A stretch of 64,000 nucleotides of DNA, taken from positions 1-64,000 of IMG/VR virus record IMGVR_UViG_3300044701_000569; one strand, 5' to 3'. The translations under genes were made by a program, and so were the position numbers. Numbering within the stretch: position 1 is the stretch's first letter; each line of letters starts with the position of its first letter. Shown here one piece after another: positions 1-64,000 of the stretch. Below the pieces are notes generated by a model. That model ran no database searches. It was not told the origin of the DNA and saw only the letters and a list, made by a program, of their open reading frames with translations.

Positions 1-436
1 CATTAAGGTCATCAAAGTAACCTGTGCGTTTTGTTACATTGGCAGTGGCAGCATAAAAGTTAAAACTTGAAAGTATCTGCTGACTTTTGCCTGGCATGTA
101 GTGATGATAGAACTTGGTCTGGTGAACGACACGACTATTAGCATTGTTACTGGTTGTTAGTCTAGCACAGGCTTTGTTGTCTTGAAATGTTACTGAACCA
201 CCATTAAAGATTTTATCTATAAACATCGGGTCTAGACCGTACAAATGTTTATAGTCACCTAGAGTAAACGGTGTACTCATACGTATACGGCCAAACGCAT
301 CAGTCTGTCCTACTTTAAGTGTGGTACGAAGCACAGGTTGCCCTAGCGCATTGTATTCCATGACATGATGTAAGTCACTTAGGTTAGGTTCCCAAGGATG
401 TTCATAGTTAGTACTGTTAGGATTTAAGATTGGCAT
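1..436 (-). CDS. Probable virion structural protein, N-terminal part (runs off window start)
   Basis: ATG at 436; open frame MPILNPNSTNYEHP...DAFGRIRMSTPFTL...YMPGKSQ to the window edge. Confidence 0.55.
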   Translation of the reverse strand, partial: MPILNPNSTNYEHPWEPNLSDLHHVMEYNALGQPVLRTTLKVGQTDAFGRIRMSTPFTLGDYKHLYGLDPMFIDKIFNGGSVTFQDNKACARLTTSNNANSRVVHQTKFYHHYMPGKSQQILSSFNFYAATANVTKRTGYFDDLN

Positions 437-439
437 TGA

Positions 440-676
440 TTAAGCCCAGGGTCTACCAACAACTAGTCCGCCCACGTTAGGGTTATCAACTACATTGTTA
501 GTATCGTTGTCTCCTACAGCATAACGTGTAGGTAACTGTGTAGCATCTGCTGTAGTATCAGCATAGCGGCTTGGTTCTATAACATTCTGTGCTGCTCTGT
601 CATTACCAGCAAGTGCTAGTTTAGCGTCTTGTCTAGCTCTCTTAGTTGCTAGGGTTGAAATTCCATTTGATGCCAT
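440..676 (-). CDS. Hypothetical protein
   Basis: ORF track; packed head to tail with neighbours. Confidence 0.65.
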   Translation of the reverse strand: MASNGISTLATKRARQDAKLALAGNDRAAQNVIEPSRYADTTADATQLPTRYAVGDNDTNNVVDNPNVGGLVVGRPWA

Positions 677-903
677 TATAGACCCCCTAATTGTTTAATT
701 CTATTTAATTCGTCATCGCTACCTTGCTTATTCATAAATCCAACAATTTCGTCATAATCATCCATTGTAACCACTCGCTCTTGACTAATTGCTGTTACCT
801 TTTGTGCAATATCGTGCAGGTCAGGATCTCGTTCTACATCTTCTCTAGCCAGCTCTAGCAGACGCAGAAATGTAGGTACATCGATCTTAATAACATCTAT
901 CAT
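676..903 (-). CDS. Hypothetical protein, C-terminal ELNRIKQLGGL motif
   Basis: GGAG SD and a TAAATA late-type promoter upstream (about 923-928, minus strand). Confidence 0.7.
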   Translation of the reverse strand: MIDVIKIDVPTFLRLLELAREDVERDPDLHDIAQKVTAISQERVVTMDDYDEIVGFMNKQGSDDELNRIKQLGGL

Positions 904-941
904 AATAATTCTCCGCTTAGATATTTATGTTAAATATAGGT

Positions 942-2135
942 ATGATTAATAAAGATCCATTTCGTAACAAAATACAAGAGCTTAAGGATTCAGGCAAATA
1001 TCGTGTGTTTAACGATATTCTGCGAGAACGAGGCAAGTTTCCTAAGAGCATTTGGTATTCAAAATATGCTATCAAAGAAATAGTAAATTGGTGCTCCAAT
1101 GACTATCTAGGAATGGGTCAAAACAAGTTTGTGATCGATGCTATGCACACAGCATTGGATCAAACAGGTGCTGGATCGGGTGGTACTAGAAACATAGGCG
1201 GTACCAGTCACTATCACGTAGCACTTGAAGCAGAATTGGCTTCGTTGCACAAGAAAGAACGAGCCTTACTTTATACGTCCGCCTATGTTGCAAATGAATG
1301 GACGTTGGTCGCTCTGAAACAAATCATTCCTAACATTGTGTATCTAAGTGATTCAAACAATCACGCATCCTTGATCCAGGGCATGAGACACAGTGGTGCT
1401 GAAAGGATCATATGGCAGCACAATGATATGAACGACCTAGAGCAAAAATTAAAAGAGGTGAAGGGCGTACCATGTATAGTATTTGAATCCGTGTATAGCA
1501 TGGATGGAGACGTGTCACCCATGCTCGACATTTGCAACCTCGCTGACCGTTATGGTGCAATAACCTATATTGATGAAGTTCATGCCGTAGGACTCTACGG
1601 AGAACAAGGAGGAGGCTACATTGAAAAACTAGGCCTCCAAGATCGTATAGATATTGTTAACGGTACACTGGGTAAGGCCTTTGGTGTGCAGGGCGGATAT
1701 ATTGCAGCGGATGCTGACGTTATAGACGCTGTCCGCTCTGTAGCCTCTGGCTTTATTTTTACAACATCAATGAGCCCGGTCAGTTGCGCTGGTGCTCTTG
1801 CTGCTATTAAATATCTGCGAGATCATAACGAACTGAGAGTTGAGCATCAAAGCAAAGCTGTTAGATTAAAATATCTTTTAGATAAAGCAGGTATTGAAGT
1901 TTTAGAAGCCAGCACGACTCACATCGTTCCTGTTATGGTTAGGGATGCTGTTAAGTGTAAATCAATGAGTGATAGGCTCTTAAACGAATACGGATTATAC
2001 ATACAACCTATCAACTATCCTACGGTGAGTGTAGGATCAGAACGACTTAGAATAGCGCCAACTCCACTGCACACTGACGCTATGATACATAATTTAGTTC
2101 ACGCATTAAAAGAGGTATTTGATGAACATTCGTAA
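942..2135 (+). CDS. hemA: 5-aminolevulinate synthase (PLP-dependent, Shemin/C4 pathway)
   Basis: Motifs [40 protein letters not shown] (PLP lysine), [19 protein letters not shown]; start at ATG 942 preferred over 927. Confidence 0.95.
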
Positions 2136-2538
2136 AGCACTGTGGTTCACCGCAGGTACAATATTTTTAGGTATAGCATTTGTTGGCATTTATGTTCCAG
2201 GACTGCCCTGGAGTACTCCTACAGTAATAGCAGCCTATTGTTTTGCTCGTTCCAGTGAACGCATGCATCGATGGCTGTACAGTCACAAGATATTTGGTCC
2301 GTTCCTCACAGGATGGACTGAAAAACGCATCTTCCCTACCAAGTTCAAATACTTTATGCTAGTGACTATGAGTTCCAGTCTTGCGCTGATGTGGTTCACC
2401 ACAGGCAATATCAAAGCTGTGCTGTGGACAGGCGGCTTTATGGCACTGGTAGCTATCTGGGGTTGGAGATATCCCGGATCAGAAGAAGAATATCAGCGCC
2501 GCAAAGACGCTGGTAAAAAGATTGCTTGGCTTAAATGA
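2122..2538 (+). CDS. YbaN/DUF454-family inner membrane protein
   Basis: [28 protein letters not shown]...FGPFL pattern; hydrophobic helices. Confidence 0.8.
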
Positions 2539-3104
2539 TTGTTGTATTAGAAAACGCTGTAGATAAAGAGATACAAGATACAATTGAGTCCTGTATATGT
2601 TCTTCAGAATTTCCTTGGTTCTATACTTCAGAGATTACTGGAGGTTCTAAGTTTGGAGAAACAGATCCTTACGGAGGATTTTTCAACATCGTAAGGTTTT
2701 ACGGACAAGCAAATAACCACTACAACGATCTGTTTCTTGAAATATTGCGTAGTGTTGTAAACAATACTAATTTACAAGTGTTTAATGTTGATAGAATAAG
2801 AGCAGGAATGTTTACTAGAGAAAAAGAAATAATAATACACAGTCCCCACATAGACTATGATGTTCCACACACTGCGATGCTGTACTATGTGTGTGATTCA
2901 GATGGACCTACTTTTTTCTATAACGATCAAAAAGAAATAATCAAAACTGTTGAACCAAAAAAAGGAACTGTAGTTTTATTTGATGGTTCAACATTACACT
3001 CTAGCTCTTCGCCTTGCATAAGTGCTAGAAGAATCGTCCTAAACTATAATTTTAATGTTAACTGCCCAGTTCAAAATAATATTCAACTGGTTCAATCGCA
3101 GTAA
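2535..3104 (+). CDS. 2OG-Fe(II) oxygenase-like protein
   Basis: FPWF, PHID (HxD), YYV.DSDGPT, distal H (LHSS) and R.V.NYN. Confidence 0.75.
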   Translation: MIVVLENAVDKEIQDTIESCICSSEFPWFYTSEITGGSKFGETDPYGGFFNIVRFYGQANNHYNDLFLEILRSVVNNTNLQVFNVDRIRAGMFTREKEIIIHSPHIDYDVPHTAMLYYVCDSDGPTFFYNDQKEIIKTVEPKKGTVVLFDGSTLHSSSSPCISARRIVLNYNFNVNCPVQNNIQLVQSQ

Positions 3105-3780
3105 CAAAATCTTCTTTCTTCATTGAAAACTTTTCTGTCTTTAGCCATTCTTTAATTTTGTTGGCAAAAATAGAATTGTTTTTATCATTCATATGACAAG
3201 CCCGTAATTCTCTACCTCCAGGTCTTAAAGGTTTACGCTGCCACATACCTCTACTGTTTTGATATTCTATTCCGTAATGTAACATGTCAATGGTGTGTAT
3301 ATCAAACATAGAACAATTAGACCAATCTTTAACCCTACTCATAGAATAATCAAAACAAGGTATAACTAAGCTATCTGATCTAACAGTGATAATATCCTTT
3401 ACCATTAGTTCTTGTAATGAAACTTCTTGTGCTTCGTTCCTACCAAACACTATCCAATTAAACATTGATGTTAAAACATTTCTATCATTATGAGATAGAT
3501 TAGAATTTTTTAAAGTGTCTTCAATTTGATTAATACCAGGCCAAAAAGGCTGCTGTAATTGAGGTGCATAAAATCTACCCCAATTTGTAACTAAAAAAAT
3601 GCATCTATCATATAGATGATGATTCTTTTGAAAGAGGTCATAACTGTACCAAACACTTGATCCTGTGTGAGCAAAATTAGTTATAGACACATCAGGACCG
3701 TTTAACAAAGAGTACCAAGCTCGGTCTTCGTTCCACGGCTCTGTGTGTGCAAAGCTGTCACCAAATACAGCTACCTTCAT
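3058..3780 (-). CDS. SGNH/GDSL-like hydrolase fold protein
   Basis: N-terminal VFGDSF and late CHMN. Confidence 0.5.
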   Translation of the reverse strand: MKVAVFGDSFAHTEPWNEDRAWYSLLNGPDVSITNFAHTGSSVWYSYDLFQKNHHLYDRCIFLVTNWGRFYAPQLQQPFWPGINQIEDTLKNSNLSHNDRNVLTSMFNWIVFGRNEAQEVSLQELMVKDIITVRSDSLVIPCFDYSMSRVKDWSNCSMFDIHTIDMLHYGIEYQNSRGMWQRKPLRPGGRELRACHMNDKNNSIFANKIKEWLKTEKFSMKKEDFVTAIEPVEYYFELGS

Positions 3781-4292
3781 TACTTTAGCCAGGCTTCCCA
3801 ACTAGGATGACGAATATCAAATTCTAACTGTTTGCGCTTGTTAACAAGTTCATAGTAGTCAGGTTGATATGGTCGACGCAGAGGACGAGGTTCCATCTTA
3901 TTGCCCTTGCGAGCATTACAAGGACCACACGCACTAACAATATTATCCCAACAGGTAGTACCACCTCTACTTAGAGGAACTACGTGATCTAGTGTTAGGA
4001 TTGATTTAGGAAATTGAGTGTCGCAGTATTGACAGGTATTAAGGTCGCGGAGGAAAACATTAGTCTTAGAGAAGCGTGGTGTCTTCCGCCGTCGCATCAT
4101 TTCTTTCATCATAATTACCGCAGGAACTCTTGTTTCCCAGGTTGCTGAGCGAACTACCCAGTCGTCGTACCAGTCAAGAACAGTTACCTTATCTAACCAT
4201 AGATAAGTGACTGCTTCCTTCCACTGCACAGTGCTTAATGGAAGATATGATACGGGCAATCCGTCTGCGTTCAGAACTAGTGTATCTGCCAT
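3780..4292 (-). CDS. HNH endonuclease
   Basis: RD..CQYC...TLDHVVPLSRGG...NIVSACGPCNARKG. Confidence 0.9.
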   Translation of the reverse strand: MADTLVLNADGLPVSYLPLSTVQWKEAVTYLWLDKVTVLDWYDDWVVRSATWETRVPAVIMMKEMMRRRKTPRFSKTNVFLRDLNTCQYCDTQFPKSILTLDHVVPLSRGGTTCWDNIVSACGPCNARKGNKMEPRPLRRPYQPDYYELVNKRKQLEFDIRHPSWEAWLK

Positions 4293-4307
4293 TTTCTACT
4301 TTCTTAC

Positions 4308-4682
4308 TCAATTGTAGTCTGTTTTAGTTACTGGTTTAAAATCAATTCCTGTGTTTAGAACACAGGCTGATCCATCTTTAAATATCAACACGTTGGAATA
4401 GGTTTTTGTTTCTGGATTTGCAAACATTATTCCAGTTCCAACCATTTCTTTAGGCTTTCCTTCGTCAATCCAATTCATGTTACTTAAACTCTGTCCTAGA
4501 GGTATCTCTCCATACTGTGCTTCTAACAGAGCTGCTACTGTAACTGCATCTGAATAACAAGGTATACTGATCAGTACGTGCTTATTCTCAAGTGATCTAG
4601 TTTGAGCTAGACCGTATCCTACTCCTACCAATCCTGCTCCTAGCACAAATAGTACTAAAGCTATTGGTTTTCTCAAGTTCAT
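4308..4682 (-). CDS. Hypothetical secreted or membrane-anchored protein
   Basis: N-terminal signal/hydrophobic segment. Confidence 0.6.
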   Translation of the reverse strand: MNLRKPIALVLFVLGAGLVGVGYGLAQTRSLENKHVLISIPCYSDAVTVAALLEAQYGEIPLGQSLSNMNWIDEGKPKEMVGTGIMFANPETKTYSNVLIFKDGSACVLNTGIDFKPVTKTDYN

Positions 4683-4694
4683 TACCTTAACCTA

Positions 4695-5219
4695 TTAAAA
4701 ATAATGTGCTACTGCCTGAGTCGCACAAAGATCTAAAGCCTTTCGCCATTGCGCACGACCAGTGTATTCAAAAATTATACTAGGTTCTGGGTCACATGTC
4801 AACCAAGTTTCTTCTTTTATTTCATCTTCTAACTGTCCAGGCATCCAACCACTAAGTCCAACACATAATCTCCAAAAATCAGGAGAATTACCATCTGCTA
4901 ACTTTTGTATCATTACTATATCAGAAGTGATAGCTAGTCCACCTGGGACCTGCATAGTATTTGATCCATACCATTCGTCTGAGTGCAACATTATTAGTGC
5001 GCCTGGATTAACAGGTCCGCCTGTATAAACATCTATGTTAGGCTGTAGAGAACCGTGTTCTTTGAGAAGGACATCTGCTTTGTGTCCTGATGTTTTATTA
5101 AGTATTAGACCAGCTACGCCTTTACTACTGTTTTCAGTAACTAAGATTACTGAGTTTGCGAATAGAGATCGCTTTGGTAAATTTGGATGTGCTATCAGCA
5201 GTTTTCCTGCTTTGACCAT
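4695..5219 (-). CDS. YqgE/AlgH (DUF179) family protein
   Basis: LLIAHP, F..SVIL, GLILNK, GGPV, G.SGW.PGQLE.EI...W. Confidence 0.85.
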   Translation of the reverse strand: MVKAGKLLIAHPNLPKRSLFANSVILVTENSSKGVAGLILNKTSGHKADVLLKEHGSLQPNIDVYTGGPVNPGALIMLHSDEWYGSNTMQVPGGLAITSDIVMIQKLADGNSPDFWRLCVGLSGWMPGQLEDEIKEETWLTCDPEPSIIFEYTGRAQWRKALDLCATQAVAHYF

Positions 5220-5224
5220 TTTGT

Positions 5225-5485
5225 TTAACTCCAATCTGGTAGAGGTCCACCATACTTTTTGCCTTTGATCTTCTTACCGCCAACTTTAGCACGACTGTCT
5301 TTGGTAACGCCCAGCTTATGGCTCTTGTTGCCTTCTCTGCGGCGATACCCTTGACTCTTACAGGAAGCCAACGCACTTGCACCTAATGCTGAGTTAGGTT
5401 TAGAACTTTTGCAGAGACTGCGAGTTGCCTGCCAATCTCTTAGACGTATGTCATCTTCTTCGGTAATAAAGTCAAGGGCTTTCAT
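5225..5485 (-). CDS. Small basic hypothetical protein
   Basis: MKALDFITE start, TAAATA upstream on minus strand. Confidence 0.6.
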   Translation of the reverse strand: MKALDFITEEDDIRLRDWQATRSLCKSSKPNSALGASALASCKSQGYRRREGNKSHKLGVTKDSRAKVGGKKIKGKKYGGPLPDWS

Positions 5486-5500
5486 ACAGTTATTTAGCAC

Positions 5501-5716
5501 CTATCTGTAACGGTCAGCAGGATTTTCAAATTCTCTGCTTTCTTCACACAATCTAAATGTTAGTACTTTACGTGGACCGCGAGTTGTATTAATAGATATT
5601 TCTCCTGTCTTTTCGTGGAATTCAATCTTGGTAATTTTAGCCTTGTCGCCATTAGGGCCAACAAGAATCTCTTGACCCAACTCTAAGTGTAGGTCAATTC
5701 CGCGTAATGTACTCAT
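5501..5716 (-). CDS. Hypothetical protein
   Basis: AGGAG SD; ORF track. Confidence 0.7.
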   Translation of the reverse strand: MSTLRGIDLHLELGQEILVGPNGDKAKITKIEFHEKTGEISINTTRGPRKVLTFRLCEESREFENPADRYR

Positions 5717-5822
5717 GGGATTCTCCTAAGAATTCTAAGTATAGAAAAGCAGTTGCTACTGCTTCAAATATTTATTCTGCTGATAATTTTTAATATAAAT
5801 TAGTATATAGGAGAAACATATA

Positions 5823-6107
5823 ATGCAAATTGAAGATATTACAACAGGCGAAAGTTGGGGTTGCAAGTTTAAGGTTCGCACATTTGTTGATGAACAAGGA
5901 CAGCCTGTAAATACTAAAAATATTCCGCTTGGTGGCAAGGTGCCCGGAAATCCTGGTTGGTATGAAAGTGTTGGGTCAATAGCACTGCGTGACTCTAAGA
6001 ATAAGTTAGTAGAAATTATTGATCATCAGTTACCTGACCGTAAGTGGACAGTTAGTTGGGCAGACTGTTGGGACATTGACAGGGTAGAATACGCTGAAGA
6101 TAAGTAA
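5823..6107 (+). CDS. Hypothetical protein
   Basis: AGGAG SD. Confidence 0.7.
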   Translation: MQIEDITTGESWGCKFKVRTFVDEQGQPVNTKNIPLGGKVPGNPGWYESVGSIALRDSKNKLVEIIDHQLPDRKWTVSWADCWDIDRVEYAEDK

Positions 6108-6138
6108 GTGTGCATGAACACAACAAGGAATATGCGCA

Positions 6139-6456
6139 ATGGCACACGAAGATGATGAGCTAGAAGCTGCTGCAAAAGTAGCATTAGGTGAAGCACTTAA
6201 CCTAGCTGCTCAGATTGCAGAAATGCAAATGAATGAAGAAGCCAGAGTTGATATCTACCAATTGTTAGATACCGTAGCGGAATACTACGGTGTTGAACGA
6301 ACAGAAGTTATTATCGATGACGATGAAGACGGGACTGTTATCGTTCGTTACACACGTGATGATGATGACGAAGATGACACAGACGATGCTAAGAAGGATA
6401 ACGAACTGCCCAGCTACCTAACACTGGCTGTGGACAACGATAAAAAGCTACATTAG
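6139..6456 (+). CDS. Acidic hypothetical protein
   Basis: AAGGA SD; D/E-rich. Confidence 0.65.
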   Translation: MAHEDDELEAAAKVALGEALNLAAQIAEMQMNEEARVDIYQLLDTVAEYYGVERTEVIIDDDEDGTVIVRYTRDDDDEDDTDDAKKDNELPSYLTLAVDNDKKLH

Positions 6457-6476
6457 CAATAACGGAGGGCACGGGC

Positions 6477-6671
6477 ATGAGGGTAGACAGTATACAATCT
6501 GTCGATCACATCACACCTAATCAGCGTGTGTTGGAACGAGTATTTTATGGCACAGATGAACGCACTGGCGTTAAAGTGCAACAAAGTTACTACTATGTGA
6601 TAGAAGTCTATAATGAAAAGGGTAAAGTAGAAGAGTCACAAAAGGGCAGAAACGTAGATCTAAGAGCATAA
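6477..6671 (+). CDS. Hypothetical protein with GAGGGCA-type leader
   Basis: Leader GGAGGGCACGGGCATG. Confidence 0.6.
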   Translation: MRVDSIQSVDHITPNQRVLERVFYGTDERTGVKVQQSYYYVIEVYNEKGKVEESQKGRNVDLRA

Positions 6672-6679
6672 TTATTATT

Positions 6680-7186
6680 ATGCAAAACTTTAACTTCGTC
6701 AAACACACTCTAGACCCTGATTGGCAGGATGCCATAGAATATGCCCTTACAGGCGGCAGTCAATTTCCTTGGCAGTTCTGTCAACAAAAAACAACAGACG
6801 CTGAAATACTACCTTGGAACAGTCAATTTACGCATGAGTTCTATGCAGATGGAGAAGTGCAAACACCATTCTTTGAAATAATAGAGCCTGTTCTAGAAGT
6901 GTTAGATCCGCTGAGTTTAATTCGTGTTAAGGCCAATCTTACTATCGCTACACAGGATAGAATGAATCACGATTGGCACAAAGATTCCGGTGACAGCCGT
7001 TTACAGGCAGCAATCTACTATGTTAATACTAATAATGGATCAACAGAGTTTATAAGTGGTGATATGATAGAATCTGTTAAAGGACAGCTAATAACTTTTC
7101 CTGCAGATATGGAGCATAGAGTTTGGACCCACACTGATGTGCAGGCCCGAGCTGTAGTTAGCTTTCTTTATCTAGCTAAAGTTTAA
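6680..7186 (+). CDS. 2OG-Fe(II) oxygenase-like protein
   Basis: FPWQ, RVKANLT, WHKD, YYVNTNNGST, MEHR; resembles 28102-28611. Confidence 0.75.
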   Translation: MQNFNFVKHTLDPDWQDAIEYALTGGSQFPWQFCQQKTTDAEILPWNSQFTHEFYADGEVQTPFFEIIEPVLEVLDPLSLIRVKANLTIATQDRMNHDWHKDSGDSRLQAAIYYVNTNNGSTEFISGDMIESVKGQLITFPADMEHRVWTHTDVQARAVVSFLYLAKV

Positions 7187-7521
7187 CGACAAATCCTACG
7201 TTCACGCATGACGCCGTAGTAGCGATCATATTCACGTACCCAAGTGCATTCACGCACAATCACACGTTCACGATAGATAACTTCAGGCTGTGGGTGTCTC
7301 TGTGCTTGCTGTTGATCCATGCTCTGACCCACGTTAGATCCAATAACTGAACCTACTACGGCTCCGGCGGCTGACCCTGCGGGGCCTGCTCCCAGGGCTC
7401 GTCCTACAGCATAGCCTGTGACGCCGCCAGCCACAGTGCCTACACCTTGATTAGGTCCTGAGGCACAACCTGTTAATACTAGGGCACTCAGTGCCACTGC
7501 ACCCATTACACTCTTGCGCAT
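7183..7521 (-). CDS. Glycine-zipper lipoprotein
   Basis: Lipobox LTGC; GxxxG repeats. Confidence 0.8.
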   Translation of the reverse strand: MRKSVMGAVALSALVLTGCASGPNQGVGTVAGGVTGYAVGRALGAGPAGSAAGAVVGSVIGSNVGQSMDQQQAQRHPQPEVIYRERVIVRECTWVREYDRYYGVMRERRICR

Positions 7522-7555
7522 ACCGTTTCTCCTCTGTTGCTGTTATATGTGCAGT

Positions 7556-8113
7556 TTATTTATAGAACGCATGCTGGCCCAACTGCACAGTGGGTCGCTT
7601 GGTCTCTGCCCAGGCTGGTGCTGATTCCATCCAAGTAGCGTGATAGAACACAGCGCCACGAGTAGGGTCTTTCTGCATCTCTCCACGTTCACGCTTGCCC
7701 ATAACTTCCCACGCTATCTGTTTTGCTCGATGCCATGCTACAGGATCTCGAGGCTCGTCTGGTTTGCCATCACAGAACCAACTAAACTGGCACAGATTGC
7801 GTAGAGGACGTCCCTGCGTGTCAGTCTTGGCCTGAGCCACTACAGCACACACTGAGTTAGGATAGTGAGGATGATCAACCCTGTTCAGGGTGACCCAAGC
7901 CACTGCTCGCTGTCCTCGCTCACTTTCTGAACGTGCTTCCCAGTACACATTGCGAGCTAGACACTCTAACTCACGAGCACGTTCCAGCTCTGCTACTCTA
8001 GTGTCTAATCGCTCTACAGTTCGGTGATCTTGCCAAAGATGTGCCAGTAGCAGTGAGCCCACAACAACACCGCCTGCAAGCCTGCGAGCAGTTCTACCAA
8101 ATCGCACTATCAT
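7556..8113 (-). CDS. Cell wall hydrolase, SleB/Hydrolase_2 family
   Basis: CLARNVYWEARSE, AVAWVTLNRV, CQFSWFCDGK, DPTRGAVFYHA, GQHAFY. Confidence 0.9.
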   Translation of the reverse strand: MIVRFGRTARRLAGGVVVGSLLLAHLWQDHRTVERLDTRVAELERARELECLARNVYWEARSESERGQRAVAWVTLNRVDHPHYPNSVCAVVAQAKTDTQGRPLRNLCQFSWFCDGKPDEPRDPVAWHRAKQIAWEVMGKRERGEMQKDPTRGAVFYHATWMESAPAWAETKRPTVQLGQHAFYK

Positions 8114-8412
8114 CGAGGCCTCACTGTTCTGCCCACAACTTCACCATAACAGTTGGTAGCAATGATTTCTACTACGTTATAATGATAGATGGGTGTGTAA
8201 CCACAGATTCTATTGGGATCACGTCGCCCTGCTGAGCTGCCATAACCGTAGGGTCCATGAACTCTGGGCGATTCAGGTATACGCCCACGAAACAGTTCGT
8301 TGAGCACTACACCGCCCGCAATAGCACCTACAACCTGCTGATCTATGCTTTGTGCAGAAGCACCAAAACTTACTAGGGCTGTAAGACCCGCTCCAATTAC
8401 AAATTTACGCAC
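8110..8412 (-). CDS. Hypothetical secreted protein
   Basis: Signal peptide; AGGAG SD; TTGACA-17-TATATT promoter upstream (8447-8475). Confidence 0.65.
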   Translation of the reverse strand: MRKFVIGAGLTALVSFGASAQSIDQQVVGAIAGGVVLNELFRGRIPESPRVHGPYGYGSSAGRRDPNRICGYTPIYHYNVVEIIATNCYGEVVGRTVRPR

Positions 8413-8477
8413 AGAAGTACTCCTTCAGTGAATTAACATACTAGTTAATATAACACTGAAGGCAGAGTCTGTCAACC

Positions 8478-9389
8478 TTACTGTTCAACTTCAAAAAGCT
8501 GTGGATCCAAATCTGCGTCCACAGTTTCGGGTGTGAACCTATTGTTTGGATCATAGAGGTCTGTGCGTTCTGCAGGTATCATGAAACGATCCATCATCTT
8601 CTTAGCATAGTTCCATTCTGGAGGCATAACTCTGCCATCTGCTAGTGTGATCACATAGTTGCGAGTATTGAAGTAGTCCATGAGTTCCTGTATGGTCTGT
8701 CCAAATGCTCTGGGCTGTATTTCCACGCACTCAATCTGCACTATGGGTCTGTTGGACTGTATGGTATTGATTGCGCCACGCAGTACTTCCAATTCATAGC
8801 CTTCAACATCAATCTTAATAATGTCTACGTCTGTAAACCCAAAACTGTCCAGGGTGTGCTGTGGAACAGTGACTCGCTGATAGCCTGTGTTCACCTTAAC
8901 TGGACGACCATTCAATTTAGTGTAATTGTCATTGGCTACCCGGTTGTGTCCGTCGTTCTTTTTGATGTGCATCTCTATCGTGCCCGGGCCAGGTCCCAGT
9001 GCTAGATTGTAGGTGTGTATCTGTGCGCTGGGCAGTAGATCCGCCCATGTGCCATCCTCTAGTCTGTACCAACCACGTGTGGGATCTGAGTGGCTTCTGT
9101 TCAACCCAATATTGTCCACAGCAGTGTCATAGGTAGCGGGCACGGGTTCAAAGCCATGCACTTCTTGTGCCCAGGTAGCGTACTCCCAGGTGTTCATGCC
9201 TATGTTCATGCCTATGTCCAAGATCTTGCGTGGCTGAGGCACTAGGTCGCGCAGTCGTATTAGATTCTGCTTTTGATAGGGTCCTGCTCGCAGACGCTGT
9301 GTGTAGAATGAGTCTGAATCCCACACCCACATCTGACGTCCGATGTTGTTGGTTATGAGTATCTTTTGTGTTTGTGCCTGTACTGTCAT
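8478..9389 (-). CDS. FkbM-family SAM-dependent methyltransferase
   Basis: LDIGMNIG, VHGFEP, IKIDVEGYELEVLRGA. Confidence 0.85.
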   Translation of the reverse strand: MTVQAQTQKILITNNIGRQMWVWDSDSFYTQRLRAGPYQKQNLIRLRDLVPQPRKILDIGMNIGMNTWEYATWAQEVHGFEPVPATYDTAVDNIGLNRSHSDPTRGWYRLEDGTWADLLPSAQIHTYNLALGPGPGTIEMHIKKNDGHNRVANDNYTKLNGRPVKVNTGYQRVTVPQHTLDSFGFTDVDIIKIDVEGYELEVLRGAINTIQSNRPIVQIECVEIQPRAFGQTIQELMDYFNTRNYVITLADGRVMPPEWNYAKKMMDRFMIPAERTDLYDPNNRFTPETVDADLDPQLFEVEQ

Positions 9390-9447
9390 AGTTTCTCCTT
9401 GATATCGTACTTATGGTCTGCGCAGACTGCACCTGCGAAAAATGGCC

Positions 9448-10143
9448 TTAGAAAGGGTATCTGTCATAGTCTGTGATCACTGATGAGGGCAGTTCGTTGA
9501 TGGGGAACTTTGAGCCAAAGCGTCCCAGACGTGTTTCCTGCCAGCTCTGTTCGTGTGTTTCCAATTGGCTCTTGTTGAGATCATAGTTGATCACAAAGGC
9601 AAATCTGCTGTCTCTGCAGAGAGGATCGCCCAAGAGCTGATCTCGCAGACTCTTGTGACGTCGCCACCCGCCCGTGAGCTGAATGTTGCAGCTTTCATGC
9701 CGTCCCAGAACCTTGAGTGTGTGCTTCCAGATCCTGCTCAGTGTGCCGCAGCCAAAGGGATCCGTGCCGTTCTTTGAGCTCATACGCCCACTGGTGGCAA
9801 TGCCCAGATAGCCCGAGCCCTGCCAGGGTTCATGGAATGCGTCTGCGTAGATGTAGAGTCCGCCAAAACAGTCCTCTTTGAGCTGTATCAGACTCTCCAG
9901 AGGATTGGGTCGACTGTGTGAAAAACCCAAGCCTAGATCTCTGTACACACGATCGCGCTTTTCATACCACTGGGGCACAGGTCCCAAAAACCTCAGCCTC
10001 AGCCCCCCATCTGGCAGTTTAACATTCCTAGGATCAGGTTCGCCCGACTCTAGCAGTAGCTGTCGAGAGCGGGGATCTACGCAGCTATAGACTTCAAATA
10101 TGTCGTGAATGCTGTAGTAGGGAGTCCAATTGTATTGTGCCAT
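9448..10143 (-). CDS. Hypothetical protein (possibly GIY-YIG-like)
   Basis: GLYIY...GYLGIA...RIWKH; TTGACA-17-TATAGT promoter upstream (10176-10204). Confidence 0.5.
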   Translation of the reverse strand: MAQYNWTPYYSIHDIFEVYSCVDPRSRQLLLESGEPDPRNVKLPDGGLRLRFLGPVPQWYEKRDRVYRDLGLGFSHSRPNPLESLIQLKEDCFGGLYIYADAFHEPWQGSGYLGIATSGRMSSKNGTDPFGCGTLSRIWKHTLKVLGRHESCNIQLTGGWRRHKSLRDQLLGDPLCRDSRFAFVINYDLNKSQLETHEQSWQETRLGRFGSKFPINELPSSVITDYDRYPF

Positions 10144-10369
10144 CTGTGAGACCTTGAGAGTTGTTATAAAATACTACTATAACATCTAGCACAGAGGTTG
10201 TCAAGCTCAAACTAGGCACACAGCACAGGCACACAGTGCCAATAACAGCACACAGAGATAGATCACACCGCACCCCACGCTATGATGATTACAGCTAGGC
10301 CAATTATTATCAAACTGGCTAATTCCACGGGTGTAAACACAGAGACCTCCATAAAACTAGTATATAGTC

Positions 10370-10567
10370 CTAGACTATCCAATCTCGACGAGGTGTTCGT
10401 TCTATGTGGGGATCAAACGCATATAATAAGTAACCCCATTGCTCTGGAACTGAAAACTCTGTCCAAAGAGGAGTTACACTCATCCAACCTCCTAGGCGCT
10501 GTACAAAGGCTGCAATTGGATCCTGATCCTCTACGGGTAGTCGACTGCGATAGGTTTGATAGAGCAT
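10370..10567 (-). CDS. Small hypothetical protein
   Basis: ORF track. Confidence 0.45.
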   Translation of the reverse strand: MLYQTYRSRLPVEDQDPIAAFVQRLGGWMSVTPLWTEFSVPEQWGYLLYAFDPHIERTPRRDWIV

Positions 10568-10586
10568 ACACTAGTATATAGCAGAC

Positions 10587-10788
10587 TAGGCCCCGCTGCT
10601 GCCCACGAGTGTGTGAGTCTAGAGCTGCAGAGCAGTCCAAAAAAATTTTGGAGCAGGGACAGCAGAATGAGCACTCTACACAGAGAAGAGCCTGCACAGT
10701 GTAGTGAGCACACAGCGCCTATAGGCCCCGCTGCTAGATCAGGGGTCTAGACACAGAACAGAGCATAGGCCCCGCTGCTAGGCCCCGC
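10587..10788 (+). repeat. Dispersed 14-bp direct repeat TAGGCCCCGCTGCT
   Basis: Exact copies at 10587-10600, 10722-10735, 10766-10779; partial copy at 10779-10788. Confidence 0.9.
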
Positions 10789-10801
10789 CATAAATATCTA
10801 C

Positions 10802-10987
10802 ATGGAGTACACACTGGTAACTGAGCGCAGAGAGGGCACTGCACACTACACTCTGATAGACACTGAGAGGGACAGCATCATAGTGACTACTAGCTATAAA
10901 CCCTTGATAGATTGGATAGTTGCACGTAGTCTTAGACAGATCCAACCCGCAGAGCCTAGGCACACTACGGGTAAGAGAAGACTGTAA
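10802..10987 (+). CDS. Small hypothetical protein
   Basis: TAAATA at 10791-10796 just upstream of ATG. Confidence 0.5.
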   Translation: MEYTLVTERREGTAHYTLIDTERDSIIVTTSYKPLIDWIVARSLRQIQPAEPRHTTGKRRL

Positions 10988-10990
10988 GTG

Positions 10991-11038
10991 AGTGAGAGAA
11001 AATGGTAAAAGTATAGTGAGAGAAAATGGTAAAAGTAT
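10991..11038 (+). repeat. 24-bp tandem duplication AGTGAGAGAAAATGGTAAAAGTAT
   Basis: 10991-11014 and 11015-11038 identical. Confidence 0.9.
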
Positions 11039-11333
11039 TTGAACTATGTCTCTCGGCACCACGAGCCTCCTCAGAATTTTTACACAGTAGAACCTATGGT
11101 GTGACCACTATAACCTACGGTTTCTTCACGGCCCACCACCATTTAACACCCCTTGCATAGCTATAAAACACCTCTACAATGGTGGTGGGAGAGTGATTCT
11201 GTGGAGAATTTTTTATTCTTTTTAGAATTCTCACTCTCCCTCATGCTGCTGTCTACACTACAGTATTAGAGAGGGAGATCTAGATCTATACGCTAGTAGA
11301 GATCAAGGTCTAGAGCACTACAGTAGTACTGGA

Positions 11334-11372
11334 ATACCAAAGTAAATTTTAGACCTATACCAAAGTAAATTT
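11334..11372 (+). repeat. AT-rich 16-bp direct repeat ATACCAAAGTAAATTT x2
   Basis: 11334-11349 and 11357-11372. Confidence 0.85.
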
Positions 11373-11425
11373 CTGTCAACAACCTGGGGCGAGGATCCAA
11401 AAGATTCTAGGAAAAACACTCGACC

Positions 11426-11530
11426 TGTGGATAAGTCTGTGGATCGAGTTATGCACAGGCTGTTGTGGATAACTCAGCTGTGGATAACTTTGGTGTTGCG
11501 AAAATGCCACTGTGGATAAGCTGTGGATAA
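11426..11530. promoter_or_regulatory. Cluster of DnaA boxes
   Basis: TGTGGATAA (reverse complement of TTATCCACA) at 11426, 11464, 11479, 11511, 11522; TTATGCACA at 11449; degenerate TGTGGATCG at 11438. Confidence 0.85.
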
Positions 11531-11541
11531 CTCTGGGAGTG

Positions 11542-11613
11542 TAACCTGTTGATTCTAAAGACGTTTTTCACCCGTTCTTTCGATTTAAAAACTCTATATA
11601 AATCAATGACTTA
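11542..11613. promoter_or_regulatory. Two IHF consensus sites (WATCAANNNNTTR)
   Basis: 11542-11554 minus strand AATCAACAGGTTA; 11601-11613 plus strand AATCAATGACTTA. Confidence 0.7.
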
Positions 11614-11718
11614 GCGGCGAGACCTCAGCTAGAACATGAAGTCTTTCAGCTGCGGCGAATGGTTGACATTTGGGTGCTGTCGTGTATAATAGAGACTTAG
11701 TTAGACAATTGAGGAGCC

Positions 11719-11880
11719 ATGATGCCTAAATTTTATTACACACAGACTGTGACATATACCTTACAGGTTGACGCAGACACAGCAGAAGCAGCAGACGAGA
11801 TTGCTGGAATGACCGATGTAAACTCTGCGGGAGTTAATGCCACCTACGAGGGCTGGGAAGAAGACGGTTACGCAGAATAA
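11719..11880 (+). CDS. Small acidic early protein (53 aa, not in ORF track)
   Basis: GAGGAG SD, own promoter; MMPKFYYTQTVTYTLQVDADTAEAADE...GYAE. Confidence 0.7.
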   Translation: MMPKFYYTQTVTYTLQVDADTAEAADEIAGMTDVNSAGVNATYEGWEEDGYAE

Positions 11881-11943
11881 TTTGGTTGACATTTGGGTGC
11901 TGTCGTGTATAATACTAGTATGTTCAACGGAGAGGGCACTAAA

Positions 11944-12186
11944 ATGGACTATGACATCGAGTTTATTAATACTACCGACTCAACTGTAGACTATAGCGAG
12001 CGAGCTATAGCAGAGTTCGAGAGGGGCATGGGGGATCGTATTGAGGTGTATACAGAGCAGTTCGAAAGCGACTGCGGGTTAGAACTGTGCGACGCAGACG
12101 ACATCGGCGGGCTCATTGTATACAGTGCAGAGGGAGCTCTGCGAGCAGTATACGACTATGAGAACTTCTGCGGGTGGCTCGTTTAA
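11944..12186 (+). CDS. Acidic early hypothetical protein
   Basis: Own promoter, GAGGGCA leader. Confidence 0.75.
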   Translation: MDYDIEFINTTDSTVDYSERAIAEFERGMGDRIEVYTEQFESDCGLELCDADDIGGLIVYSAEGALRAVYDYENFCGWLV

Positions 12187-12287
12187 ACGGGTGCAGAGGG
12201 GTGTGGCATAATAGCCACACTCTTTTTGGTTGACACGGTGCCAGAATCGTGTATAATAAGAACATAGGGCAACAGAAAGAGGGTGTT

Positions 12288-12545
12288 ATGGCAAAGACTT
12301 ATCGTTTCGTAGGGGTAAGCAACCTTAACGGTCGCTGGGCTGTTCGCTATGCCAACGAGCGGACTCGTGCGCGGGTTCTGCAGAAGAACGGGCATACGGA
12401 CGTGAAGCTGTGGGATTTGAAGGAAGCTCTGCGAGCAGAAGACCTCGTGGACGAGCTGCTCAACAAGGTTGGGCGTGGTGAGATTCTGGGCTCTGCTCGT
12501 GAAGCTGTCCTGGACGAAGCTCGCAGAATCGGCTTTGCGGTCTAA
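12288..12545 (+). CDS. Early hypothetical protein, paralog of 13475-13765
   Basis: Shared G.S.LNG....R(Y/F)AN....VL..NGHT.(V/I)KL pattern. Confidence 0.75.
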   Translation: MAKTYRFVGVSNLNGRWAVRYANERTRARVLQKNGHTDVKLWDLKEALRAEDLVDELLNKVGRGEILGSAREAVLDEARRIGFAV

Positions 12546-12616
12546 AAAAGAGGTTGACATTTGGGATCTTGGTGCTATACTAAGAGCATAGGGCAAACGA
12601 ACTGAGAGGGCAAACG

Positions 12617-13342
12617 ATGTTCAAACTGTTATCAACAGCGAATCCAAAAATCCAAAAAGGTACCAAGGAAGGCTATCTCAGCTTCATCCTGCACCTTGCT
12701 CCTGCTGATTTGAGCGGGCGTGAAGTCTGCGCCAAGCGGACCGCGGGTTGCACGGCAGCATGTCTCAACACCGCAGGGCGTGGTGGCATGTTCCGCAAGG
12801 GCGAGAACACCAACGTTATTCAAAAGGCACGTATTCGCAAGACCAAGTACTTCTTTGAGAATCGTGAAGCTTTCATGAGCGATCTTGTAGAAGACATCAT
12901 GCGAGCTGTGAACTATGCACGCCGCAAGGGCTTGACTCCCGTGTTTCGTTTGAATGGTACTAGTGACCTTGCTTGGGAGAAGTACCCAGTTCCCAACATG
13001 GGCAAGAACATCTTTGACACGTTCAGCACTCTTCAGTTCTACGACTACACCAAGATCCTGGGCCGTAAGACGAAGGATATTGACAATTACCACTTGACAT
13101 TCTCAGCCGCGGACGGTAACGACGCAGATGTTGAGCGGGCTGTGGCTCAGGGCATGAATGTCGCTGTGGTGTTTGATCGTCTGCCCGAGAATTATATGGG
13201 CAAGACTGTATTCAACGCAGACGATACGGATCTGCGCTTTTTGGATCCTAAGGGCGTGGTGCTTGGACTCAAAGCCAAGGGCCGTGCTAAGAAGGACACT
13301 TCGGGCTTCGTGCGCCGAGTGATTCCCCTGAGTGTTGCATAA
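12617..13342 (+). CDS. GP88-like phage protein (Cys-rich, CxxxxxxCxxxC)
   Basis: LHLAPA, CAKRTAGCTAACLNTAGRG, RLNGTSD, FYDYTK, NYHLTFS, DLRFLD, GLKAKG. Confidence 0.7.
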   Translation: MFKLLSTANPKIQKGTKEGYLSFILHLAPADLSGREVCAKRTAGCTAACLNTAGRGGMFRKGENTNVIQKARIRKTKYFFENREAFMSDLVEDIMRAVNYARRKGLTPVFRLNGTSDLAWEKYPVPNMGKNIFDTFSTLQFYDYTKILGRKTKDIDNYHLTFSAADGNDADVERAVAQGMNVAVVFDRLPENYMGKTVFNADDTDLRFLDPKGVVLGLKAKGRAKKDTSGFVRRVIPLSVA

Positions 13343-13474
13343 GTGCCACACTTTGGGGGTGGGCAATGGTGCCCAAAATATATGGTTGACACAATCCAAA
13401 AACCATGTATAATTTGAATATGAGCTGCGGGAACAGGTTCCAAAGCCATAAACTATGCACAAGGAGCATAAGAA

Positions 13475-13765
13475 ATGTCTAAGACGTTTACAATCGCTGG
13501 TACTTCCAGCCTCAATGGTAAGGTGAAGTTTCGTTTCGCTAACGGCACGATCAAGCATCGTGAGCAGGTGTTGACCCGCAACGGTCACACCGGGATCAAG
13601 CTCTATGAGCTGCCCTCTGCTATGGACAAGGACGCTGCTCGCTCCTTTGTCGAGAGCCAGGCTATCATGGCTCCCACTGTAACGGCTGAGGCTGTAGTGG
13701 CTGCAAAGCCCGCTCGAGCTCCAAAGGTCACAGTGCCTGCGGACGCAGAAGACGCTCTCATGTAA
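13475..13765 (+). CDS. Early hypothetical protein, paralog of 12288-12545
   Basis: AAGGAG SD; shared motifs. Confidence 0.75.
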   Translation: MSKTFTIAGTSSLNGKVKFRFANGTIKHREQVLTRNGHTGIKLYELPSAMDKDAARSFVESQAIMAPTVTAEAVVAAKPARAPKVTVPADAEDALM

Positions 13766-13885
13766 AGAGCAGTGGGGTGTGGCAGCAATGCCACACTCTT
13801 TTATAATGGCATCTTTTGGTTGACAATCTGCCCAAAGGTGCTATTATATAAGAGTGTTCAACAAACCATTGAGAGGGCAATCCAT

Positions 13886-14362
13886 ATGGAAACCGTTACA
13901 CTGCGGGGCGAAGACTTTCGTACAATCCACAACACGCTCTGCGAGCTGCGCGGCCTTGTAGAACGCATGACCCATTCGATCGTTAAGATCGATGACGTGC
14001 AGGACATCATCACCAAGTTCGAGTACGGGCTGAAGGACGCCTACGATCAGGACAGTTCAGCCTTTGATCGCAAGATGGACCACTACAGTGCTGTCAAAGA
14101 AGCAGAAAGCTTTCGCACAGTATGGAGCATCTTCACAGTGGAAGACCTGTACGAAGAGCATCCCTACAAGGACGCAGACACCATTGTCTACGAGAACCAC
14201 TGGGGCACCAGTCCCATCCGTGTAAGCTTCAAGGGCCGTCGTTGGGTAGATCTGTATGCTGCTGCGAACGCTGCGATCTGCACTTCGGGCGATGCTCATC
14301 ACATCTTTATCGAGCAGTTTACCCCCTTTGGGCGCGATCTAGTGCTGCAAACGGGCAGCTAA
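13886..14362 (+). CDS. Early hypothetical protein
   Basis: Promoter plus GAGGGCA leader; C-terminal GDAHHIFIEQF. Confidence 0.75.
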   Translation: METVTLRGEDFRTIHNTLCELRGLVERMTHSIVKIDDVQDIITKFEYGLKDAYDQDSSAFDRKMDHYSAVKEAESFRTVWSIFTVEDLYEEHPYKDADTIVYENHWGTSPIRVSFKGRRWVDLYAAANAAICTSGDAHHIFIEQFTPFGRDLVLQTGS

Positions 14363-14454
14363 GTCGTTGATCTAGAACAGGAATCTTTTTGGTTGACAAA
14401 TGGATTCCTGATGCTATAATAAGAACATAGGGTAAACAGAAAGAGGGTAATCAA

Positions 14455-14697
14455 ATGTCAAAAGTAGAACTTCGCAGCTTCGAAATCACTCCTGCAGAGC
14501 GTCGCCTCGCTGAGATCGGGCGCGGCATGATGGATGCTGCTGTGACCTGCAAGGACGATGCAGAGAGCAATCATCTTGCAGAGTGCGGTCACAAGCTCTG
14601 CGCTTTCAATGCGCCATATGGCACCACAATCAAGGACTTCACCGCTGAAGACAATGCGCTGATCCGTAAGTTCCTGGAGGGTGGTTATGCTTCTTAA
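14455..14697 (+). CDS. Early hypothetical protein
   Basis: Promoter plus AGGGTA leader. Confidence 0.75.
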   Translation: MSKVELRSFEITPAERRLAEIGRGMMDAAVTCKDDAESNHLAECGHKLCAFNAPYGTTIKDFTAEDNALIRKFLEGGYAS

Positions 14698-14899
14698 GTA
14701 TTGTGACTTCATCGCAGATCGTGTGCGAAAAGGACTCGTGAACTCGATGAACGACAGTCTAGAGCCTGTGCGTCTCAAGGACGTGGGCTCTGTAAAATGG
14801 GATTTGGGTCCGCAGGGTGAGTTTCGCTCAACCGCTAAGAGTCTTTTGGTTGAGGACGCCTACGGATCCAAATATAAGATCACGATTGAAGAAATTTAA
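14687..14899 (+). CDS. Early hypothetical protein
   Basis: GGAGG SD; overlaps the upstream stop. Confidence 0.6.
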   Translation: MLLKYCDFIADRVRKGLVNSMNDSLEPVRLKDVGSVKWDLGPQGEFRSTAKSLLVEDAYGSKYKITIEEI

Positions 14900-14998
14900 T
14901 CTTAGGGGTTGACAACCCCTAACTGTGGCCTTATAATAAGACATACTGAGGGAATAGGTATTCCCGAAGGTACTTCTACAATAAAAGGAAAAGGCATA

Positions 14999-15280
14999 AT
15001 GAAGCGATTTAATCCAGAAACCAAGACCTTCAAGGTCTTCAATGCACTCTACAACGGTGACAAGCTCACAGCGGCTCAGGCTGCAAAGCGTTTTGGCGTT
15101 GGCAATCTTGCTGCTGAAGCAAGCCGCATCCGCCAGTCAGGCTATGCTGTCTATGCTAACCAGCGTACCGCAGGCAACGGTGTAACCGTTACTGAGTATG
15201 AGATGGGTCAGCCCAGCCGCGAGATCGTTGCTCTCGGCTACAAGGCCAAGGCAGCAGGTCTTACCCTAGACACCATCTAA
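14999..15280 (+). CDS. Winged helix-turn-helix DNA-binding protein (putative)
   Basis: LTAAQAAKRFGVGNLAAEASRIRQSGYAVY followed by beta-hairpin-like YEMG. Confidence 0.65.
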   Translation: MKRFNPETKTFKVFNALYNGDKLTAAQAAKRFGVGNLAAEASRIRQSGYAVYANQRTAGNGVTVTEYEMGQPSREIVALGYKAKAAGLTLDTI

Positions 15281-15397
15281 GGTGCTCAAGAGTGTGGCAG
15301 AAATGCCACACTCTTATATAATAGCATCATTTATGGTTGACAAGCGCCTAGATGATGCTATTATATAAGAGTGTTCAACAAAGACAGAGGGCAAACA

Positions 15398-15688
15398 ATG
15401 TCAAATCGTGTTACAAGGGCAGTAGAACAGATCTACCAAATGGACGCCAACGAACTGAATCAAGTCGTTGAAGCAATCAAACTCAAACGCACCAGCCTAG
15501 CCCGTCAGGCTACTCGCTCCGTGATCATCGGCGATACTGTGAGCTTCGAAGCTCGCGGACGCATGGTTGTGGGCAAGGTCACCAAGGTGAACATCAAGAC
15601 GCTCACAGTTCGTGAAGACCGCAATGGTTCAGTCACCAACTGGAAGGTGTCCGCTACACTCGTCAACAAAGTAACCGTAGGAGCCTAA
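15398..15688 (+). CDS. Early hypothetical protein (SH3-like C-terminus)
   Basis: IGDTVSF...GKVTKVN.KT..V...WKV. Confidence 0.7.
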   Translation: MSNRVTRAVEQIYQMDANELNQVVEAIKLKRTSLARQATRSVIIGDTVSFEARGRMVVGKVTKVNIKTLTVREDRNGSVTNWKVSATLVNKVTVGA

Positions 15689-15689
15689 T

Positions 15690-16256
15690 ATGCCTAATTG
15701 GTGCAATAATTCCGTTACCATCACTCACACTGACACTGCCAAGATGCAGGCCCTTGTGGCCGCTGTCAACGAAGGCAAGTTCTGCGATCATGTGATTCCT
15801 ACTCCGCAGGATCTCACTGACACTGTGTCAGGATCCGTGCCTGAGGGGCCTGAGCGTGAAGCTCATGAAGCTCAGATGAAGCGTAACCTAGAGCTCTACG
15901 GAGCCAAGGACTGGTATGACTATCAGGTTTCCAACTGGGGGACCAAGTGGGATGTTCAGCCCTACGACACTGTTGAGCTGGAAGACGGCACTGTCTCCTT
16001 TGGCTTTGACAGTGCTTGGAGCCCGCCCATTGGAGTCTACACCATGCTGGTTGAACAAGGGTTCACTGTCAAGGCTTTCTACTACGAGCCAGGCATGTGC
16101 TTTGCTGGTGTATGGGAAGACGGCATTGATGAGTTCTACGAGCTGGACGGTATGTCTTCTGATGAAGTAGCCAACACGATCGATCGCGAGTTGGACGAGG
16201 TCATGGGCATCTCAGAGAGCATGGCTGAATACGAAGAAGAAAACATCGAAGAATAA
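15690..16256 (+). CDS. DUF1281/YubB ferredoxin-like domain protein
   Basis: MPNWCNN, WYDY...NWGTKWD, FDSAWSPP, YYEPG..FAG. Confidence 0.75.
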   Translation: MPNWCNNSVTITHTDTAKMQALVAAVNEGKFCDHVIPTPQDLTDTVSGSVPEGPEREAHEAQMKRNLELYGAKDWYDYQVSNWGTKWDVQPYDTVELEDGTVSFGFDSAWSPPIGVYTMLVEQGFTVKAFYYEPGMCFAGVWEDGIDEFYELDGMSSDEVANTIDRELDEVMGISESMAEYEEENIEE

Positions 16257-16314
16257 TGGTTGACAGCACCCTACGGGGTGCTATAATGAGCATATGAACA
16301 GCAAAGAGGGTATC

Positions 16315-16527
16315 ATGTCAAAAGAGATCTTGTTTGAAGACCTTGCAGAACAGCTGGCGCTGCTCAGCGACGAGGATCGTGCAGAGTTTGCTCAGTTCCT
16401 TGTAGAGAACTATCTACACGCCGCAGCGGGCTTGGCTACAGACATTGGACACGCTGAGATGGATCTAGAGTATTCTGCTCACGACACTTTTGAAGCGTAT
16501 CAAAGACGCGAGAACATATTCACATAA
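16315..16527 (+). CDS. Early acidic hypothetical protein
   Basis: Promoter plus GAGGGTA leader. Confidence 0.7.
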   Translation: MSKEILFEDLAEQLALLSDEDRAEFAQFLVENYLHAAAGLATDIGHAEMDLEYSAHDTFEAYQRRENIFT

Positions 16528-16544
16528 AGAGTAAATAACATCAC

Positions 16545-16621
16545 GCTCCTATAGCTCAATTGGTTAGAGCACCGGACTCATAATCCGTAGGTTCACAGTT
16601 CAAGTCTGTGTGGGAGCACCA
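16545..16621 (+). tRNA. tRNA with CAT anticodon, probably Ile2 (lysidine, reads AUA); elongator Met not excluded
   Basis: Acceptor GCTCCTA/TGGGAGC, anticodon loop CTCATAA, GTTCAA T-loop, encoded CCA; C4-G69 and C5-G68 pairs as in TilS substrates. Confidence 0.85.
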
Positions 16622-16624
16622 AAT

Positions 16625-16707
16625 GTCCGCGTGGTGGAATAGGTAGACACAAGAGACTTAAAATCTCTCGCTTAGGCGTGCCGGTTCGAGTCCGGCCGCG
16701 GATACCA
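16625..16707 (+). tRNA. tRNA-Leu(TAA)
   Basis: Acceptor GTCCGCG/CGCGGAT, AGAGA-CTTAAAA-TCTCT, long variable arm, CCA. Confidence 0.92.
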
Positions 16708-16785
16708 AGGCTAAGTATATGAACAAGACCAGTCAAGGTTATAAGAAGTATATACAAAAGATGAACTATCAACAGTTTATCAAAT

Positions 16786-16863
16786 CTGCCCGTAGCTCAG
16801 CAGGATTAGAGCAACAGCCTTCTAAGCTGTGGGTCGGGGGTTCGAATCCCTCCGGGCAGGCCA
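16786..16863 (+). tRNA. tRNA-Arg(TCT)
   Basis: Acceptor CTGCCCG/CGGGCAG, ACAGC-CTTCTAA-GCTGT, GGTTCGAATCC, CCA. Confidence 0.92.
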
Positions 16864-16890
16864 TTACCCCCAAAGCCAAACAGTAATACC

Positions 16891-17070
16891 ATGCCTCGCA
16901 TACCAACTAGTCGGATTCCTGACGACTGGGACTCCTACGACGATGATGAGCTAGATCTTAACCTAGAAGAGGAACGGGAGCGCAGAGAGCGCAAACGAAC
17001 CAAGCAAGACGCTGATGAGGACCAACAGCGCAGGGATTCGTGGCGCAAAAGCAACACCAAACGCAGCTAA
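16891..17070 (+). CDS. Small charged hypothetical protein (59 aa, not in ORF track)
   Basis: MPRIPTSRIPDDWDSYDDDE...NTKRS. Confidence 0.45.
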   Translation: MPRIPTSRIPDDWDSYDDDELDLNLEEERERRERKRTKQDADEDQQRRDSWRKSNTKRS

Positions 17071-17161
17071 GTCATTGATTCTAATAGAGAATCTTTTTGG
17101 TTGACAAGATCCCGTGTTCGTGTATAATAAGAACATAGGGCAAACAAACAAAGAGGGCAAT

Positions 17162-17440
17162 ATGATAGAACGCAAAGACTACACCGTAGAGGTTTACAAG
17201 GCAGACAAGCGCACCAAAGCAGGTGAGCGCCTTGTGCTCAAGCAGGATCACACAGACATCGATCTGCAGACACTGCGTCATCTTTATCTTACCACTTGGT
17301 TCAAGAACGACGGCTACCGCCATGAGTTCCACGAGACTTATGTAACCCGCACCAACATGATGGGTGGTAAGGAGTATCAGGAACGCTATGACACTCCTCG
17401 CTACTGCTCACCCAGCTCTGAAGCCTACTGGAGCATGTGA
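17162..17440 (+). CDS. Early hypothetical protein
   Basis: Promoter plus double AGGGCA leader; C-terminal TPRYCSPSSEAYWSM. Confidence 0.8.
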   Translation: MIERKDYTVEVYKADKRTKAGERLVLKQDHTDIDLQTLRHLYLTTWFKNDGYRHEFHETYVTRTNMMGGKEYQERYDTPRYCSPSSEAYWSM

Positions 17441-17441
17441 T

Positions 17442-17669
17442 TTGAGGACTGATGACATCCTACAATGGACAGGGGCGGTGTTCATCATCGCTGGACACGC
17501 CCTCAACGCCGTGGGCCCGGGTGCCCACCCGTGGAATATCCTGGCTTTCTTCCTGGGTACTATAGCATTCTTTATCTGGACTGTCCGTGTTGCAAATAAG
17601 CCGCAGATGGCTGTGAATGTGGTAGCCCTAGGGCTAGGAGCACTGGGTCTAGTAAAATCAATGACTTAA
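17442..17669 (+). CDS. Small membrane protein (about 3 TM)
   Basis: Hydrophobic; start uncertain (TTG). Confidence 0.55.
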   Translation: MRTDDILQWTGAVFIIAGHALNAVGPGAHPWNILAFFLGTIAFFIWTVRVANKPQMAVNVVALGLGALGLVKSMT

Positions 17670-17755
17670 CAGACCAAAAAAGTTTCAAAAAAGTGGTTGA
17701 CATTTGGGCGCACCCGTGTATAATAAGAACATAGGGCAAACAGAAAGGGCATACA

Positions 17756-17974
17756 ATGATCAAGCAAGTCGCAAAGGTAGCTGTAATTGGTACGCTGATG
17801 TTCAGCGGTACGCTGTTCGCAATGGACTACGCTTTCAGCATTCCAATTGTCAACAAGAGCTTCAGCACCAACCAATGCGTGTCTGTGGATAACTATCCGG
17901 GCTTAGTGTTTGGCAAGGCTGTATACTCCTGCGAGAACATGCCTGAGAAGTATGAGCTGAACTGGGTAAAATAA
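17756..17974 (+). CDS. Early membrane-anchored hypothetical protein
   Basis: Promoter plus leader; N-terminal hydrophobic helix. Confidence 0.7.
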   Translation: MIKQVAKVAVIGTLMFSGTLFAMDYAFSIPIVNKSFSTNQCVSVDNYPGLVFGKAVYSCENMPEKYELNWVK

Positions 17975-18042
17975 TGGTTGACAGCGCCTGCAGAGGTGCT
18001 ATACTAAGAACATAGGGCAAACAAACAGAGAGGGCAAAGCAA

Positions 18043-18510
18043 ATGGCAACACGAAGCACAATCGCAATGGAATTCGCAGACGGTACTGTCCAGCAGATCT
18101 ACTGCCACTGGGACGGCTACCTTTCCAATAACGGGCAGATCCTGCTCCAACACTATTCAGATCCTTTCAAAGTTCGTGAGTTGATCGACGGCGGCGCTGT
18201 TAGTTCGCTACGCCCTGAGATTGGCACCAAGCATGCGTTCAGCCAGTTTGAGGCTAAGGGCCAACCCTACGACGCAAAGCTCTACGAAGACATGACTACG
18301 TTTTACGCTCGCGATCGTGGCGAGGACTTGGTCAAAAACAAGTTCAAGGACTTTGCGGACTACCGCAAGAACGCACAGAGCGAGGAATACAATTATATCC
18401 TGCGCCGTGACGGCAATTGGTACGTGGAGTTCTACGGCGAGTTTGACGGCTTGCTGACTAAGGCTATTATGGACGAACAGGATCGCGAAGCACAAGAGGA
18501 GATAGCGTAA
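18043..18510 (+). CDS. Early phage protein with MATRS...IYCHWDGY motif
   Basis: Promoter plus double AGGGCA leader. Confidence 0.8.
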   Translation: MATRSTIAMEFADGTVQQIYCHWDGYLSNNGQILLQHYSDPFKVRELIDGGAVSSLRPEIGTKHAFSQFEAKGQPYDAKLYEDMTTFYARDRGEDLVKNKFKDFADYRKNAQSEEYNYILRRDGNWYVEFYGEFDGLLTKAIMDEQDREAQEEIA

Positions 18511-18683
18511 TGGCTATCTGTCCAGAGTGCATGGAAGAGAAGAGCATCCTTGCTAGTCGCTGTCCTCACTGCACTCAGGACATTGGTTATGGTAGACAGA
18601 TCCTTGCGATGTGTGTATACTACGGAGCAATCGTGTTGACTATGACATTTTTGGTTGTGCTGCTCAAGGCATGTAGTGGTTGA
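18510..18683 (+). CDS. Zinc-ribbon plus TM small protein (57 aa, not in ORF track)
   Basis: CPEC...CPHC then hydrophobic tail; stop TGA lies inside the next TTGACA. Confidence 0.65.
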   Translation: MAICPECMEEKSILASRCPHCTQDIGYGRQILAMCVYYGAIVLTMTFLVVLLKACSG

Positions 18684-18738
18684 CAGCAGAGCTAGATCGT
18701 GTATAATAGTGAAACATTCAACAGAAAGGGCAAAGGGC

Positions 18739-19761
18739 ATGAGTAAGACAATCCGTTTTATCGAAGGTACGTATAAGATTCGCGGCAACGACACTTCAGT
18801 TGCTGGATTGGTATTTCCTCTAGTAGAGGAATTCAAGGTAGGTACGGGCGGTGGCTACGTCACAGTGGATGGTAGTTCTGTGGCAGGCTTCCCGGATCGC
18901 AACATTAAGATCCGTTGCGAAGGTGCCGAGTCATACGAAACAGTGGACTCGAAGGTAGCCACCGCCCAGGCCAAGAGCCGTGTTGAGACTGATGAGCAGA
19001 TCATTGAACGACTGCGCGATCGTTTCAGCATGCTGGAGGAGATGACCAAAGCCTGTAAGAAGGGCGATGTGCGAGCTATGATCGTATCAGGTCCTCCGGG
19101 CGTTGGTAAGAGTCACGGTGTTGAGAAGGTGTTGGGCAAGCACGACCTGCTCGCTGACATCGCTAACGACTCAAAGTTCAAGAAGTACGAAGTGGTCAAG
19201 GGTGCTATGAGCGCCATTGGACTCTACTGCAAGCTGTTTCAGTATGCGGACAAGGATAACGTTATCGTGTTCGATGACTGCGATAGTGTGCTGTTGGACG
19301 ACCTCAGCTTGAACATTCTCAAGGCTGCTCTAGACTCTAAGAAGTCGCGTCGCATTCACTGGAACACCGACAGCTATAAACTGCGCAACGAAGGTGTGCC
19401 GGACAGCTTCGAGTTCAAGGGCTCAGCTATCTTTATCACCAACATCAAGTTCGATAACGTTAAGAGCAAGAAGCTCCGTGATCACCTTGAAGCTCTTGAG
19501 AGCCGTTGCCACTACATTGACCTGACCATTGATACAGAGCGTGAGAAGATGCTCCGCATCAAGCAGATCACTAAAGACGGCATGCTCTCTGAGTACGGCC
19601 TTAGTGAGGAAGTCCAAGACGAAATTGTGGACTTCATCGATCTTAACAAGAAGCGACTACGGGAACTGTCATTGCGTACAGTACTAAAGGTTGCCGATCT
19701 AGCCAAAGCATTCCCCTCTAAGTGGGAAGCTATGGCGGAGAATACTGTGATGAAGCGGTAA
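18739..19761 (+). CDS. AAA+ family ATPase
   Basis: Walker A GPPGVGKS, Walker B VIVFDDCD, sensor IFITN, ALESR arginine finger; leader AAAGGGCAAAGGGCATG. Confidence 0.85.
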   Translation: MSKTIRFIEGTYKIRGNDTSVAGLVFPLVEEFKVGTGGGYVTVDGSSVAGFPDRNIKIRCEGAESYETVDSKVATAQAKSRVETDEQIIERLRDRFSMLEEMTKACKKGDVRAMIVSGPPGVGKSHGVEKVLGKHDLLADIANDSKFKKYEVVKGAMSAIGLYCKLFQYADKDNVIVFDDCDSVLLDDLSLNILKAALDSKKSRRIHWNTDSYKLRNEGVPDSFEFKGSAIFITNIKFDNVKSKKLRDHLEALESRCHYIDLTIDTEREKMLRIKQITKDGMLSEYGLSEEVQDEIVDFIDLNKKRLRELSLRTVLKVADLAKAFPSKWEAMAENTVMKR

Positions 19762-19906
19762 GCCCTCCCGCTCACAGTACGGGCTCAGCAAGCCCTAGGA
19801 CATGCCCTCGTCCACCCGCTGAGCCCTAAAGAGCAGACAATCGTGTGCCCTCACGCTCTGCTCTTTGCGCCCGGACAGTGTGCCCTCGCTGTCCGGGTAT
19901 TTTTTT
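19743..19906 (+). ncRNA. Candidate four-hairpin structured RNA with GCCCU(C) loops, ending in an intrinsic terminator
   Basis: Stems 19743-19779, 19781-19826, 19828-19866, 19869-19898, each with a GCCCU-containing loop; T-run at 19900-19906. Confidence 0.7.
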
Positions 19907-19914
19907 CTCTGCAA

Positions 19915-19950
19915 AATCAATGACTTACAGCATAGGCTAAGTCATTGAAA
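19915..19950. promoter_or_regulatory. Inverted pair of IHF-like sites
   Basis: AATCAATGACTTA 19915-19927 and TAAGTCATTGAAA 19938-19950. Confidence 0.6.
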
Positions 19951-20040
19951 TCATTGAGGATTTTTTCTAAAAAAAGTGGTTGACATTTGGGCGCACCCGT
20001 GTATAATAAGAACATAGGGCAAACAAGAGGAGCAGCGTAC

Positions 20041-20232
20041 ATGGGCTACAGGATCATCAACGTTACACCAGAGTTCCGCGCACAATGGGAACCCAGAGTA
20101 GGTTTGGAAGGTCCGTTCTTCTACGAAGGCAACCGTGTGCTCTACTATGATGCCCGCGAAGGCAAGTACCTTAATCCCCAGACAGATATGTACCTCACCT
20201 ACGAAGAGTATGATGAGATCGCAAAGCAATAA
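20041..20232 (+). CDS. Early hypothetical protein
   Basis: GLEGPF...VLYYD.REGKY motif; own promoter. Confidence 0.75.
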   Translation: MGYRIINVTPEFRAQWEPRVGLEGPFFYEGNRVLYYDAREGKYLNPQTDMYLTYEEYDEIAKQ

Positions 20233-20301
20233 AAGTGGTTGACACGGATCCAAAACCGTGTATAATAAGAACATAGGGCAAACAAACAAGAGGGCAAACA
20301 A

Positions 20302-20637
20302 ATGGCAATGATCGTAATCCGCACCCAGTACATGGAAAACTATGGCGCCCACGATTGGGACGGCACTGGTGAGTGCCCGCAGTACTGGAAGTTCAAGGGC
20401 GGCTCGGAGTACAAGATCACCAACATCGACATCAACGGTGATCTGCAGGCTGCGGTGCGAGCTGCGGCTGTGGAACGCGACAACGACTACTGCCGCGAAT
20501 ACATCCTGGATTGGAGTGTGGAGGGGGACGACTACCTCAGCCAGTTCGAGCGTCAACAGCTGGAGTACGAGGGCAAGATTGACTGCCTTGAGCCCACTAT
20601 GGGCTATCGTGAGCTGCTGGAGACTCAGCCCGCATAA
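20302..20637 (+). CDS. Early hypothetical protein
   Basis: TQYMENYGAHDWDG.GECPQYWKFKGG; own promoter. Confidence 0.8.
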   Translation: MAMIVIRTQYMENYGAHDWDGTGECPQYWKFKGGSEYKITNIDINGDLQAAVRAAAVERDNDYCREYILDWSVEGDDYLSQFERQQLEYEGKIDCLEPTMGYRELLETQPA

Positions 20638-20709
20638 AAAGAATTGGTTGACAGGAACCCAAAATCCTGTATAATAAGAACATAGGGCAACAGAACAGAG
20701 GAGCACAGT

Positions 20710-21105
20710 ATGGATTGGGACAACATGATCAACACGCAAGAGGGATTGGCTCGCATGGTGGGCAAGACCTTTGTGAGCGTGAGCGGTGGCCGAGGCGACG
20801 GCGAGATGGAGTTCCGTACTGCTGACGGTGAGATCTTCCTGTTCAGCCACTACCAGGACTGCTGCGAATCCGTTAGTATCGAGGACGTCTGCGGTGACAT
20901 CCGGGACTTGGTGGGCGAGCCCATCCTCCTAGCTGAAGAAGTGTCGGGAGAAGCTCCTGCATCCGATGAGGATCACTGGGGCTCACAGACCTGGACCTTC
21001 TACAAGTTCGCTACCCGCAAGGGCTATGTGGACGTTCGCTGGCTGGGTGAATCCAACGGATATTACTCAGAGTCAGTGGATATGTACTATCAGGGTGTGG
21101 CATAA
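20710..21105 (+). CDS. Early hypothetical protein
   Basis: HYQDCCESV, WTFYKFATRKGYV.VRW.G.SNGYYSE. Confidence 0.8.
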   Translation: MDWDNMINTQEGLARMVGKTFVSVSGGRGDGEMEFRTADGEIFLFSHYQDCCESVSIEDVCGDIRDLVGEPILLAEEVSGEAPASDEDHWGSQTWTFYKFATRKGYVDVRWLGESNGYYSESVDMYYQGVA

Positions 21106-21183
21106 AAGCCACACCAAAAGTGGTTGACAGATTGGCACTAGGTGCTATACTAAGAACATAGGGCAAACAGAAAGGGCAATTAA

Positions 21184-21435
21184 ATGGACAAAGAACAGTT
21201 TGAACGTGATCCCCGGGACTATGCGCTGGACATGGTCAATGAGGGAATGGTCGATCCTATGCTGCTGCTCCAAGCAGCTCTGAATTGGATGAGCCACGAT
21301 GAGGTCCGCGAGATGTTGGACGCTAACGAACTCAGCCCGCGCTTCTCAGAGGATGAAGACGATGAGGATGAGGACGAAGAGTGGACTCCGGACAATGCAG
21401 ACTTCAACGATCCCGGCTCACGCCACCACTACTAA
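21184..21435 (+). CDS. Highly acidic early protein
   Basis: Own promoter; D/E tract. Confidence 0.75.
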   Translation: MDKEQFERDPRDYALDMVNEGMVDPMLLLQAALNWMSHDEVREMLDANELSPRFSEDEDDEDEDEEWTPDNADFNDPGSRHHY

Positions 21436-21441
21436 GGAGCG

Positions 21442-21669
21442 ATGATGATTAGAGAGCATATTCAAATGGAAACACGCCACGGCAGTCCTTATGATCGTGG
21501 TTCAGCAGACTCATACTACCGCAGGAAGCGCAGTCCTCACTACTATGTGGGCGACACTGGTACTTCAGAGCGTGTCACCCTCAAGGACATGACACCCGAT
21601 GAGGTCGAAGCCTATCACGCAGGCTACGATGACAACGAAGAAGCTGACAACCACAAGGAGTGGTTGTGA
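21442..21669 (+). CDS. Early hypothetical protein
   Basis: AAGGAG SD; RHGSPYDRGSADSYY motif. Confidence 0.75.
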   Translation: MMIREHIQMETRHGSPYDRGSADSYYRRKRSPHYYVGDTGTSERVTLKDMTPDEVEAYHAGYDDNEEADNHKEWL

Positions 21670-21773
21670 TGACTAGATTCGCAGAGTTCATCCTAGCTAC
21701 CTTTGCGGGTAGGATCGTACTGTTTGGAATGATTGTGGCCAGTCTTTGGACCTATCGTCTAATTTCTGGTTGA
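21669..21773 (+). CDS. Single-TM micro-protein (34 aa, not in ORF track)
   Basis: MTRFAEFILATFAGRIVLFGMIVASLWTYRLISG; stop inside the next TTGACA. Confidence 0.5.
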   Translation: MTRFAEFILATFAGRIVLFGMIVASLWTYRLISG

Positions 21774-21830
21774 CAAGAGTTCAAAAGGTGCTATACTAAG
21801 AACATAGGGCAAACACAAAGGGCAAACACC

Positions 21831-22157
21831 ATGCAAGACATTTTCAGCTTCATCGAAGACACCAATGACCAACTGCGCCGCTTGGTGCATGAAATGGAAT
21901 ACGTCCCTGCGGACAGCCTGGGCTTGGATCGTCGTGCCGCTTACCGCCTGTGGGTCAACGACGACTGCATCATCGTTGACAAGGGCAACGACCGCACCCT
22001 GCAGTACTACGGTGGGTTCGAGTATGTGGACAAGGAGTACCGCATTGAGATGGGTGACTATGTGATCTACCTCTCAGATGACGATCGTGTACAGGGACAC
22101 ATTGACACCCACTATCAGCGCGATGAAGAGGGTGTTTACACGGACGAAGACGCTTAA
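21831..22157 (+). CDS. Early acidic hypothetical protein
   Basis: Own promoter plus leader. Confidence 0.75.
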   Translation: MQDIFSFIEDTNDQLRRLVHEMEYVPADSLGLDRRAAYRLWVNDDCIIVDKGNDRTLQYYGGFEYVDKEYRIEMGDYVIYLSDDDRVQGHIDTHYQRDEEGVYTDEDA

Positions 22158-22169
22158 CCAAGGAACGAT

Positions 22170-22433
22170 ATGAATACAGTGATGATGACAATGGTGCGCC
22201 CCACGGTGCTGTTTGATGTGCTGAATCCACAGCACCGTGAGTGGGCCTATCAGTTCTTAGAACAGAAGAGCTGGCGTGACTGCCCAGTGATGTTCGCTCT
22301 CCCCCAAAGCGAGCCCTCGGTGTACACCATGATCACACGTGAGCTGAGCCACTATTACCTAAAGCAGGAGTTCCAACAGAAGCCCTGCCCTGTTGTAAAA
22401 ATACAACAGAAGTTTAAGGTAAAAAATGGTTGA
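22170..22433 (+). CDS. Hypothetical protein
   Basis: AAGGA SD; stop inside the next TTGACA. Confidence 0.65.
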   Translation: MNTVMMTMVRPTVLFDVLNPQHREWAYQFLEQKSWRDCPVMFALPQSEPSVYTMITRELSHYYLKQEFQQKPCPVVKIQQKFKVKNG

Positions 22434-22504
22434 CAGGGTTCCAAAATCCTGTATAATTAAGATGTAGGGCAAAAAAACTGTAACACGTAACACTAGGGGG
22501 CTAT

Positions 22505-22888
22505 ATGACAAAAGTAAATTATGACCGTTTCGCCAGCTTCGATCTCAACGAGTGCTGTGACTACTTTGACTCAGAGAAGCAGAGCAACTGGAAGAAGATC
22601 GGCAAGTTCATCGTAGCCGATGGACAGGAGTACGTAGAGGTCATGGAGCAAGAGTTTGACTTTGAGGACACTACAGACTCAGAGTACTCAGCATTTGAAG
22701 CGGGCGTCAAGTATGCGCTCACCAAGATGAACATTGCCCTGGAGGCCGCGGGCATAGACGTACAGGTCTGCGAAGTGGACCTCGTAGAGAGCATGGGCTT
22801 TATGATGGTGCGTTGCGATGACGAGCCCGAGGACTTTGTAAAGCGAGCTCTCAAGAAGCCCGTGCCCCAGGTAGAGAGCTGGGTCTAA
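22505..22888 (+). CDS. Early acidic hypothetical protein
   Basis: Own promoter. Confidence 0.75.
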   Translation: MTKVNYDRFASFDLNECCDYFDSEKQSNWKKIGKFIVADGQEYVEVMEQEFDFEDTTDSEYSAFEAGVKYALTKMNIALEAAGIDVQVCEVDLVESMGFMMVRCDDEPEDFVKRALKKPVPQVESWV

Positions 22889-22988
22889 GAGCCCGGGGTG
22901 TGGCATAAAAGCCACACCAAAAGTGGTTGACAGGAACCCAAAATCCTGTATAATAAGATACATAGGGCAAACACAAAGGGCAAAGCAA

Positions 22989-23261
22989 ATGAACATTTCC
23001 ACTCTTGAGCAGTACGTAGATCAGAAGAACCGCTGGGGCGCAATCTTTGGCTCCAAACCGTTGAGTCTGCTGAACAGCCAGGACCGCCAGGCTATCGCAG
23101 ACTCACTGGACTCAGACCTAAGCCCAGAGAATGTGAGCTGTGACGGAGAGATCCAAGGACGAGCTCTGATCCAGAAGCGCAACTATCTGATCCGTGCCGC
23201 ACGTGAACTCCACAGCATTGACCCTTCAGTTCGTATGTACGAAGCTGAGGGTTGGTTCTAA
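22989..23261 (+). CDS. Early hypothetical protein
   Basis: LSPENVSCDGE motif; own promoter. Confidence 0.75.
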   Translation: MNISTLEQYVDQKNRWGAIFGSKPLSLLNSQDRQAIADSLDSDLSPENVSCDGEIQGRALIQKRNYLIRAARELHSIDPSVRMYEAEGWF

Positions 23262-23339
23262 CTAGGGGTTGACACGAGTCCAAACTCGTGTATAATTAGA
23301 ACTGTAGGGCAAACAAACACACACGAAAGGGCAAACACT

Positions 23340-23669
23340 ATGATTACAGCACAGCAGATTGAGCAGGGCATCACGCTCGCACAGCAGGCTTCACAGCAGT
23401 TCTTCCAGCAGAAGCTGGGTGGACAGGACCAGTACGCCTGTGGCTTTGCTTGGGTAGATGTGTACGTGGATCGCACTAACTCTAAGCAGGCCAAGGAACT
23501 CTTAGCCGCAGGCTTCCGCAAGGACTACAAGCCCAAGTGCCTCTCAATGTGGAACCCAGGTGGCTTGGGTGTGCAGAACGTGGACACCAAAGAAGCGGGT
23601 GCGGACGCTATGGCACAGTACCTCAGAGCACTGGGCTTGAATGCCTACGCAGGCTCACGCTTAGATTAA
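23340..23669 (+). CDS. Early hypothetical protein
   Basis: ACGFAWV...Q....KEAGA.A.A..L...G..AY..SRLD. Confidence 0.8.
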   Translation: MITAQQIEQGITLAQQASQQFFQQKLGGQDQYACGFAWVDVYVDRTNSKQAKELLAAGFRKDYKPKCLSMWNPGGLGVQNVDTKEAGADAMAQYLRALGLNAYAGSRLD

Positions 23670-23710
23670 AAAAAGACGCACTCTCTGCAACACGCCTGAG
23701 AGTCCCTCTT

Positions 23711-23741
23711 CCCCGATCGGCAACGGTCGGGGTTTCTTTTT
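23711..23741 (+). terminator. Intrinsic terminator closing the early island
   Basis: CCCCGATCG-GCAA-CGGTCGGGG followed by TTTCTTTTT. Confidence 0.85.
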
Positions 23742-23997
23742 GAAAAAATTTTTGAGACGAGGGGTGAGGGGTATACAAATTTATTTGTTGCGCAAAAGCC
23801 ACAATGCTTAATGACCTCTTTCTCTCTACAATTCTCTACAATTCTCTCCGTTTTCTAACCACGCTTTTAAAAATTGGGTGATGCAGAATCACCACCTCAC
23901 TTCTATAAGTACTTCCCTATAAAAAAATGCGCGGCAATTTTTTTTGGGCTAGTACCCCATTTCGGGTAACTATATATAATAACAACTGCTCTACACT

Positions 23998-24210
23998 ATG
24001 ATTCGACACTACTGCGTATACACACAGGATCCACTGTTTCACACAGTGCTGAAGTTTCTATGCTTGCACGATCTCACTCGCACAGTGCATCTTAATCGCA
24101 CACGCTTTTGGATTGATGATGAGTTACCTCTACACTCAGAACTAGTACTGCGTTTTTGCTCCAGCATAGTGTGCATAGACTGTGAACAGGATCACGCACT
24201 GGGCGTTTAG
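23998..24210 (+). CDS. Small hypothetical protein
   Basis: ORF track. Confidence 0.55.
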   Translation: MIRHYCVYTQDPLFHTVLKFLCLHDLTRTVHLNRTRFWIDDELPLHSELVLRFCSSIVCIDCEQDHALGV

Positions 24211-24273
24211 CCCAGTGCAGGTTCTACTCTAGAACCTCTTAACTGTTGCAACCAAAGTCTAGTAAATACACTC

Positions 24274-24459
24274 ATGCCCACTACACTATGGTTAGATCTC
24301 AACGAGTCAGCACTGGACACAGTAAGTGAATATGTCTACACTCGTGGTCTGCACATCAACATAGTCATAGAACAGCTATTTCCTAGGGTCAATCGCTATC
24401 TAGTCTGCGTTACCTGTTCAGAGCGAGATCGTACCATACTAGCACTTATGCAACAATAA
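24274..24459 (+). CDS. Small hypothetical protein
   Basis: TAAATA just upstream. Confidence 0.55.
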   Translation: MPTTLWLDLNESALDTVSEYVYTRGLHINIVIEQLFPRVNRYLVCVTCSERDRTILALMQQ

Positions 24460-24460
24460 T

Positions 24461-24727
24461 ATGTTTAATTCAACACACGTATTGGACAGTGTATATGCAC
24501 TCAAACTGGTGTACTCTCCAGAACCACGCACACAAACACTCAAAGAGTCAATCACATTCCTAGCAGCTGAAAGTTTGACTGAGTTGGGCATCTACTGCTC
24601 GCAGACTTCTGCCAGTGTGCTGATGTTTGAGTCAGACAGGGATAGGTTCCTAGCAGCACTGGCACTGTCAGGATCTAGTTCTTACACTGTGGTTTGGACT
24701 GATGATCCATGGTGCGAAATAAAATAA
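24461..24727 (+). CDS. Hypothetical protein
   Basis: ORF track; abuts the previous gene. Confidence 0.55.
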   Translation: MFNSTHVLDSVYALKLVYSPEPRTQTLKESITFLAAESLTELGIYCSQTSASVLMFESDRDRFLAALALSGSSSYTVVWTDDPWCEIK

Positions 24728-25033
24728 ACGAGGCCTAAAAAGTCTAATCGCCATTTGCGGCTGGTTCTAGGGCTATGCACGGTGTCTACAGTGGCGGTTG
24801 TGACAAAACAAGATTTATACTGTGAGAGTGTACTGTGACTGCTGTTTTGCAGGTAAACGCTTCTTGATTCTGCGAAAATCGCGTTTACCGCTTCGCGGCT
24901 CTGGGCTTACCGCTGGCGCTTCGCGCTTGGAGGACGGGCCGTGTCTCGTCTAGGACCAACCGTTGTAAACTGCGTGTTTAAGTCGGGTTCAGCACTCGTT
25001 AAATAAATTACCTTAAACAAAAAGGAACAAGCT

Positions 25034-25603
25034 ATGAACCAACTAAAAAGGGTTGCTGTGCTGTTGGCCTTTGTGCTTGCAGGGATCAGTACAAGTGCTG
25101 GTGCTGCGGAGTTTCGCAATCCAATTACACTAGCGCAAGAATACCTCGGACTGCATCAAGAACATGATCGCAGTAAACTAAAGGATCTACTAGACCTAGA
25201 TCCACGACGCATACCATGGTGTGCAGCATTTGTTAATAAAATACTGGAGCTTTCTGGTTACACAGGCACAGACAGCCTTATGGCTCGTTCGTTTCTGTCA
25301 GTGGGCGATCGTGTGCGCAATCCTCGTCGAGGAGACATAGTGGTGCTTACACGAGGCTCTAACCCTGCATCTGGACACGTGGGATTCTATGTGGGCGAAG
25401 AAGAGGGCTATGTGTTGGTGCTGGGTGGCAATCAACAAAAGGGCGTAAGAATTTCTCAATACCATAAATCCAGAGTTCTAGGCTATCGCAGGCTGAACAC
25501 TGTGAGTGTGAATCTAAATTCACGACGTGCTGCGGAAGTAGAAAACTGCTCTGCTCAGCCTGGCACGCCCGGATTCAGTTGGACACGTCAGTGCCCTGGT
25601 TAA
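25034..25603 (+). CDS. Secreted NlpC/P60-CHAP-like peptidoglycan hydrolase (TIGR02594-like)
   Basis: Signal peptide; PWCAAFVN, ARSFL, GDIVV, GHVGFY, VLGGNQ. Confidence 0.85.
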   Translation: MNQLKRVAVLLAFVLAGISTSAGAAEFRNPITLAQEYLGLHQEHDRSKLKDLLDLDPRRIPWCAAFVNKILELSGYTGTDSLMARSFLSVGDRVRNPRRGDIVVLTRGSNPASGHVGFYVGEEEGYVLVLGGNQQKGVRISQYHKSRVLGYRRLNTVSVNLNSRRAAEVENCSAQPGTPGFSWTRQCPG

Positions 25604-25611
25604 ATATTTGA

Positions 25612-25857
25612 ATGGAAACAACAGAATACTCAGTAACACTTACAGAACAGGCCAATCCTGCTTTTATTCGAGCCAATCGAGATCTTATCATACGCTACAG
25701 AGATCAACTGGCTCAGTGCAGCAGTGCTCATGCTCGTACCGAGCTGCTCAAACAGCTATGGCACACAGAGTATGGTTGTAGGGTGGTAGGATCGTTTGAA
25801 CGGTTAGAGTTTGACAGCAACAAGCGACTCAGCTTCTATCTGCTCAAATGGCAATAA
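25612..25857 (+). CDS. Hypothetical protein
   Basis: TAAATA upstream; ends FYLLKWQ. Confidence 0.6.
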   Translation: METTEYSVTLTEQANPAFIRANRDLIIRYRDQLAQCSSAHARTELLKQLWHTEYGCRVVGSFERLEFDSNKRLSFYLLKWQ

Positions 25858-26197
25858 CGTTGACCCAGGCCTGTTGACTGGTCAGCTCTATGTCCAGTTC
25901 TGTTTTCAGCCACTGCTGTGCTTCTAGGCTGGCACTAAGTCCCCAGAATATTTTCCAAGTTTCTAGTCTAGCGCAACTGGTGCAGGGAACCACAGCATAA
26001 AATTCTGCATAAGGATCCTGTGCAGCATACACACCTACTACGCCTGATTCGTAGTAGATCACTTCCCATACAGCCACATCCGCGGGCTGCATACGCTGTA
26101 CATAGTGCCATTCCTGTGGGTCGTTTTGAGGTGCTGGGACTGTGGCTATTTCCCATTGACTGGCTAGTATGTTCTGTGTTATAGTGCAGGAGTTCAC
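25844..26197 (-). CDS. Hypothetical protein, paralog of 29224-29652
   Basis: Shared D...WEV....SG..GVYAA..PYAEFY and F.G..A motifs. Confidence 0.65.
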   Translation of the reverse strand: MNSCTITQNILASQWEIATVPAPQNDPQEWHYVQRMQPADVAVWEVIYYESGVVGVYAAQDPYAEFYAVVPCTSCARLETWKIFWGLSASLEAQQWLKTELDIELTSQQAWVNVIAI

Positions 26198-26268
26198 AGT
26201 GTATTTAACTAGCCACATCCTGTGAATCCAAAAATAGAGGTTCATAAATATTTTTCTAGAGGACAGAT

Positions 26269-26895
26269 ATGGCGACAATGATAAATGGGTTCTTTCCTGG
26301 AGAACTAAAACCCAGTGCTACAGTAGCAGGCTGCATAGAGATATTTGAATCAGCTTGGCCTGAGCCACAGCAGACTATTACTAGGGTAGAACAGGAAGTA
26401 CAGCGAATAGACAGCTCTGTTTACTGGCAGAGAGCCACTACTATAGGTCAGGGCACTGATCAAAACATACGCACCAATTATATGCTGGCTATAACAGAGC
26501 TAGCACGTACAGAAAACAATGCTCTACTACAAAACATACACAACCAATTTAACATGCTGCTATTGGCCACAACTGTTGGTTATGCACAGAGGCACGGACT
26601 TGAAACTGCAATGTGGCATGAGCCCTATGGATTACTCAAGTACAGTGGCGGAGAACAGTACAAGGCACACTACGACGGTGCCAGTGAAACGGGTAGAGCA
26701 GTGAGTGCTATTACCTATCTCAACAGCAACTACGTGGGAGGAGAGCTAGAGTTTCCAAACTTCCGTGTTAAAATTAAACCTGAACCAGGCATGCTGATTT
26801 TATTCCCTAGCAACTTTGCTTATCAGCACATAGCACACCCTGTAACAGAAGGTACCAAGTATGCGTTAGTAACTTGGCTCAAGGACCGGCAATGA
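26269..26895 (+). CDS. 2OG-Fe(II) oxygenase (prolyl-4-hydroxylase-like)
   Basis: LLKY..G..YKAHYD, YLN..Y.GGELEF, LFPSNFAYQH, VTEGTKY. Confidence 0.88.
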   Translation: MATMINGFFPGELKPSATVAGCIEIFESAWPEPQQTITRVEQEVQRIDSSVYWQRATTIGQGTDQNIRTNYMLAITELARTENNALLQNIHNQFNMLLLATTVGYAQRHGLETAMWHEPYGLLKYSGGEQYKAHYDGASETGRAVSAITYLNSNYVGGELEFPNFRVKIKPEPGMLILFPSNFAYQHIAHPVTEGTKYALVTWLKDRQ

Positions 26896-27503
26896 CAGCT
26901 GAACAATTCAAACTTAACGGATATACTCTAGTTACAGGTGCTGTGTCGCCCGAACTGAGAGATTTTGTAACACAGTACGCATTGTTTGATGAAATGCAGA
27001 ATCAACACACACGAGGTGATGATCAAGTACCTGCTGCACACTCCAAGTATGCCGATCCTGCTATGGAAGCACTACTGGTACACTTACTGCCATTGATGCA
27101 GGACAGCACAGGATTAGCACTAATACCTACCTATTCCTACTATAGGGTATATCGCACAGGGGACATACTAGAACAGCATCAGGATCGAAACAGTTGTGAG
27201 ATCAGTGCTACAGTGTGTTTTAACTTTGACTATGATCCTTTAGAATACACATGGCCCATTTATATGGCTGGCAATGCTGTAGTGCAACAACCAGGAGATA
27301 TGGTGGTCTATCGAGGCTGTGATCTAGTGCATTGGAGAGATAGGTTTAATTCACCGCAGACTGCTTGGCAGGTACAGGGATTCTTTCACTATGTGGATGC
27401 TAACGGCCCTTACGCAGAAGAGTGTAGATTTGACGGAAGACAGTCCATAGGCGAACCTAAGACAGTGTCTAAACCTAACAAGAGCTACATTATCTACACA
27501 TGA
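26892..27503 (+). CDS. 2OG-Fe(II) oxygenase-like protein
   Basis: PTYSYYRVY..GD.L..H.DR.SCEISAT, GD..VY.GC...HWR, Q.FFHY. Confidence 0.8.
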   Translation: MTAEQFKLNGYTLVTGAVSPELRDFVTQYALFDEMQNQHTRGDDQVPAAHSKYADPAMEALLVHLLPLMQDSTGLALIPTYSYYRVYRTGDILEQHQDRNSCEISATVCFNFDYDPLEYTWPIYMAGNAVVQQPGDMVVYRGCDLVHWRDRFNSPQTAWQVQGFFHYVDANGPYAEECRFDGRQSIGEPKTVSKPNKSYIIYT

Positions 27504-28105
27504 TTGAAAGTTGGTTTCCTACACTGATCTACAGTTTAAGCCTAGACAGTCTTAACAGGCTCAACGCAGAGTTAGCTCGCACAGCCTATAATATCAAACA
27601 GCAGCAGCCTGACACCAATACCGATTGGCGCTGTGATACCTACAATACCATAGGCGCTTATGATGCTGTAAAGAATTCTACACCCGAAGTTAGTCTACTG
27701 ATTAGCGAATGCTCACAACAGGTGTTTGATTTTGCTAGGGTATATGGCATCACTGATGGTAAAGCTGTGTGCAAAGACTTTTGGTTTAATATTGCACCTC
27801 CGGGCAGTTATCAAGAATATCATCAGCATGCCGGCTCGCACTTTAGTCTAGTCTACTATGTCCAAACAGCAACTAACTGTGGTAATACAGTGTTTCGCAG
27901 TCCTGAGTCTGCAACAGACATGTATCCTTTACTTATTAAACCCAACGAACAGTCTGCATCAAATTATAAGACCTGTTTCTACACCCCTAGTAACAGTAAG
28001 CTACTGATATTTAGAAGCAACTTGCTGCACATGGTTGAAAAGAATCTCAGCACAACAGATAGGATCAGCATCAGTATGAATTTTGATATAGTGAGAGAAC
28101 TATGA
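27500..28105 (+). CDS. 2OG-Fe(II) oxygenase-like protein (TIGR02466-like)
   Basis: WFNI, HQH, S.VYYV, IF.S.L.H.V..N....RISISMN. Confidence 0.8.
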   Translation: MIESWFPTLIYSLSLDSLNRLNAELARTAYNIKQQQPDTNTDWRCDTYNTIGAYDAVKNSTPEVSLLISECSQQVFDFARVYGITDGKAVCKDFWFNIAPPGSYQEYHQHAGSHFSLVYYVQTATNCGNTVFRSPESATDMYPLLIKPNEQSASNYKTCFYTPSNSKLLIFRSNLLHMVEKNLSTTDRISISMNFDIVREL

Positions 28106-28611
28106 AGATTATTGATAATTTTTTAACCAAAGAAGAATGGTTTAAACTATTTGATACCATGCTCACAGCTAACTTTCCTTGGTACCTTAATAGTTCTAAG
28201 GTAGGTAAACACTACGGGGATGATATTGGTCTACACGATTATCAGTTTACCCATACTTTCTATAGCGACTTTGCTGTAAGAAGTCAATTTGGTTCATTGA
28301 TTGAACCTGCGTTGGTTAAACTGAATCCCAGTGCTATAGTTAGAGTTAAGGCTAACCTTACTCCGTGTAGTCAACAGATAGAACAGTTTCCTATGCACAG
28401 AGACTTTGAAAACTTTCAAGGACAAACTGCAATATTCTATCTAAACACTAACAATGGATACACTGTGTTTAAAGACGGCACACGAGTTGATTCTGTTGCT
28501 AATCGTTGTGTAATATTTGATTCGCAGTTAGAGCATACTGGAACTACCTGTACAGATCAACGTGTTAGATCAGTTATTAACTTCAATTACTACCCATGGA
28601 CAGAACAATGA
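28102..28611 (+). CDS. 2OG-Fe(II) oxygenase-like protein
   Basis: FPWY, RVKANL, MHRD, YLNTNNGYT, EHTGTTCTD..R.VINFNY. Confidence 0.8.
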   Translation: MKIIDNFLTKEEWFKLFDTMLTANFPWYLNSSKVGKHYGDDIGLHDYQFTHTFYSDFAVRSQFGSLIEPALVKLNPSAIVRVKANLTPCSQQIEQFPMHRDFENFQGQTAIFYLNTNNGYTVFKDGTRVDSVANRCVIFDSQLEHTGTTCTDQRVRSVINFNYYPWTEQ

Positions 28612-29243
28612 ATCAGCTGTTTGGGCTTCCTTATTCTAAATTTAGAATCGATCCTGCTCTGTATAACAAACAACAGATTGTAGATTCTATTGAAAGTAAT
28701 TATAAGATAGACAGTGCAAGAAACAACTGGGATGCAGACGAGGTGTATTCTAGTAGACTGCATCAGTCTGTGAATGATTTTAATAATGAAAAATTTTCTG
28801 CTGTTGATTTTTCAACAGTGATTCCACTCTATCAAAACTATATACAGGACTTCTTTAATCAATTGGATTTGTTAGAATACGCTACCTATCGTTTTAGGAT
28901 AGTAAATTATACCTGTATGAGCAGTGGGCAATTTCTAAAAGAACACACTCACGGTAGTGACTTTTCTGCTGTACATTACATCAATTATGACTCTGCTGTT
29001 CATCCGCCAACCTGTTTTGTTAACGGTAATGGTTATTCATCTTACATAGCAGCAGTAATGCCCAAACTGAATAAATTATTAAATCCGTCTAACGCAGATA
29101 ATTCTTGGGCATTTAAACATTTTTCAATTCCAGTAGCCGAAGATGATTTTGTTATTGTGCCAGGTTCACTAGAGCATCTAGTGCCGCAGTTTGATTCAAA
29201 CAGTCTAAGAATGACTGTGATTGTTAATATTGATCTTGATTAG
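28596..29243 (+). CDS. 2OG-Fe(II) oxygenase-like protein
   Basis: HTH, FSAVHYI, P..LEH.V, R.TVIVN. Confidence 0.6.
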   Translation: MDRTMNQLFGLPYSKFRIDPALYNKQQIVDSIESNYKIDSARNNWDADEVYSSRLHQSVNDFNNEKFSAVDFSTVIPLYQNYIQDFFNQLDLLEYATYRFRIVNYTCMSSGQFLKEHTHGSDFSAVHYINYDSAVHPPTCFVNGNGYSSYIAAVMPKLNKLLNPSNADNSWAFKHFSIPVAEDDFVIVPGSLEHLVPQFDSNSLRMTVIVNIDLD

Positions 29244-29652
29244 ATTTTTGATAAAGCCATAGATCTTTATCATCTACCCATGTGTTGTATACGGCTAGAT
29301 TTAATCCTAATTCTTTTGCTCGCTTAAAAACTTTTTGTTGTGCGCCGGGGCCATAAAAAGTTTCAATCTTTCTTTCGTCTACATATCTGTACTGTATACT
29401 GCCTGGTACCATTCCCACAGTTAACATATAAAATTCTGCATAAGGAAGCCAAGCAGCATAAACTCCTAGGCCTCCGCTGCCTTCTGCTAACACTTCCCAA
29501 ATGTCGATGTCGTTAGTAGTTAGAGGACGTTTGTAATCCCATTCTTTGTTGGGAGGTAAAATATCTATATTGTAGTTTAGTTTTTCAACCGGATTTAGTT
29601 CATCTTCATCCGGTTTGAATAGAATATTATGTGTAGTTTTGAATATTGGCAT
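29224..29652 (-). CDS. Hypothetical protein, paralog of 25844-26197
   Basis: DIWEVL.E.SGG.GVYAAW.PYAEFY. Confidence 0.7.
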   Translation of the reverse strand: MPIFKTTHNILFKPDEDELNPVEKLNYNIDILPPNKEWDYKRPLTTNDIDIWEVLAEGSGGLGVYAAWLPYAEFYMLTVGMVPGSIQYRYVDERKIETFYGPGAQQKVFKRAKELGLNLAVYNTWVDDKDLWLYQKSNQDQY

Positions 29653-30572
29653 TAGTCTAGATATCTAACAATTACAATTCCAGGACCACCTGCTCCGCTG
29701 TATCCGGCACCACTTCCGCCTGCGCCGGATATGCCGCCACCGCCGCCACCAGTGTTATTAGTCCCAGCAGTTCCGTCTCTTGGTGCGGAATTAGGTGAAG
29801 CCGGGCCACCGCCACCTGATCCGCCTGGCCATCCTTGAGGTATGCCTTGACGCGAGCCACCACCACCGCCACCACCACCGGCATATGCGCTGCCAGTTCC
29901 TGGCCAAGTTGTGCCAGCTCCTCCTGTTCCTGATGAACCATAACTGCCGCCAGATCCGCCAGATCCACCACCTCCACCGCCCCATCCACTAGAGCTGCCA
30001 CCGCCTGATCCTCCGGGGTTGCCTTGTCCGGGAGAGCCGCCGCCGGGACTTGAGTTATTAGTACCACTTCCGCCTCCTGATCCTCCAGGATTACCACCAG
30101 ACGTATAGTAGGCGCCGCCACCACCGCCAGTACTTGAAGTTGAATCAAAACTAGATGCAGAGCCGTCGCCACCACTGCCTGTTCCAACTGCATAAACATT
30201 GGCGCCGCCGCCACCTGTTACTGTTGGGTATGTACCCACACCTTGACTAGCTAAAGAACCTGTTCTATAACCCCCGGCTCCGCCTCCACCACCTGAGCCG
30301 CCGTCGTTCATCTCGCCACCACCGCCACCACCGCCTGCAACAACTAAGAATTCAAGATTTAATGCAGTTTGTAGTTTCATTAGGTCTGCGCCAGCATATT
30401 TTGATTTAAGCTGTATGTTTAACGCACTTTCGCCTACAGTAGTAAATGCATGAAATTTATAACCACCTGCGGTATAAATGACGTCACCGCCTGTTATATC
30501 AAACACATCTGATGGCTTTAGGTCTGACTTTGGAAGTTTGTGATTTTTTCTTATACTGCTAATAAATGGCAT
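29652..30572 (-). CDS. Glycine-rich virion/tail-associated protein
   Basis: EFLVVAGGGGGG...GGPGIVIVRY glycine-rich domain. Confidence 0.75.
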   Translation of the reverse strand: MPFISSIRKNHKLPKSDLKPSDVFDITGGDVIYTAGGYKFHAFTTVGESALNIQLKSKYAGADLMKLQTALNLEFLVVAGGGGGGGEMNDGGSGGGGGAGGYRTGSLASQGVGTYPTVTGGGGANVYAVGTGSGGDGSASSFDSTSSTGGGGGAYYTSGGNPGGSGGGSGTNNSSPGGGSPGQGNPGGSGGGSSSGWGGGGGGSGGSGGSYGSSGTGGAGTTWPGTGSAYAGGGGGGGGSRQGIPQGWPGGSGGGGPASPNSAPRDGTAGTNNTGGGGGGISGAGGSGAGYSGAGGPGIVIVRYLD

Positions 30573-30581
30573 AATCTGTCC

Positions 30582-31322
30582 TTATGAAACATTGCTAATT
30601 GTAAATGTGCCAGCACCTACAGTTGTAAATGAGTGAGTCTTATATCCACCTGCTGTAGCTACAGTTCCGCCTGATCCTGTTACATAAGCAACCGGTACTG
30701 TGACGTTAAAAGAAAATGCTTGGTCAGCAAAATTTCCAGCAGGATCTGTTGCCCTAACAGTAAAGCTAATTGCAGTACTAGGTGCGGTATAGCCATTAGG
30801 AGTACCTGACAGTAGACCAGCTGATGATAGTGTTAGTCCTGTAGGAAGAGTACCGGTTTGTCTAGCAAAGGTAATAGAATTATCACCACTGTCTGCCTGT
30901 AGTTGAATACTAACTGGCGTTCCGTTAACCATGCTAGATATAGAAGCTGTATTCCATATAGGCGCTACAGTGTCAGAAAGAAGTGTGATTGGGGTAAACG
31001 ATACTGCTGTTCCTATTTCATATCCGTATACTACAGCTGACACTCTGCCTACTGAACTACGTACTGTTAGGTACTGTCCAGCAGGTATTACAATACCATT
31101 TTTTTGAAAAGACTTGTTAGGTTCTACAAAATAATCATAAACAATGTAATCAGTATCATCAACTGTTGATTCACTGCTGGTTAAAGCAATTCTTACCAAT
31201 GCTCCTATGTTACCTCTGTTAGCAAAGCTAACTGTTACTGTAGAATACTGATTGGTACCAGGTCGATAAATCGACTGGTTTACCCCTCCAACTAAATCAT
31301 AAGCTGCTAATCTGCCGTGCAT
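30582..31322 (-). CDS. Virion protein with putative Ig-like (He_PIG-type) domain
   Basis: GTLPTGLTLSSAGLLSGTP...FTVRATD. Confidence 0.75.
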   Translation of the reverse strand: MHGRLAAYDLVGGVNQSIYRPGTNQYSTVTVSFANRGNIGALVRIALTSSESTVDDTDYIVYDYFVEPNKSFQKNGIVIPAGQYLTVRSSVGRVSAVVYGYEIGTAVSFTPITLLSDTVAPIWNTASISSMVNGTPVSIQLQADSGDNSITFARQTGTLPTGLTLSSAGLLSGTPNGYTAPSTAISFTVRATDPAGNFADQAFSFNVTVPVAYVTGSGGTVATAGGYKTHSFTTVGAGTFTISNVS

Positions 31323-31371
31323 AATAAATCCCGTTATCTAGCGTTTTTATTATTTATCGTCTAACAACCTT

Positions 31372-31842
31372 TTAGGTTATTTCAACAAATCGCTTTACAA
31401 CGTGAGTATAATCAAAATTTTGACAGTCTTTGTGCTTTTGCAGCAGAACAGCGCCGTTCTTTATGTGAAACCGTTCAGCCATTTCTGTAAGCGGGCTAAG
31501 TGTGACCCACCTTTCTAAAAATTCGTTAGTGTCTCGCAGATGTGCTGCAATTTGATTTAAAAGAGTTCTGCCAGCACCAGCAGTATAACTCCAAATAGTA
31601 TAAAATACTGCTGTATTTTTTATTGTATCAGGTGTTGAGCTAAAGAGTTCTAGATCATCTTCAGAGGAAGGAATACTGTTAGTATATGCAACACAAATAA
31701 CACCATCGATAGATCCTGTAGTGTCATTTTCCCACACCCATATTTCACGGCCATAACTAGTTCGCCATTCATAAGAAAATCTAGGACGAACAGGATCGTC
31801 CTTAACTAAAATAGATTCGTGTTTGTGCATTTGTCTTAACAT
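31372..31842 (-). CDS. Hypothetical protein (GNAT-like features)
   Basis: DDPVRP, FYTIWSY..GAGR.L, TLSP.TEMA..FH.KNGA. Confidence 0.6.
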   Translation of the reverse strand: MLRQMHKHESILVKDDPVRPRFSYEWRTSYGREIWVWENDTTGSIDGVICVAYTNSIPSSEDDLELFSSTPDTIKNTAVFYTIWSYTAGAGRTLLNQIAAHLRDTNEFLERWVTLSPLTEMAERFHIKNGAVLLQKHKDCQNFDYTHVVKRFVEIT

Positions 31843-31900
31843 ATTGCTACCCTTGTCTGATATTTAGTTACAAAGGTTATAATATGCTAAGATAATGATT

Positions 31901-33337
31901 TTATTCAGTACCTAAATTGTTTAGGAATTGTCGCAGTTTAGTTGAATCAGTCTCTGCTCGAATTTTGCCTAGTCCTGATCCTTCTGTAGGATCTTCTCTA
32001 GGTGTGTCGGGTGCAGTAGGCGTAGAACTACGCTTGAGTGCATTTACAATAGAACTAGCAGAAGAAGCCCCTGCACTAGCATAGCCTGAATCTTCCTGTT
32101 CTTCGCAATCAGTAATCCTCAGTGTGTCAATATTAAATTCTAGATCAACCTTCATGCCCACACCTGAACTCGAACGTGTCTTCATCAGCTGTAGTTGATA
32201 TCGTCCACGCTCACGCATAGCTCGCGATGTAAAGATACCAAACACGTTATCCGCTGTTTGAATCTTACTCAAACCGCCTGAAATGTGACTGTGATCAAAT
32301 TCAATCTCTTCCACTGACGCTCTGTTCAACTGACTTGCTGTAACAAATACTGTATTCAATTCCATGGCTAAGTTACGCAGTTCTTCACTCACATACTTGT
32401 CTTTGATAAACAGATTTTCTGCACTGACCTTAACTGAACTAGGCATCATAAGATCCAAATAGTCAATCAACAGTACATCAACTCTGCGTCCTGTTTTAAT
32501 TTCATATTCTTTTACAAAGGATCTTAGATCATTAGCAGTCTTACCTGTGGGCATATACTTGACCTGTAGTGCGCCACTCTTCTTGCCAATCATTCTTACT
32601 TTAAGTTCAACGTCGTCAATGCTCTTAAAAACTTCTCTAGTAGGAATCTCTGTAACCATTGAGTCTATACGCATACTAACTAGATTCTCTGAAAGCTCAA
32701 AAGTTAGATACAATACGTTAAGTCCTTGCAGTGCCCAGTTAACACCTAGGTTAGCCAAGAACAATGATTTACCTGCACCTGATCCGCCTGCAAAGATATT
32801 CAACTCACCTCTGTTGAATCCACCAAACAGTTTCTTGTCAAGGCTGGCCCAGCCTGTGCTAACCTGTCCGTTCTTGTCTTTGATAGCTTCTAGTCTTAGT
32901 CTAGGATTAGCAAAGTAATCTGTGCCTAGATCTTTTTGAAGTCCAATCTGTACAGCTCGCTTAACTAGGTCTTCTACAGGACCGTACTCGCCTTTTTCTA
33001 GTAGGTCTGCGCTCTTTAGGATCGCTGCCTCTAGAGCCTTGTGTCTAGCAAATGTTTCAAATTCTAGTAGTAGCCAATCATAGTGTTCTTCTCTTAGATC
33101 GCCAGGACTTTTTAGATCTCCTTTGGCTGCTGCGTTCACCATGTCAAGTGTAGGCATGGTATTGTGATCTGTTACGTAGTCGTTGATAAATTTTGCCGCA
33201 GACTGTAGTCTTCTATCAAAGTACTCAGGAAGAAACACAGTTTGACAGCGCACAAAAGACTCTGCATCTGTGAGCATCATTTCTAGATATACCTTCTGTA
33301 TATCATATCCGTAGTCTGTGTTTTGTCTTGTAGTCAT
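31901..33337 (-). CDS. Replicative DnaB-like helicase (T4 gp41-like)
   Basis: Walker A GGSGAGKS, LTFELSE, IDYLDLM, TASQLNR, KTR. Confidence 0.92.
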   Translation of the reverse strand: MTTRQNTDYGYDIQKVYLEMMLTDAESFVRCQTVFLPEYFDRRLQSAAKFINDYVTDHNTMPTLDMVNAAAKGDLKSPGDLREEHYDWLLLEFETFARHKALEAAILKSADLLEKGEYGPVEDLVKRAVQIGLQKDLGTDYFANPRLRLEAIKDKNGQVSTGWASLDKKLFGGFNRGELNIFAGGSGAGKSLFLANLGVNWALQGLNVLYLTFELSENLVSMRIDSMVTEIPTREVFKSIDDVELKVRMIGKKSGALQVKYMPTGKTANDLRSFVKEYEIKTGRRVDVLLIDYLDLMMPSSVKVSAENLFIKDKYVSEELRNLAMELNTVFVTASQLNRASVEEIEFDHSHISGGLSKIQTADNVFGIFTSRAMRERGRYQLQLMKTRSSSGVGMKVDLEFNIDTLRITDCEEQEDSGYASAGASSASSIVNALKRSSTPTAPDTPREDPTEGSGLGKIRAETDSTKLRQFLNNLGTE

Positions 33338-33345
33338 ACTTTATA

Positions 33346-34329
33346 TTATACCTTCTTATACCATGCTTTGTCAATGTTATCTATTCGCTGACGTGTTTGC
33401 GCCAATACTCCGCCTACACAGCTACCAGGATCTCCAGGATTTGGCGGCACCCAAACTGTCTGCCATTGATTCCTGATAAGATCCACAGCCTGTTTATTAA
33501 GGGCACCGCCTCCGGCAAGTGCTAAATGATCCATGCCCGTCTGCACTTTAGTCCATATGCTTAGAGTTGCAAGACAGTATTCAAACACTGCCTGTGTAGC
33601 TGCTGCAATGTCATAAAGATCCTGCCTTGATGACAGTTCAGGATGCCACCATTTGCACCCTCTATGCAGATTTTCTCGCATACGTATTTGCTGAGGTTTT
33701 GATTTAGTATGATCAACGTCTATAAGTTCTTTACGTATTAAATGCGATAGACGACCGGGATCTCCCATTTGAGCAGATCGTACAACTAGGTATTCGTCGC
33801 GCTGCGGTACTAGACCTATACGCTGTGTCATAGCACTATAGAAAAGTCCAAGGCTGTGTGGATAGCTCTGACTGTGTATCTTGTGCATACGACCGTTTTC
33901 ACATGCCCAAATAGTAAGACACTCAAACTCTCCAATACTATCTAAACAGATTACAGCACAACGATCATGAGGTTGTGTATAATAAGCATAAGCAGCATGG
34001 CTGGTATGATGCTGTGTATACTTGATAGGAACATGACCTAGATAACTGCAGGCATTTGAAACATACTGCTTGATGTTATTTTCTTTTAGAAGCCAACCTT
34101 GTCCTGCCCAGTACTGTCTAAGTGTTTTTAAAAACGGACGTTCATACCAGACCAATTGATCAGGCATACCCCTTTGCGTCTGAGCCCATTCTATCAAACC
34201 CCAATTAATATCAGGATCATGGTGTATGCCAGAAAACTCTTTAGCTAGTGCAGCACTTACTAATTCGTTATTGTCAAAAATTGCTAGGCTGGCATCATGA
34301 CTGTTTCCTACTAGTCCCCAAGTAATCAT
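33346..34329 (-). CDS. Carbamoyltransferase (NodU/CmcH) N-terminal Kae1-like domain only
   Basis: SHDAS, HHTSHAAYAY, D.IGE, SLGLFYS, AGG.ALN, P.PGD.GS; ends at 327 aa. Confidence 0.8.
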   Translation of the reverse strand: MITWGLVGNSHDASLAIFDNNELVSAALAKEFSGIHHDPDINWGLIEWAQTQRGMPDQLVWYERPFLKTLRQYWAGQGWLLKENNIKQYVSNACSYLGHVPIKYTQHHTSHAAYAYYTQPHDRCAVICLDSIGEFECLTIWACENGRMHKIHSQSYPHSLGLFYSAMTQRIGLVPQRDEYLVVRSAQMGDPGRLSHLIRKELIDVDHTKSKPQQIRMRENLHRGCKWWHPELSSRQDLYDIAAATQAVFEYCLATLSIWTKVQTGMDHLALAGGGALNKQAVDLIRNQWQTVWVPPNPGDPGSCVGGVLAQTRQRIDNIDKAWYKKV

Positions 34330-34448
34330 TTGTATATAAAAGGATCCTGTTCACGTAACTTCTTAAGTTTCTTTTTAAATTCTATCTCATCTCTAATTCT
34401 GTAATAAGGCCACAGAAAAAAGTCTCTAATTTTTTTTAACCAAACCAT
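34326..34448 (-). CDS. 40-aa basic micro-protein ending DPFIYK
   Basis: Fills the gap between primase and carbamoyltransferase with overlapping start/stop. Confidence 0.5.
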   Translation of the reverse strand: MVWLKKIRDFFLWPYYRIRDEIEFKKKLKKLREQDPFIYK

Positions 34449-35419
34449 TTTTTTGCTCCTAATCTAATTTTTAAGGGCGACGATTCCACTGCCCCTACAA
34501 TAGAGTGTAAAGCATACAGCTTTCCGTATTTCTTTACAGCATCGCTGATATCTTTTATATCTTGTTCCCACTTAGGAAAGCTAACACTCCATCCTAGTTC
34601 AATTGCTCGTTCAACTAATTTTGAACCCGCAGCGTCTCTATCTGGAACAACTATTACTTCTCTATTTAATCTATTAATTAGCAGCGCCTGTTGATCTTTG
34701 ATTTCACTGCCCATTAGTGCTACACCGTCTACGTGAATAGCATCAATTGGTCCTTCACAGACTATTACAAATATCTTTTGATATCTTTGCTCATCTAGAT
34801 TAAAAACATAACCTGGTTGTTGTTCGCTAAGATACTTTGGTTGCTTGTCCTTCTGTACAGTTCTAGCAGTCCACCCTACAACTTTACCTTCGTAATAGAA
34901 CGGCACTATTAGTCTGTCTCTATAGCCAAGACTTGGACTCCAATAGAACGGATAGTCTTCAAGATAGAGATTTCTAGATCTCATATACTCAACTACCTGT
35001 TCTAAATGTTTGGTCATATATTCAACACCGTTGATCAGTACAGCATCTTCAGGCAAAGGAACTTCGTTGAATACGGGTATTTCTATTAGACGCTGTTGAA
35101 CTTCAATACCTTCGTTCTCTTGCATTACCTGCAGAGAAATCTTATTGATTAAGTCATCAGGAACATTAATCCAACGCATGAGTTTGCGCATGCCTTTGGA
35201 TACATTGCGTCCAGGTTGCCAACTAGCTTTGAATCCGCAGTTGAAGCAGTGATAGGATATACCTCCGTCACCGTTCGATATCAGTCCGCCGCGCTGTCTT
35301 GTATCTGCTGATTGTCCGTTGTGATGGCAGCAGGGTGCATTGAAGCTGGTCCAGCCGCTCGGCGTGCTCTTCCGCTTAGGCGGAAGATAGGTTAGCAATG
35401 TGTCAGCGACTATACTCAT
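34436..35419 (-). CDS. DNA primase (T4 gp61-like)
   Basis: Zn motif CCHH...HCFNC; TOPRIM CEGPIDA and PDRD; TTGACA-17-TATACT promoter upstream. Confidence 0.88.
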   Translation of the reverse strand: MSIVADTLLTYLPPKRKSTPSGWTSFNAPCCHHNGQSADTRQRGGLISNGDGGISYHCFNCGFKASWQPGRNVSKGMRKLMRWINVPDDLINKISLQVMQENEGIEVQQRLIEIPVFNEVPLPEDAVLINGVEYMTKHLEQVVEYMRSRNLYLEDYPFYWSPSLGYRDRLIVPFYYEGKVVGWTARTVQKDKQPKYLSEQQPGYVFNLDEQRYQKIFVIVCEGPIDAIHVDGVALMGSEIKDQQALLINRLNREVIVVPDRDAAGSKLVERAIELGWSVSFPKWEQDIKDISDAVKKYGKLYALHSIVGAVESSPLKIRLGAKKWFG

Positions 35420-35454
35420 ATTTTAAGTATAGCACCTTAGACGCTAACTGTCAA

Positions 35455-36231
35455 TTAGTTTCTTACTAATATTTTAGGAATGGTTACAGGGTCTGCACTG
35501 GTTCTAAATCTTATGTAGCTGAATACACCGTTGAAGTTAACTGGTGTAGGTTCAGTTTCGGATCCAGTAAATGTAAGAGTTTCTAGTGTTGCCCAATCAG
35601 TAGTTCCAGAAATTTGATTTTCGAGAGTGGCTTCAACTGATACAGTACCTATGTACCCATCTGTATAGATAGCTACAGTATGCAGTGCTTCATTATTGTT
35701 TATGCTAGGATCTGCGTCTATTGACGAAGAAACGTAAGTTAATCCGGCGTCAAAGAACGATGTTATTGTTTTTGATTCTTTAGGAGACGGAAATGCTTCT
35801 GAACTTATTTTTATAATTGAATCAGCACCAAAATGAGTATCTGTATATGTTAGGATACGTTCATTTGTATCTAAATCAACTAGATAGATGCTATATTTTA
35901 AAAATTCATCTGTTAGATTTAATAGATCGTTTTCTGTTACAGTAACAGAAAACAATCCTCTTGTAGCACTACTACCGTCGTCAAGAACAGTGCAATCATG
36001 ATCAATTACTAATGTGTTGTTTTGATCGTATGCTCTAAACTTGGGTGTGTAACCCTGTGTATTGATGGGTTTTTGATCTGCATTTAGCAGTCTAAATTCT
36101 AGGACATTGTTTATGCCCTTGTAAACTAAGGCTTGTCTTTTATACACAGGTCTATACTCCGTAGTGAATCCTGCCAGATTGGCAACAATATCAATTCTGT
36201 TCTTGACTAAATATCTTGGCACTAATTGCAT
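35455..36231 (-). CDS. Probable virion structural protein
   Basis: Beta-rich; late TAAATA upstream. Confidence 0.55.
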   Translation of the reverse strand: MQLVPRYLVKNRIDIVANLAGFTTEYRPVYKRQALVYKGINNVLEFRLLNADQKPINTQGYTPKFRAYDQNNTLVIDHDCTVLDDGSSATRGLFSVTVTENDLLNLTDEFLKYSIYLVDLDTNERILTYTDTHFGADSIIKISSEAFPSPKESKTITSFFDAGLTYVSSSIDADPSINNNEALHTVAIYTDGYIGTVSVEATLENQISGTTDWATLETLTFTGSETEPTPVNFNGVFSYIRFRTSADPVTIPKILVRN

Positions 36232-36251
36232 GGTATAAGTATTTATTGTAA

Positions 36252-36620
36252 ATGTTAACAAAAGATATAGAAGAAAATTTTCCGTTTTTAAGCGTTGTAT
36301 CCTACGGAGGCAGCGAATACATTGGCATCATCTCTAACCAGGATCAGCACGTCACTAGCATGTACATATATACAAATTTACGTACAGATAGTGATAAGCA
36401 ATCGTTTTTAGATTTAGGTGATGTTTGGTGGTGGGAATCAAACAGACTAATTCCTATTAATATATTTTTAAAGGGCGAATTTGATAGATTTCGCTACTGT
36501 ATTATGACTATGAACACTAAAGATGTGATAGTTTCAATAGGACCAACTGTTAATCTTAACAATCTAGCACTAAAGAGGGTAAAAAGGAAGAACGTACAGC
36601 TAATTAGAAAAGTTAGATAG
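36252..36620 (+). CDS. Hypothetical protein
   Basis: WWWESNR.IPINIFL motif. Confidence 0.7.
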   Translation: MLTKDIEENFPFLSVVSYGGSEYIGIISNQDQHVTSMYIYTNLRTDSDKQSFLDLGDVWWWESNRLIPINIFLKGEFDRFRYCIMTMNTKDVIVSIGPTVNLNNLALKRVKRKNVQLIRKVR

Positions 36621-37185
36621 TTTCAGCAGAACTAGCAATTTTTTCACAGAGCAAGTTCATATGCACTATTACAGCGACAGCATATGACACAGCGTGAGCT
36701 TTCTTAAAGTAGTATTCACCGTCCTCGGGCTTCTTCCAAATACTGCTCATTATCGTCGTCCAACTCTCCCCAATCAAATGTCTCTTTGCTGGGCGTATCA
36801 TTGCTAAGACAGCAGCTAATTCTTCCACGGAAGAAGGGCAAGTCTTCCTCAGAATTGCACCATGGCCATTCAAATGAAATAACTGATTTACAAATTGATC
36901 GTGTTGTAAAAGTTCCCATACTGGTTCAGTCTCCATAAGTTTGTTTAAGTGATGTTCGTCACGTATGTCTTTATATATGCTGACGTTTAGAAAATCTATC
37001 TTAAAGTAGCCGCGTTCTTCTGCTTCTTTATAATCAATAGTAGATATGTTGTTAATTGGATTATGAGGGATCTCAGTAACATATATCCCTGTATTATGTT
37101 TTTTATTATCCTCAAGACGTGCGATACGATGCTGAAGTTTATTCAGCACTGTATCTCTATCAGCAAAGTCTATATCAATGTCCAT
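36613..37185 (-). CDS. Miniature DNA polymerase III alpha (DnaE)-like protein
   Basis: DIDIDF, HNTGIY, FKIDFLN, LA.IRP, FKKAHAVSYA in only 190 aa. Confidence 0.75.
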   Translation of the reverse strand: MDIDIDFADRDTVLNKLQHRIARLEDNKKHNTGIYVTEIPHNPINNISTIDYKEAEERGYFKIDFLNVSIYKDIRDEHHLNKLMETEPVWELLQHDQFVNQLFHLNGHGAILRKTCPSSVEELAAVLAMIRPAKRHLIGESWTTIMSSIWKKPEDGEYYFKKAHAVSYAVAVIVHMNLLCEKIASSAETI

Positions 37186-37678
37186 TAGTTAGTTTTTCAA
37201 TCTTTTTTCGTTTGCGTTGAGCCATGTCCCATTTAAGAGAACTTACTCTATCTTTCATAGTAATGCCTAGTAGATGATCTAATTCATGTAGATAACACTT
37301 TGCACTATAGCCTTCAATCTTGACTACTTTTTCTTCAAGATTCTCATCATAAAATTTTGCTAGTATTTCTTTAGGACGTTTTATTTTTACAAAGACATTT
37401 GGAAAACTTAAACAGCCTTCTATGTCATCTTGTGTTTCTGTTGTATACTGTAACACTGTGGGATTAATGCACATTGTTGAATTTTCAACACTATCTCCCA
37501 TTACAAAGACTTTAATATTTAGCCCAACTTGATTAGCACTTAGTCCTATGCCGCCACCTGACAGCATAAAGTCTACCATTTGCGTTTTGAGTTCTTTAGG
37601 ATCAAAACCAGGATTTTCAAGATCTACATCTTTACACTCTGTCTCTAATCCATCATTTGGATGTGTAACTAATTTCAT
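37175..37678 (-). CDS. def: Peptide deformylase
   Basis: GIGLSANQV, EGCLS, HELDHL. Confidence 0.95.
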   Translation of the reverse strand: MKLVTHPNDGLETECKDVDLENPGFDPKELKTQMVDFMLSGGGIGLSANQVGLNIKVFVMGDSVENSTMCINPTVLQYTTETQDDIEGCLSFPNVFVKIKRPKEILAKFYDENLEEKVVKIEGYSAKCYLHELDHLLGITMKDRVSSLKWDMAQRKRKKIEKLTNGH

Positions 37679-37687
37679 TTGTTCCTC

Positions 37688-38377
37688 TTATAGATTACTT
37701 TCTTTAACAACTTCTTTTACTAGTTCAACGTCAGCAGTTTGTCTTTTAAATCTTATAGCCCAGTGTTCTGGATTAATAACTTGATAGACCATATTCAACT
37801 GTTCGTCATTAAACTTGCTTAACATTTCTTTGCCGCTCTTACAGTTAAGTATAAGCCATGGACTTATCTTTCCGTCTCGAATATGCCATACTGCTCTGTT
37901 GAGACTTACATAACTGAAATAATGATTCCATGTACTACTATTTTCTTCAGCCCATTCCATCATTGTAGTAACGGAACGTTCTAGTGCTGTAGTAACATCT
38001 TCCTTAAGAATAAACTGTAGTGCATACTGCTCATACATTTCATTCCTACACCAATGATCTAATTTAACTCCTGACTTTACAACATAATCAATATACTTTT
38101 CAGGATATAACGGTCGCACGTTGGAGACAAACGATCCAAACTTTACAAATGCATTATAATAAGGTGACTTGCAAAACTCTTCGTAAGTTTTGTCTTTTTT
38201 AGCACCCGCACTTAATTTGTAAAATCTGTTAAATGCATAAAATCCGTACTGCACTCTCTTTTCAGTTTTTTGAAGTGCTCGTCTCTTTTGTTCACACATG
38301 TGAACAGCTAGGGTTTTTTCTTTGGTATACCCCGAATTGCAATACTCACAAACGTATGGCTTATCAGAAATCTGCAT
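37688..38377 (-). CDS. Hypothetical protein with N-terminal zinc finger
   Basis: YVCEYC...TLAVHMC. Confidence 0.7.
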   Translation of the reverse strand: MQISDKPYVCEYCNSGYTKEKTLAVHMCEQKRRALQKTEKRVQYGFYAFNRFYKLSAGAKKDKTYEEFCKSPYYNAFVKFGSFVSNVRPLYPEKYIDYVVKSGVKLDHWCRNEMYEQYALQFILKEDVTTALERSVTTMMEWAEENSSTWNHYFSYVSLNRAVWHIRDGKISPWLILNCKSGKEMLSKFNDEQLNMVYQVINPEHWAIRFKRQTADVELVKEVVKESNL

Positions 38378-38822
38378 CTTCGATACTATGTTCTCTAGCC
38401 AATTCTTTGAGTTCTTTTTTTGTAGATATTCTAGCAAGTAGTTCAACCTCATCAAGTTTCATTGTAGGATATATGGACTGTAGAAACTTAACTGCCTTTG
38501 AGTTAGCAGAGCCTTTCTGTTTAAAACCAATCCATTGATGACTTTCAATTTTTTTAGTATTGCCGGCTTGGCATAATAATTGCCATTGCAACTTAGGATG
38601 CTTGGTTCCTAAAACATTCCAATTTTTATTGTAGTACTCATTAGTTTTGAATACAGCTAATTCTTGTTTTTCTCGAGAACCTTGAACACTGCTAACCCAT
38701 CGGTTAAGTAACCAAAAGCTAACCTGTTTCTTTTCTTCGGGGGACAGTTCATCCCACACTGAGATTGCTCCCATATCAACAGCAGCTAATAGGTCTTTTA
38801 TAGGAAGTTTTTCTTGTGCCAT
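38364..38822 (-). CDS. Possible clamp-loader small subunit (gp62-like)
   Basis: Size, LLNRWVS...N...H.KLQW.LL...H.WI pattern and replication context. Confidence 0.5.
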   Translation of the reverse strand: MAQEKLPIKDLLAAVDMGAISVWDELSPEEKKQVSFWLLNRWVSSVQGSREKQELAVFKTNEYYNKNWNVLGTKHPKLQWQLLCQAGNTKKIESHQWIGFKQKGSANSKAVKFLQSIYPTMKLDEVELLARISTKKELKELAREHSIEDADF

Positions 38823-39472
38823 TCTTCTAAATCCGCAGGTGTGTTAATTTCAATTCCGTCAAAGTCTACTTCAGTTACTGCTATTTTAACATCATTTTGT
38901 AGCCAACGCAACTGTTCTAATTTCTCTATTTCTTCTTCCAGAAAAGACTTTGCCGTTGTCCACATTATTTTGGACTCTCTATTGTAGCCATAAATTCCTA
39001 AATGATGGTCGCCATACAAAAGTGGTGCCCTACAAAACCAATGTGCTCTGCCTCTTGAATGAATCATCTTAACAGCATTTGGATCTTGTCGCTTATTAAT
39101 ATCCATATGAGTATATGCTGTAGCTACATCTGCCTTTTGTAGTGCTCGTTCTACTGAGCGAATAATATCTACGGTAATGTCAGGCATGTCACCTTGAACA
39201 TTAATGTACCTATCGTATTGTAAATGTTCGTCAATTACTTCCATACAACGACTAGTTCCGCAATCATGATCTACCTTTGATAGTATTACATGAGGACTGG
39301 GTATCTGTTCTGCAATACGCTCGTCATCTGTAAGAACGTAGGTGTCTAACCCTGTTTCTTTACAACGATAAAATACTCGCTGTATTAGAGGAACGCCATT
39401 TAACTTTGCAAGGGGTTTACCTTCAAATCGTTGACTACCGTATCTTGCAGGAATTAAGATAGCAGTTGTCAT
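38798..39472 (-). CDS. kdsB: CMP-Kdo synthetase (3-deoxy-manno-octulosonate cytidylyltransferase)
   Basis: IPARYGSQRFEGKPL, GTSR, INVQGD, HLGIYGY, EKLEQLR, INTPADL. Confidence 0.92.
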   Translation of the reverse strand: MTTAILIPARYGSQRFEGKPLAKLNGVPLIQRVFYRCKETGLDTYVLTDDERIAEQIPSPHVILSKVDHDCGTSRCMEVIDEHLQYDRYINVQGDMPDITVDIIRSVERALQKADVATAYTHMDINKRQDPNAVKMIHSRGRAHWFCRAPLLYGDHHLGIYGYNRESKIMWTTAKSFLEEEIEKLEQLRWLQNDVKIAVTEVDFDGIEINTPADLEEWHKKNFL

Positions 39473-40113
39473 TTAAATTTAACACCTATGTTAAATGTAA
39501 AAATATTATCGTCAGCTAAATCATGCACATATAGATTAGACATACCTACAATTAATGTGTCTGACAACGCATAGTCTAACCCAGTTTTGTTTCTAATGTA
39601 GGTGTCAGTACCTTGTTCTATTAAAAATTTATTTGTAAATGTTAGTTTAGAATCTACGTTATAAGTTAACCATATTGAATTTCTTACTACTGGTTCAAAG
39701 TCATATCTGTCTTTTAGCGTTCCTAATGACACTTCATTTGATAGTTTAACTTTACTTGTTCGAATCAACTTGTATCCGTAGCCGGCGCCAGCAATAACCT
39801 TTTCGTCCGGAGTTCTAAGTTTATCAAACTCATAACGGCCAACTACAAATACATAGTTACGCTCATCTAAAGAATAATTCTGTTTACCCGAAAAAAATCC
39901 TCTATTTCGAGAAACTATATTCTTTTGTTCACTAAAGAAGTAATCAGTTTCAATTACACTTTGCCACGGACCGTTTTCAACAGTATGATCAAAACCTAAG
40001 GTTAGGTTAGCTGTATCATTTGAAGATATTAAGCCGCCTATAGTTGCTTTTGTTTCAGCGTGTGAAATACTACTAGACAAAAGTAGCAATAGTCCTAACA
40101 AGTATTGTTTCAT
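39469..40113 (-). CDS. DUF481/YdiY-like outer-membrane beta-barrel
   Basis: Signal peptide, amphipathic strands, GAGYGYKL, C-terminal IGVKF. Confidence 0.7.
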   Translation of the reverse strand: MKQYLLGLLLLLSSSISHAETKATIGGLISSNDTANLTLGFDHTVENGPWQSVIETDYFFSEQKNIVSRNRGFFSGKQNYSLDERNYVFVVGRYEFDKLRTPDEKVIAGAGYGYKLIRTSKVKLSNEVSLGTLKDRYDFEPVVRNSIWLTYNVDSKLTFTNKFLIEQGTDTYIRNKTGLDYALSDTLIVGMSNLYVHDLADDNIFTFNIGVKFK

Positions 40114-40119
40114 AAATTC

Positions 40120-40899
40120 TTAATTTCCTTCATACTGATATTTTACGATGTCGCTAACAATCTTTTCAAAGTCGTTTAAATGAATCATATTTGGACCGTC
40201 TGACGGAGCATTGTTGGGGTCGGGATGAACTTCTAAAAAGAAGTTTTTTACACCTAAGGCACTAGCAGCCCTAGTAAGGCCAGCAACATATTCGCGGTTC
40301 CCGCCAGAACTATGGCCTTGACCACCTGGCTTCTGAACTGAGTGGGTGGCATCAAATATGATAGGACAACTATAGCTGTTAAGCATATAATCCAACCCAG
40401 TAAAATCAACAACCAGAGCATTATATCCAAAGCTAGTTCCCCTTTCTGTTATCCAAACTTCTTTAGCATCTGTAGTCTTACTTAAGATACCCTTGATATC
40501 CCAAGGAGCGAGAAATTGACCTTTTTTTATGTTTACTATTTTACCTGTCTGACAGGCCTCTATAATTAAATCTGTTTGTCTACACAAAAATGCAGGTATT
40601 TGTAAAACGTCAATTGCATCTGAGTAGGTTGCAGTTAACGCTCTAATCTGTTGAACAGAGTGTACGTCTGTTAGTGTTTTTAAACCTTTAATAGACTTTT
40701 TCAACTTTGAAAAGTCTGACATTGTCTCAGCTAACCCAATACCGCGGATACCGTTTGCACTAGTTCGATTGGCTTTATCGTAACTGGCTTTGAAATAATA
40801 TTCAATGCCCCATGCACGACAGATATCATTACAGTGCGATGCAATTTTAAATGAATGCTCAAGGGTTTCGTGTTGGCAGGGTCCTGCTATTATCCTCAT
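40120..40899 (-). CDS. kdsA: Kdo-8-phosphate synthase
   Basis: IAGPC, KASYDKANRTS, QIPAFLCRQTDL, KKGQF, ERG.SFGY, DATHSVQ, SDGPN. Confidence 0.95.
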   Translation of the reverse strand: MRIIAGPCQHETLEHSFKIASHCNDICRAWGIEYYFKASYDKANRTSANGIRGIGLAETMSDFSKLKKSIKGLKTLTDVHSVQQIRALTATYSDAIDVLQIPAFLCRQTDLIIEACQTGKIVNIKKGQFLAPWDIKGILSKTTDAKEVWITERGTSFGYNALVVDFTGLDYMLNSYSCPIIFDATHSVQKPGGQGHSSGGNREYVAGLTRAASALGVKNFFLEVHPDPNNAPSDGPNMIHLNDFEKIVSDIVKYQYEGN

Positions 40900-41153
40900 T
40901 ATCTGCTTTCTTTTAAAAGATAATACAAATTTAATAGTTTGTCAAGTTCTTTTGCAAAAGTTTCGTTTGTTTTTGCTAAACGTTGCATTTCTGAAATGTC
41001 ACTAAAACCAAGACGAGAATGGGAAGGTTCTAGACCACCTATTACCCATCTTGGTATAGTGTTGTTTGGAGGGTCTCGATATCGAGCATAAACTGTTCCT
41101 TTGTCGTCTCTCTCGTAAATGAGAGCCTCGCCTGGGATTAGTTTAGTCTCCAA
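40899..41153 (-). CDS. Hypothetical protein
   Basis: Likely TTG start; LIPGEALIYER...VYAR. Confidence 0.55.
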   Translation of the reverse strand: METKLIPGEALIYERDDKGTVYARYRDPPNNTIPRWVIGGLEPSHSRLGFSDISEMQRLAKTNETFAKELDKLLNLYYLLKESR

Positions 41154-41154
41154 T

Positions 41155-41478
41155 TTACTTTGCTGTCTTTGGCTTGCGACCAGGCTTCTTAGCAGCAGTT
41201 GCGGCTGCTGCCTTAGGCTTAGTGACAGTCTTCTTAACAGCGGCACGTGTCTTCTTAACAACTGTTTCTGCTGCTACTGCAACATCAGCAGTATTAACCT
41301 TGCCGTCATTGTTAACATCAGCAACTTCCTTTACACCTTCAACTGCGTTTGTCACAGCAGCAGATGCGTCCTTTACATCAACCTTACCATCAGAGTTAAC
41401 ATCTAACCCCTTTGAACGATTGAAATAAATTAGTGCGCCACCAACTAAAATAACTAGACCAATCAGTACAATTTCCAT
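41155..41478 (-). CDS. Membrane-anchored protein with two DxNxDGxV (dockerin/EF-hand-like) repeats and a K/A-rich tail
   Basis: DVNSDGKVD and DVNNDGKVN; AGGAG SD. Confidence 0.7.
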   Translation of the reverse strand: MEIVLIGLVILVGGALIYFNRSKGLDVNSDGKVDVKDASAAVTNAVEGVKEVADVNNDGKVNTADVAVAAETVVKKTRAAVKKTVTKPKAAAATAAKKPGRKPKTAK

Positions 41479-41487
41479 TTTTATCTC

Positions 41488-41856
41488 CTATTTGGATTTA
41501 CTAATTTTAGAGCCAACAGTCCTACGAACTATGTCGTCGTGACTAAATTCAGCCCAATATAGTTCGAAAGCAACTCCATCTTCTATGCCTTCAAACTGAT
41601 GGATCTTACCCGGCTTAACTTGGGTAAAATCGCCTGCTGACAAAACTGTTTCATCTATTAAACCGTTTTGATCAGCATCTTGCCAAACACGAACAATCAT
41701 TTTTCCTGACTCTACAAAGAAGCCATTCCACTTGTAACGATGCTCGTGTTCAGAACATTTGTATCCAGCTTTAAATTCAATACGATGAAATTCTAACACA
41801 CCATTCGCGTGTATTAGTTCTGTATTTCCCCATATTTTTCCAGCTTTGACACCCAT
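41488..41856 (-). CDS. Cupin-fold protein
   Basis: CSEHEH..KWNGFFVESG...PG.IHQF. Confidence 0.75.
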   Translation of the reverse strand: MGVKAGKIWGNTELIHANGVLEFHRIEFKAGYKCSEHEHRYKWNGFFVESGKMIVRVWQDADQNGLIDETVLSAGDFTQVKPGKIHQFEGIEDGVAFELYWAEFSHDDIVRRTVGSKISKSK

Positions 41857-41866
41857 GCAAAAATCC

Positions 41867-42373
41867 TTATAATAATTTACTGTATTCAATTACTTCGCAC
41901 TGTCTACTTATGTCTTTAACAAAGTATGCGCATGGAGGATTGATTCCGTCAGTAATAGGAACAGTTAAAAGCTGTCCATTTTTCATTTTTGGAAAATACC
42001 ATTTAACATCTGTATAAAAGTTTACTATGTTTATCTTTGCAAATTCTGTTTTAAAACCTTTTAATGGATTAAAAACAAATGCTTCAAATCCTCTATCATT
42101 AATACTAGTTAATGGTAGCACTTCTAGGTCCATTCCACTTTCAGAATCTCCCACAGCAATGCTCCAATCAACTGGCATAGTTACTTCATGCCCGCCTATG
42201 TCTAATACCATAGCTGGAGCATTAAATGATTCTAAAAATATTAATGGTATAAAGAAAAAATCCGGTGTAGAAGGATCAGAATTATCTAATACACTAAACC
42301 TAATGTCTTCGTCTATTTGTTCCGGTAAGTTATCTAATTGATAGCATTTATTATCTAATGTTAATATTCTCAT
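41867..42373 (-). CDS. Conserved phage hypothetical protein
   Basis: ORF between UvsW and the cupin. Confidence 0.7.
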   Translation of the reverse strand: MRILTLDNKCYQLDNLPEQIDEDIRFSVLDNSDPSTPDFFFIPLIFLESFNAPAMVLDIGGHEVTMPVDWSIAVGDSESGMDLEVLPLTSINDRGFEAFVFNPLKGFKTEFAKINIVNFYTDVKWYFPKMKNGQLLTVPITDGINPPCAYFVKDISRQCEVIEYSKLL

Positions 42374-42380
42374 GTATTCC

Positions 42381-43844
42381 TTAGTTCCAATCAACTTTTT
42401 CTAATGTAAAGGGGTATTGAGCCTCCTTATAAAACTTCTTACGTTGTGTAAGATGTCGCTTTGCATATTTGCAAGTACTTGTGATATCCCAAATCTGTAC
42501 AAAGTCTTTGTCTTTTGCTTTTCGTACTCCGCGTCCAATACTTTGAATAACACGGACAAAACTCTTTCCGGGTTCAATAAGAACTAAATTAAAAATACGA
42601 GGAATATTAATACCAACAGCAGCAACACCATAAGTTGCGATGATGACATTATTTGTTGCGTCTTGTATTTCGTCGTATGATTCTTTTCTGTCTTTTACCT
42701 TAACTGATCCGTTAATGAAAACAGAGTCCGGAATAAGGCTTTGGAGTTTTTCGCCTGCACTAATTCTATCAACTAAAATTAGAGTGTTGCCTGATTGCTT
42801 TACTGTGTTTAAAAGTTTGCCTAGATAATCTAATCGCTTTTCATCAGTTACTAGATATTTTAGTTCCGATTGATAATCTCTAAATTCTGGTAGGTCTAAT
42901 AGCTGCACTACGTTTACATGGCAGTCTGCTAGAACACCTCGGTCCTGCAATTCCTTAGCAGTAATTTGTCCTATTACTGGACCTATACTAGCATGCAGTG
43001 CTTCGTATTCAAATTTCTCTTTAGGAATAGTTCCTGTAAGTCCCCAGCGTATAGGAGCATTGCGTAGATTTCGTGTGAGTAGATTTTTTAAAACTTCGGC
43101 TTTGGCTTGGTGAACTTCGTCTACAATAACAGTTGATACACCTTCTAAAAATTCTGCTAGACTTAGTACAGCGCCGCCGTCTTTGAATTTCTTTTCGAGG
43201 ATGTTAAGACTTTGCCATGTACAGATAGTGTGTGTTTTGTTTAGTTCTTTCTTATCACCAAAGTATACGCCTACATCTAATCCGCAGTTGCGATAATCTT
43301 CTGCTGTTTGTTCTACTAGACTTTTGTTTGGTACTATAACAAGACTACGTCCATATTTCTCAGTTAAATGACTTAGTGTTGCTGTGGTAATAGTTTTGCC
43401 TGCACCAGTAGCAATCTGTTGCAATGATTGAGGATTTTCAAGGAAACTATTAACAGCTTCAACTTGATAATCTCTCAGCATAATAAGTTCACCTTCGGCT
43501 GGATGTCCTTTAGGCCAGCGAACATTTTGATCAGCCCAATAGGTTTCAGTAATTGGTTGAAACTCAAATTTAACATGAGATCTTTGATCTACTATATCAT
43601 CAATTGATACATTGTTTTTTGTAAGTATATCTACAACAACATCAAGGTGGTTAACGTAGCCTGTACCGCCAATACCAAAAAAAGCAACCTTACCATCCCA
43701 TCGGCCCAATTTATACTGAGGCATATACTTTGCGTAAGGCACTTCAAATTTGAGTGCATTGGATAGCTTACGTCGAACATCAACATCAAGCCCTTCTAGC
43801 TTGATATTAACTTCGTCTTCTATAATTAATCTACAACTGGTCAT
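42381..43844 (-). CDS. uvsW: UvsW-like superfamily 2 helicase
   Basis: RDYQ, ATGAGKT, DEVH, GLTGT, QSIGRGVR. Confidence 0.9.
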   Translation of the reverse strand: MTSCRLIIEDEVNIKLEGLDVDVRRKLSNALKFEVPYAKYMPQYKLGRWDGKVAFFGIGGTGYVNHLDVVVDILTKNNVSIDDIVDQRSHVKFEFQPITETYWADQNVRWPKGHPAEGELIMLRDYQVEAVNSFLENPQSLQQIATGAGKTITTATLSHLTEKYGRSLVIVPNKSLVEQTAEDYRNCGLDVGVYFGDKKELNKTHTICTWQSLNILEKKFKDGGAVLSLAEFLEGVSTVIVDEVHQAKAEVLKNLLTRNLRNAPIRWGLTGTIPKEKFEYEALHASIGPVIGQITAKELQDRGVLADCHVNVVQLLDLPEFRDYQSELKYLVTDEKRLDYLGKLLNTVKQSGNTLILVDRISAGEKLQSLIPDSVFINGSVKVKDRKESYDEIQDATNNVIIATYGVAAVGINIPRIFNLVLIEPGKSFVRVIQSIGRGVRKAKDKDFVQIWDITSTCKYAKRHLTQRKKFYKEAQYPFTLEKVDWN

Positions 43845-45073
43845 CTAAGTATCTTTTTAAAAGGACTCATTGTTTCGTCACGATATATGATTAAATCGCA
43901 ATAAGAAGAAACATAAGCATCGCTGTACCTATTAGGAAAGGAACCAAACACTAGTGCTGTTGAGGGCTTCCATTCTCCAGACACTAATAGTTTAGGTAAC
44001 TTTTCATTACTAATATATACAATTTTTGTATTTTTGTCAACCCAGTTATTAAGAGATTTGTCTTTTACATACTCATTAAAACTAGCACCTACATCATTAT
44101 TAAGCCTAAATAGAACACTTTGTTCTTTAGCAGCAATTAGATGCCTAAAAATATTAAACGTATCATACACCTGTTGTTCAGCATGTTTTTCATCTACTAT
44201 AACTAGTAGAGGATAACGATTTAATTGATGTATAGATTCTAATAATTGTTTTAATTCTGATTCCGAAGGCTTACTTAAAAAGTCAACATCTTTTCTGGTT
44301 GCAATTTGAAAGGACAATCCTTCACCGATGACAAGATCTTTAATTCTATCAATACCATATCTTCTTTTTCTATCAATATAAAAGATTAGAGTTTTCTCTG
44401 AAAGTGGACCAATCTCTTCTTCTGCTATTAATTGAAGTTTTTTTGAAACATTAAACAGTTGATAAGAATCAATAGTAGGAATATAGTTATTAGGATTATT
44501 TTTAATTTCTACAATATTGTTGTAGAAATCTAATAACTGCTCATCTATTATAAAATCTTTTTCCTTAAATGTGTTTATTACAGTATAGACATTTTTTTCA
44601 TTTGCAACAAAGAAATGCACATGAGTACCTTTGCCATGATAGTAAGTTTTTCTATCAGAAACACAATGTTCAATATCTGAAATTATTTTTTTACTAAAGG
44701 GAAATCTTACACAAAACCATTGTAAGTTTTTACTATACTCTGATACTATTTGATTATCTAAAATTATTTGATCTTCTATAGTTACTAGTCTAATAAATTT
44801 TCTTCTATCTATTACTCGAAGCGGTAATCGTGTTTTTTCTACAGCATGAGTAATGTCTATATCTATTTTTAAAAACTGATCAGTGTAAGAACTAATCAAT
44901 TTAGTCTTGCATAGTTCATATTGTTTATCGGTTAACCCTACACCTTTAAATACTTGTCGCGCAATACTACTCAAGATAGTATACTCAGAAGAAATGATCT
45001 CCATCTTAGGTCCGGTTTTTAACCCTGCTAATAATTCTAAACAATCTTCAATGGTGGGATTTTCTTTTAGCAT
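43841..45073 (-). CDS. Hypothetical protein
   Basis: 410-aa ORF; TTGACA-17-TATAGT promoter upstream (45081-45109). Confidence 0.7.
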   Translation of the reverse strand: MLKENPTIEDCLELLAGLKTGPKMEIISSEYTILSSIARQVFKGVGLTDKQYELCKTKLISSYTDQFLKIDIDITHAVEKTRLPLRVIDRRKFIRLVTIEDQIILDNQIVSEYSKNLQWFCVRFPFSKKIISDIEHCVSDRKTYYHGKGTHVHFFVANEKNVYTVINTFKEKDFIIDEQLLDFYNNIVEIKNNPNNYIPTIDSYQLFNVSKKLQLIAEEEIGPLSEKTLIFYIDRKRRYGIDRIKDLVIGEGLSFQIATRKDVDFLSKPSESELKQLLESIHQLNRYPLLVIVDEKHAEQQVYDTFNIFRHLIAAKEQSVLFRLNNDVGASFNEYVKDKSLNNWVDKNTKIVYISNEKLPKLLVSGEWKPSTALVFGSFPNRYSDAYVSSYCDLIIYRDETMSPFKKILR

Positions 45074-45091
45074 AACAATAACTATAACAGA

Positions 45092-45940
45092 TTATAGATA
45101 GTCTGTCAACCGCTTGAGCGGTAATCCTTGTGATATTTCTTCTATAGTAAATTCAGTCCAAGCATAATCATTTAACCATTGTTGTCTGTCAGGCATAGAA
45201 GGATTTTCTATATTTTTTAAATCATGCTCTGCTACATTATAGGCAATACTGTTAGGTCCTACTAGTGCAGGAACTCCGTTAACAATACTTTGTATTCCTG
45301 GGTTTGAACTCCAATTAATTGTAGCCCAAATATTTTTAAAATTCATATCAAAACTATCGTAGGTCCCTGCAAGTTGTTGCGGTGTTTGTCGTAGAACGTT
45401 TTTAAATTCTTTTTCAATATCAGGCAGTGGACACCTAGGATGTGGACGTATTATTATAGTTTTATTAGAATACTGTTGAATTTTATCAACAGTTTGAATG
45501 ATCCAATTACTAACATTAGGCATGTCCTGCCACTGTAGGCTTTTATCGTGCTGTGCGCATATTAATATATAATCGCCCTGTGTTCTCCATGGTAGCAGTG
45601 TTAAACCTAGTTGTTCTGCTCGCTCTTTAGAATTATTAGTAGCATAAGGAAATGCAGCAGAGTTTATACCATTTAATCCAACTTTCCATGTTTCACCTCT
45701 TTGGATGCCGCCTACTTCCAAAATAACAATTGGACGTCCTTCTTTTCTAGCCTTTTCCCATATTGCTTTATTTGATCCCATGCGGCCATGCCAAAGCACA
45801 CTCCATATAACATCAATACAATCGTTACTAGGGGTATTGTCAACACAACTATGACCGAGAGCCATAGCCCCAAACCTAAAAGCATCGAACACTGGTTTAG
45901 AATTAAGCGCACCGTATTGTCTCCATAGATTAAATTTCAT
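45092..45940 (-). CDS. KpsS/KpsC-like (capsule synthesis) glycosyltransferase
   Basis: ICAQHD, IRPHP, SSNPG..S...GVP. Confidence 0.55.
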   Translation of the reverse strand: MKFNLWRQYGALNSKPVFDAFRFGAMALGHSCVDNTPSNDCIDVIWSVLWHGRMGSNKAIWEKARKEGRPIVILEVGGIQRGETWKVGLNGINSAAFPYATNNSKERAEQLGLTLLPWRTQGDYILICAQHDKSLQWQDMPNVSNWIIQTVDKIQQYSNKTIIIRPHPRCPLPDIEKEFKNVLRQTPQQLAGTYDSFDMNFKNIWATINWSSNPGIQSIVNGVPALVGPNSIAYNVAEHDLKNIENPSMPDRQQWLNDYAWTEFTIEEISQGLPLKRLTDYL

Positions 45941-46772
45941 TCCAATAAGATTCTTTTCGATCAGTAATTAAGTCTTTGCGTAAACTTTTACCTGAAGTTT
46001 TACGATCCCCTTTCATGTGATCCATCCATGTTCCTAGTACACTGTTTATCAAAGGATGTCCACCACCACCTGTCTTAGCAGTGTTATTGTATATACCATC
46101 ACTGTAATCTAAAGTGCTGTCTTTAAAGTCTTTGTATTTGTCTAAAAGAAAACCAAATATGTAACTGTCATGCCACTCTTCAAGAGTGAATATGCCATTA
46201 TCAGCATCCTCATACATTTTTTCAAAATCCTGTAAGAAGCTATGGCAAACTGGATGATTTAGATTCATTCCGTAAAATCCGCACTCAGGCCAAGTTTGTG
46301 ATCCTTTGCCTCTGCCTACATAGGTAATGTATTTGTTTTCAGGCAGTAGAGATTTAAACTGTTGATGACTCCACGGACTGTGTATGTAGCTGTCAGCATC
46401 CATCCAAACTATCCAAGATCCTGCACGTTTTTCAAACGCATCAAATACCGCATAGGTCTTGTTAGCAAATCTAACAGCATCCCACTTAAATTCTTTATTC
46501 CAATCTCTAGGTCGACGTTCAGGCCACGGACATGTTCCGTTAGCTTTAGGTACATTTTTCCAACGCTCTTTAAATGCAGAAAGTTTAGGTAATGCGGTAG
46601 CAGAGTCTATTATTGTTATCTGTTCACTGTCAGGATTAATAGGGGTGCAGTTTTCTGTATACGCTAGAAGTTTTATCCGCTTGTCTATATTCTTTGCAAA
46701 GCTGTCTAGGAATCTTTGAGCATAAAGATCAAGACCAGCTTTGTGAAATGTTGTTACTACTGTGATAGTCAT
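45930..46772 (-). CDS. GT-A fold glycosyltransferase
   Basis: VWMDAD (DxD), ECGF, EWHDSYIF, H.KG. Confidence 0.7.
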   Translation of the reverse strand: MTITVVTTFHKAGLDLYAQRFLDSFAKNIDKRIKLLAYTENCTPINPDSEQITIIDSATALPKLSAFKERWKNVPKANGTCPWPERRPRDWNKEFKWDAVRFANKTYAVFDAFEKRAGSWIVWMDADSYIHSPWSHQQFKSLLPENKYITYVGRGKGSQTWPECGFYGMNLNHPVCHSFLQDFEKMYEDADNGIFTLEEWHDSYIFGFLLDKYKDFKDSTLDYSDGIYNNTAKTGGGGHPLINSVLGTWMDHMKGDRKTSGKSLRKDLITDRKESYWNEI

Positions 46773-47701
46773 TTTATTGCCCACTTTCTAAGGTGACGCC
46801 AGGCAGATCCGTCTTTAAGTTCGTCTAAAGTCCAGTGCATCTGTGCCATACGATGTATCCAAGATTCTCTATCAAAATCTCTAGGATTTTCTATATAAGA
46901 AAAAATAGAATGTGCAACATCTTTTGCTTGGCTGTTGTTTGAATCTGTTAAGAATACTGGAATACCTTCAATAGCTGCAACTACTCCAGGACTTGAGTTA
47001 TGATTAACTACTGCACTTGCTGTTTTAAAATCATCCATAATATTAGCTGAATGTGAAATTATAACATTTTGTAGTCTGTATCTAACTAGATCTCTTTTAT
47101 GATTTAATACATTCTTATCACCAGGATGAAATCTAACCATAATAGGTTTTTGTGTACACTTCTGAATATCTTTAATTGTTTTAATTAGCCACGGCATAAG
47201 AGGTTGATTATTCATACTCCAGCCGCCGTCTCGCTGACAACAAATTAAAATATAACGTCCGTCTTTTTTCCAAGGCTTTAAGTCTATACCTAATCTTTTT
47301 TTAATTAGTTCCCATCTAGCAGGATCAGGATTGCTGTTACAATATTCCCCAGTTGACGGAAAAATTCCATCATAACTATATCTTAAAAATTTTTGAGAAT
47401 TGCCGGGGTCAGCGTATAGAAAAAGATTACTATCTACAATAATAGTTCTTTTTCCTCTACGTGTTTGTGTATTATAAACATCTTGTCTTAACTTTAGGTG
47501 AGGAGCATTTTTCTTATTATCATGCACAAATCCCTGTATAACTCCAACATCAGTATCAATTGGATTGTAGTCACATACTATAGTTCCCTTATCTCCAGCA
47601 GCCCATACACCTTCTATAAAGTTAACAATGATTTGTGGTTTTTCAGGATTGGTGTTACCTGGAGGTATGCCCATTAGATACGCTGCTACATTTAATGTCA
47701 T
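46769..47701 (-). CDS. KpsS/KpsC-like glycosyltransferase
   Basis: ICCQRD, VRFHPGD, NSSPGVVAAIEGIPV. Confidence 0.55.
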   Translation of the reverse strand: MTLNVAAYLMGIPPGNTNPEKPQIIVNFIEGVWAAGDKGTIVCDYNPIDTDVGVIQGFVHDNKKNAPHLKLRQDVYNTQTRRGKRTIIVDSNLFLYADPGNSQKFLRYSYDGIFPSTGEYCNSNPDPARWELIKKRLGIDLKPWKKDGRYILICCQRDGGWSMNNQPLMPWLIKTIKDIQKCTQKPIMVRFHPGDKNVLNHKRDLVRYRLQNVIISHSANIMDDFKTASAVVNHNSSPGVVAAIEGIPVFLTDSNNSQAKDVAHSIFSYIENPRDFDRESWIHRMAQMHWTLDELKDGSAWRHLRKWAIK

Positions 47702-48513
47702 TGTTCACCTTCTTGTAATATTTTCCAAGCAAATCCGCTTTCAAATTCCATGCAGGTAAATTGTGCATAAGAAAGATGAGCAAAGTATGCTTCTGTTTCA
47801 TCCTTAGTAGGTATACGAGGATTTTCTATGTTTGCTAAATTTGTTTCACAAATTAATTGTGCAGAGTTAGGTCCTAGTGTAATAGCAGGTTTACCCTCCA
47901 TTAGCGCCTCAGTAGCTGCTATACTATTGTATGTTACTAGACAATGAACATCATCAGCTAAAGCAGCTTGTATTGTCTTAGTTGTAACTCTTTCAGATCT
48001 TAACGGTTTCATCCGAACATCAATTGGTCGATCAGTATGCTGTTTGATTTCTTTAACAGTCTTTTCCACCCATTCTTCTGCTGTACCTTCATTAAACATG
48101 TTCATTACTTTGTTTGATGGAGGACATACTAAAATTTTAGATCCCTCAGTATACGGTTTAAATTTATAACCAATTTGCTGTAGTCTATCAAACGGACGTT
48201 CTTTTATTGGGCCTATATTCTGTAGATTATTTTTAGTAACTCTATGCCAAGTTTTATGTTTCCAATTTCCAAAATATCCTGTGTCAATTGCATAAAATGT
48301 TCGACCAGCAGCTATACAACTTTTGATTGCTTTTTGACTGCCGCCGCCAAGACCTCTAATAATAAGGATGTTGTCAGTGTTTTCTTCCTTACTCCAATTT
48401 GAAGGTATGCCGCTGGCTCCTGTAATAAATGCTGTTAAAATAGGATCGTAGTCATGTCCTTTTTTTGCGTAGTTAACACTGCCTATAGAATCTAGTGCTG
48501 CTATTTTACCCAT
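47698..48513 (-). CDS. KpsS/KpsC-like glycosyltransferase
   Basis: IDTGYF, VRMKP, VTYNSIAATEALMEGKP. Confidence 0.5.
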   Translation of the reverse strand: MGKIAALDSIGSVNYAKKGHDYDPILTAFITGASGIPSNWSKEENTDNILIIRGLGGGSQKAIKSCIAAGRTFYAIDTGYFGNWKHKTWHRVTKNNLQNIGPIKERPFDRLQQIGYKFKPYTEGSKILVCPPSNKVMNMFNEGTAEEWVEKTVKEIKQHTDRPIDVRMKPLRSERVTTKTIQAALADDVHCLVTYNSIAATEALMEGKPAITLGPNSAQLICETNLANIENPRIPTKDETEAYFAHLSYAQFTCMEFESGFAWKILQEGEQ

Positions 48514-49180
48514 TCATCATATCCTGTAGTTCTTTTTTCCATAGTTTGTGAAATTCACAATTACGATAATTCTCAAACCACGGGCCGCCTTCGGTGTAAT
48601 GTAATAATTTAGGTTTTTCTAAATCATCGTATACACCTACCAAATAATTCCACGTATGGTCTAGCTCACCAATTTCTTCATCAGCAAGCCAGCTAAACCT
48701 ATGTAAATATGCTCCATTTATTTCTAAGCTATTAACAAGATCCATGTCTAACTTTTTATTACTAGGATGACTGCAATTAAATAGGACAACACTTGACCAA
48801 TTTTTTCTAGGATAGATTGTTTGCTTTTGGCCATCCATCTTAGTGCCTTCCTTGACCCTATAATCATGCTTGACACACATTACTGCATACTGATCGTCAG
48901 CACAATCAAATAACTCTTTGATGTCAGTTGTAAGTATTATGTCACAGTCTATAAACAGTGCCCATCCTTCAAAGTTTGTAAGTTCAGGTACAAGAAATCT
49001 TGTAAACGTAAACTCTGTACTTGCTAGTTTATCAACTGGACGACTATACCATCCCGCATCTCGTAACTCTTGTTGCTTTAGTGGTCGAACGTCTGCAGAT
49101 GGCTGCTTGCTTAGGATACTGTGCTTGCACACCTGATATGCAATATCTTCTCTTGGATCATAACCAACAAATACTTTCAT
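48506..49180 (-). CDS. GT8-like glycosyltransferase
   Basis: VGYDPRE, STEFTFTRFLVP, FIDCD, YPRKNWSS, WNYLVG, HYTEGGPW. Confidence 0.8.
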   Translation of the reverse strand: MKVFVGYDPREDIAYQVCKHSILSKQPSADVRPLKQQELRDAGWYSRPVDKLASTEFTFTRFLVPELTNFEGWALFIDCDIILTTDIKELFDCADDQYAVMCVKHDYRVKEGTKMDGQKQTIYPRKNWSSVVLFNCSHPSNKKLDMDLVNSLEINGAYLHRFSWLADEEIGELDHTWNYLVGVYDDLEKPKLLHYTEGGPWFENYRNCEFHKLWKKELQDMMNG

Positions 49181-49929
49181 TGATCACGTCTCTCTATATC
49201 TTCTTCAATGCACATTTCGCCGTGTTGTATTTCAAGAATATGACACGGCTTAGTAGTAATATTAAAACCTCTGTGCCATACTTCTTTACCTATGTCGTAG
49301 TCTGTATTTTCGTCAAGTTGTATAGTACACTTTGATCCAAGAAAATCTGTTTCAACTTTACAGGATCCTTTTAAGACATACCAATGTTCTGCTCTTTTAA
49401 AATGTCGTTGCATAGAGAGACTCTTTCCAGGTTCTATAACGAGTTCTTTAACTTTATAACTTTTTTTATCATCTAACACTCGATACCACCCCCAAGGTCT
49501 TGCAGTCTTTGGAGCTTTCCATTCTTCTAATATCCAACTGCTAGAATTTGCTTTATTTTCGCCACCTACTCCAAAAACAAATTCAACATCGTTAAAAATC
49601 ATTTCAGGAATATTGTCTTTGGTTCTATCTCCGCCGTTGGCAAAAATAATTTCATCGTTGGGGTATTTTTCTTTAACTTTGCGAATAGCGTCTATTGCAG
49701 AATTATCACTATCGTCAAATGCGATGACTTCGCCTACCATATGTAGGTTGTCTAGGACTACCATTCTTTCTCGCCAGGGCATGAAAGGTCTTCCTTTTTT
49801 ACGAGTAAGCCATTCATCGGAGTTTAAACCAACAACTACATGATCGCCCAAATGATCAGCGTGATTGAGATAAGAAATATGCCCTGAATGTATAGGATCA
49901 AATCCGCCAGTAACTATTACTATTTTCAT
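49177..49929 (-). CDS. Cytidylyltransferase (HIGH-type) fused to a mannose-6-P-isomerase-like cupin
   Basis: GGFDPIHSGH, NSD.WL.RKKG, ANGGDR, SSS; RPWG.Y, SMQRH..RAEHW, EEDIER. Confidence 0.85.
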   Translation of the reverse strand: MKIVIVTGGFDPIHSGHISYLNHADHLGDHVVVGLNSDEWLTRKKGRPFMPWRERMVVLDNLHMVGEVIAFDDSDNSAIDAIRKVKEKYPNDEIIFANGGDRTKDNIPEMIFNDVEFVFGVGGENKANSSSWILEEWKAPKTARPWGWYRVLDDKKSYKVKELVIEPGKSLSMQRHFKRAEHWYVLKGSCKVETDFLGSKCTIQLDENTDYDIGKEVWHRGFNITTKPCHILEIQHGEMCIEEDIERRDQ

Positions 49930-50017
49930 ACATATATTTATGTGCGCACTTAACTGGCATTGTGCGTTAAGGCAGAAGTTGAATTTGCAGAGTTTATTGT
50001 ATTATTTGATAACTCTT

Positions 50018-50581
50018 TTAAACATTAAGTTCAAACAATCTTGCTTCAATACTATTGGTTTTTTTCTTTTTTGAATAGGTATAATTAAAGGTTTTTATTT
50101 CTTTTAAAAATAATACAGATGATATAGCTTTGCTAACTTCTTCCATATTTGAATCATCTACTAAAATATATCTAATATTATTTTCTTTAGCAATCATAAT
50201 ATCGTTTAAAGCAACTTCATAACTATGGCCGCCATCAATAAAAATTAAATCTGCTTCAGGAAATTTAAATTTATTATTGATAATGTCTTGTCTAAGATCT
50301 AATGTATTATATGTAAAAAAATTGTGTCGATGAACAAATTTCTGTTTAACTAAATCTGCGCCTTCTTGTGTCCTACTATTTCGATTAATATCAAAACTGT
50401 TTATCGAAACGTCATCAAACAGGCTTAAAATAATAGTACTACTATGTCCAACATTAAACCCAATTTCAATTAATTTTTTAAAATTAGTTATATCTTTAAC
50501 AGTAGTCCACAATGATATAATATCTTCTTGCAGTTGCATATGCCCTTCTATAGGCTTAGGTAAAAAACTTGTATCAATCAT
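50018..50581 (-). CDS. Class I SAM-dependent methyltransferase
   Basis: EIGFNVGHS, LIFIDGGH, VDD. Confidence 0.8.
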   Translation of the reverse strand: MIDTSFLPKPIEGHMQLQEDIISLWTTVKDITNFKKLIEIGFNVGHSSTIILSLFDDVSINSFDINRNSRTQEGADLVKQKFVHRHNFFTYNTLDLRQDIINNKFKFPEADLIFIDGGHSYEVALNDIMIAKENNIRYILVDDSNMEEVSKAISSVLFLKEIKTFNYTYSKKKKTNSIEARLFELNV

Positions 50582-51150
50582 TTTGTCAAATCCCATGTAA
50601 AACTAAAATTCTGTTTTTTAACAGTAACAATGTTTTGATTATCAAACTTAATGTCAACTATACCGTTATTAATCATAACATCATTTGGCATAACGCCGTT
50701 TGTTTGCGAAAAATTTATTAATTTCCTAGCTCCTTGTGGAGACACACAATAGCCTGCACCGCTTGCCCACCATTGACCAATATAAATTGGTTTGGCTTGA
50801 AATCCTATTACAAATTTATAAACATCTTGAAATTCAATTTTAGGAAAAGAAGTATGCACAACAGCATCATGTTCTAAAATACAGATCGGTTCGTTTAATT
50901 CGATTGCTTTTTTCCAAAGATAATAATGACTTAAAAAACATCCTAAAGTTCCGGGCCTTAAAAAAGATGTTTTACTTTTCTTGTGTTTTAAATTTACAAA
51001 TAAGTTATGTTCTTCAAGTGAAGTATTAATTCCGTTAATACCTTCAAAATAATTTATGTTCCAACCGTAATTTAATGCACTAGAATAGGTTTGTTCAGCC
51101 CACTTAACACTATTTGAGTAATCACTAAGTCTGATAATAAAAGATTTCAT
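50578..51150 (-). CDS. GT25-family glycosyltransferase
   Basis: GCFLSHYYLW, ILEHDA, Y.VSP.GA.KL. Confidence 0.8.
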   Translation of the reverse strand: MKSFIIRLSDYSNSVKWAEQTYSSALNYGWNINYFEGINGINTSLEEHNLFVNLKHKKSKTSFLRPGTLGCFLSHYYLWKKAIELNEPICILEHDAVVHTSFPKIEFQDVYKFVIGFQAKPIYIGQWWASGAGYCVSPQGARKLINFSQTNGVMPNDVMINNGIVDIKFDNQNIVTVKKQNFSFTWDLTK

Positions 51151-51788
51151 AATAAAAATTTTTCATAAAGATAAAGATACTTATCAGACGTCTTTTGATT
51201 TCCTTTTAACGTAAAAAATGCACTTTCTCGTATACTTTTACCATAAGACATCCATACATGAGATAACTCTTTGAAATCGTATCTTTTAGACAACTGATCA
51301 AGAATTATTTGATCTCTACCTATCTGCCATTCTTCTATTGGTTTAGATAATAATTCGCTAGCATAGTCTTTGGCAAACTTAACACTATTAAATGTAACAA
51401 ATCCTGCAAGCCAATGTCCTGCCTTTCTGTGTTTGAGTACATTAATGTTATCAAATATTTCTTGAAATTCGCACTCGTCAAAATCTCTAGTACAGATTGT
51501 ATCAGCATCTAGTGTGATGAAAAAATCTTCGTTAGAAATTTTGTCTGCTACTGCTAAAAATCTTGCTGATTGGAGGTAAGAAATACGAGATTCTTCAGAT
51601 GCAAATTCTCTTGTTTCAAACGAGTAGTTTACATAAGGAAGCCTATCATTTTCATCTGGATTTACTATATGACAATGTAAAGATCCTGCTAACCAAGAGT
51701 TCCTAAGAAATGTAGTTTCTAAAAGAGTCTTACCCCAGTCGTCGTAATATTTTTGATCGCAGGCAATTAAAATATTAAAGTGAGGCAT
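51147..51788 (-). CDS. GT-A fold glycosyltransferase-like protein
   Basis: RFL, LDAD, AGFV, DQ.IL. Confidence 0.55.
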   Translation of the reverse strand: MPHFNILIACDQKYYDDWGKTLLETTFLRNSWLAGSLHCHIVNPDENDRLPYVNYSFETREFASEESRISYLQSARFLAVADKISNEDFFITLDADTICTRDFDECEFQEIFDNINVLKHRKAGHWLAGFVTFNSVKFAKDYASELLSKPIEEWQIGRDQIILDQLSKRYDFKELSHVWMSYGKSIRESAFFTLKGNQKTSDKYLYLYEKFLL

Positions 51789-52233
51789 CTTCCATACCTG
51801 CTACACGTAGTTTGACAATGTTTGTAATCTGCCATTGCTTTTGATCCAGTGCTTTAAGTACACCTAACCATTTATTTCGCATAAGAGCAAATTCATTGAT
51901 AATCTTTTCATAATCAACTACGTCAGCTTCACCGTCTACGTATTTTTCTACGTCACGACTGGACAGAGCTCGTTGATAATTTTCAAGATATTTTTTGAAG
52001 TAAGAACTACGTAGACGTCGTAGTTCTATATTTAGATATTCTAGTACTGCTTCAATTTCTTGAAGCTGATTAAATCGATGTTCAACAAGACCGGGCATGC
52101 TGGCAGCAGCCCGTTCTATGTTTCCTGCTAACTTAACTTCAGAACGAGCTGCTTCCAGCTCGTCTTCAAAGTATTGTATTGCATTTGGAATTTCAGAAAT
52201 ATCTCTCGATACTTTACTGTACCATCCCATCAA
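51775..52233 (-). CDS. uvsY: UvsY-like recombination mediator
   Basis: Helical; KY.ENY...LSSRD.EKYVDGE, C-terminal LRVAGMED; adjacent to uvsX. Confidence 0.7.
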   Translation of the reverse strand: MMGWYSKVSRDISEIPNAIQYFEDELEAARSEVKLAGNIERAAASMPGLVEHRFNQLQEIEAVLEYLNIELRRLRSSYFKKYLENYQRALSSRDVEKYVDGEADVVDYEKIINEFALMRNKWLGVLKALDQKQWQITNIVKLRVAGMEDASL

Positions 52234-52466
52234 TAGTCCTCGTCTGGTTCTTCGTCGTAACCGTCACTATAGTCATTTTCTAGATAATAATTAATAGCTT
52301 CGTCAAGTTCATTATCAGTACCAATAACTTCTTCAAGTATTTCGTCACTTACACCATAGTCGGCAAGTAGATCAACGTACTTTTCTGCTACAATATCTAA
52401 CTGCTTCTTGTCGATATACTCTTTAAACATTATCCAAATATCGGCAATTTGACTTTCATTCAACAT
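52230..52466 (-). CDS. Small acidic hypothetical protein
   Basis: ORF track. Confidence 0.65.
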   Translation of the reverse strand: MLNESQIADIWIMFKEYIDKKQLDIVAEKYVDLLADYGVSDEILEEVIGTDNELDEAINYYLENDYSDGYDEEPDEDY

Positions 52467-53547
52467 CGTGTTCGAGCTCCTCGTTATAGTCATTAGACAC
52501 TAATACAGTGTCAGGGGTATTTACCAAAGTCGACTTTTTATTTGGAAAATCTTCCATGACCATTTCGAGTAGCTCACCGGACCAGTTCTTTCTGTACTCC
52601 AGTGTTTCCTTGCCGCTTGAATCAATATACTTGTAACGATTACCGCTCTTCTCAAGAATTCCCCACTTCTCAAACATGTCAAACAGACCGCTGTATGGAT
52701 CCATGCCTGTTTCATAAGGAATCTTAACCTGTACACCTTCAAAAGGTTTAGCATAGCGTGTCTTCATAACCTTACAGGCTGCACGAATGCCGTTTACTTC
52801 TGAAGTCTTGTTACCGTCCTCGTCTTCCTTGAGCTTGAGCTTCTTCATAGCAACAACAATACTTGATGCGTAAATGAAGCCAGCGCCGCCTGAGATCTTG
52901 TCATCTGGATCAAACATGTCTTGGCTAGCGTAGGTATGATTAGTAACAACCATTCCAACGTTGTGGCTACCAAACATGTTTACACAGTTAGTAACTAAAG
53001 CCTTAAGTGCCTTGGCCTTACGACCCATGTCACCTTTCATGTCGCCTGCTTCAAATTGATTAACTTCAGTTGGGGTCATTAGCATGCCTAACGAGTCAAT
53101 AACAAACAGTACCTTTGGACGATCTTTTTCGTCCATCTCTTTGTAGTCTTTCATAAAGACAGAAATTGTCTTGCCTACATCGTCAATCATTGCCATATTG
53201 AGCTTGAGCAACTTGTCTTCTGAAGTTTCTACATCAAGTGCTTGTAACCAAGATTCGTCCAGCGCATTTTCTGAATCAACCAGCACAACAAAGATACCCT
53301 GTGCTTGTGCGTTGCGTACAATGTTGCCAGAACAGATATAGCTCTTGCCGGAACCAGATTCTCCAGCAAAAACAGAAACCTTGCCCAGCGGAACACCCTT
53401 CCTAAAGTCGCCGCTGATAAGATAGTTAAGGGCATAGTTACCAGTTGAAACCCAATCAGTAGGGTCGTTAAAACCAGCACTCATGCCTGTGATAGATTTT
53501 GTTAGTTGTGTCCTAAATTTAGTAGGATCGAAAGCCTTTACTGCCAC
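52456..53547 (-). CDS. uvsX: RecA/UvsX recombinase
   Basis: GESGSGKS, DSENA, VIDSLG, NHTY, SGG.G..YASS, KTR; GTG start with AGGAG SD. Confidence 0.92.
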   Translation of the reverse strand: MAVKAFDPTKFRTQLTKSITGMSAGFNDPTDWVSTGNYALNYLISGDFRKGVPLGKVSVFAGESGSGKSYICSGNIVRNAQAQGIFVVLVDSENALDESWLQALDVETSEDKLLKLNMAMIDDVGKTISVFMKDYKEMDEKDRPKVLFVIDSLGMLMTPTEVNQFEAGDMKGDMGRKAKALKALVTNCVNMFGSHNVGMVVTNHTYASQDMFDPDDKISGGAGFIYASSIVVAMKKLKLKEDEDGNKTSEVNGIRAACKVMKTRYAKPFEGVQVKIPYETGMDPYSGLFDMFEKWGILEKSGNRYKYIDSSGKETLEYRKNWSGELLEMVMEDFPNKKSTLVNTPDTVLVSNDYNEELEHDVE

Positions 53548-53571
53548 TGTAATCTCCTATTAGAAAGTTAG

Positions 53572-53598
53572 AAAGGGGCGACACTGCGCCGCCCCTTT
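53572..53598 (-). terminator. Intrinsic terminator after the SSB gene
   Basis: AAAGGGGCG...CGCCCCTTT inverted repeat. Confidence 0.75.
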
Positions 53599-53605
53599 GA
53601 AGCTA

Positions 53606-54595
53606 TTAACCGTTTTGACGTGCGCGGATCATCGCTAGGATGTCTTTGGCGCCACCGTTGCTTGCGGGTGCTTCTGTCTTTGGAGCAGGAGCTGCCTTTG
53701 GAGCCGGAGCAGGTTCGTCATCATAATCTTCTGCAACAGCAGGAGCAGTACGACTTGTTGCTGTAGCATTTGCACTAGCAGCAACCTGCGGATCACCAGT
53801 CTTAGAACTTACACCTGCTGGGCGGAAATATTGGCTCCAGCGATCGGCGTCATATGCTTCGCCGTCTACTGATGCTTCAAACATTTCCTTGAGCACCTTA
53901 AGTTCAACATCAGTTGGCTTCTTGGGCAGGAAGTCGCTGAGATTGAAAAGACCATGATCATTAATAGCCTTCATCTCTGTGTCAGTTAGTGGACGCTCGC
54001 GACGTGCCCAAGTACTAGTACCATAGTCTGCATAACCACCCTTTGAAGTCTTGTTCAAACGGAAGTCAACACCATGTGTATAGTCTGTGGGTAGTTCTTC
54101 CATATCAGGATCCATCAATGATGCCTTGATAATTTGGAAGATTTGAGGACCGATAATAAATCGGCGGATTGGATTCTCTGGGCGAGAATCTTCGTTAATA
54201 GGATTGTCAGTAACAAAACCTTGGAAAATGTAAGAACGCTTCTTCCAGTACTTACGACCCATGTCTTCTAAACTTGGGTCCTTGAACCAACCGCGTACTT
54301 CGTTTAGAATTGGACAGCTTTCTCCATACATCTCCATGCATGGTACTTGTACTTGTACAGGTCGACTGTCAGTTTCGCCCTTGATGCCTGCAAAAGGCAG
54401 CTTAATCATTAGGCGTTCTGCCCAAAAATATTCAGCGTTGGGATTACCGTCTGGAAGGAATCGTAGTGTTGAACTCTGACCTTCCTGCATGTTCCAGAAT
54501 GGGAAAATTGCGTTGTCGCCACCGGTTGTGGCCTTACCTGTTGAGCGTGTTTCTTGCTCTTTGAGCTTTGCTCTGATTTCTGCTAATGATGCCAT
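53606..54595 (-). CDS. Single-stranded DNA-binding protein (T4 gp32-like)
   Basis: LRFLPD, C.....CPI, YWKKRSY, YADY..S.W; adjacent to uvsX. Confidence 0.85.
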   Translation of the reverse strand: MASLAEIRAKLKEQETRSTGKATTGGDNAIFPFWNMQEGQSSTLRFLPDGNPNAEYFWAERLMIKLPFAGIKGETDSRPVQVQVPCMEMYGESCPILNEVRGWFKDPSLEDMGRKYWKKRSYIFQGFVTDNPINEDSRPENPIRRFIIGPQIFQIIKASLMDPDMEELPTDYTHGVDFRLNKTSKGGYADYGTSTWARRERPLTDTEMKAINDHGLFNLSDFLPKKPTDVELKVLKEMFEASVDGEAYDADRWSQYFRPAGVSSKTGDPQVAASANATATSRTAPAVAEDYDDEPAPAPKAAPAPKTEAPASNGGAKDILAMIRARQNG

Positions 54596-54721
54596 AGTAT
54601 ATGCCTCCTATAATGTTGCCTATGTGCTTTGTGCCTAAATTGTGTAGCACTATGTATATACTACACTGTTTTATTTATCTTGTCAATAGTGATTTGACAA
54701 AATAATGAATGAACTAGCGAA

Positions 54722-56494
54722 TTATCTTAAACCCGCTAGCTCACGCATACGATCAAACTCTAAATCCATTTCCATCTGTTGCGGTTGTGATCTCATCTGG
54801 AACTGTTCAAAAGTTTGGTTAACTCTTTCTATAAAGGCCTTTGCGGGTTCTATGAACTGCTCGCCGTAGTCCTTTTCAACCATGGTTAGAACTGCTGTTT
54901 CGCCTTTTGGAAACTGCCCTGTGTCTTTGTCATAATGAGACAGGATAAATTCGCCTATCGGTGTTTTCTTATTTGCTTGTCCCATTGCCTTTTTAATCGC
55001 AATGTCTTTGGCTTTCATATAGTCGTCTGAGTCGATGTCGCCATCGTCGTCGTGGTCTTTGCCTTTTGTTTCTCTTGTATCAGCATCGCTGTTGCCATAA
55101 TCGGCTTCAATTTGATCCATCATACGATCTTGTATTTCTTCAAAGTCGTCGTCTGGATGCAGACGTTGATCTATAGATATTTCATTATACATATCTTGTA
55201 GAACTTTTTCTGCTTCTTTACCAAATTTACCATTTAGTCCGCTGTCGATCATGTCATAGCCGTTATCACCGGCTGCTGCAATTTTTGCTAGAATGTCTTC
55301 TGCTGCAGAATTAAATCCTTCAGCAAACTGACCCATTAATCTTTCAATGCCTTGTTCTAGTTCAATTTCTTCTGGTACACAGTTAGGAACTTCCTTGCCG
55401 CCTTTTTTCTTATGGCCAACCATCTTATAACCCTTCCAACAAGGATCGTCTGCGCCGCCTTTCATTTTGCCTGCTTCGTCAACAAGGTCTTCTGGACCTA
55501 ATTCTTTTGCTTTTGTAACTTCACTCACTAGTCTATAGATATATGGAAATACGTCTTTTAATTCTTCATTAAATTGTCTAATAGTTAATTGGTCGATCCA
55601 ATTTTCTGCAATGTCGTCTGGCACTTCAAGTTCGGCTGGGGCTTCAAATGATTCAAACGCCTCTGTGTAATATGTTTTACGCTGTAGGCCTTCAATTGCC
55701 TTTTTAACTGTTGTAATTCGTTCGTATACAGCATCCATATAGCCTGCTAGACTTTCTGCCATAACTGCTGAACGTCCCATGTAATTCTTAAACTTGCGCA
55801 GCTTGCTGAGCTCTTCTGATAAGCCTACTATATGCTTGCCAAAGTCATCAAATGGTTTACCGCCTTCGCTTACATGTCGAGCCATTGCTCTAGCACCGCT
55901 TAGATGCTTGTATGGATACTTAAATCTCTCACCCTCGGCACTTTCAATATAAATGATGCCGATATTTTGTGTGCGGCCTGCTGCTAGTTCGTGATTAACA
56001 TTTTCAGTATGCTTGATAACAATTCTTGCGTTATCTACATTTTGGTAACTAACACGGCTTGTACCATATAATTTTGACTCGGTCATAGTTCCTTCTCCGG
56101 GGCGATTTGCGGCTAAAAATTTGTAGTCTCTTTTATCTAAATTAGACTTATTAATATCTCTAATATCAAAGTTTAGTCTACGCTTCTTGCCAAACACTCT
56201 TAATTCTTTTAAAAAGTTAAACCAGCTAGTTTGCGTTATTTGATCTTCATTTGATATAAAATCTTTAGAGTAAATTACTGTTAATGATTTCTTTTCAGGA
56301 TTACTCGGATCTTCAGAAATGTTAACACTTACTTTCCCTAAAGGGCGTTCGTTGTCTGTATATTCAAAATCAAAAAAACGAGCCTCTGTAGGAACGTCTG
56401 TTACGTTACCCTCAGCATCACCTATGGTTACGTTAGAAAAACGTCCCCTAATTTTATTGAAAAGATCTTCAGCAATTTTATCTAAATTCTGCAT
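54722..56494 (-). CDS. Large probable head/prohead-associated protein
   Basis: Late TAAATA promoter; CWKGYKMVG.KKKGGKEVPNCVP insert; DHDDDGDIDSDD; C-terminal RMRELAGL. Confidence 0.6.
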   Translation of the reverse strand: MQNLDKIAEDLFNKIRGRFSNVTIGDAEGNVTDVPTEARFFDFEYTDNERPLGKVSVNISEDPSNPEKKSLTVIYSKDFISNEDQITQTSWFNFLKELRVFGKKRRLNFDIRDINKSNLDKRDYKFLAANRPGEGTMTESKLYGTSRVSYQNVDNARIVIKHTENVNHELAAGRTQNIGIIYIESAEGERFKYPYKHLSGARAMARHVSEGGKPFDDFGKHIVGLSEELSKLRKFKNYMGRSAVMAESLAGYMDAVYERITTVKKAIEGLQRKTYYTEAFESFEAPAELEVPDDIAENWIDQLTIRQFNEELKDVFPYIYRLVSEVTKAKELGPEDLVDEAGKMKGGADDPCWKGYKMVGHKKKGGKEVPNCVPEEIELEQGIERLMGQFAEGFNSAAEDILAKIAAAGDNGYDMIDSGLNGKFGKEAEKVLQDMYNEISIDQRLHPDDDFEEIQDRMMDQIEADYGNSDADTRETKGKDHDDDGDIDSDDYMKAKDIAIKKAMGQANKKTPIGEFILSHYDKDTGQFPKGETAVLTMVEKDYGEQFIEPAKAFIERVNQTFEQFQMRSQPQQMEMDLEFDRMRELAGLR

Positions 56495-56506
56495 GTTGTA
56501 TTTATG

Positions 56507-58087
56507 TCAATAGTTAGTACTTACGAAAATTGGCATGGGTGCTACATAATCCATGTCTACATCAGCTTGATTAAATGTATTGTAGATTCTGGGATCCCAA
56601 TCTTTTAGCACATCCATCATTCTAATAGCCAGCAGTACAGCTGATATTAGATCGTCTGTGGCTCCTAGTTTTGCTTGATATGTAGATCCTGCTGCAACGA
56701 ATGTCTTTAGCTCGCTAATCAAAGGTCTGCTATTAACAGCCATTTTATCATTTTCTACCATAGTTTTTAATCGACTGCAGGCAGTTATTTTTGCAGAGTG
56801 AGTAGTATTAAATCCCTTACGGAACTTGCGAACGTGTCCTTTGCGTATAGGTTCTGATACAAACAGTCCTGGTATATTTTCTTCACCAAAATCGTTAATA
56901 ACAATAAGAGCTGCTTCACCTATACCGTTGTTTTCCACACTCCAATAAACGCCGTTAGTTGATTTAGTTTCTTCTACAATGTAAGAACAGATGTCTTTTA
57001 ATACTCGTATTTGCCCAGGTATAGCTGTATTGTTATGTTGCCATTCTGCTACCTGTTCGTAGGTAGGCAATTCTATTACTTGTATAGCAGCATAGTTGCC
57101 ACCTGTACCCATACTAGGATCTAGTGCTACTGCATAGGTGTATTGACTTGATGGTTTTTTATACCAGCGTGTTTGCCCCATATTGATCAATGGAGTTTTA
57201 CCCTCCATACCAGACAACTTAATGCTGTTAATCAATGTTTCGTCAAATACTAAGAATTCGCAACCATATTCACGACGGAAACGTTCTTCACCGATACGTC
57301 CAATTTCTTCATCACGCCACTTGTCGTCTCTATCGGGGTGTTCACTCCAGTGAGCAGTAAATGAGAAGAATCCGTTGATGCCTAGTTGTTGTTCGTTGCC
57401 GTGTTCATCAAATTTCTTTTCAGCGTCTTTCCAAATCTGTGCAAATGTGTCTTCGTCTGAGTTAGGTGTGCTTGTAATAATAGCACGACCACCAGTTGCT
57501 AGTGTTGGGGATATTGAAGTCCAAAATTCTTCTGCAATGTTAGGAGCAACGAACGCAAACTCGTCGCAGTATAGTAATGATATAGACATACCACGACCAG
57601 TGTTACCCGTAGTAGTGGCACTTACTATACGACTACCATTTTCAAATTCTATACTACCCTTGTTGTAGTTGATAACACCTGCTCTAATATGATCAGGACA
57701 GCATTCGTACACATAACGAATACGCTGCATAATTTCCTGAGCACCTGTATACTTGTGTGCTGCAATAAGAATTGTTTGATCAGGGTGAAACATTGCATAC
57801 CAAGCTAGATAAACTGCGGCACAGGTCGTCTTACCTGTCTGTCGAGGCAGCATGTTTATATTAAAACGAAAATTATGATAACTTTCTAGTAATCTTTCTT
57901 GATAGTCAAAAGGGTCAAATAACAGCTTGCCTTTTACAGGATGCTGAATGTATGCAAAGTGTTTTGCAAAATAAAGATAGCCCGTGTTGGGATCCATGCA
58001 CTGTAGCAGGTCCTGAATTTGAGCTTCTGTGTAAGTATCTTTGGTATTAGCTTTTTTAGTTAATACGCCATCTAAACTTTTTGCCAT
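56507..58087 (-). CDS. terL: Terminase large subunit (T4 gp17-like)
   Basis: PRQTGKT, LYCDEFAF, TSTPN, REYGCEF, nuclease LDPS.G...DDL. Confidence 0.95.
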   Translation of the reverse strand: MAKSLDGVLTKKANTKDTYTEAQIQDLLQCMDPNTGYLYFAKHFAYIQHPVKGKLLFDPFDYQERLLESYHNFRFNINMLPRQTGKTTCAAVYLAWYAMFHPDQTILIAAHKYTGAQEIMQRIRYVYECCPDHIRAGVINYNKGSIEFENGSRIVSATTTGNTGRGMSISLLYCDEFAFVAPNIAEEFWTSISPTLATGGRAIITSTPNSDEDTFAQIWKDAEKKFDEHGNEQQLGINGFFSFTAHWSEHPDRDDKWRDEEIGRIGEERFRREYGCEFLVFDETLINSIKLSGMEGKTPLINMGQTRWYKKPSSQYTYAVALDPSMGTGGNYAAIQVIELPTYEQVAEWQHNNTAIPGQIRVLKDICSYIVEETKSTNGVYWSVENNGIGEAALIVINDFGEENIPGLFVSEPIRKGHVRKFRKGFNTTHSAKITACSRLKTMVENDKMAVNSRPLISELKTFVAAGSTYQAKLGATDDLISAVLLAIRMMDVLKDWDPRIYNTFNQADVDMDYVAPMPIFVSTNY

Positions 58088-58101
58088 ACTATTATTTACT
58101 C

Positions 58102-58129
58102 AAAAAAATAGGGCCTTGCGGCCCTATTT
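58102..58129 (-). terminator. Intrinsic terminator
   Basis: AAATAGGGCC-TTGC-GGCCCTATTT with A-run on the left. Confidence 0.8.
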
Positions 58130-58147
58130 GGCATAACTTTGCTATGC

Positions 58148-59020
58148 TTACTTGTTATCTTTCTTTTGCAGTTTCTTAGTTGCTTTTTCAATACCTTTTT
58201 CTCTTGAAGGCTTAACTTCATGAGGTTCTAGTTTAGCAACTTTAGTAGCATAAGAGCCTAGTGTCTTTGATGAAAGCTCGTCAACTCTTTCTTCTTTAAC
58301 AGGTCCTTTTTTCTTCTTATCAGCAACTGCCTTTTTCATTGGTTCTTTCTTGTTGCCGTCTTTGTCCATGTCTAAGAAATCAGGCTTAGACTTCTTTTCA
58401 GCTAGTGCTTGCATTAAACGTTGTTTGATAGTTTCAACTGCCATTGCATTGTCACCATCCTGTGCTTTTTTGTACATCTTCTTTTCACGGTTAATGCCGC
58501 CGCTTAGATCCTTTAACATAGTATTATGATCTGCGTACTGAGGATCACCTTCTACGCCGTCTGGTGAATTATTCCATTCTTCAATGTCACCCGATATTGA
58601 ACTGTCTTTAACTCTAATATCCGATGGATGCTTTTCGTGATGTAGGTCGTCGCCGCCTGATAACATTTCGTCAGCGTCCATATAAGCTTCGTCTGGACGA
58701 TTGTCAGCACCCTCTCCAGGAATCATTGGCTCGTCAACAATATCACGAAACTTTTCTATATCCATACGCATTGGCATCATTGCAGGTGCTACAGGCTGCG
58801 CATCTTGTAAGCCTGCATTTTTCATCATAGAAATAAGATCTGCAACATGATCTTTACCACTAGCATTTAGCGTAATACTCATTGTTACAGGATTTCCCAT
58901 AGGTTCGTTTGCTGGGGGCATACCCATGCCACACTCTGCTACGGCTGATTCATTCAACTTCTTGACTGACTTACCGTTTTCGATATCAGTCATACGCTGA
59001 ATCATATCTTTCATATTCAT
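58148..59020 (-). CDS. Probable head internal/scaffold-type protein
   Basis: Low-complexity charged; PDFLDMDKDGN, VDELS..TL.SY. Confidence 0.55.
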   Translation of the reverse strand: MNMKDMIQRMTDIENGKSVKKLNESAVAECGMGMPPANEPMGNPVTMSITLNASGKDHVADLISMMKNAGLQDAQPVAPAMMPMRMDIEKFRDIVDEPMIPGEGADNRPDEAYMDADEMLSGGDDLHHEKHPSDIRVKDSSISGDIEEWNNSPDGVEGDPQYADHNTMLKDLSGGINREKKMYKKAQDGDNAMAVETIKQRLMQALAEKKSKPDFLDMDKDGNKKEPMKKAVADKKKKGPVKEERVDELSSKTLGSYATKVAKLEPHEVKPSREKGIEKATKKLQKKDNK

Positions 59021-59021
59021 A

Positions 59022-59516
59022 TTATTTCTCCTGTGTAGAATCAGCACGTTCTTTGCGAGCCTTTTCTAGTTCCTTTAGTAAATCCATTACACGATTTTCG
59101 CCTACTTTGTCTTGAGCACTTTCGCCGCCCATGTCTTCTTTAGTTAGAATTGGTTCGTAGACGCCATCTTCTTTTGTATTTTGATATAGCTCTTGAGGTT
59201 CATTGGGATTACGAACAATAACGTGACTTTGCGGAACAGCGCAACATTTTCCTACATATTCCTGCATTACCTGAACAGTAGTTGGATAATTTACTTCAAC
59301 TTCAAAGTAAGTTACTTCTGTATTTTGTAACTGCGGAAAATCAAGCGGACGTTCTTGTATTGGTGTTTTTTTGCCCTTTGTCATCTTTACTACTTCGTAT
59401 TTTTGAAGTGCAGTTTCAAGATGATCTGCAAATCCTTCTGGTAAAGGACCTGCAACTCCTATCTTAAAAGGATAGACTTTTTTGGATTCTTGTAAAACTT
59501 CTATAAACGATCTCAT
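59022..59516 (-). CDS. Hypothetical structural-region protein
   Basis: TPIQE.PLDFP motif; late promoter. Confidence 0.65.
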   Translation of the reverse strand: MRSFIEVLQESKKVYPFKIGVAGPLPEGFADHLETALQKYEVVKMTKGKKTPIQERPLDFPQLQNTEVTYFEVEVNYPTTVQVMQEYVGKCCAVPQSHVIVRNPNEPQELYQNTKEDGVYEPILTKEDMGGESAQDKVGENRVMDLLKELEKARKERADSTQEK

Positions 59517-59542
59517 TGCGCAATGATCCTATATCTTATGTA

Positions 59543-60046
59543 TTATTTATCTTTGTTCATGCCTTTAAGGCGCTCAATTAAACTGTTACGATCAGTAACT
59601 ACATAGCCTTCGCCGTTAATAATACCGCTAGGACTATCATTATCTTCTTTGTCTAGTTTTTCTTTCTTAAGCTGTAGCTCTACCATTTTGAGTTTTTTGT
59701 CTAGTTTAGCAACTTTAGCATCTAGGCTAGTTTTCAGCATATTTCCTGCAACTTCAAACACACGACCTGCATAGCGACCCTCAACGTTCATACCTAGATC
59801 CATTAAGTCTTCATAGGCCTGCATAGCTTTATTAGCCACTTCATTTAGTTCAGTATCTGCTAGTTCTCCTAGACCCTTAACCTGTGGTAGTGCAGCAGAA
59901 ATTTTATCAAACTCTGCTATGTCACGAAATGTTTTTTCTTGTTCTTCTACTTCGTAACGCTTTTGCTCTTTTTCCTGTTTCTCAGCTTTTTTAATAATTT
60001 CTTTGCTGTCAGGCAAATTGAGCAAATCTTCTAATTTTTTAGTCAT
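59543..60046 (-). CDS. Possible terminase small subunit
   Basis: Coiled-coil, R.FEVA..ML, C-terminal DRNSL; near terL. Confidence 0.45.
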   Translation of the reverse strand: MTKKLEDLLNLPDSKEIIKKAEKQEKEQKRYEVEEQEKTFRDIAEFDKISAALPQVKGLGELADTELNEVANKAMQAYEDLMDLGMNVEGRYAGRVFEVAGNMLKTSLDAKVAKLDKKLKMVELQLKKEKLDKEDNDSPSGIINGEGYVVTDRNSLIERLKGMNKDK

Positions 60047-60075
60047 AGTTGCTTTCCATTAACTGCTACTATTAT

Positions 60076-60513
60076 TTATCGTTTTCTACCAGTATGGAAT
60101 ATATCATGTTCACTAACTACTCTAAAAATTATACCCTGTTGCTTGCACCAAGCCCGAGCAGCTTCCCATTTGGCTTGATTTACTATCCAGCTGGCTTGAT
60201 TATGTCTACTGCGTCCTAATTTTTCTTTTATAGTTTGATTTTCAGGTTTTACTTCTATAATTTCAACACGTTTTTGGCCGTTTTTATCTGCATATGAAAT
60301 AAAAAAATCTGGAACGTAAATTGTATGTTTACCGGTTAGCGGATTTCTATAAGGTATTTTTACAGCTTCGCTAGCCCAATTTGTTATAGCAGGATGTTCA
60401 TCACAGAACCGCATAAAAGCGAATTCCCATCCCGATCGATATGTAGGAGTTCTATTTCCTATATATTTTTGAGGATTTTTTAAATTGTATTTTCCCTGGG
60501 CAAAATGAGGCAT
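60076..60513 (-). CDS. Head completion nuclease (T4 gp4-like, TnsA-type)
   Basis: NPQKY.G, YRS.WE, W.SE, Y.PDF, IEVKP, N.AKWEAA. Confidence 0.85.
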   Translation of the reverse strand: MPHFAQGKYNLKNPQKYIGNRTPTYRSGWEFAFMRFCDEHPAITNWASEAVKIPYRNPLTGKHTIYVPDFFISYADKNGQKRVEIIEVKPENQTIKEKLGRSRHNQASWIVNQAKWEAARAWCKQQGIIFRVVSEHDIFHTGRKR

Positions 60514-60514
60514 C

Positions 60515-60886
60515 TTAAACTATAATATTACGTTGTTCAGTTAGATCCGGAACTGTAATTCTATAGCCTATAGTGCTGCATGACGACCTATTTAAATTTA
60601 ATATCTGTGCGATAACATTACTAAGTTGAACATCATTAATACCTTTAAGAGTATCTAAAAGTTCAAAGGCAGGTATTTTATCAACACCGGCTTGCTGTAG
60701 AATTAGTGCAGCAGTGTTTACGGCTGCAACTTCGTCAAATCCTCTTTTTTGAAAATAGCCAACAACTGCATCTACTTCTGACGGTGTATAATAAATTTCT
60801 TGATTATAATATCTATTCAGAAGTTTGTTTGTATTATTAGCTCTATCAGTTTTTTTTTCGTTAGGTAATGATGAGGTAGTTACCAT
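60515..60886 (-). CDS. Hypothetical structural-region protein
   Basis: ORF track. Confidence 0.65.
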   Translation of the reverse strand: MVTTSSLPNEKKTDRANNTNKLLNRYYNQEIYYTPSEVDAVVGYFQKRGFDEVAAVNTAALILQQAGVDKIPAFELLDTLKGINDVQLSNVIAQILNLNRSSCSTIGYRITVPDLTEQRNIIV

Positions 60887-60889
60887 ATG

Positions 60890-62179
60890 TTATCCTTTGT
60901 TAGCTGCAATAGCTTCAGATGCAATTTGTCCAATTTTTCTATCGCCAGATGCTGCTCTATTAATTATGTCAGTTTCTATTGCGGTCTGTTGTTCTCTTGG
61001 TAGATTTTTAAAGTTACCAAAATTTCTACTATTCCAGTCAGGTCCATATGCACCTGTGGCTAGAGTTTTTGTTACAGTAGCATCTAAAGCTCTACGATTG
61101 GTAGAAAGTCCGCTGCGTATACTATCACCGCTAAGAGTCCTAGTTTGTGATATTGAAACTGGTCTACCTGTGCCGTCTTGCGTTCTCTGTGTGCCGCCTC
61201 TAGCTGTAGGAAATATGATTTGTCCTAGTCTATTTAATTGTCTGCCTTCTCTGCTGGTATTAAGAATAGATGATAGAATTCCTCTTGGATCTTTTCTACC
61301 ACTAGATATATTTCTAAAAATAGAACCAATCGTGTTAAGTCCAGTATTATCGTACTTGTCAAACTGAGGAATAACTACAGGCTCTATCTGTCTACCTACT
61401 CCAGCAGTCTCTACTCCGCTAAATGGTGTTAAATCTCTTAGAGGACTGTGTACTTGATCGTATCTTGTTTCAACATCAGTAAATCCTTTAGGTTCATCGC
61501 CTCTTCTTAGGTCACCTGTATTATACAATACAGATTCATAGGCAACAGTCATAGAATTTTCCATAGTATTATTACCATCACTATACTGCATGTCATCGTG
61601 GCCCCATGCTGTAAGAATAGGATTTACTAATGTATAAGAAAACCATTTCTTTCTAGATAGTTGATAGATTCGTATATAAGAAAAATATGGACCGTTTGTG
61701 CCATTGTCTAAACCGTATCTAGGAACTTGACTAGTGTATTTGTCTCTTGCACCAAAGTCTAAAGGACTACCTCTGCTATTTTTATGCGGATCTTTAGTAT
61801 AGTACTTGTAATATTCTTCAAGCATTGATCTAGTAAGACCTGTATTATCGTCATGTAGTTTTATATTAATTTCTTCGTAGTCAACACGAGTCTGTACACG
61901 TTTTTTTCTGTTGTATTGATTTACAGTTTCTACTGCGGCTCTAAACTTTGGTAGATCAACACTCTTTACAAGCACACCTAATTCTTTTCTATAGGTGCTG
62001 CTGTTTATTATTTTATCTAATGGAGCTGAATATTCAAATACTACATGGTATAAAAATTTAGTTTTAGGACCAAGTGCATGGCCGTGTTCAGTGTATAACT
62101 GCATAGCGTGTCTTGCATCTCTTAGATGCAGATCGCTTTGAGTATTAATTAAATAGAGGTCTTGTGTGTTTAGTCCCAT
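60890..62179 (-). CDS. Tail tube-like/baseplate-tube initiator protein
   Basis: VKSVDLP, NQYNRK, I..HDD, L.NP....W.HD, ..YE pattern of the gp19/gp54 fold. Confidence 0.6.
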   Translation of the reverse strand: MGLNTQDLYLINTQSDLHLRDARHAMQLYTEHGHALGPKTKFLYHVVFEYSAPLDKIINSSTYRKELGVLVKSVDLPKFRAAVETVNQYNRKKRVQTRVDYEEINIKLHDDNTGLTRSMLEEYYKYYTKDPHKNSRGSPLDFGARDKYTSQVPRYGLDNGTNGPYFSYIRIYQLSRKKWFSYTLVNPILTAWGHDDMQYSDGNNTMENSMTVAYESVLYNTGDLRRGDEPKGFTDVETRYDQVHSPLRDLTPFSGVETAGVGRQIEPVVIPQFDKYDNTGLNTIGSIFRNISSGRKDPRGILSSILNTSREGRQLNRLGQIIFPTARGGTQRTQDGTGRPVSISQTRTLSGDSIRSGLSTNRRALDATVTKTLATGAYGPDWNSRNFGNFKNLPREQQTAIETDIINRAASGDRKIGQIASEAIAANKG

Positions 62180-62278
62180 ACAAATATTTATCCAACGACA
62201 AAAAGTGGGTAGATAATAAAAAAGCGAGAACTAAAATAGTCCTCGCTTCTTAACCGAATGCCAATAGTTAGTAGTTTA

Positions 62279-62950
62279 TTAGATACTACCTGCGTTAGTA
62301 CCACCAGTGATCTGTGTACCACCATCAGCGTCTTGTGTAGCTCTTGTAGTAATTTCGCCTACGCCAACTGTATCAGCACCTTCAGCACCATACTGTATTG
62401 CGTTATCGTAACGAATTGATAGTGTTATTGTTACTGGATCGTTAGTTGCGTATGCTAAGGTATTGTAGTTTACGCTTTCTAGGTAGCAACCAACTAAGTG
62501 GAATCTATCTAGAACTGCTGCGCCGCCTGCATTACCGTTACCACCGTCTAGTATTTCAATGCGTAATTGGAACTTGTATGTACCACCTGCAACTGCGCTT
62601 GACTGTTCAAAGAAATCAAACTGTCTCTGTAGCTGCTGACCAACAATCTTTTGAACGTTATTGTTAGCATCTTCACGTAGTGTAAGTGTAATTGGTTCCC
62701 ATGTATGCTTACCAGCTAGATATGATCTGCTGTTATAAGCATCAATAGTAATCTGTTCAAATGTTAGGTTTGGACGAGTTACGTCTACTACCTGTCTTGA
62801 AATTTCTCTGACCCCGTCCGGGCCACCTGTTGTACCAAATCCGTCCAATAGCACTCTAAAGCGATATTGTAGCTTTGGCATTAAAAGCGAACTGTTAGAA
62901 CCTGATCCTGAAGTTGGGATCGAAATGTTCTGAAGTGTTGTTATTGGCAT
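62279..62950 (-). CDS. Tail tube protein (T4 gp19-like)
   Basis: YRFRV, RP...F, AGKHTW..IT.T.R.D, L.GC, IRYDNA; downstream of sheath. Confidence 0.8.
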   Translation of the reverse strand: MPITTLQNISIPTSGSGSNSSLLMPKLQYRFRVLLDGFGTTGGPDGVREISRQVVDVTRPNLTFEQITIDAYNSRSYLAGKHTWEPITLTLREDANNNVQKIVGQQLQRQFDFFEQSSAVAGGTYKFQLRIEILDGGNGNAGGAAVLDRFHLVGCYLESVNYNTLAYATNDPVTITLSIRYDNAIQYGAEGADTVGVGEITTRATQDADGGTQITGGTNAGSI

Positions 62951-63016
62951 TCTGTAATCTCCTAATACATGTGTATTTATCTATAATGGCCCCCCATTTC
63001 TGAGGGGCCTTTTATA

Positions 63017-64000
63017 TTAGCCTAGTGCTGCAATTTCACCTGTGTTCTTAATTCTCAATGGAATGTAAATGAACTCAACTGCCTTGACTGGTTCAATAGC
63101 TATATCTAGATATAGCTCATTACGGTCAATTCTGCTTGGTGTATTGTTAGACTCATCACATACTACTAGATAATCATACAATGCACGTAAGCTCACAAGT
63201 TCTAGGCAGAATGCGTCAGCTGCTGCTTTGATTTGATCGCGTGTGATCTTGTCATTTGGTTCAAACAAGTATGGTCTTGCTAGTTTTTCTAGCTGCCCAC
63301 GCATGTAAACAATTAGACGTGCTACGTTTACACGGTCTAGAGCACTTGCATTTCTTGCACGAGTCTTCTGACCAAATACAACTAAGCCTGCACCACTTAA
63401 GAAAGTGATTGGATTAATTGAGTTGCTGTATAGTGTATCACGCTGTCCTGTGTTTAGAGCAATTGAAACAAACTCGCCTTCTGAGTTGATATAACCAGAA
63501 GCGGTTGCGTTTGTAACTCCACCACGACGTGTGCCTGCTGGAGCGAACCAGGGGAATGCTACTTGATCGTTTAGAATGATTGTACGTAGTGCCATATGGC
63601 TTGGAGGAACAACTACGTTGTTTCCTGCGTTATCGCTAGTAAAGCCCCATGGATAGTACATAGCCATGTATTCATCGAAGCTTACTGCACCATCATCGTT
63701 GTCTTCAACTGCACGACGAACGTTTGCACCCCACTCATTTAGACTTGTAGCGTCTGGTGTTAGTCTTGCTGGTGTATCACCTACTACGAACGCTGTTAAT
63801 CTACGATCGTAATTTAGAGTAATCATTTCACCAATCAGTTCAGAATAACCTGGGCAGGCAATTAAGTTAAAGAAGCGTGATTCTTCGTCACGAATATCTT
63901 GATTGCTGTTTACAAGTGCTTGTAGTGCCTGTACAACACTCTTGCGCTGTGCATGACGACCAAATGTTCCTGCACCGTCTTCTCTGTTACCAGAGTCAGT
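63017..64000 (-). CDS. Tail sheath protein (T4 gp18-like), C-terminal part
   Basis: PWFAPAG..RG, INPI, GQKT, ALDRVNVARL, FEPND..TR, VCDESNN, P.KAVEFIYI. Confidence 0.92.
   Translation of the reverse strand, partial: TDSGNREDGAGTFGRHAQRKSVVQALQALVNSNQDIRDEESRFFNLIACPGYSELIGEMITLNYDRRLTAFVVGDTPARLTPDATSLNEWGANVRRAVEDNDDGAVSFDEYMAMYYPWGFTSDNAGNNVVVPPSHMALRTIILNDQVAFPWFAPAGTRRGGVTNATASGYINSEGEFVSIALNTGQRDTLYSNSINPITFLSGAGLVVFGQKTRARNASALDRVNVARLIVYMRGQLEKLARPYLFEPNDKITRDQIKAAADAFCLELVSLRALYDYLVVCDESNNTPSRIDRNELYLDIAIEPVKAVEFIYIPLRIKNTGEIAALG

Follow-up and report, generated by a model that had tools for sequence, protein, structure and literature searches.

A hairpin array in the 3'UTR of a jumbo phage ATPase gene, a candidate multi-loop antisense RNA directed at a shared early-leader box

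Three hairpins of S. aureus RNAIII, the terminator among them, have C-rich loops that bind the ribosome-binding sites of target mRNAs; the active hairpin H14 is at the same time the terminator, some targets need two contacts, and ribosome loading is blocked (PMC8383071). RNAIII, like the RsaE/RoxS class, thus turns multiple C-rich hairpin loops towards the G-rich ribosome-binding sites of many mRNAs. In phages P1 and P7, the structured c4 RNA pairs through exposed segments around the ribosome-binding site of an early or immunity operon, as does the CI RNA of P4; P1 c4 represses ant (PMC8198154). It acts on a single operon, its own source transcript, in temperate phages. With regard to the c4 loop and heteroimmunity, RNA and target reportedly differ in step between P1 and P7 (Citron & Schuster 1990). 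Virulent phages are also known to accumulate non-coding RNAs derived from 3'UTRs (PMC10914365). Among large virulent phages, T4 is the only one in which the switch-off of early genes has been described in detail: its early proteins RegA and RegB shut off early translation, RegB cutting within GGAG of early mRNAs.

In this study, we analysed a hairpin array present in a 64-kb stretch of phage DNA (64,000 nucleotides, hereafter the window). By analogy, its closest relatives among described systems would be RNAIII and P1 c4 RNA. A preliminary description, made from the sequence alone, had stated that no comparable phage system was known to its author, and this needs correcting, since RNAIII-type C-rich loops and c4 are close mechanistic precedents. 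The source phage is uncultured, jumbo-sized (357 kb) and looks virulent. The features of the locus are the following.

11663-23340, + strand: predicted target regulon, with 22 near-consensus sigma70 promoters
18680-18741, + strand: promoter and leader of the ATPase operon (early sigma70-type promoter at 18680-18707)
18727-18732 and 18734-18739, + strand: AGGGCA boxes in the ATPase leader, the second overlapping the ATG at 18739-18741
18739-19761, + strand: AAA-type ATPase gene (T4 NrdC.10-like, PHROG 1250, function unknown)
19743-19779, + strand: hairpin H1, whose 5' arm is coding (last ATPase codons) and whose loop contains the stop codon
19759-19767, + strand: H1 loop, UAAGCCCUC
19781-19826, + strand: hairpin H2, outer stem GGGCUCAGC/GCUGAGCCC
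19790-19797, + strand: H2 internal loop, AAGCCCUA, complement of UAGGGC
19802-19809, + strand: H2 apical loop, AUGCCCUC
19827-19867, + strand: hairpin H3, stem AAAGAGCAGA/UCUGCUCUUU, apical part CGUG-UGCCCU-CACG, loop at 19846-19851
19869-19898, with tail to 19906, + strand: hairpin H4, 12-bp G+C-rich stem, loop UGCCCU at 19881-19886, then A+U7
19980-20043, + strand: next early promoter and leader, AAGAACAUAGGGCAAACAAGAGGAGCAGCGUACAUG

As an early promoter starts at 19980, just past the array, the array closes one transcription unit. RNAfold of 19743-19920 gave exactly four hairpins in succession, followed by the U-run at 19900-19906, with a minimum free energy of -78.5 kcal/mol against -49.7 +/- 3.9 in 200 dinucleotide shuffles (z = -7.4), none of which folded as stably as the array. 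The preliminary description had proposed four stem-loops here, with GCCCU in every loop. Both claims held: every element described is present, and the five exposed loops carry GCCCU, as five (U/A)GCCCU(C/A) copies in predicted single-stranded positions. GCCCT occurs six times inside 19762-19886, versus 37 times across the whole 64 kb. Five of the six array copies are predicted to be unpaired, with P(unpaired) of 0.89-1.00 (0.89 and 0.97 for the H2 internal and apical loops), and the sixth, at 19823, lies within the H2 stem. No GCCCT in a hairpin loop was found elsewhere in the window. When a covariance model of the UGCCCU hexaloop hairpin was run on the 64 kb with filters off, H3 and H4 were the sole matches, H4 scoring 33.5 bits. 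H3 also has the motif CACGCUCUGC, which was found again in relatives. The four-hairpin structure and the exposure of its loops are thus shown, at the level of predicted folding.

H4 was the top-ranked terminator-like site in 16 kb. It has the properties of an intrinsic terminator on the + strand, so that an RNA 3' end is placed there and the + strand is the transcribed one; H1 to H3 have no T-runs and are therefore not terminators. Early-region terminators other than H4 have GCAA-type tetraloops. Arrays of relatives close with a hairpin and a T-run on the same strand, and a promoter scan found no minus-strand promoter near the array. A CsrB-like protein sponge made from the minus strand, which had been put forward as an alternative, is rejected on terminator polarity. 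Only short, spurious ORFs overlap the array, and there is no conserved reading frame across the arrays of relatives, which are ~100-300 nt long with 2-6 hairpins. No Rfam 15 family reached its gathering threshold on 19743-19906 in a 10-kb scan, the best hit of a 261-nt scan with lax filters being atoC (22 bits, threshold 50). The C4 family, if in the release, did not reach its gathering score on the array either, and megablast against 50,697 phage records gave no match.

Early promoters were defined as + strand sites in 11663-23296 with at least 11/12 matches to TTGACA-16/17-TATAAT. Among the 22 corresponding leaders, 19 carry AGGG(C/T), exactly as had been claimed, and 17 carry AGGGC; the leader quoted as an example, at 17129-17164, was also correct. 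A typical leader reads ..AAAG(A)GGGCAA-N2-7-AUG, with the box in Shine-Dalgarno position, and 14 leaders additionally have (A/G)UAGGGY, ~3-8 nt from the inferred 5' end. These leaders are short, unstructured and CA-rich. Read from the sequence, UGCCCUC and GAGGGCA, as well as GCCCUA and UAGGGC, are exact reverse complements, so that the complementarity claimed initially holds in full. The GAGGGCA box consists of the Shine-Dalgarno core (GAGG/AGGG) and of a 3' extension, GCA, which does not pair with 16S rRNA and which makes the site "private" to the phage. Because the ATPase leader has two AGGGCA boxes, the array-bearing gene is itself a predicted target. The idea of two pairing sites per mRNA failed as a conserved feature: the upstream box 1 (UAGGGC, ~+3 to +8) is present in this phage but is mostly private to it, and two-site pairing is therefore not conserved.

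About 50 non-redundant relatives (viral and metagenome contigs) have 2-6 hairpins directly 3' of the same ATPase gene, with stems unrelated in sequence but covarying, and with conserved loops. Past the ATPase stop of 43 non-redundant viral-contig relatives, GCCCU is in the apical loop of 95/144 predicted hairpins; no such loop was found at 19 loci of other clades. For 35 distinct UGCCCU-hexaloop hairpins, the loop was invariant (35/35) and the stems varied, with a stem covariation of 0.756, versus 0.20 in shuffles and at most 0.17 in slid controls. In H1, the last ATPase codons pair with a non-coding arm, and covariation was seen at synonymous sites in 38 relatives, one synonymous-site pair taking five forms (UA 16, AU 11, CG 4, GC 3, GU 3). 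This H1 result was obtained by folding each sequence separately with the ungapped coding arm as anchor, an approach biased towards pairing; MAFFT followed by RNAalifold predicted no pairs on H1, the alignment being broken by the variable loops. On a further 568 kb of related loci, 25/26 matches of the hexaloop model were directly past the ATPase stop. The exact 16-mer hairpin top GGATGTGCCCTCGTCC was found at 25 IMG/VR loci, all 3' of the ATPase, and also has 10 chance matches in unrelated G+C-rich coding sequences. The array is neither a product of chance nor private to the source phage, and the conservation and stem covariation that had been set as a check are shown. In the nearest phage, PA5oct, which is cultured and has RNA-seq data (ATPase identity 45%), no array was found 3' of the ATPase, another gene beginning after 43 nt. 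On the leader side, 165/206 unique leaders of clade A carry AGGGC, and GAGGGCA lies inside the last 22 nt of 98 of them. In most cases, 3-8 nt separate the end of the box from the ATG, whereas the spacing between the -10 element and the box varies from 7 to 47 nt; the position of the box thus follows the start codon rather than the promoter.

A second check concerned whether loops change together with the leader motif, and it also came out in favour, with the limits given below. Relatives whose leaders have AGGAGCGAA in place of GAGGGCA have 3'UTR hairpins with AUUCGCUCC in place of GCCCUC: to GGAGCG(AA) leaders correspond (AU)UCGCUCC segments in the equivalent hairpins. In this clade B, GGAGC is present in 63/84 leaders and GGAGCG in 52/84, and the hairpins read CCG-AUUCGCUCC-CGG within variable outer stems. 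At metagenome loci L256, L258 and L263, 2-3 hairpins of this type lie immediately 3' of the ATPase. The sub-clade formed by L235 and L240 has AUCCUCGCUCCG loops alongside GCGAGGA and GGAGCGA leaders. Among non-redundant loci with AGGGC-type leaders, 53/53 have a GCCCT array and 0/53 a CGCTCC array. Automatic rules ("motif in a loop" and "first downstream ORF") misclassified clade-B loci, due to an inner stem of just 3-4 bp and to more than one intervening ORF, and direct listings were used instead.

The co-change of loop and box between clades is shown as an observation, and it is the decisive result for the base-pairing reading, with the reservation that independent events are few and that one locus departs from the rule. 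Only ~2-3 evolutionary events underlie the motif switch; on the ATPase tree, the A/B switch amounts to only ~2 changes, and an independent-contrast test on this tree had 1-2 usable contrasts, hence no power. The counter-example is L042, which retained GCCCUC/GCCCCUC loops although 7/8 of its leaders use GGAGA. The clade of L044, L216, L218 and L226 has CU-rich loops and AGAGAG/GAGGA leaders, and these leaders match their own array no better than other arrays. Relatives belonging to clade C have a leader box of their own, GGCACA; within +/-6 kb, they showed no anti-box array. A clade C candidate hairpin with loop GGUGCCCGUG was discarded, as the sequence around it codes for a DNA-ligase-like protein (KLDGVR motif).

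Pairing was then expressed as RNAup-like interaction energies (duplex plus opening costs). Array RNA of clade A is predicted to bind clade-A leaders at -8.8 kcal/mol and clade-B leaders at -3.1, and clade-B RNA binds clade-B leaders at -9.0 kcal/mol and clade-A leaders at -5.2, so that predicted values are about -9 kcal/mol for cognate pairs and -3 to -5 for non-cognate ones. Comparison with shuffled clade-A leaders (-4.1 kcal/mol) also favours the proposed interaction, and late-gene start regions gave -2.9 kcal/mol (Mann-Whitney p = 6e-8 versus early leaders). The best predicted partner is the ATPase's own leader, at -12.9 kcal/mol. Two of the 20 tested leaders lack both AGGG(C/T) and a GAGGAGC-type box, and gave -1.7 and -3.3 kcal/mol. 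The leader at 11663, without an AGGG(C/T) box, reached -7.4 kcal/mol through a 14-nt duplex over its GAGGAGCC, at a cost of 5.5 kcal/mol of H3 stem opening. Thus, of what is expected from a 3'UTR-derived sRNA, the array ends in an intrinsic terminator whose U-run lies on the transcribed strand, and it has a conserved single-stranded seed as well as a seed-target complementarity above controls with co-change, the latter under the caveats of few events and of L042.

On balance, and with moderate confidence, we favour the view that the array is a multi-loop antisense RNA which, from a 3'UTR, base-pairs with a Shine-Dalgarno box that is extended and private to the phage, most likely preventing translation of the early regulon. 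The segment 19743-19906 (164 nt) would be the 3' end of an early mRNA, perhaps released as a stable RNA ending at H4, and each loop copy would form a 6-7 bp G+C-rich helix with GAGGGCA or UAGGGC in early leaders. Since the ribosome-binding site would be covered by this pairing, a block of 30S binding is the most likely outcome. All boxed early mRNAs, that of the ATPase included, would be hit together, and ordinary AGGAG sites would be spared. Being made from an early promoter and heavily structured, the RNA would build up during infection, and would in this way provide an internal timer, or a negative feedback, to shut early translation. The loop-to-leader pairing and co-regulation proposed initially are supported; there are no expression or regulatory data, and accumulation of the RNA, pairing in vivo, and repression rather than stabilisation remain inferred.

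Several points weigh against this proposal. A pairing of 6-7 bp is short, and full use of a 6-nt loop requires that its closing pairs be strained or opened. With a single RNA gene set against more than 20 promoters of equal strength, repression depends on the RNA being much the more stable. As the box doubles as the Shine-Dalgarno site, translation alone explains part of its conservation. It is also possible that promoter-leader cassettes were homogenised by duplication. An origin of the loops as inverted remnants of leader cassettes was rejected, as similarity to the inverted leader stops at the 7-nt core.

Compared with RNAIII and RsaE, the array likewise aims five exposed GCCCU loops at the Shine-Dalgarno position, but no sequence or model homology exists (Rfam) and the resemblance is of mechanism only. 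Unlike RNAIII, it is phage-encoded and lies within the 3'UTR of a protein gene, its 6-7 nt motif reaches past the Shine-Dalgarno core and has a dedicated counterpart box in the phage's own early regulon, and both motif and box differ between phage clades. It differs from c4 by its position at a 3' end, by the ~19 separate transcription units that carry the box, and by its virulent-looking jumbo phage. The proposed role resembles that of T4 RegA and RegB, an early product acting at many early ribosome-binding sites, except that the effector would be an RNA, with specificity through base pairing. As in CsrB and RsmZ, a single motif is repeated across many hairpin loops; those, however, are GGA loops that titrate a protein, whereas the + strand loops of the array read (U/A)GCCCUC, AGGGC being on the untranscribed strand only. 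Finally, PeSL cassettes of T4-type phages reportedly associate a stem-loop and an early promoter between small early genes (Arbiol et al. 2010). The succession of a terminator hairpin and a consensus early promoter, repeated in a plastic early region, is similar here, but PeSLs are single hairpins at many sites, thought to promote recombination, whereas the array is unique in its region and its loops match leaders.

Other explanations can be considered for the same observations. A phage or host RNA-binding protein specific for the loop might read GCCCU(C), as with coat-protein operators or boxB, in which case the array would govern how the ATPase mRNA is terminated, stabilised or localised, and the leader complementarity would be incidental. 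Hairpins recognised by proteins classically combine invariant loops with variable stems, and the array keeps strict synteny with a single gene. Nevertheless, we consider this unlikely: proteins read a sequence and not its complement, whereas the loop matches, as its exact reverse complement, the 7-mer found most often in leaders; it is left without account why loop and leader both switched to another complementary pair in clade B as well as in L235/L240; and the presence of the motif in an internal loop, and in other loops whose size varies from 6 to ~19 nt, would be unusual for a structure-specific site. Pairing could also be restricted to cis or to the ATPase operon (its own leader, or the next one upon read-through), which would be autoregulation without a regulon. 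The ATPase's two-box leader, as best predicted partner (-12.9 kcal/mol), and the single array per genome region, always behind the ATPase gene, speak for it. We doubt this reading as well, given that the box is in ~80% of promoter-proximal leaders (more than 200 unique), which is hard to explain with one target, and that pairing by a free RNA is diffusion-limited and not confined to cis.

Slightly less probable again is a purely structural 3' end, i.e. a tandem terminator and exonuclease barrier in which GCCCU would merely be kept as an unusually stable or nuclease-resistant loop. H4 is a strong intrinsic terminator, and tandem 3' hairpins are known to stabilise mRNAs. Against this, terminators of the same region have GCAA-type tetraloops, the loops that hold the motif differ widely in size and include an internal one, the sister clade has a very different 9-nt loop that again matches its own leaders, and stability by itself predicts no link to leaders. 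We give slightly less credit still to a DNA-binding protein site, GAGGGCA/TGCCCTC, the leaders being operators and the array a sink or centromere-like locus. The motifs are identical in duplex DNA, so that co-variation between clades is likewise expected, and box 1, at ~+3 to +8 of promoters in this phage, is in a possible repressor position. Such a site gives, however, no reason for placing the motif at the tips of inverted repeats with covarying, non-conserved arms, nor for a T-run past the last repeat on one strand only, and the conserved leader box tracks the ATG and not the promoter.

A bolder form of the antisense reading, which we regard as unlikely, is that the loop/box pair is a co-evolving private "translation code" providing RNA-based specificity between phages. 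On this view, a resident array RNA would silence the early genes of superinfecting relatives with the same box, in the way that the c4 RNAs of P1 and P7 set heteroimmunity, and competition between co-circulating jumbo phages would drive the orthogonal pairs GCCCUC/GAGGGC, UUCGCUCC/GGAGCGAA and UCCUCGCUCC/GGAGCGAGGA. If true, virulent phages would here have their first antisense system for exclusion or timing that spans a whole regulon, and nature would supply a set of mutually orthogonal pairs, each of a riboregulator and a ribosome-binding site.

Returning to the antisense RNA proper, conservation of the system extends over a large clade of uncultured, aquatic jumbo phages, with contigs from marine and freshwater samples. 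The system would suggest, in the absence of regulatory data, that bases flanking the Shine-Dalgarno core can carry regulatory specificity independent of 16S rRNA pairing. Its at least 2-3 naturally orthogonal versions are ready compensatory-mutation controls, and potential translational repressor/ribosome-binding-site pairs. For the biology of these phages, the proposal offers an alternative to shut-off by proteins, in which one structured RNA would read a box in ~20 early transcripts.

The plus-strand RNA of 19743-19906 is predicted to fold into exactly the four consecutive hairpins claimed in the preliminary description (H1 to H4, together the array), with a minimum free energy of -78.5 kcal/mol (z = -7.4; 0 of 200 shuffled sequences were equally stable). 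The features concerned are:

18739-19761: coding sequence of an AAA-type ATPase, T4 NrdC.10-like (PHROG 1250), of unknown function
19743-19906, plus strand: hairpin array, between the ATPase stop codon and the next early promoter (19980)

The 5' arm of H1 consists of the last ATPase codons and the stop codon lies within its loop, while H4, whose 12-bp stem is G+C-rich and precedes AUUUUUUU, ranks first among intrinsic terminators in 16 kb. GCCCT is present in 6 copies within 125 nt of the array, versus 37 in 64 kb, and 5 of the array copies are predicted single-stranded (P 0.89-1.00). Elsewhere in the window, hairpin loops contain no GCCCT, and the loops of other early-region terminators are GCAA-type. 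In a scan of the window, H3 and H4 were the only matches to a UGCCCU-hairpin covariance model.

Twenty-two plus-strand promoters were found at 11.6-23.3 kb (11663-23296), using a criterion of at least 11/12 matches to TTGACA-16/17-TATAAT; 16 match at 12/12, and nearly all have a 16-bp spacer. The leaders, which are short and CA-rich, contain AGGG(C/T) in 19 of 22 cases, exactly as previously counted. The usual form is AAGAACAUAGGGCAAACA..AAAG(A)GGGCAA..AUG, in which box 1 is the upstream UAGGGC and box 2, GAGGGCA-type, occupies the Shine-Dalgarno position. If transcription begins the usual 7 nt after the -10 element, the 5' ends would lie near AUAGGGC and box 1 at about +3 to +8. Early-region genes without their own promoter and minus-strand late genes have ordinary AGGAG/GGAGG-like or weak sites. 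The canonical extension matching the 16S tail is GGAGGUGAUC; GCA after GAGG/AGGG cannot pair with this tail, so that conservation of the extension points to a different partner.

By analogy with the PeSL modules of T4-type phages, the 22 promoters and leaders look like a repeated promoter-leader cassette; many share the initial transcribed sequence AAGAACATAGGGCAAACA. Three tRNA genes (Met-CAT, Leu-TAA, Arg-TCT) are clustered on the plus strand at 16545-16863, inside the early region, where G+C is about 50% (15655-22758, locus L002) versus 41.7% across all 64 kb of the window. From about 29 kb on, the replication and structural genes on the minus strand appear A+T-richer, their composition being unmeasured. 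An extra hairpin (19922-19949, AATGACTTA-CAGCATAGGC-TAAGTCATT) lies beyond the H4 terminator and before the next promoter, and its loop includes AUAGGC, i.e. box 1 minus one G.

Relatives of the ATPase were collected from viral contigs (best 80 of 313 kept) and metagenomes (best 80 of 272 kept). The window is identical to sequence of the 357-kb IMG/VR contig 3300044701_000569, and its terminase shares 55% identity with the counterpart in Pseudomonas jumbo phage PA5oct; the phage collection searched held no closer record, and no array follows the PA5oct ATPase homologue. This homologue (MK797984 248735-249889; L082 3210-4364) is annotated 'thioredoxin', as in some other records. The window protein matches AAA-type ATPase models (under Pfam cut-offs) and NrdC.10-like proteins, so that this name is probably an annotation error.

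In clade A (relatives with AGGGC-type leaders and GCCCU loops), ATPases are about 63-82% identical to that of the window, and every relative has 2-6 hairpins after the stop codon, then a T-run. Their stems share no sequence. GCCCU occupies the apical loop of 95 of the 144 predicted hairpins from 43 non-redundant loci (108 if GCCC/CCCU is allowed), and of no hairpin in 19 loci of other clades. An invariant UGCCCU hexaloop, closed by a G-C pair and usually also a U.G, is found in 35 distinct hairpins. Stem covariation around conserved loops, a check proposed in the preliminary description, came out in favour: these 35 hairpins scored 0.756, versus 0.20 for shuffled and at most 0.17 for slid controls. 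The three closing pairs had served to pick them, and unbiased evidence comes only from the pairs beyond these: the fourth is formed in 33/35 and the fifth in 31/35, each showing 4-5 pair types. A Thr codon in H1 has its third position paired with the non-coding arm, as UA (16), AU (11), CG (4), GC (3) or GU (3).

The array is present in single copy and its position is syntenic. A 16-mer, GGATGTGCCCTCGTCC, was found in 25 IMG/VR loci, each time directly 3' of the ATPase, besides 10 chance matches in unrelated G+C-rich genes, and 25 of the 26 matches of the hairpin model over 568 kb of related loci fall at the post-ATPase position. The sole exception (L114:3809-3838, AGGTTG-TGCCCT-CGACCT, with a UGCCCU hexaloop) immediately follows a tRNA gene and precedes the ATPase of that locus by 2.2 kb.

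Among 206 unique clade-A leaders, 165 contain AGGGC, and 98 have GAGGGCA at most 22 nt from the ATG. The box stops 3-8 nt short of this codon, its distance from the -10 element being 7-47 nt. Clade-B leaders (GGAGCG-type; basal and sister lineages) read AAGGAGCGAAC..AUG, with GGAGC in 63/84 and GGAGCG in 52/84. Their ATPase transcription unit ends with a hairpin of variable outer stems and inner CCG-AUUCGCUCC-CGG, often preceded by a second, single-stranded UUCGCUCC and followed by a terminator; AUUCGCUCC is the reverse complement of GGAGCGAAU. Four loci (L076, L256, L258 and L263) carry 2-3 such hairpins directly 3' of the ATPase, sharing the architecture of the window with a different loop, and two others (L235 and L240) have loops AUCCUCGCUCCG and leaders with GCGAGGA as well as GGAGCGA. 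GCCCT arrays are present in 53/53 non-redundant loci with A-type leaders and CGCTCC arrays in 0/53; B-type loci have CGCUCC elements and lack the GCCCU-loop array. Co-change of loop and leader motif, the other proposed check, likewise came out in favour, at clade level.

The string CACGCTCTGC (19852-19861), kept in H3-type hairpins of many relatives, resembles ATCACGCTCTAA, the 3' end of an extra ORF after the clade-B ATPase (L050/L070, around the ORF stop); the array has perhaps grown from the decayed end of such an ORF. In several loci (L005, L014, L018, L021, L030 and others), AATTAGGGGTTGACA recurs just upstream of the -35, and TTAGGGG, which resembles the leader box, is conserved immediately 5' of the hexamer, possibly as an UP-like or factor-binding element.

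Predicted interaction energies of clade-A and clade-B array RNAs (RNAup-like calculation, duplex energy plus opening costs)
RNA A with A leaders: -8.8 kcal/mol
RNA A with B leaders: -3.1 kcal/mol
RNA B with B leaders: -9.0 kcal/mol
RNA B with A leaders: -5.2 kcal/mol
RNA A with shuffled A leaders: -4.1 kcal/mol
RNA A with late-gene start regions: -2.9 kcal/mol (p = 6e-8 versus early leaders)

The best scores of RNA B on A leaders came from a few window leaders with GAGGAGC. A comparison by longest exact complement to unpaired array segments gave the cognate diagonal again for A, B and E. The best predicted target of the array RNA is the leader of the ATPase operon itself (-12.9 kcal/mol).

Several observations weaken the pairing model. 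The A/B difference maps to about 2 changes on the ATPase tree, so the loop-leader association is clade-level, and an independent-contrast test has no power. The L042 lineage does not fit: its two post-ATPase hairpins keep GCCCUC/GCCCCUC loops, 7 of its 8 leaders have GGAGA-type sites, and all 8 start with a conserved 5' hairpin (CAGTGAGCGAACAGCTC). Another clade (L044/L216/L218/L226) has CU-rich loops (CCCUCUCUC, CUCCCUCCC) and AGAGAG/GAGGA leaders, which match their own array no better than other arrays. Clade C (L143, L146-L148, L157; 35-40% GC) has a third box type, GGCACA-type, with AAGGCAAC repeated, then (G)AGGCACA before the ATG, and no anti-box hairpin array within 6 kb; a candidate hairpin with loop GGUGCCCGUG was rejected, as it sits within a DNA-ligase-like gene. 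The suggested binding at two sites per mRNA is not a conserved feature, because box 1 is common only in the phage of the window and a few relatives.

Two conserved motifs, each defined independently, are exact reverse complements, and in sister lineages a new complementary pair stands in place of both; it is thus very hard, on sequence comparison and without expression data, to avoid the inference that loop and box are functionally linked. This link could in principle operate on duplex DNA, where both motifs are one site. Against this, each array copy caps a hairpin whose stem covaries, the final hairpin is a terminator on one strand only, and the position of the leader box follows the start codon, all of which argues for action as RNA. 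Alternatively, a protein might read the hairpin loops, but their complementarity to the leader box would then remain unexplained. We therefore lean, in the absence of expression data, towards an antisense RNA whose pairing partner is the extended Shine-Dalgarno box shared by the early regulon. The preliminary description is confirmed as to the observation; its interpretation, a 3'UTR-derived RNA pairing loop to leader, was supported in every computational test run and is unproven experimentally.

The array belongs to no described family: no Rfam family matched, and the literature searched contained no paper describing such an array. The mechanism resembles that of S. aureus RNAIII, in which three hairpins with C-rich loops, one being the terminator, occlude ribosome-binding sites, two contacts sometimes being needed (PMC8383071); the array differs in lying in a phage 3'UTR and in having a dedicated target box that is specific to the clade. 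It is also akin to c4 RNA of P1/P7, a phage RNA whose pairing site is the ribosome-binding site of an early/immunity operon; c4 represses ant (PMC8198154). The specificity of c4 RNA co-varies. The array, however, addresses about 20 separate transcripts. In virulent phages, 3'UTR-derived ncRNAs without known function are documented (PMC10914365).

Pairing of the array RNA with the box at early ribosome-binding sites would repress translation, the most likely outcome, though without expression data, since the ribosome-binding site would be buried in the helix and the leaders lack other structure. Synthesis of the RNA would start at an early promoter, and the leader of that promoter is its best predicted target; the circuit therefore has the look of delayed negative feedback. 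In T4, early shut-off is performed by RegA and RegB. By analogy, the same role is proposed for the array RNA, whose delayed feedback may act, as inferred without expression data, as a timer for early shut-off.

What the first reader, a model, noticed from the sequence alone, without database searches (positions are those of the whole stretch)
36613..37185. 190-aa miniature DnaE retaining the catalytic aspartate motifs
Seen: DIDIDF (two catalytic Asp), H..G, KIDFL (third Asp), LA.IRP and FKKAHA.SYA appear in the same order as in DNA Pol III alpha but compressed into 190 aa, with no PHP or OB domain. The ORF is intact and sits near the primase and the putative clamp loader. Established: DnaE is over 1000 aa. 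Inference: a minimal nucleotidyltransferase or one piece of a split C-family polymerase whose other parts lie elsewhere.
Basis: partly seen in the sequence, partly recalled or inferred. Interest (0 to 1): 0.6.

Follow-up and report, generated by a model that had tools for sequence, protein, structure and literature searches.

The report
Half of a two-piece mini DnaE polymerase
This intact 190-aa gene of a 358-kb freshwater jumbo phage is the catalytic-aspartate half of a two-piece, stripped-down DnaE-type DNA polymerase whose other half is encoded about 208 kb away; the arrangement was described by comparative genomics in 2021, and I found no biochemical test of it.

Summary
ORF 36613-37185(-) is intact, 190 aa, and carries the DnaE motifs in DnaE order, with no PHP, HhH or OB domain.

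It is not a remnant. At least 7,975 database proteins of about 185-200 aa match it, the motif residues are invariant, and dN/dS is about 0.14. Independent metagenome assemblies carry it without indels.

It is not a whole enzyme either. It lacks the NTP-binding GRGS motif, which sits in a 173-aa ORF at genome position 244,540-245,061(-). That ORF matches Pfam PF07733 and ends seven DnaE positions before this ORF begins:
- Modelled N-half residues 60-173 align to E. coli DnaE 270-393 (Z 10.4).
- C-half residues 1-186 align to E. coli DnaE 401-784 (Z 9.0).

The break point is conserved in all 136 N-half and 71 C-half relatives examined. A complex prediction supports binding (0.91 against 0.00 for controls) and pairs the GRGS strand with the DIDIDF strand.

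The genome also encodes a family B polymerase. Iyer et al. 2021 (PMC7824862) described exactly this split minimal Pol III alpha in group 2.2 jumbo phages, so the feature is real but already known. Its activity and role remain untested in the literature searched.

The parts
36613..37185 (-). C-terminal half (190 aa plus stop) of the split minimal DnaE-like polymerase, carrying the Mg2+-binding aspartates and a reduced fingers module
   Evidence: ORF. phrog_11778, E 6e-65. AF2 pLDDT 86.5. VIA-align to E. coli DnaE 401-784: Z 9.0, rmsd 4.1 A, 180 residues aligned. VIA-align to Mtb DnaE1: Z 9.3, rmsd 4.0 A, 188 aligned. dN/dS median 0.14.
37165..37182 (-). Residues 2-7, DIDIDF: the strand holding the first two catalytic aspartates (PDxDxDF motif of DnaE)
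   Evidence: D2, D4 and D6 are invariant. Aligned to PDIDIDF of Mtb DnaE1. In the predicted complex this strand pairs with N-half residues 137-139.
37081..37101 (-).
   Evidence: K29, H30 and G33 are invariant; N31, T32 and Y35 are at least 90% conserved. Strand E33-35 in the model.
36985..37002 (-). Residues 62-67, KIDFLN: the strand holding the third catalytic aspartate
   Evidence: K62, D64, L66 and N67 are invariant. Aligned to KMDFL of Mtb DnaE1. Strand E63-67 in the model.
36781..36807 (-). Residues 127-135, LAMIRPAKR: fingers motif equivalent to (A)L(Y/F)RPG of DnaE
   Evidence: L127, I130, R131 and K134 are invariant. Aligned to IALYRP of Mtb DnaE1. Weak PF17657 finger match, E 0.06, below the cut-off.
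36679..36714 (-). Residues 158-169, YYFKKAHAVSYA: fingers motif equivalent to (Y)(A/G)FNKSH of DnaE
   Evidence: Y158, F160, K161, H164 and Y168 are invariant. Aligned to YAFNKSHAAGY of Mtb DnaE1. Residues 161-174 touch the C-terminal helix of the N-half in the predicted complex.
37175..37678 (-). Context: peptide deformylase gene whose last 11 nt overlap the start of the C-half gene (ATGGACATTGA), consistent with co-transcription
   Evidence: Present upstream in only 18 of 73 related loci, so it is not part of the conserved unit.
36252..36620 (+). Context: convergent 122-aa ORF of unknown function (phrog_11637) that overlaps the 3' end of the C-half gene by 8 nt. It is a conserved neighbour; its role is unknown.
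   Evidence: A homolog lies on the opposite strand directly downstream in 70 of 73 related loci, median gap 6 nt, including Phosso and Paride.
34436..35419 (-). Context: DnaG-type primase
   Evidence: phrog_47, E 5e-40. The same order occurs in Phosso and Paride and in 57 of 73 loci.
31901..33337 (-). Context: DnaB-like replicative helicase
   Evidence: phrog_19, E 4e-70.

Best explanation
The ORF encodes the C-terminal subunit of a two-subunit, minimal C-family (DnaE-like) polymerase of a freshwater jumbo phage.

Shown here:
- The DnaE palm is cut between its NTP-binding G-S motif and its DxD strand.
- The 173-aa N-half (genome 244,540-245,061, minus strand, about 208 kb away) supplies GVGRGSS and the first part of the palm.
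- This 190-aa C-half supplies all three aspartates (D4 and D6 in DIDIDF, D64 in KIDFL) and a fingers module cut down to the RP(A)K and FKKAH motifs.
- Neither junction has room for an intein.

Inferred:
- The two proteins assemble non-covalently. The N-half strand at residues 137-139 pairs with the DIDIDF strand, so a single active site is built from two polypeptides.
- The heterodimer catalyses template-directed dNTP addition, but without a PHP domain, thumb, clamp-binding, HhH or OB modules.
- Because the phage has a T4-like family B polymerase, the mini-enzyme is probably an accessory replisome polymerase rather than the main replicase. Its role could be extension of primase-made primers, synthesis of one strand, or gap filling and repair. 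The C-half gene lies in the primase-DnaB block and the N-half gene lies beside the clamp loader.
For: Family membership: phrog_11778 (E 6e-65) for the C-half and phrog_11127 (E 1.6e-44) for the N-half. The N-half matches PF07733 over the cut-off.

Structure:
- N-half residues 60-173 align to E. coli DnaE 270-393: Z 10.4, rmsd 3.3 A, 97 aligned.
- N-half also aligns to Mtb DnaE1 303-413: Z 10.6, rmsd 2.7 A, 96 aligned.
- C-half residues 1-186 align to E. coli DnaE 401-784: Z 9.0.
- The two halves are therefore consecutive along DnaE.

Conservation of the split:
- In 136 of 136 complete N-half ORFs the stop comes 33-35 residues after GRGS.
- 71 of 71 C-halves start 1-8 residues before DxDxD, with an in-frame stop 0-37 codons upstream and no N-half within 3 kb.

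Co-occurrence:
- The same phage genera carry both halves.
- Of 10 incomplete jumbo contigs that carry one half, 7 also carry the other, as a separate ORF far away.

Selection and conservation:
- dN/dS medians are 0.14 (C-half) and 0.18 (N-half).
- Catalytic and dNTP-binding residues are invariant.

Complex prediction: score 0.91 in three runs against a best control of 0.00. That mark was reached by 58 of 80 solved complexes and 2 of 110 mismatched pairs. There were 152-155 contacts, the runs agreed in at least 96% of contacts, and partner pLDDT was at least 91. The counts hold only roughly because my own alignments were used.

Genome context:
- Family B polymerase at about 218.4-219.7 kb.
- No PHP or HhH domain anywhere.
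- Clamp loader about 2.7 kb from the N-half gene here, and 0.7 kb from it in phage Paride.

Literature: the same conclusion was reached by comparative genomics in Iyer et al. 2021, PMC7824862.
Against: - No biochemical evidence exists, either here or in the searched literature, that the pair binds, polymerises DNA, or is needed for replication.
- The complex score may only reflect the model's memory of intact DnaE structures. It shows likeness to an intramolecular interface, not binding.
- The thumb and much of the fingers, which hold primer-template DNA in DnaE, are missing, so template-directed synthesis is an assumption.
- Sequence similarity of the C-half to DnaE is marginal by itself (PDB profile E 0.08, Pfam finger E 0.06).
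- The first ~60 residues of the N-half are poorly conserved and unexplained.
- RNA evidence is weak: two short contigs in one metatranscriptome, which could come from contaminating DNA.
Confidence: 0.8

Rival explanations
1. The two halves do assemble, but the enzyme is not a template-directed DNA polymerase. It would be a Pol-beta-fold nucleotidyltransferase with another job, such as template-independent tailing, making a nucleotide signal or counter-defence molecule, or adding or modifying nucleotides on DNA or RNA ends.
For: All DNA-holding accessory modules of DnaE are absent: thumb, most of the fingers, HhH, OB and the clamp-binding region. The phage already has a complete family B polymerase. 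The Pol-beta fold superfamily contains many non-polymerase transferases (established knowledge).
Against: The retained helical module is specifically the DnaE fingers, with its RP and (F)(N/K)K(S/A)H motifs invariant. Every structural match with Z of 5.8 or more is a C-family replicative polymerase, and no other NTase family appears. Both genes sit in replication gene blocks: primase-DnaB and the clamp loader.
Confidence: 0.13
2. The 190-aa protein is a self-sufficient minimal nucleotidyltransferase that works without a partner.
For: It carries all three catalytic aspartates and folds confidently alone (pLDDT 86.5).
Against: - It lacks the G-S NTP-binding motif that defines the Pol-beta-type fold. 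That motif is invariant in the separate N-half.
- The model of the C-half alone has only three strands of the palm sheet.
- The partner co-occurs with it and is under equal purifying selection.
- The predicted interface is large, at 152-155 contacts.
Confidence: 0.04
3. The ORF is a decayed fragment of a full-length dnaE, an assembly artefact, or a piece joined to its partner by a split intein, as in cyanobacterial DnaE.
For: DnaE is normally over 1,000 aa. Cyanobacterial dnaE is naturally split and trans-spliced (literature listed).
Against: - At least 7,975 same-length homologs exist, and the break point is conserved.
- dN/dS is 0.14.
- Three independent DNA assemblies cover the ORF with no indels, and the two substitutions seen in near-identical strains (37075, 37156) fall on third codon positions.
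- Pfam found no Hint or intein domain in either half at E up to 10.
- There is no room for intein fragments. The N-half ends 2 residues after the conserved EF (invariant E170 and F171), and the C-half starts 1 residue before DIDIDF.
Confidence: 0.02

Closest known systems
Split minimal DNA polymerase III alpha of group 2.2 jumbo phages (Iyer, Anantharaman, Krishnan, Burroughs, Aravind 2021, Viruses 13:63, PMC7824862); PHROG families phrog_11778 and phrog_11127
   Same: It matches in every tested respect:
- two small proteins from distant genes
- an N-terminal NTP-binding part and a C-terminal Mg2+- and template-binding part
- no other Pol III domain
- a family B polymerase in the same genome
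- a jumbo myophage-type genome related to RaK2, GAP32, PA5oct and Atu_ph07

   Different: Nothing essential differs. This copy comes from an uncultivated freshwater phage and is only 38-54% identical to the copies in isolates. Its two genes are about 208 kb apart, against about 34-44 kb in PA5oct and GAP32. Its start overlaps a peptide deformylase gene, which is not typical: 18 of 73 loci.
Bacterial DnaE (Pol III alpha; E. coli 2HNH, T. aquaticus 2HPI/3E0D, M. tuberculosis DnaE1 5LEW)
   Same: It has the same palm with three aspartates and a G-S motif, and the same order of fingers motifs. The two models together align to E. coli residues 270-784.
   Different: The phage enzyme totals 363 aa in two chains, against 1,160 aa in one chain. 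It has no PHP, thumb, beta-binding, HhH, OB or tau-binding parts. Only about 277 of the roughly 515 residues in that DnaE span have a structural counterpart.
Naturally split DnaE of cyanobacteria (Ssp/Npu DnaE split intein)
   Same: It is a dnaE gene in two pieces at distant loci.
   Different: The cyanobacterial halves are full-size, are split elsewhere in the protein, and are rejoined by protein trans-splicing (established knowledge). Here there is no intein, and the break lies inside the catalytic core between the G-S motif and DxD.
Firmicute DnaE beside PolC (two-polymerase replisome)
   Same: The analogy is functional only. A proofreading-deficient C-family enzyme works beside the main replicase and extends primers (established knowledge; used here as a lead, not tested).
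   Different: Here the main polymerase is family B, not PolC, and nothing about hand-off has been tested.

Membership tests
Split minimal Pol III alpha of group 2.2 jumbo phages (Iyer et al. 2021) | [quoted passage not shown] | tested here: met
   The 173-aa ORF has PF07733 and GVGRGSS. The 190-aa ORF has DxDxD and KxDFL. The models abut on DnaE at residues 393 and 401.
Split minimal Pol III alpha of group 2.2 jumbo phages (Iyer et al. 2021) | The two genes are distantly located in a jumbo phage genome | tested here: met
   The genes lie at 36.6-37.2 kb and 244.5-245.1 kb of a 357,559-bp virus record rated 100% complete.
Split minimal Pol III alpha of group 2.2 jumbo phages (Iyer et al. 2021) | No other Pol III alpha domain in the genome, and a family B DNA polymerase present | tested here: met
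   PHP and HhH_6 are absent. phrog_405 hits only the two ORFs. PF00136 hit at E 5.7e-32 in a 908-aa frame. The OB domain was not searched for separately.
Split minimal Pol III alpha of group 2.2 jumbo phages (Iyer et al. 2021) | The halves reconstitute one enzyme | tested here: inconclusive
   The prediction supports binding: 0.91 against 0.00 for controls. That mark was reached by 58 of 80 solved complexes and 2 of 110 mismatched pairs. This may be memory of intact DnaE structures. There is no experiment.
C-family DNA polymerase (DnaE/PolC) | Pol-beta-like palm with a G-S motif and three catalytic aspartates | tested here: met
   Met only by the two proteins together.
C-family DNA polymerase (DnaE/PolC) | N-terminal PHP domain | tested here: not met
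   No PF02811 match at E up to 1 in the whole genome, while the search found it in 14 of 14 control genomes.
C-family DNA polymerase (DnaE/PolC) | Complete fingers domain (PF17657), thumb, beta-binding/HhH and OB modules in one chain of 900 aa or more | tested here: not met
   PF17657 scores 12-13 bits against a cut-off of 22. PF14579 is absent. The 190 C-half residues span 384 residues of E. coli DnaE.
C-family DNA polymerase (DnaE/PolC) | Template-directed DNA synthesis | not testable with these tools
   Needs a primer-extension assay.
Intein-split DnaE (cyanobacterial type) | N- and C-intein fragments at the break | tested here: not met
   No Hint or intein family in either half at E up to 10. 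The conserved polymerase sequence runs to within 1-4 residues of both termini.

The most novel reading that the evidence does not exclude
The two-piece mini Pol III could be a true second replicative polymerase that divides labour with the family B enzyme, for example by taking over primase-made primers or synthesising one strand. If so, these very abundant phages would run a hybrid B-family plus C-family replisome, and the 363-aa pair would be the smallest working C-family polymerase core. It would serve as a living model of the ancestral enzyme, as Iyer et al. propose. The tightly linked convergent 122-aa ORF (phrog_11637) might be a further subunit.
Probability: 0.2. Interest if true: 0.75.

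Novelty: already known. Interest (0 to 1): 0.38.

Why it matters
The feature is a striking piece of enzyme architecture. A replicative-polymerase active site is built from two small proteins encoded far apart, stripped of everything but the core. The family is also very large: at least 7,900 clusters at 90% identity for each half, found in metagenomes and in therapeutic-candidate phages such as PA5oct, Paride and RaK2-like phages.

It bears on the origin of C-family polymerases and on how jumbo-phage replisomes are organised. However, it was recognised and published in 2021, and public annotation already calls these proteins DnaE-like. This window therefore adds only one more member, plus some quantitative support: the abutting structural alignment, the conserved break point, dN/dS, the complex prediction and the neighbour conservation. 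The open question is biochemical and can be tested with two small recombinant proteins.

Tried and rejected
- Megablast of 15 kb around the ORF against phage records found no match. Only protein-level relatives exist among isolates.
- Pfam on the C-half alone gave only a sub-threshold finger match, and the PDB profile search was marginal (E 0.08). The assignment therefore rests on PHROGs, structure and the partner.
- Foldseek on the N-half gave no hit at E up to 0.001. The second-look alignment was clear.
- The T4-type clamp family PF02916 found nothing, so the sliding clamp was not identified.
- Literature searches for 'split DnaE' returned only intein papers. The PA5oct omics paper does not mention the polymerase. 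The Sharanji paper only lists a 'DNA polymerase III DnaE' gene.
- Pfam and the protein atlas gave nothing for the conserved 122-aa neighbour.
- The pseudogene, assembly-artefact, stand-alone-enzyme and intein readings were considered and rejected; see the rival explanations.
- Not done, on the operators' advice: the exhaustive representative search. Fused forms of about 360 aa, or other length variants, are therefore not excluded. The word search sees only 0.55-1.75 times the query length.
- No phylogeny was built, so the question of ancestral versus reduced origin is untested.

Full report
**What is in the window**

The ORF at 36613-37185 on the minus strand is open and encodes 190 aa starting MDIDIDFADRD.

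The window is the first 64 kb of a 357,559-bp IMG/VR virus record rated 100% complete. At protein level the closest cultured relatives are jumbo myophages:
- 53-54% identity: Sinorhizobium phage Phosso, Agrobacterium phage Atu_ph07, and the Pseudomonas PA5oct/Paride group.
- 38-42% identity: the GAP32, CBB, 121Q and RaK2-like phages.

There is no nucleotide-level match to any phage record. The DNA occurs in freshwater and lake metagenomes from 13 studies.

**Is it real and under selection?**

The protein belongs to phrog_11778, annotated 'DNA polymerase' (E 6e-65, profile length 197). The word search found at least 7,975 proteins at E up to 0.001. The 120 listed are 185-202 aa long, although this search can only see 0.55-1.75 times the query length.

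In 71 related viral loci the ORF starts 1-8 residues before DxDxD, and an in-frame stop lies 0-37 codons upstream. In an alignment reaching down to 46% identity, these residues are invariant: D2, D4, D6, R10, K29, H30, G33, K62, D64, R131, K134, K161, H164. Pairwise dN/dS (NG86, 0.05<dS<1) has a median of 0.14.

Contigs from three independent DNA studies cover the ORF with no indels. The two differences from near-identical strains (37075, 37156) fall on third codon positions. One metatranscriptome has short contigs at 36579-36739 and 37169-37305, which is weak evidence of transcription because DNA carry-over cannot be excluded. The ORF is therefore neither a remnant nor an artefact.

**Relation to DnaE**

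Sequence evidence for this half alone is thin:
- Pfam gives only a finger-domain match below threshold (E 0.06).
- phrog_405, a full-length DnaE family of 1,190 positions, matches at E 1.4e-7.
- A profile of homologs hits M. tuberculosis DnaE1 at E 0.08, but in three collinear pieces: PDIDIDFDDR, the KMDFL-to-LYRP stretch, and YAFNKSHAAGY.

Structure settles it. The AF2 model (pLDDT 86.5) finds only Pol III alpha chains at the top of Foldseek (E 6e-4, probability 1.0). In the second-look alignment the results are:
- Mtb DnaE1: Z 9.3, rmsd 4.0 A, 188 aligned.
- E. coli DnaE residues 401-784: Z 9.0, rmsd 4.1 A, 180 aligned.
- All 14 best entries are C-family polymerases. The next unrelated hit has Z 3.6.

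So 190 residues span 384 residues of DnaE. The thumb and much of the fingers are missing.

**The other half**

A search of the whole genome with PF07733 found one place, at 244.5 kb. The ORF there (G000:C1:244540-245061, minus strand, 173 aa, P0122) ends ...WGVGRGSSVASYVLYLIGVHRVNSINYNLDWREFLR. That is the G-S NTP-binding motif and the helix that precedes PDxDxDF in DnaE. It matches PF07733 over the cut-off (E 3.6e-9) and phrog_11127 (E 1.6e-44).

Residues 60-173 of its model align to E. coli DnaE 270-393 (Z 10.4, rmsd 3.3 A, 97 aligned) and to Mtb DnaE1 303-413 (Z 10.6, rmsd 2.7 A, 96 aligned). All matches with Z of 2 or more are again C-family polymerases. The two proteins are thus consecutive pieces of the DnaE palm and fingers, with the cut between E. 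coli positions 393 and 401, inside the catalytic core.

The cut is conserved. In 136 of 136 complete N-half ORFs from viral contigs the stop comes 33-35 residues after GRGS, and none of the 71 C-half loci has an N-half within 3 kb.

There is no intein. Pfam at E up to 10 shows none, and conserved polymerase sequence reaches both termini.

The two families are about equally numerous (at least 7,905 N-half proteins) and occur in the same phage genera. Of ten incomplete metagenomic jumbo contigs (55-85% complete) holding one half, seven hold the other as a separate ORF far away. N-half dN/dS has a median of 0.18.

**Assembly**

The complex prediction supports binding. The score was 0.91 in each of three runs, against a best control of 0.00. 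There were 152-155 contacts, the runs agreed in at least 96% of contacts, and partner pLDDT was at least 91. The pass mark was reached by 58 of 80 solved complexes and by 2 of 110 mismatched pairs, although these counts hold only roughly because my own alignments were used.

The confident contacts include:
- N-half 137-139 against C-half 5-7, placing the strand that leads into GRGS beside the DIDIDF strand.
- N-half 73-78 against C-half 36-39.
- N-half 164-173 against C-half 161-174.

This is what a once-continuous palm would look like, and for the same reason the score may reflect the model's memory of intact DnaE structures. It shows likeness, not binding.

**Genome context**

- The genome has no PHP or HhH_6 domain, and the full-length DnaE profile hits nothing beyond the two ORFs.
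- It encodes a family B polymerase in a 908-aa frame at about 218.4-219.7 kb.
- An RFC/delta-prime-type clamp loader lies at about 241 kb, roughly 2.7 kb downstream of the N-half gene. The same linkage is seen in phage Paride.
- The C-half gene lies in a conserved block: 255-aa phrog_11058 ORF, C-half, convergent 122-aa phrog_11637 ORF, virion protein, primase, DnaB.

**Mechanism**

Shown: a DnaE-type catalytic core divided between two conserved, co-occurring, selected proteins.

Inferred:
- The two proteins assemble non-covalently into one active site. The N-half binds the dNTP triphosphate. The C-half binds the metals through D4, D6 and D64 and contacts the template and nucleotide through the RP(A)K and FKKAH motifs.
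- The pair performs templated DNA synthesis without proofreading.
- It has an accessory role beside the family B polymerase, such as primer extension, synthesis of one strand, or repair.

The residue roles are taken from established work on E. coli and T. aquaticus DnaE (Lamers et al. 2006, cited in PMC7824862) and were not tested here.

**Comparison with what is known**

Iyer et al. [quoted passage not shown] It is accompanied by a family B polymerase and lacks the other Pol III domains. They suggest it cooperates in synthesis of one strand or in repair, and that it models the ancestral enzyme. Every defining feature of that description was tested here and met.

GenBank records already label both halves 'DnaE-like DNA polymerase III alpha' or 'DNA polymerase'. 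Weinheimer and Aylward 2022 (PMC9123017) note PF07733 as the marker of one marine jumbo-phage cluster. I found no experimental study of the pair.

**Verdict**

The feature is real and remarkable as enzyme architecture, but it is already described. This copy is one more member, from an uncultivated freshwater phage.

Interest is moderate because the biochemistry is entirely open and easy to test. The costly representative search was not used, so longer or fused relatives are not excluded.

Noticed in passing
window 36252-36620 (+): A 122-aa ORF of unknown function (phrog_11637; no Pfam or atlas hit) converges on the C-half gene and overlaps its end by 8 nt. A homolog sits in the same position on the opposite strand in 70 of 73 related loci (median gap 6 nt), including the distant phages Phosso and Paride. 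It could be a functional partner or simply part of a syntenic core block.
   Followed up: partly
window 37688-38455 (-): A 255-aa ORF (phrog_11058, unknown function) has a C2H2-like zinc-finger motif near its N-terminus (weak PF12756, E 0.04). It is conserved upstream of the C-half gene in 70 of 73 related loci.
   Followed up: partly
window 37175-37678 (-): A peptide deformylase gene (phrog_2890, E 1.5e-35) has its last 11 nt overlapping the start codon region of the C-half gene. It is present at this position in only 18 of 73 relatives, so it is a clade-specific insertion of an auxiliary gene into the replication block.
   Followed up: partly
G000:C1:~240,900-241,800 (-), outside the window: An RFC/delta-prime-type clamp loader (PF13177, E 7.5e-12, 312-aa frame) lies about 2.7 kb downstream of the N-half gene. 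The same N-half to clamp loader linkage is seen in phage Paride. No T4-type sliding clamp (PF02916) was detected in the genome.
   Followed up: partly
window ~10000-24000: This stretch has GC of 0.45-0.52 and positive GC and AT skews, against GC of 0.30-0.43 and negative skews in the rest of the window. It is filled with short ORFs (few over 250 aa) and carries tRNA-Met(CAT), tRNA-Leu(TAA) and tRNA-Arg(TCT) at 16545-16863.
   Followed up: no
window 33346-34329 (-), 38798-39472 (-), 40120-40899 (-): Auxiliary genes are interleaved with replication genes. One is a Nol-like carbamoyltransferase (phrog_1601). The other two look by eye like CMP-KDO synthetase (KdsB) and KDO-8-phosphate synthase (KdsA). 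This would point to a Gram-negative host and to phage tampering with LPS or sugar synthesis. The Kds assignments were not tested with a family scan.
   Followed up: no
window 42381-43844 (-): A 487-aa superfamily-2 DNA helicase (phrog_16, E 2.8e-78) lies upstream of the block. A 'DNA helicase' holds the equivalent place in Paride.
   Followed up: no
PHROG profiles hit by P0001 and P0122: There are weak matches to other phage DnaE-like families of intermediate size: phrog_11165 (782 positions) and phrog_12219 (823), where both halves match one profile. There are also matches to phrog_13169 and phrog_7513 (about 460 positions), where the N-half region matches near the C-terminal end. These may be intermediate or differently split forms, useful for tracing how the minimal version arose.
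   Followed up: no
L003 383-784 (-) = G000:C1:~243,407-243,808: A 133-aa ORF about 730 bp downstream of the N-half gene looks by eye like a GroES-type co-chaperonin. This was not tested.
   Followed up: no

What the first reader, a model, noticed from the sequence alone, without database searches (positions are those of the whole stretch)
38798..51788. Phage-encoded Kdo activation and transfer pathway
Seen: kdsA and kdsB flank an outer-membrane beta-barrel gene. About 4 kb away are three related proteins with (R/K)xHP-like and NS..G/A..EA...G.P motifs, plus GT8-like, GT25, two GT-A, a cytidylyltransferase-cupin fusion and a methyltransferase. Established: KdsA makes Kdo-8-P, KdsB makes CMP-Kdo, and KpsS/KpsC-family enzymes are CMP-Kdo-dependent beta-Kdo transferases. 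No kdsC or kdsD is seen in this window. Inference: the phage builds a Kdo-containing glycan on virion proteins (shielding or mimicry) or remodels the host surface (superinfection exclusion). The KpsS-like assignment rests on short motifs only.
Basis: partly seen in the sequence, partly recalled or inferred. Interest (0 to 1): 0.6.

Follow-up and report, generated by a model that had tools for sequence, protein, structure and literature searches.

The report
Phage Kdo genes plus Kdo-transferase-like enzymes
A 358-kb freshwater T4-like phage carries the two key genes for making activated Kdo sugar, plus three copies of an unannotated enzyme whose closest solved-structure matches are bacterial Kdo transferases but which lacks their catalytic aspartate, so it probably builds an acidic-sugar glycan with altered chemistry on a target that is still unknown.

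Summary
kdsB (38798-39472), a signal-peptide DUF481 outer-membrane barrel (39469-40113) and kdsA (40120-40899) are real. Three paralogs lie 4.2 kb away: KT1 45092-45940, KT2 46769-47701, KT3 47698-48513. They sit among GT8, GT25, two DXD GT-A-like genes, a cytidylyltransferase-PMI-cupin fusion and an O-methyltransferase.

However, the family-defining QXXXD aspartate is Ser in KT1, Gly in KT2 and Val in KT3. KT3 also lacks the Gln and the HP histidine, and in sibling phages it is fused behind GT8.

They belong to a large unannotated family (4,617 clusters at 50% identity).

The whole 357,559-bp genome has no KdsC, KdsD, WaaA or NeuB. kdsB is its only CMP-sugar synthetase.

The link between kdsAB and this family holds only within this phage lineage. 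The DUF481 gene sits in an insertion hot spot.

The acceptor (host envelope, virion or DNA) is unresolved.

The parts
38798..39472 (-). kdsB-like CMP-Kdo synthetase (224 aa). It is the only CTP_transf_3 gene in the genome.
   Evidence: Pfam PF02348 E 9e-27. The top five NCBIfam hits are all KdsB, best 172 bits against a 193 cut-off. It is the single genome-wide match.
39469..40113 (-). DUF481 outer-membrane beta-barrel with a Sec signal peptide. It is cargo inserted at the kdsA-kdsB junction.
   Evidence: PF04338 78.8 bits. Signal peptide visible in the translation. Absent from all 80 related loci and from 50,697 phage records. Relatives carry URO-D or an FkbM methyltransferase at the same junction.
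40120..40899 (-). kdsA, Kdo-8-phosphate synthase (259 aa).
   Evidence: TIGR01362 326.6 bits and NF003543 337 bits, both above their cut-offs. 587 IMG/VR stretches encode relatives.
41488..41889 (-). Small metal-binding cupin (the true start is probably 41856). It travels with kdsA in several phage lineages. It is a candidate sugar(-phosphate) isomerase, but that function is not shown.
   Evidence: Cupin_2 E 2.8e-7. Beside kdsA in 55 of 80 loci, in at least three gene orders. The fold is a generic cupin, with small phosphomannose and lyxose isomerases among the hits.
42381..43844 (-). UvsW-type helicase. Together with the unknown 410-aa gene at 43841-45073, it separates the kdsA module from the glycosyltransferase module.
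   Evidence: ResIII, Helicase_C and UvsW_N hits.
45092..45940 (-). KT1 (282 aa), a Kdo-transferase-like GT-B enzyme. It has Gln130, His167-Pro168 and Glu75, but Ser134 at the nucleophile position.
45930..46784 (-). GT-A-like glycosyltransferase (284 aa) with a DXD motif.
   Evidence: Weak GT2 hit, E 0.0097. Atlas clusters are named nucleotide-diphospho-sugar transferase. The translation shows D-A-D.
46769..47701 (-). KT2 (310 aa), a paralog with Gln and the HP His but Gly at the nucleophile position.
   Evidence: BLASTP to KT1 E 8e-25. 2,182 clusters at 90% identity found as relatives. Motifs.
47698..48513 (-). KT3 (271 aa), a paralog of the PPSxK / R.KP subtype with no Gln, no Asp and no His. 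It is the module that relatives carry fused behind GT8.
   Evidence: BLASTP E 8e-16 and 4e-14. 12 of 13 long family proteins are this subtype. They are fused to GT8 or GT1 domains.
48506..49180 (-). GT8-family glycosyltransferase (224 aa). Its gene overlaps KT3's by 8 bp, and the two form a single ORF in sibling phages.
   Evidence: PF01501 32 bits against a 24.3 cut-off. Fused ORFs of 572-590 aa in L008, L014, L049 and L069.
49177..49929 (-). Fusion of a HIGH-type cytidylyl/adenylyl-transferase (RfaE-II/TagD-like) with a type II phosphomannose-isomerase cupin. Its product is unknown.
   Evidence: PF01467 E 7e-13 plus PF01050 E 6e-25. TIGR02199 and TIGR01479 partial hits. PDB relatives are cytidylyltransferases.
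50018..50596 (-). Class I SAM O-methyltransferase-like protein (192 aa).
   Evidence: Methyltransf_24 and Methyltransf_3 hits.
50578..51150 (-). GT25 (LPS/LOS-type) glycosyltransferase (190 aa).
   Evidence: PF01755 71 bits against a 24 cut-off.
51147..51788 (-). GT-A-like protein (213 aa) with a DXD motif and a weak DUF6492 hit.
   Evidence: PF20102 E 8e-4. D-A-D motif in the translation.
51775..53547 (-). uvsY (51775-52233) and uvsX (52456-53547), the upstream boundary of the island.
   Evidence: phrog_231 UvsY-like E 7e-18. RecA family hit.

Best explanation
The window belongs to a 357.6-kb T4-like jumbo phage found in lakes. Between uvsY and the genes beyond uvsW it carries a co-directional glycan-building island with tightly packed genes, many overlapping.

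Module 1 supplies the donor. KdsA condenses PEP with arabinose-5-P to give Kdo-8-P. A host phosphatase (KdsC or another) frees Kdo. KdsB makes CMP-beta-Kdo. Arabinose-5-P comes from host KdsD, or possibly from the kdsA-linked cupin.

Module 2 holds GT8, GT25, two GT-A-like enzymes, an O-methyltransferase, a nucleotidyltransferase-isomerase fusion and three paralogous GT-B proteins.

The paralogs belong to a large, unannotated, phage-rich family. It is a sister of the retaining beta-Kdo transferases GT99, GT107 and GT140.

KT1 and KT2 keep the CMP-donor half of that active site: the Gln, the HP His that protonates the CMP phosphate, the NS and G.P motifs, and an acidic residue in the N-terminal domain. 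I therefore infer that they transfer Kdo, the only ulosonic acid the phage provisions, from CMP-Kdo to a glycan made by the neighbouring glycosyltransferases.

Because the Asp nucleophile is Ser or Gly, they cannot use the Asp-adduct double displacement. The likely alternatives are direct inverting transfer (giving alpha-Kdo) or a different nucleophile.

KT3 has lost the Gln, Asp and His. It is the split form of the C-terminal module of GT8-KT3 fusion proteins, so it is probably an accessory or acceptor-binding module of GT8.

The target is not determined. My split is: host envelope (LPS/LOS-type or lipid-linked glycan) about 0.45, virion proteins about 0.3, DNA about 0.1, other about 0.15.

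Shown by tool results: gene identities, paralogy, fold and profile kinship, motif states, synteny and fusions. Inferred: the donor, the stereochemistry and the acceptor.
For: - KdsA and KdsB identities.
- kdsB is the sole CMP-sugar synthetase in the genome and there is no NeuB.
- Profile A2 hits only WbbB (E 4.6e-4) and KpsC (E 7e-3 to 0.09) among 177,635 PDB sequences, apart from one weak epimerase hit. The HP and NS motifs align.
- Foldseek top 28 hits are all Kdo transferases at E about 2e-7.
- A 19-member subfamily keeps the canonical QxxxD, aligned to the KpsC and WbbB nucleophile.
- Canonical members sit in a bacterial polysaccharide locus with an ABC transporter and in viral glycan islands with CTP_transf_3 and GT29.
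- Synteny of kdsA-kdsB with KT1-KT3 is kept in all 27 sibling loci long enough to show it.
- GT8-KT3 fusions exist.
- GT8 and GT25 are LPS-core-type families.
Against: - The defining QXXXD Asp is absent from all three paralogs and from 74 plus 17 of the 127 representatives. WbbB D232A and KpsC D160A have no detectable activity, and D232N retains about 0.4% (PMC9587256).
- There is no direct evidence for the donor.
- kdsA occurs in other phage lineages without the family: G004 at 77% complete and G009 at 47%.
- The family occurs in Pelagibacter phage Mosig and in Caulobacter jumbo phages without kdsAB.
- uvsW and an unknown gene separate the two modules.
- An adjacent HIGH-type cytidylyltransferase could supply a different CDP- or CMP-linked donor.
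- TM-scores to the Kdo transferases are only 0.45-0.54.
Confidence: 0.45

Rival explanations
1. There are two unrelated modules. kdsA and kdsB are ordinary auxiliary metabolic genes that keep the host CMP-Kdo/LPS supply running during infection. The three paralogs use a different activated donor, such as another CMP-sugar from the host or a CDP-linked polyol or sugar phosphate made by the adjacent cytidylyltransferase-cupin fusion.
For: - There is no overlap between family-bearing and kdsAB-bearing GenBank phages.
- kdsA sits in at least four other gene contexts, for example beside PMM, a GT8-like gene and UvdE.
- The nucleophile Asp is lost.
- The HIGH-type cytidylyltransferase lies two genes from KT3.
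- uvsW splits the island.
Against: - Hosts that make LPS supply CMP-Kdo themselves, so absence of kdsAB in other phages does not argue against Kdo as donor.
- The whole genome encodes no other ulosonic-acid pathway.
Confidence: 0.25
2. The island glycosylates virion proteins (capsid, tail or fibres), as in chloroviruses and some mycobacteriophages, to shield or tune adsorption.
For: In Caulobacter phage CcrColossus the two family members (gp127, gp128) lie directly after tail protein genes. They sit with a sialyltransferase-like gene and other glycosyltransferase genes, and ahead of the lysis cassette. The family is phage-rich.
Against: Here the island sits among replication and recombination genes (uvsW, uvsX, uvsY, primase, helicase), not among structural genes. 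GT8, GT25 and KpsC/WbbB-type enzymes classically act on lipid-linked acceptors. No virion data exist.
Confidence: 0.2
3. The glycosyltransferases hypermodify phage DNA with sugars including Kdo, as reported for some phage GT clusters, to evade restriction.
For: There is precedent for a phage glycosyltransferase adding a Kdo-like ulosonic acid to 5hmC (bioRxiv 10.1101/2023.12.21.572611). The island is embedded in the DNA-metabolism region.
Against: The genome's only thymidylate-synthase-family gene is a bona fide ThyA (E 1e-86 to solved TS structures). No Tet/JBP match was found, although the control for that search was uninformative. The methyltransferase is O-MT-like, not a DNA C5-MT. The reported DNA glycosyltransferases resemble T4 beta-GT, whereas these proteins resemble KpsC and WbbB.
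Confidence: 0.07
4. The paralogs are non-catalytic pseudo-glycosyltransferases (scaffolds or lectin-like modules) that organise the GT-A, GT8 and GT25 enzymes.
For: All three lack the catalytic Asp. KT3 also lacks the Gln and the His, and recurs as a C-terminal appendage of other glycosyltransferase domains.
Against: KT1 and KT2 subfamilies keep Gln130, Arg165, His167, Pro168, Ser212, Gly222, Pro224 and Glu268 nearly invariant across 50%-identity clusters. That pattern is typical of a working donor site.
Confidence: 0.1

Closest known systems
KpsC (GT107) retaining beta-Kdo transferase modules of group 2 capsule synthesis (PDB 6MGB, 6MGC, 6MGD, 8FUW, 8FUX)
   Different: There is no Pfam Capsule_synth match. 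The QXXXD Asp (D160) is Ser, Gly or Val here. The phage proteins are about 40 residues shorter than a KpsC module, are single-module, and have no C-terminal membrane anchor. Sequence identity is 10-13%.
WbbB GT99 module (Raoultella terrigena O-antigen beta-Kdo cap; PDB 5FA0, 8CSB-8CSF)
   Different: Asp232 is not conserved. The WbbB module is about 400 aa with a larger helical insertion. Equivalence of the Glu158 general base was not established here.
KrkA GT140 (E. coli K13 capsule Kdo transferase; PDB 9YFX-9YFZ; PMC12887879)
   Different: KrkA keeps an Asp nucleophile (D193), is trimeric, and is fused to a ribosyltransferase.
Phage and giant-virus kdsA/kdsB auxiliary genes (Synechococcus phage S-SCSM2R, PMC12801897; marine environmental viral genome, PMC5332604)
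   Same: KdsA and KdsB are 42% and 35% identical to the S-SCSM2R proteins. They likewise lie among glycosyltransferases and are interpreted as cell-surface modification genes.
   Different: The S-SCSM2R locus has no member of the KT family within 8 kb of kdsA. Here kdsAB are syntenic with three KT paralogs across a whole lineage.
KdoT (ELM1-like inverting CMP-Kdo GT-B of Acinetobacter; PMC12856342) and WaaA (GT30)
   Same: These are CMP-Kdo-dependent GT-B enzymes working by direct inverting transfer, which is the chemistry I propose as most likely for KT1 and KT2.

Membership tests
Retaining beta-Kdo glycosyltransferases (GT99/GT107/GT140) | Modified GT-B fold closest to solved members | tested here: met
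Retaining beta-Kdo glycosyltransferases (GT99/GT107/GT140) | Invariant QXXXD motif with the Asp nucleophile (WbbB D232, KpsC D160) | tested here: not met
   The aligned column is Ser in KT1, Gly in KT2 and Val in KT3. Among 127 representatives it is S 74, D 19 and G 17. KT3 also has Pro in place of the Gln.
Retaining beta-Kdo glycosyltransferases (GT99/GT107/GT140) | HP-motif His that protonates the CMP phosphate (WbbB H265) | tested here: met
   KT1 has R-P-H-P and KT2 has R-F-H-P, aligned to WbbB R-A-H-P. The feature is not met in KT3, which has R-M-K-P. Across the family the column is H in 109 of 127 and K in 17 of 127.
Retaining beta-Kdo glycosyltransferases (GT99/GT107/GT140) | [quoted passage not shown] | tested here: inconclusive
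   An always-acidic column exists at position 75 (E 79, D 47 of 127), at the end of an N-domain strand.
Retaining beta-Kdo glycosyltransferases (GT99/GT107/GT140) | Transfer of Kdo from CMP-beta-Kdo with retention | not testable with these tools
   This needs an enzyme assay and NMR or MS of the product.
Pfam Capsule_synth (KpsS/KpsC, PF05159) | Match to the family HMM | tested here: not met
   No hit even at E 10 for the three proteins. No hit in the six-frame genome search.
KdsA (Kdo-8-P synthase) | Equivalog HMM above the curated cut-off | tested here: met
   TIGR01362 326.6 bits against 314, and NF003543 337.3 bits against 242.
KdsB (CMP-Kdo synthetase) | Equivalog HMM above the curated cut-off | tested here: inconclusive
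   The best five hits are all KdsB models but fall below their cut-offs (172 against 193, and 129.5 against 155). The next family, PseF, scores only 19.9 bits. Pfam CTP_transf_3 is well above its cut-off.
Complete CMP-Kdo pathway (KdsD, KdsA, KdsC, KdsB) | Presence of arabinose-5-P isomerase (SIS) and Kdo-8-P phosphatase | tested here: not met
   No SIS domain and no KdsC match anywhere in the 357,559-bp genome. Both searches found matches in all 14 control genomes.
Phage DNA sugar-hypermodification systems (5hmC-based) | An enzyme that makes a hydroxymethyl-pyrimidine (dCMP/dUMP hydroxymethylase, or C5-MT plus TET) | tested here: not met
   The only TS-family gene is a genuine ThyA. There was no Tet_JBP hit, but that search had no positive control.
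DUF481 outer-membrane beta-barrel | Pfam match above the cut-off plus a signal peptide | tested here: met
   78.8 bits against 21.1. The N-terminal hydrophobic leader ends in a small-x-small site.

The most novel reading that the evidence does not exclude
A very large, unannotated, phage-rich glycosyltransferase family (4,617 clusters at 50% identity) descends from the same stock as the retaining beta-Kdo transferases. Most of its members have exchanged the Asp nucleophile for Ser or Gly. On this reading they are natural mechanistic variants, either inverting alpha-Kdo transferases or enzymes with a non-Asp nucleophile. A His-less, Gln-less subtype would have become a dedicated accessory module fused to GT8 or GT1 enzymes. 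Aquatic jumbo phages would then use self-supplied CMP-Kdo to build Kdo-containing glycans of a kind not described for any virus of bacteria.
Probability: 0.3. Interest if true: 0.75.

Novelty: new variant of a known kind. Interest (0 to 1): 0.55.

Why it matters
Retaining beta-Kdo transferases are the only glycosyltransferases shown to use a covalent Asp-sugar intermediate. Three CAZy families of them are known, all from bacterial capsule or O-antigen systems.

This result points to a fourth, much larger branch with no Pfam or PHROG match. It is abundant in lake and ocean phages. Canonical QxxxD members coexist in it with Ser, Gly and Pro/Lys variants. That gives a natural series for testing how the double-displacement mechanism arose or was lost.

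It also gives a concrete, testable role to one of the commonest unexplained 'LPS-like' gene islands of aquatic T4-like phages, in which phage-made CMP-Kdo is consumed by phage glycosyltransferases.

Finally, it corrects two tempting over-readings. The outer-membrane gene between kdsA and kdsB is incidental cargo. kdsAB and the transferase-like family are linked only in this lineage.

Tried and rejected
- Near-identity DNA search of the island against GenBank phages gave no match.
- Pfam at E up to 10, PHROGs and NCBIfam gave nothing for the three paralogs.
- The three-sequence profile A1 against the PDB gave only noise. The signal appeared only with the 127-sequence profile.
A broad viral or bacterial census of the family could therefore not be run.
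- DUF481 relatives in 185,579 species genomes: none close, so it gave no host clue.
- I suspected that the 329-aa and 181-aa genes found between kdsA and kdsB in relatives were the missing KdsD and KdsC. They are URO-D and an FkbM methyltransferase, so the idea was rejected.
- The idea that the kdsA-linked cupin is a non-SIS arabinose-5-P isomerase got only generic cupin matches. It is kept as a lead, not a finding.
- Scans for the T4 late-promoter motif, sigma-70 promoters and terminators showed no enrichment and gave no timing information.
- An RNA-library check found short contigs on uvsW, KT1, KT2 and KT3. The tool warns that DNA carry-over cannot be excluded, so this is not claimed as expression.
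- One Pfam call failed on a wrong frame and was corrected.

Full report
**Setting**

The window is the first 64 kb of a 357,559-bp IMG/VR virus record. CheckV rates it 100% complete, the ends are linear, and GC is 39%.

UvsW, UvsX, UvsY, a gp61-like primase and a gp41-like helicase mark it as a T4-like jumbo phage.

Near-identical DNA occurs in freshwater, lake and wetland metagenomes from 14 studies. Relatives at 67-85% protein identity are numerous in IMG/VR, and relatives of KT2 include proteins recorded from Tara sources.

**Check of the observation**

- kdsA (40120-40899) passes two NCBIfam equivalog cut-offs.
- kdsB (38798-39472) has KdsB models as its five best hits, slightly under their cut-offs, and a strong CTP_transf_3 match.
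- The gene between them (39469-40113) is a DUF481 beta-barrel with a clear signal peptide.
- GT8, GT25, the cytidylyltransferase-PMI-cupin fusion and the O-methyltransferase are confirmed.
- The two 'GT-A' genes have only weak family hits, but each carries a DXD motif and one has GT-A-named Atlas neighbours.
- No SIS/KdsD, KdsC, WaaA, Capsule_synth or NeuB gene exists anywhere in the genome. kdsB is the only CMP-sugar synthetase.

**The three paralogs**

KT1 (45092-45940), KT2 (46769-47701) and KT3 (47698-48513) are homologous to each other, with E values from 4e-14 to 8e-25. They match nothing in Pfam, PHROGs or NCBIfam.

They belong to a very large family:
- 2,182 clusters at 90% identity for KT2 alone.
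- 4,617 representative clusters at 50% identity for the family profile.

A 127-member alignment shows nearly invariant Arg107, Arg165, Pro168, Ser212, Gly222, Pro224, Trp255 and Glu268. Gln130 is present in 107 of 127 and His167 in 109 of 127.

Searched against all PDB sequences, that profile returns only beta-Kdo transferases above noise:
- WbbB at E 4.6e-4, with the R.HP and NS motifs aligned.
- KpsC at E 7e-3 to 0.09.

The AlphaFold model of KT1 is very confident, with pLDDT 96.8 and pTM 0.92. The fold searches agree:
- The Foldseek top 28 PDB hits are all WbbB, KpsC or KrkA, at E about 2e-7.
- An exhaustive search of 48,161 representative chains that does not depend on Foldseek gives the same top four.

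**Where membership fails**

The literature defines these enzymes by three features (PMC9587256; PMC10148158; PMC12887879):
- an invariant QXXXD motif whose Asp forms the covalent Kdo adduct (WbbB D232, KpsC D160, KrkA D193);
- a general-base Glu;
- the HP His.

In the profile alignments the Gln of the family aligns with the Gln of KpsC and WbbB. The Asp column is position 134 of KT1.

That column is Ser in KT1, Gly in KT2 and Val in KT3. Among 127 representatives it is Ser in 74, Asp in 19 and Gly in 17.

The 19 Asp-bearing members form a canonical G-Q-x-x-x-D-(A/T/S)-S subfamily that aligns its Asp with the solved enzymes. Where their genomic context could be read:
- one lies in a bacterial polysaccharide locus with GT1, GT2 and GT4 genes, an ABC transporter and O-acetyltransferases;
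- two lie in virus-like glycan islands with GT29 sialyltransferase-like genes, and one of those islands also has a CTP_transf_3 gene.

The family is thus a genuine relative that includes canonical-looking members, but this phage's copies are derived.

An acidic residue two positions after the Gln in KT1 and KT2 is not conserved among their orthologs, where it is D, N, E or Q. It is therefore not a relocated nucleophile.

KT3 belongs to a distinct, conserved subtype with the motifs P-P-S-x-K and R-x-K-P, found in 17 of 127 representatives. It lacks the Gln, the Asp and the His.

Twelve of 13 long family proteins are of this subtype, fused behind GT8, GT1 or unknown N-terminal domains. In sibling phages GT8 and KT3 form one ORF of 572-590 aa. 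Here the two genes overlap by 8 bp. KT3 is therefore best read as an accessory module of GT8.

**Linkage with kdsAB**

Among 80 IMG/VR loci fetched with KdsA, all 27 that extend far enough upstream show the same order:

CT-cupin, GT8, KT3, KT2, GT-A, KT1, g410, uvsW, phrog_11279, cupin, g40899, kdsA, kdsB.

Outside this lineage the link dissolves:
- kdsA lies in at least four other contexts, for example with PTPS, a GT8-like gene, PMM and UvdE.
- Of 23 kdsA-bearing records, 10 contain the family and 13 do not. Most of the 13 are small fragments, but a 77%-complete record also lacks it.
- In GenBank phages the family occurs in 17 records (Caulobacter jumbo phages, Pelagibacter phage Mosig, one spring virus). 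kdsA occurs in 4 and kdsB in 6, with no overlap.

Because LPS-making hosts supply CMP-Kdo themselves, this does not exclude Kdo as the donor. It does mean that co-occurrence cannot prove it.

**The outer-membrane gene**

DUF481 is absent from all 80 related loci and from every GenBank phage record.

In most relatives kdsA and kdsB abut or overlap. In nine relatives a uroporphyrinogen decarboxylase sits between them, and in one an FkbM methyltransferase does.

A phage-encoded secreted barrel remains of interest in its own right.

**Missing pathway steps**

KdsD and KdsC are absent genome-wide. From general knowledge, kdsC is dispensable in E. coli and host KdsD can supply arabinose-5-P.

A small metal cupin (41488-41889) accompanies kdsA in 55 of 80 loci and in several gene orders. 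Its fold is a generic cupin, with small phosphomannose and lyxose isomerases among the matches. It is a candidate isomerase, not more.

**Mechanism proposed**

- Shown: the phage carries the committed synthase and the activating enzyme for Kdo, and no other ulosonic-acid pathway.
- Shown: KT1 and KT2 keep the donor-side residues of CMP-Kdo transferases.
- Inferred: KT1 and KT2 take Kdo from CMP-Kdo, with His167 acting on the phosphate.
- Inferred: lacking the Asp, they transfer directly to an acceptor hydroxyl activated by the acidic residue at position 75 (inverting, giving alpha-Kdo), or they use another nucleophile.
- Inferred: GT8+KT3, GT25 and the GT-A-like enzymes build the rest of the glycan, and the O-methyltransferase decorates it.

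**Acceptor**

- LPS-type families (GT8, GT25) and lipid-acting relatives favour a host envelope glycolipid.
- The CcrColossus arrangement, next to tail genes, favours virion glycosylation in that lineage.
- DNA glycosylation has a precedent, but the genome has a genuine ThyA and no hydroxymethylase or TET.
- An RNA library from a lake holding this phage contains short contigs on uvsW, KT1, KT2 and KT3. This is compatible with expression but does not prove it.

**Verdict**

Phage kdsA and kdsB are already known (PMC12801897, PMC5332604). What is new:
- the recognition of a very large Kdo-transferase-like family in phages;
- its variant catalytic motifs;
- the GT8-fused His-less subtype;
- the lineage-wide synteny with kdsAB.

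Donor, stereochemistry and target remain to be shown experimentally.

Noticed in passing
window 39469-40113; relatives L018, L021, L022, L023, L024, L027, L048, L072, L083 (URO-D) and L008 (FkbM methyltransferase): The kdsA-kdsB junction is a cargo insertion hot spot. This phage has a DUF481 outer-membrane barrel there, nine relatives have a uroporphyrinogen decarboxylase (a haem-pathway gene), and one has an FkbM methyltransferase. Most relatives have nothing there.
   Followed up: yes
window 41488-41889: A 122-133 aa metal cupin is more conserved than kdsA (58-97% identity). It stays next to kdsA in several unrelated gene orders across phage lineages. It could replace the missing arabinose-5-P isomerase, but the fold search gives only generic cupin matches.
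   Followed up: partly
window 47698-49180; L008:1085-2833, L014:970-2688, L049:599-2338, L069:2-1774: GT8 and the His-less KT3 module are one fused ORF in sibling phages and two overlapping genes here. Across metagenomes, 12 of 13 long family proteins carry this KT3-type module at the C-terminus of another glycosyltransferase.
   Followed up: yes
window 33346-34329: A carbamoyltransferase (NodU/CmcH N-terminal domain, E 4e-27) lies between the gp61-like primase (34436-35419) and the gp41-like helicase (31901-33337).
   Followed up: no
window 37175-37678: A phage-encoded peptide deformylase (E 3e-38) lies just downstream of kdsB. It is conserved in only some sibling loci.
   Followed up: no
window 41155-41478: A small ORF with a dockerin/EF-hand-like calcium-binding repeat lies between the cupin and kdsA. 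It overlaps the TTG-start ORF 40899-41261, so one of the two gene models is probably wrong.
   Followed up: no
window about 12000-24000: This stretch has about 50% GC, against 30-40% in the glycan island. It is packed with small plus-strand ORFs and carries three tRNA genes (Met-CAT, Leu-TAA, Arg-TCT at 16545-16863). The composition step is unexplained.
   Followed up: no
L095 (Caulobacter phage CcrColossus 99532-101210): Two family members (one His-type, one Lys-type) sit immediately after tail protein genes. They lie beside a sialyltransferase-like gene, a GT-A gene and a GT9 gene, and before the lysis cassette. This context suggests virion or late-stage glycosylation in that lineage.
   Followed up: partly
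L003 (Pelagibacter phage Mosig 125709-127971): Mosig carries two Lys-type (His-less) family members interleaved with glycosyltransferases, a sulfotransferase and methyltransferases. It has no kdsA or kdsB.
   Followed up: partly
window 42600-48599, runs X20 and X6: A lake metatranscriptome library from the same study as a DNA run holding this phage at about 99.6% identity contains 150-187 nt contigs on uvsW, KT1, KT2 and KT3. DNA carry-over cannot be excluded.
   Followed up: partly
window 49177-49929; L051, L078: The cytidylyltransferase-PMI-cupin fusion also lies near kdsA and the small cupin in a different phage lineage that lacks the KT family (G004, 77% complete). Its product and any tie to Kdo metabolism are unknown.
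   Followed up: no
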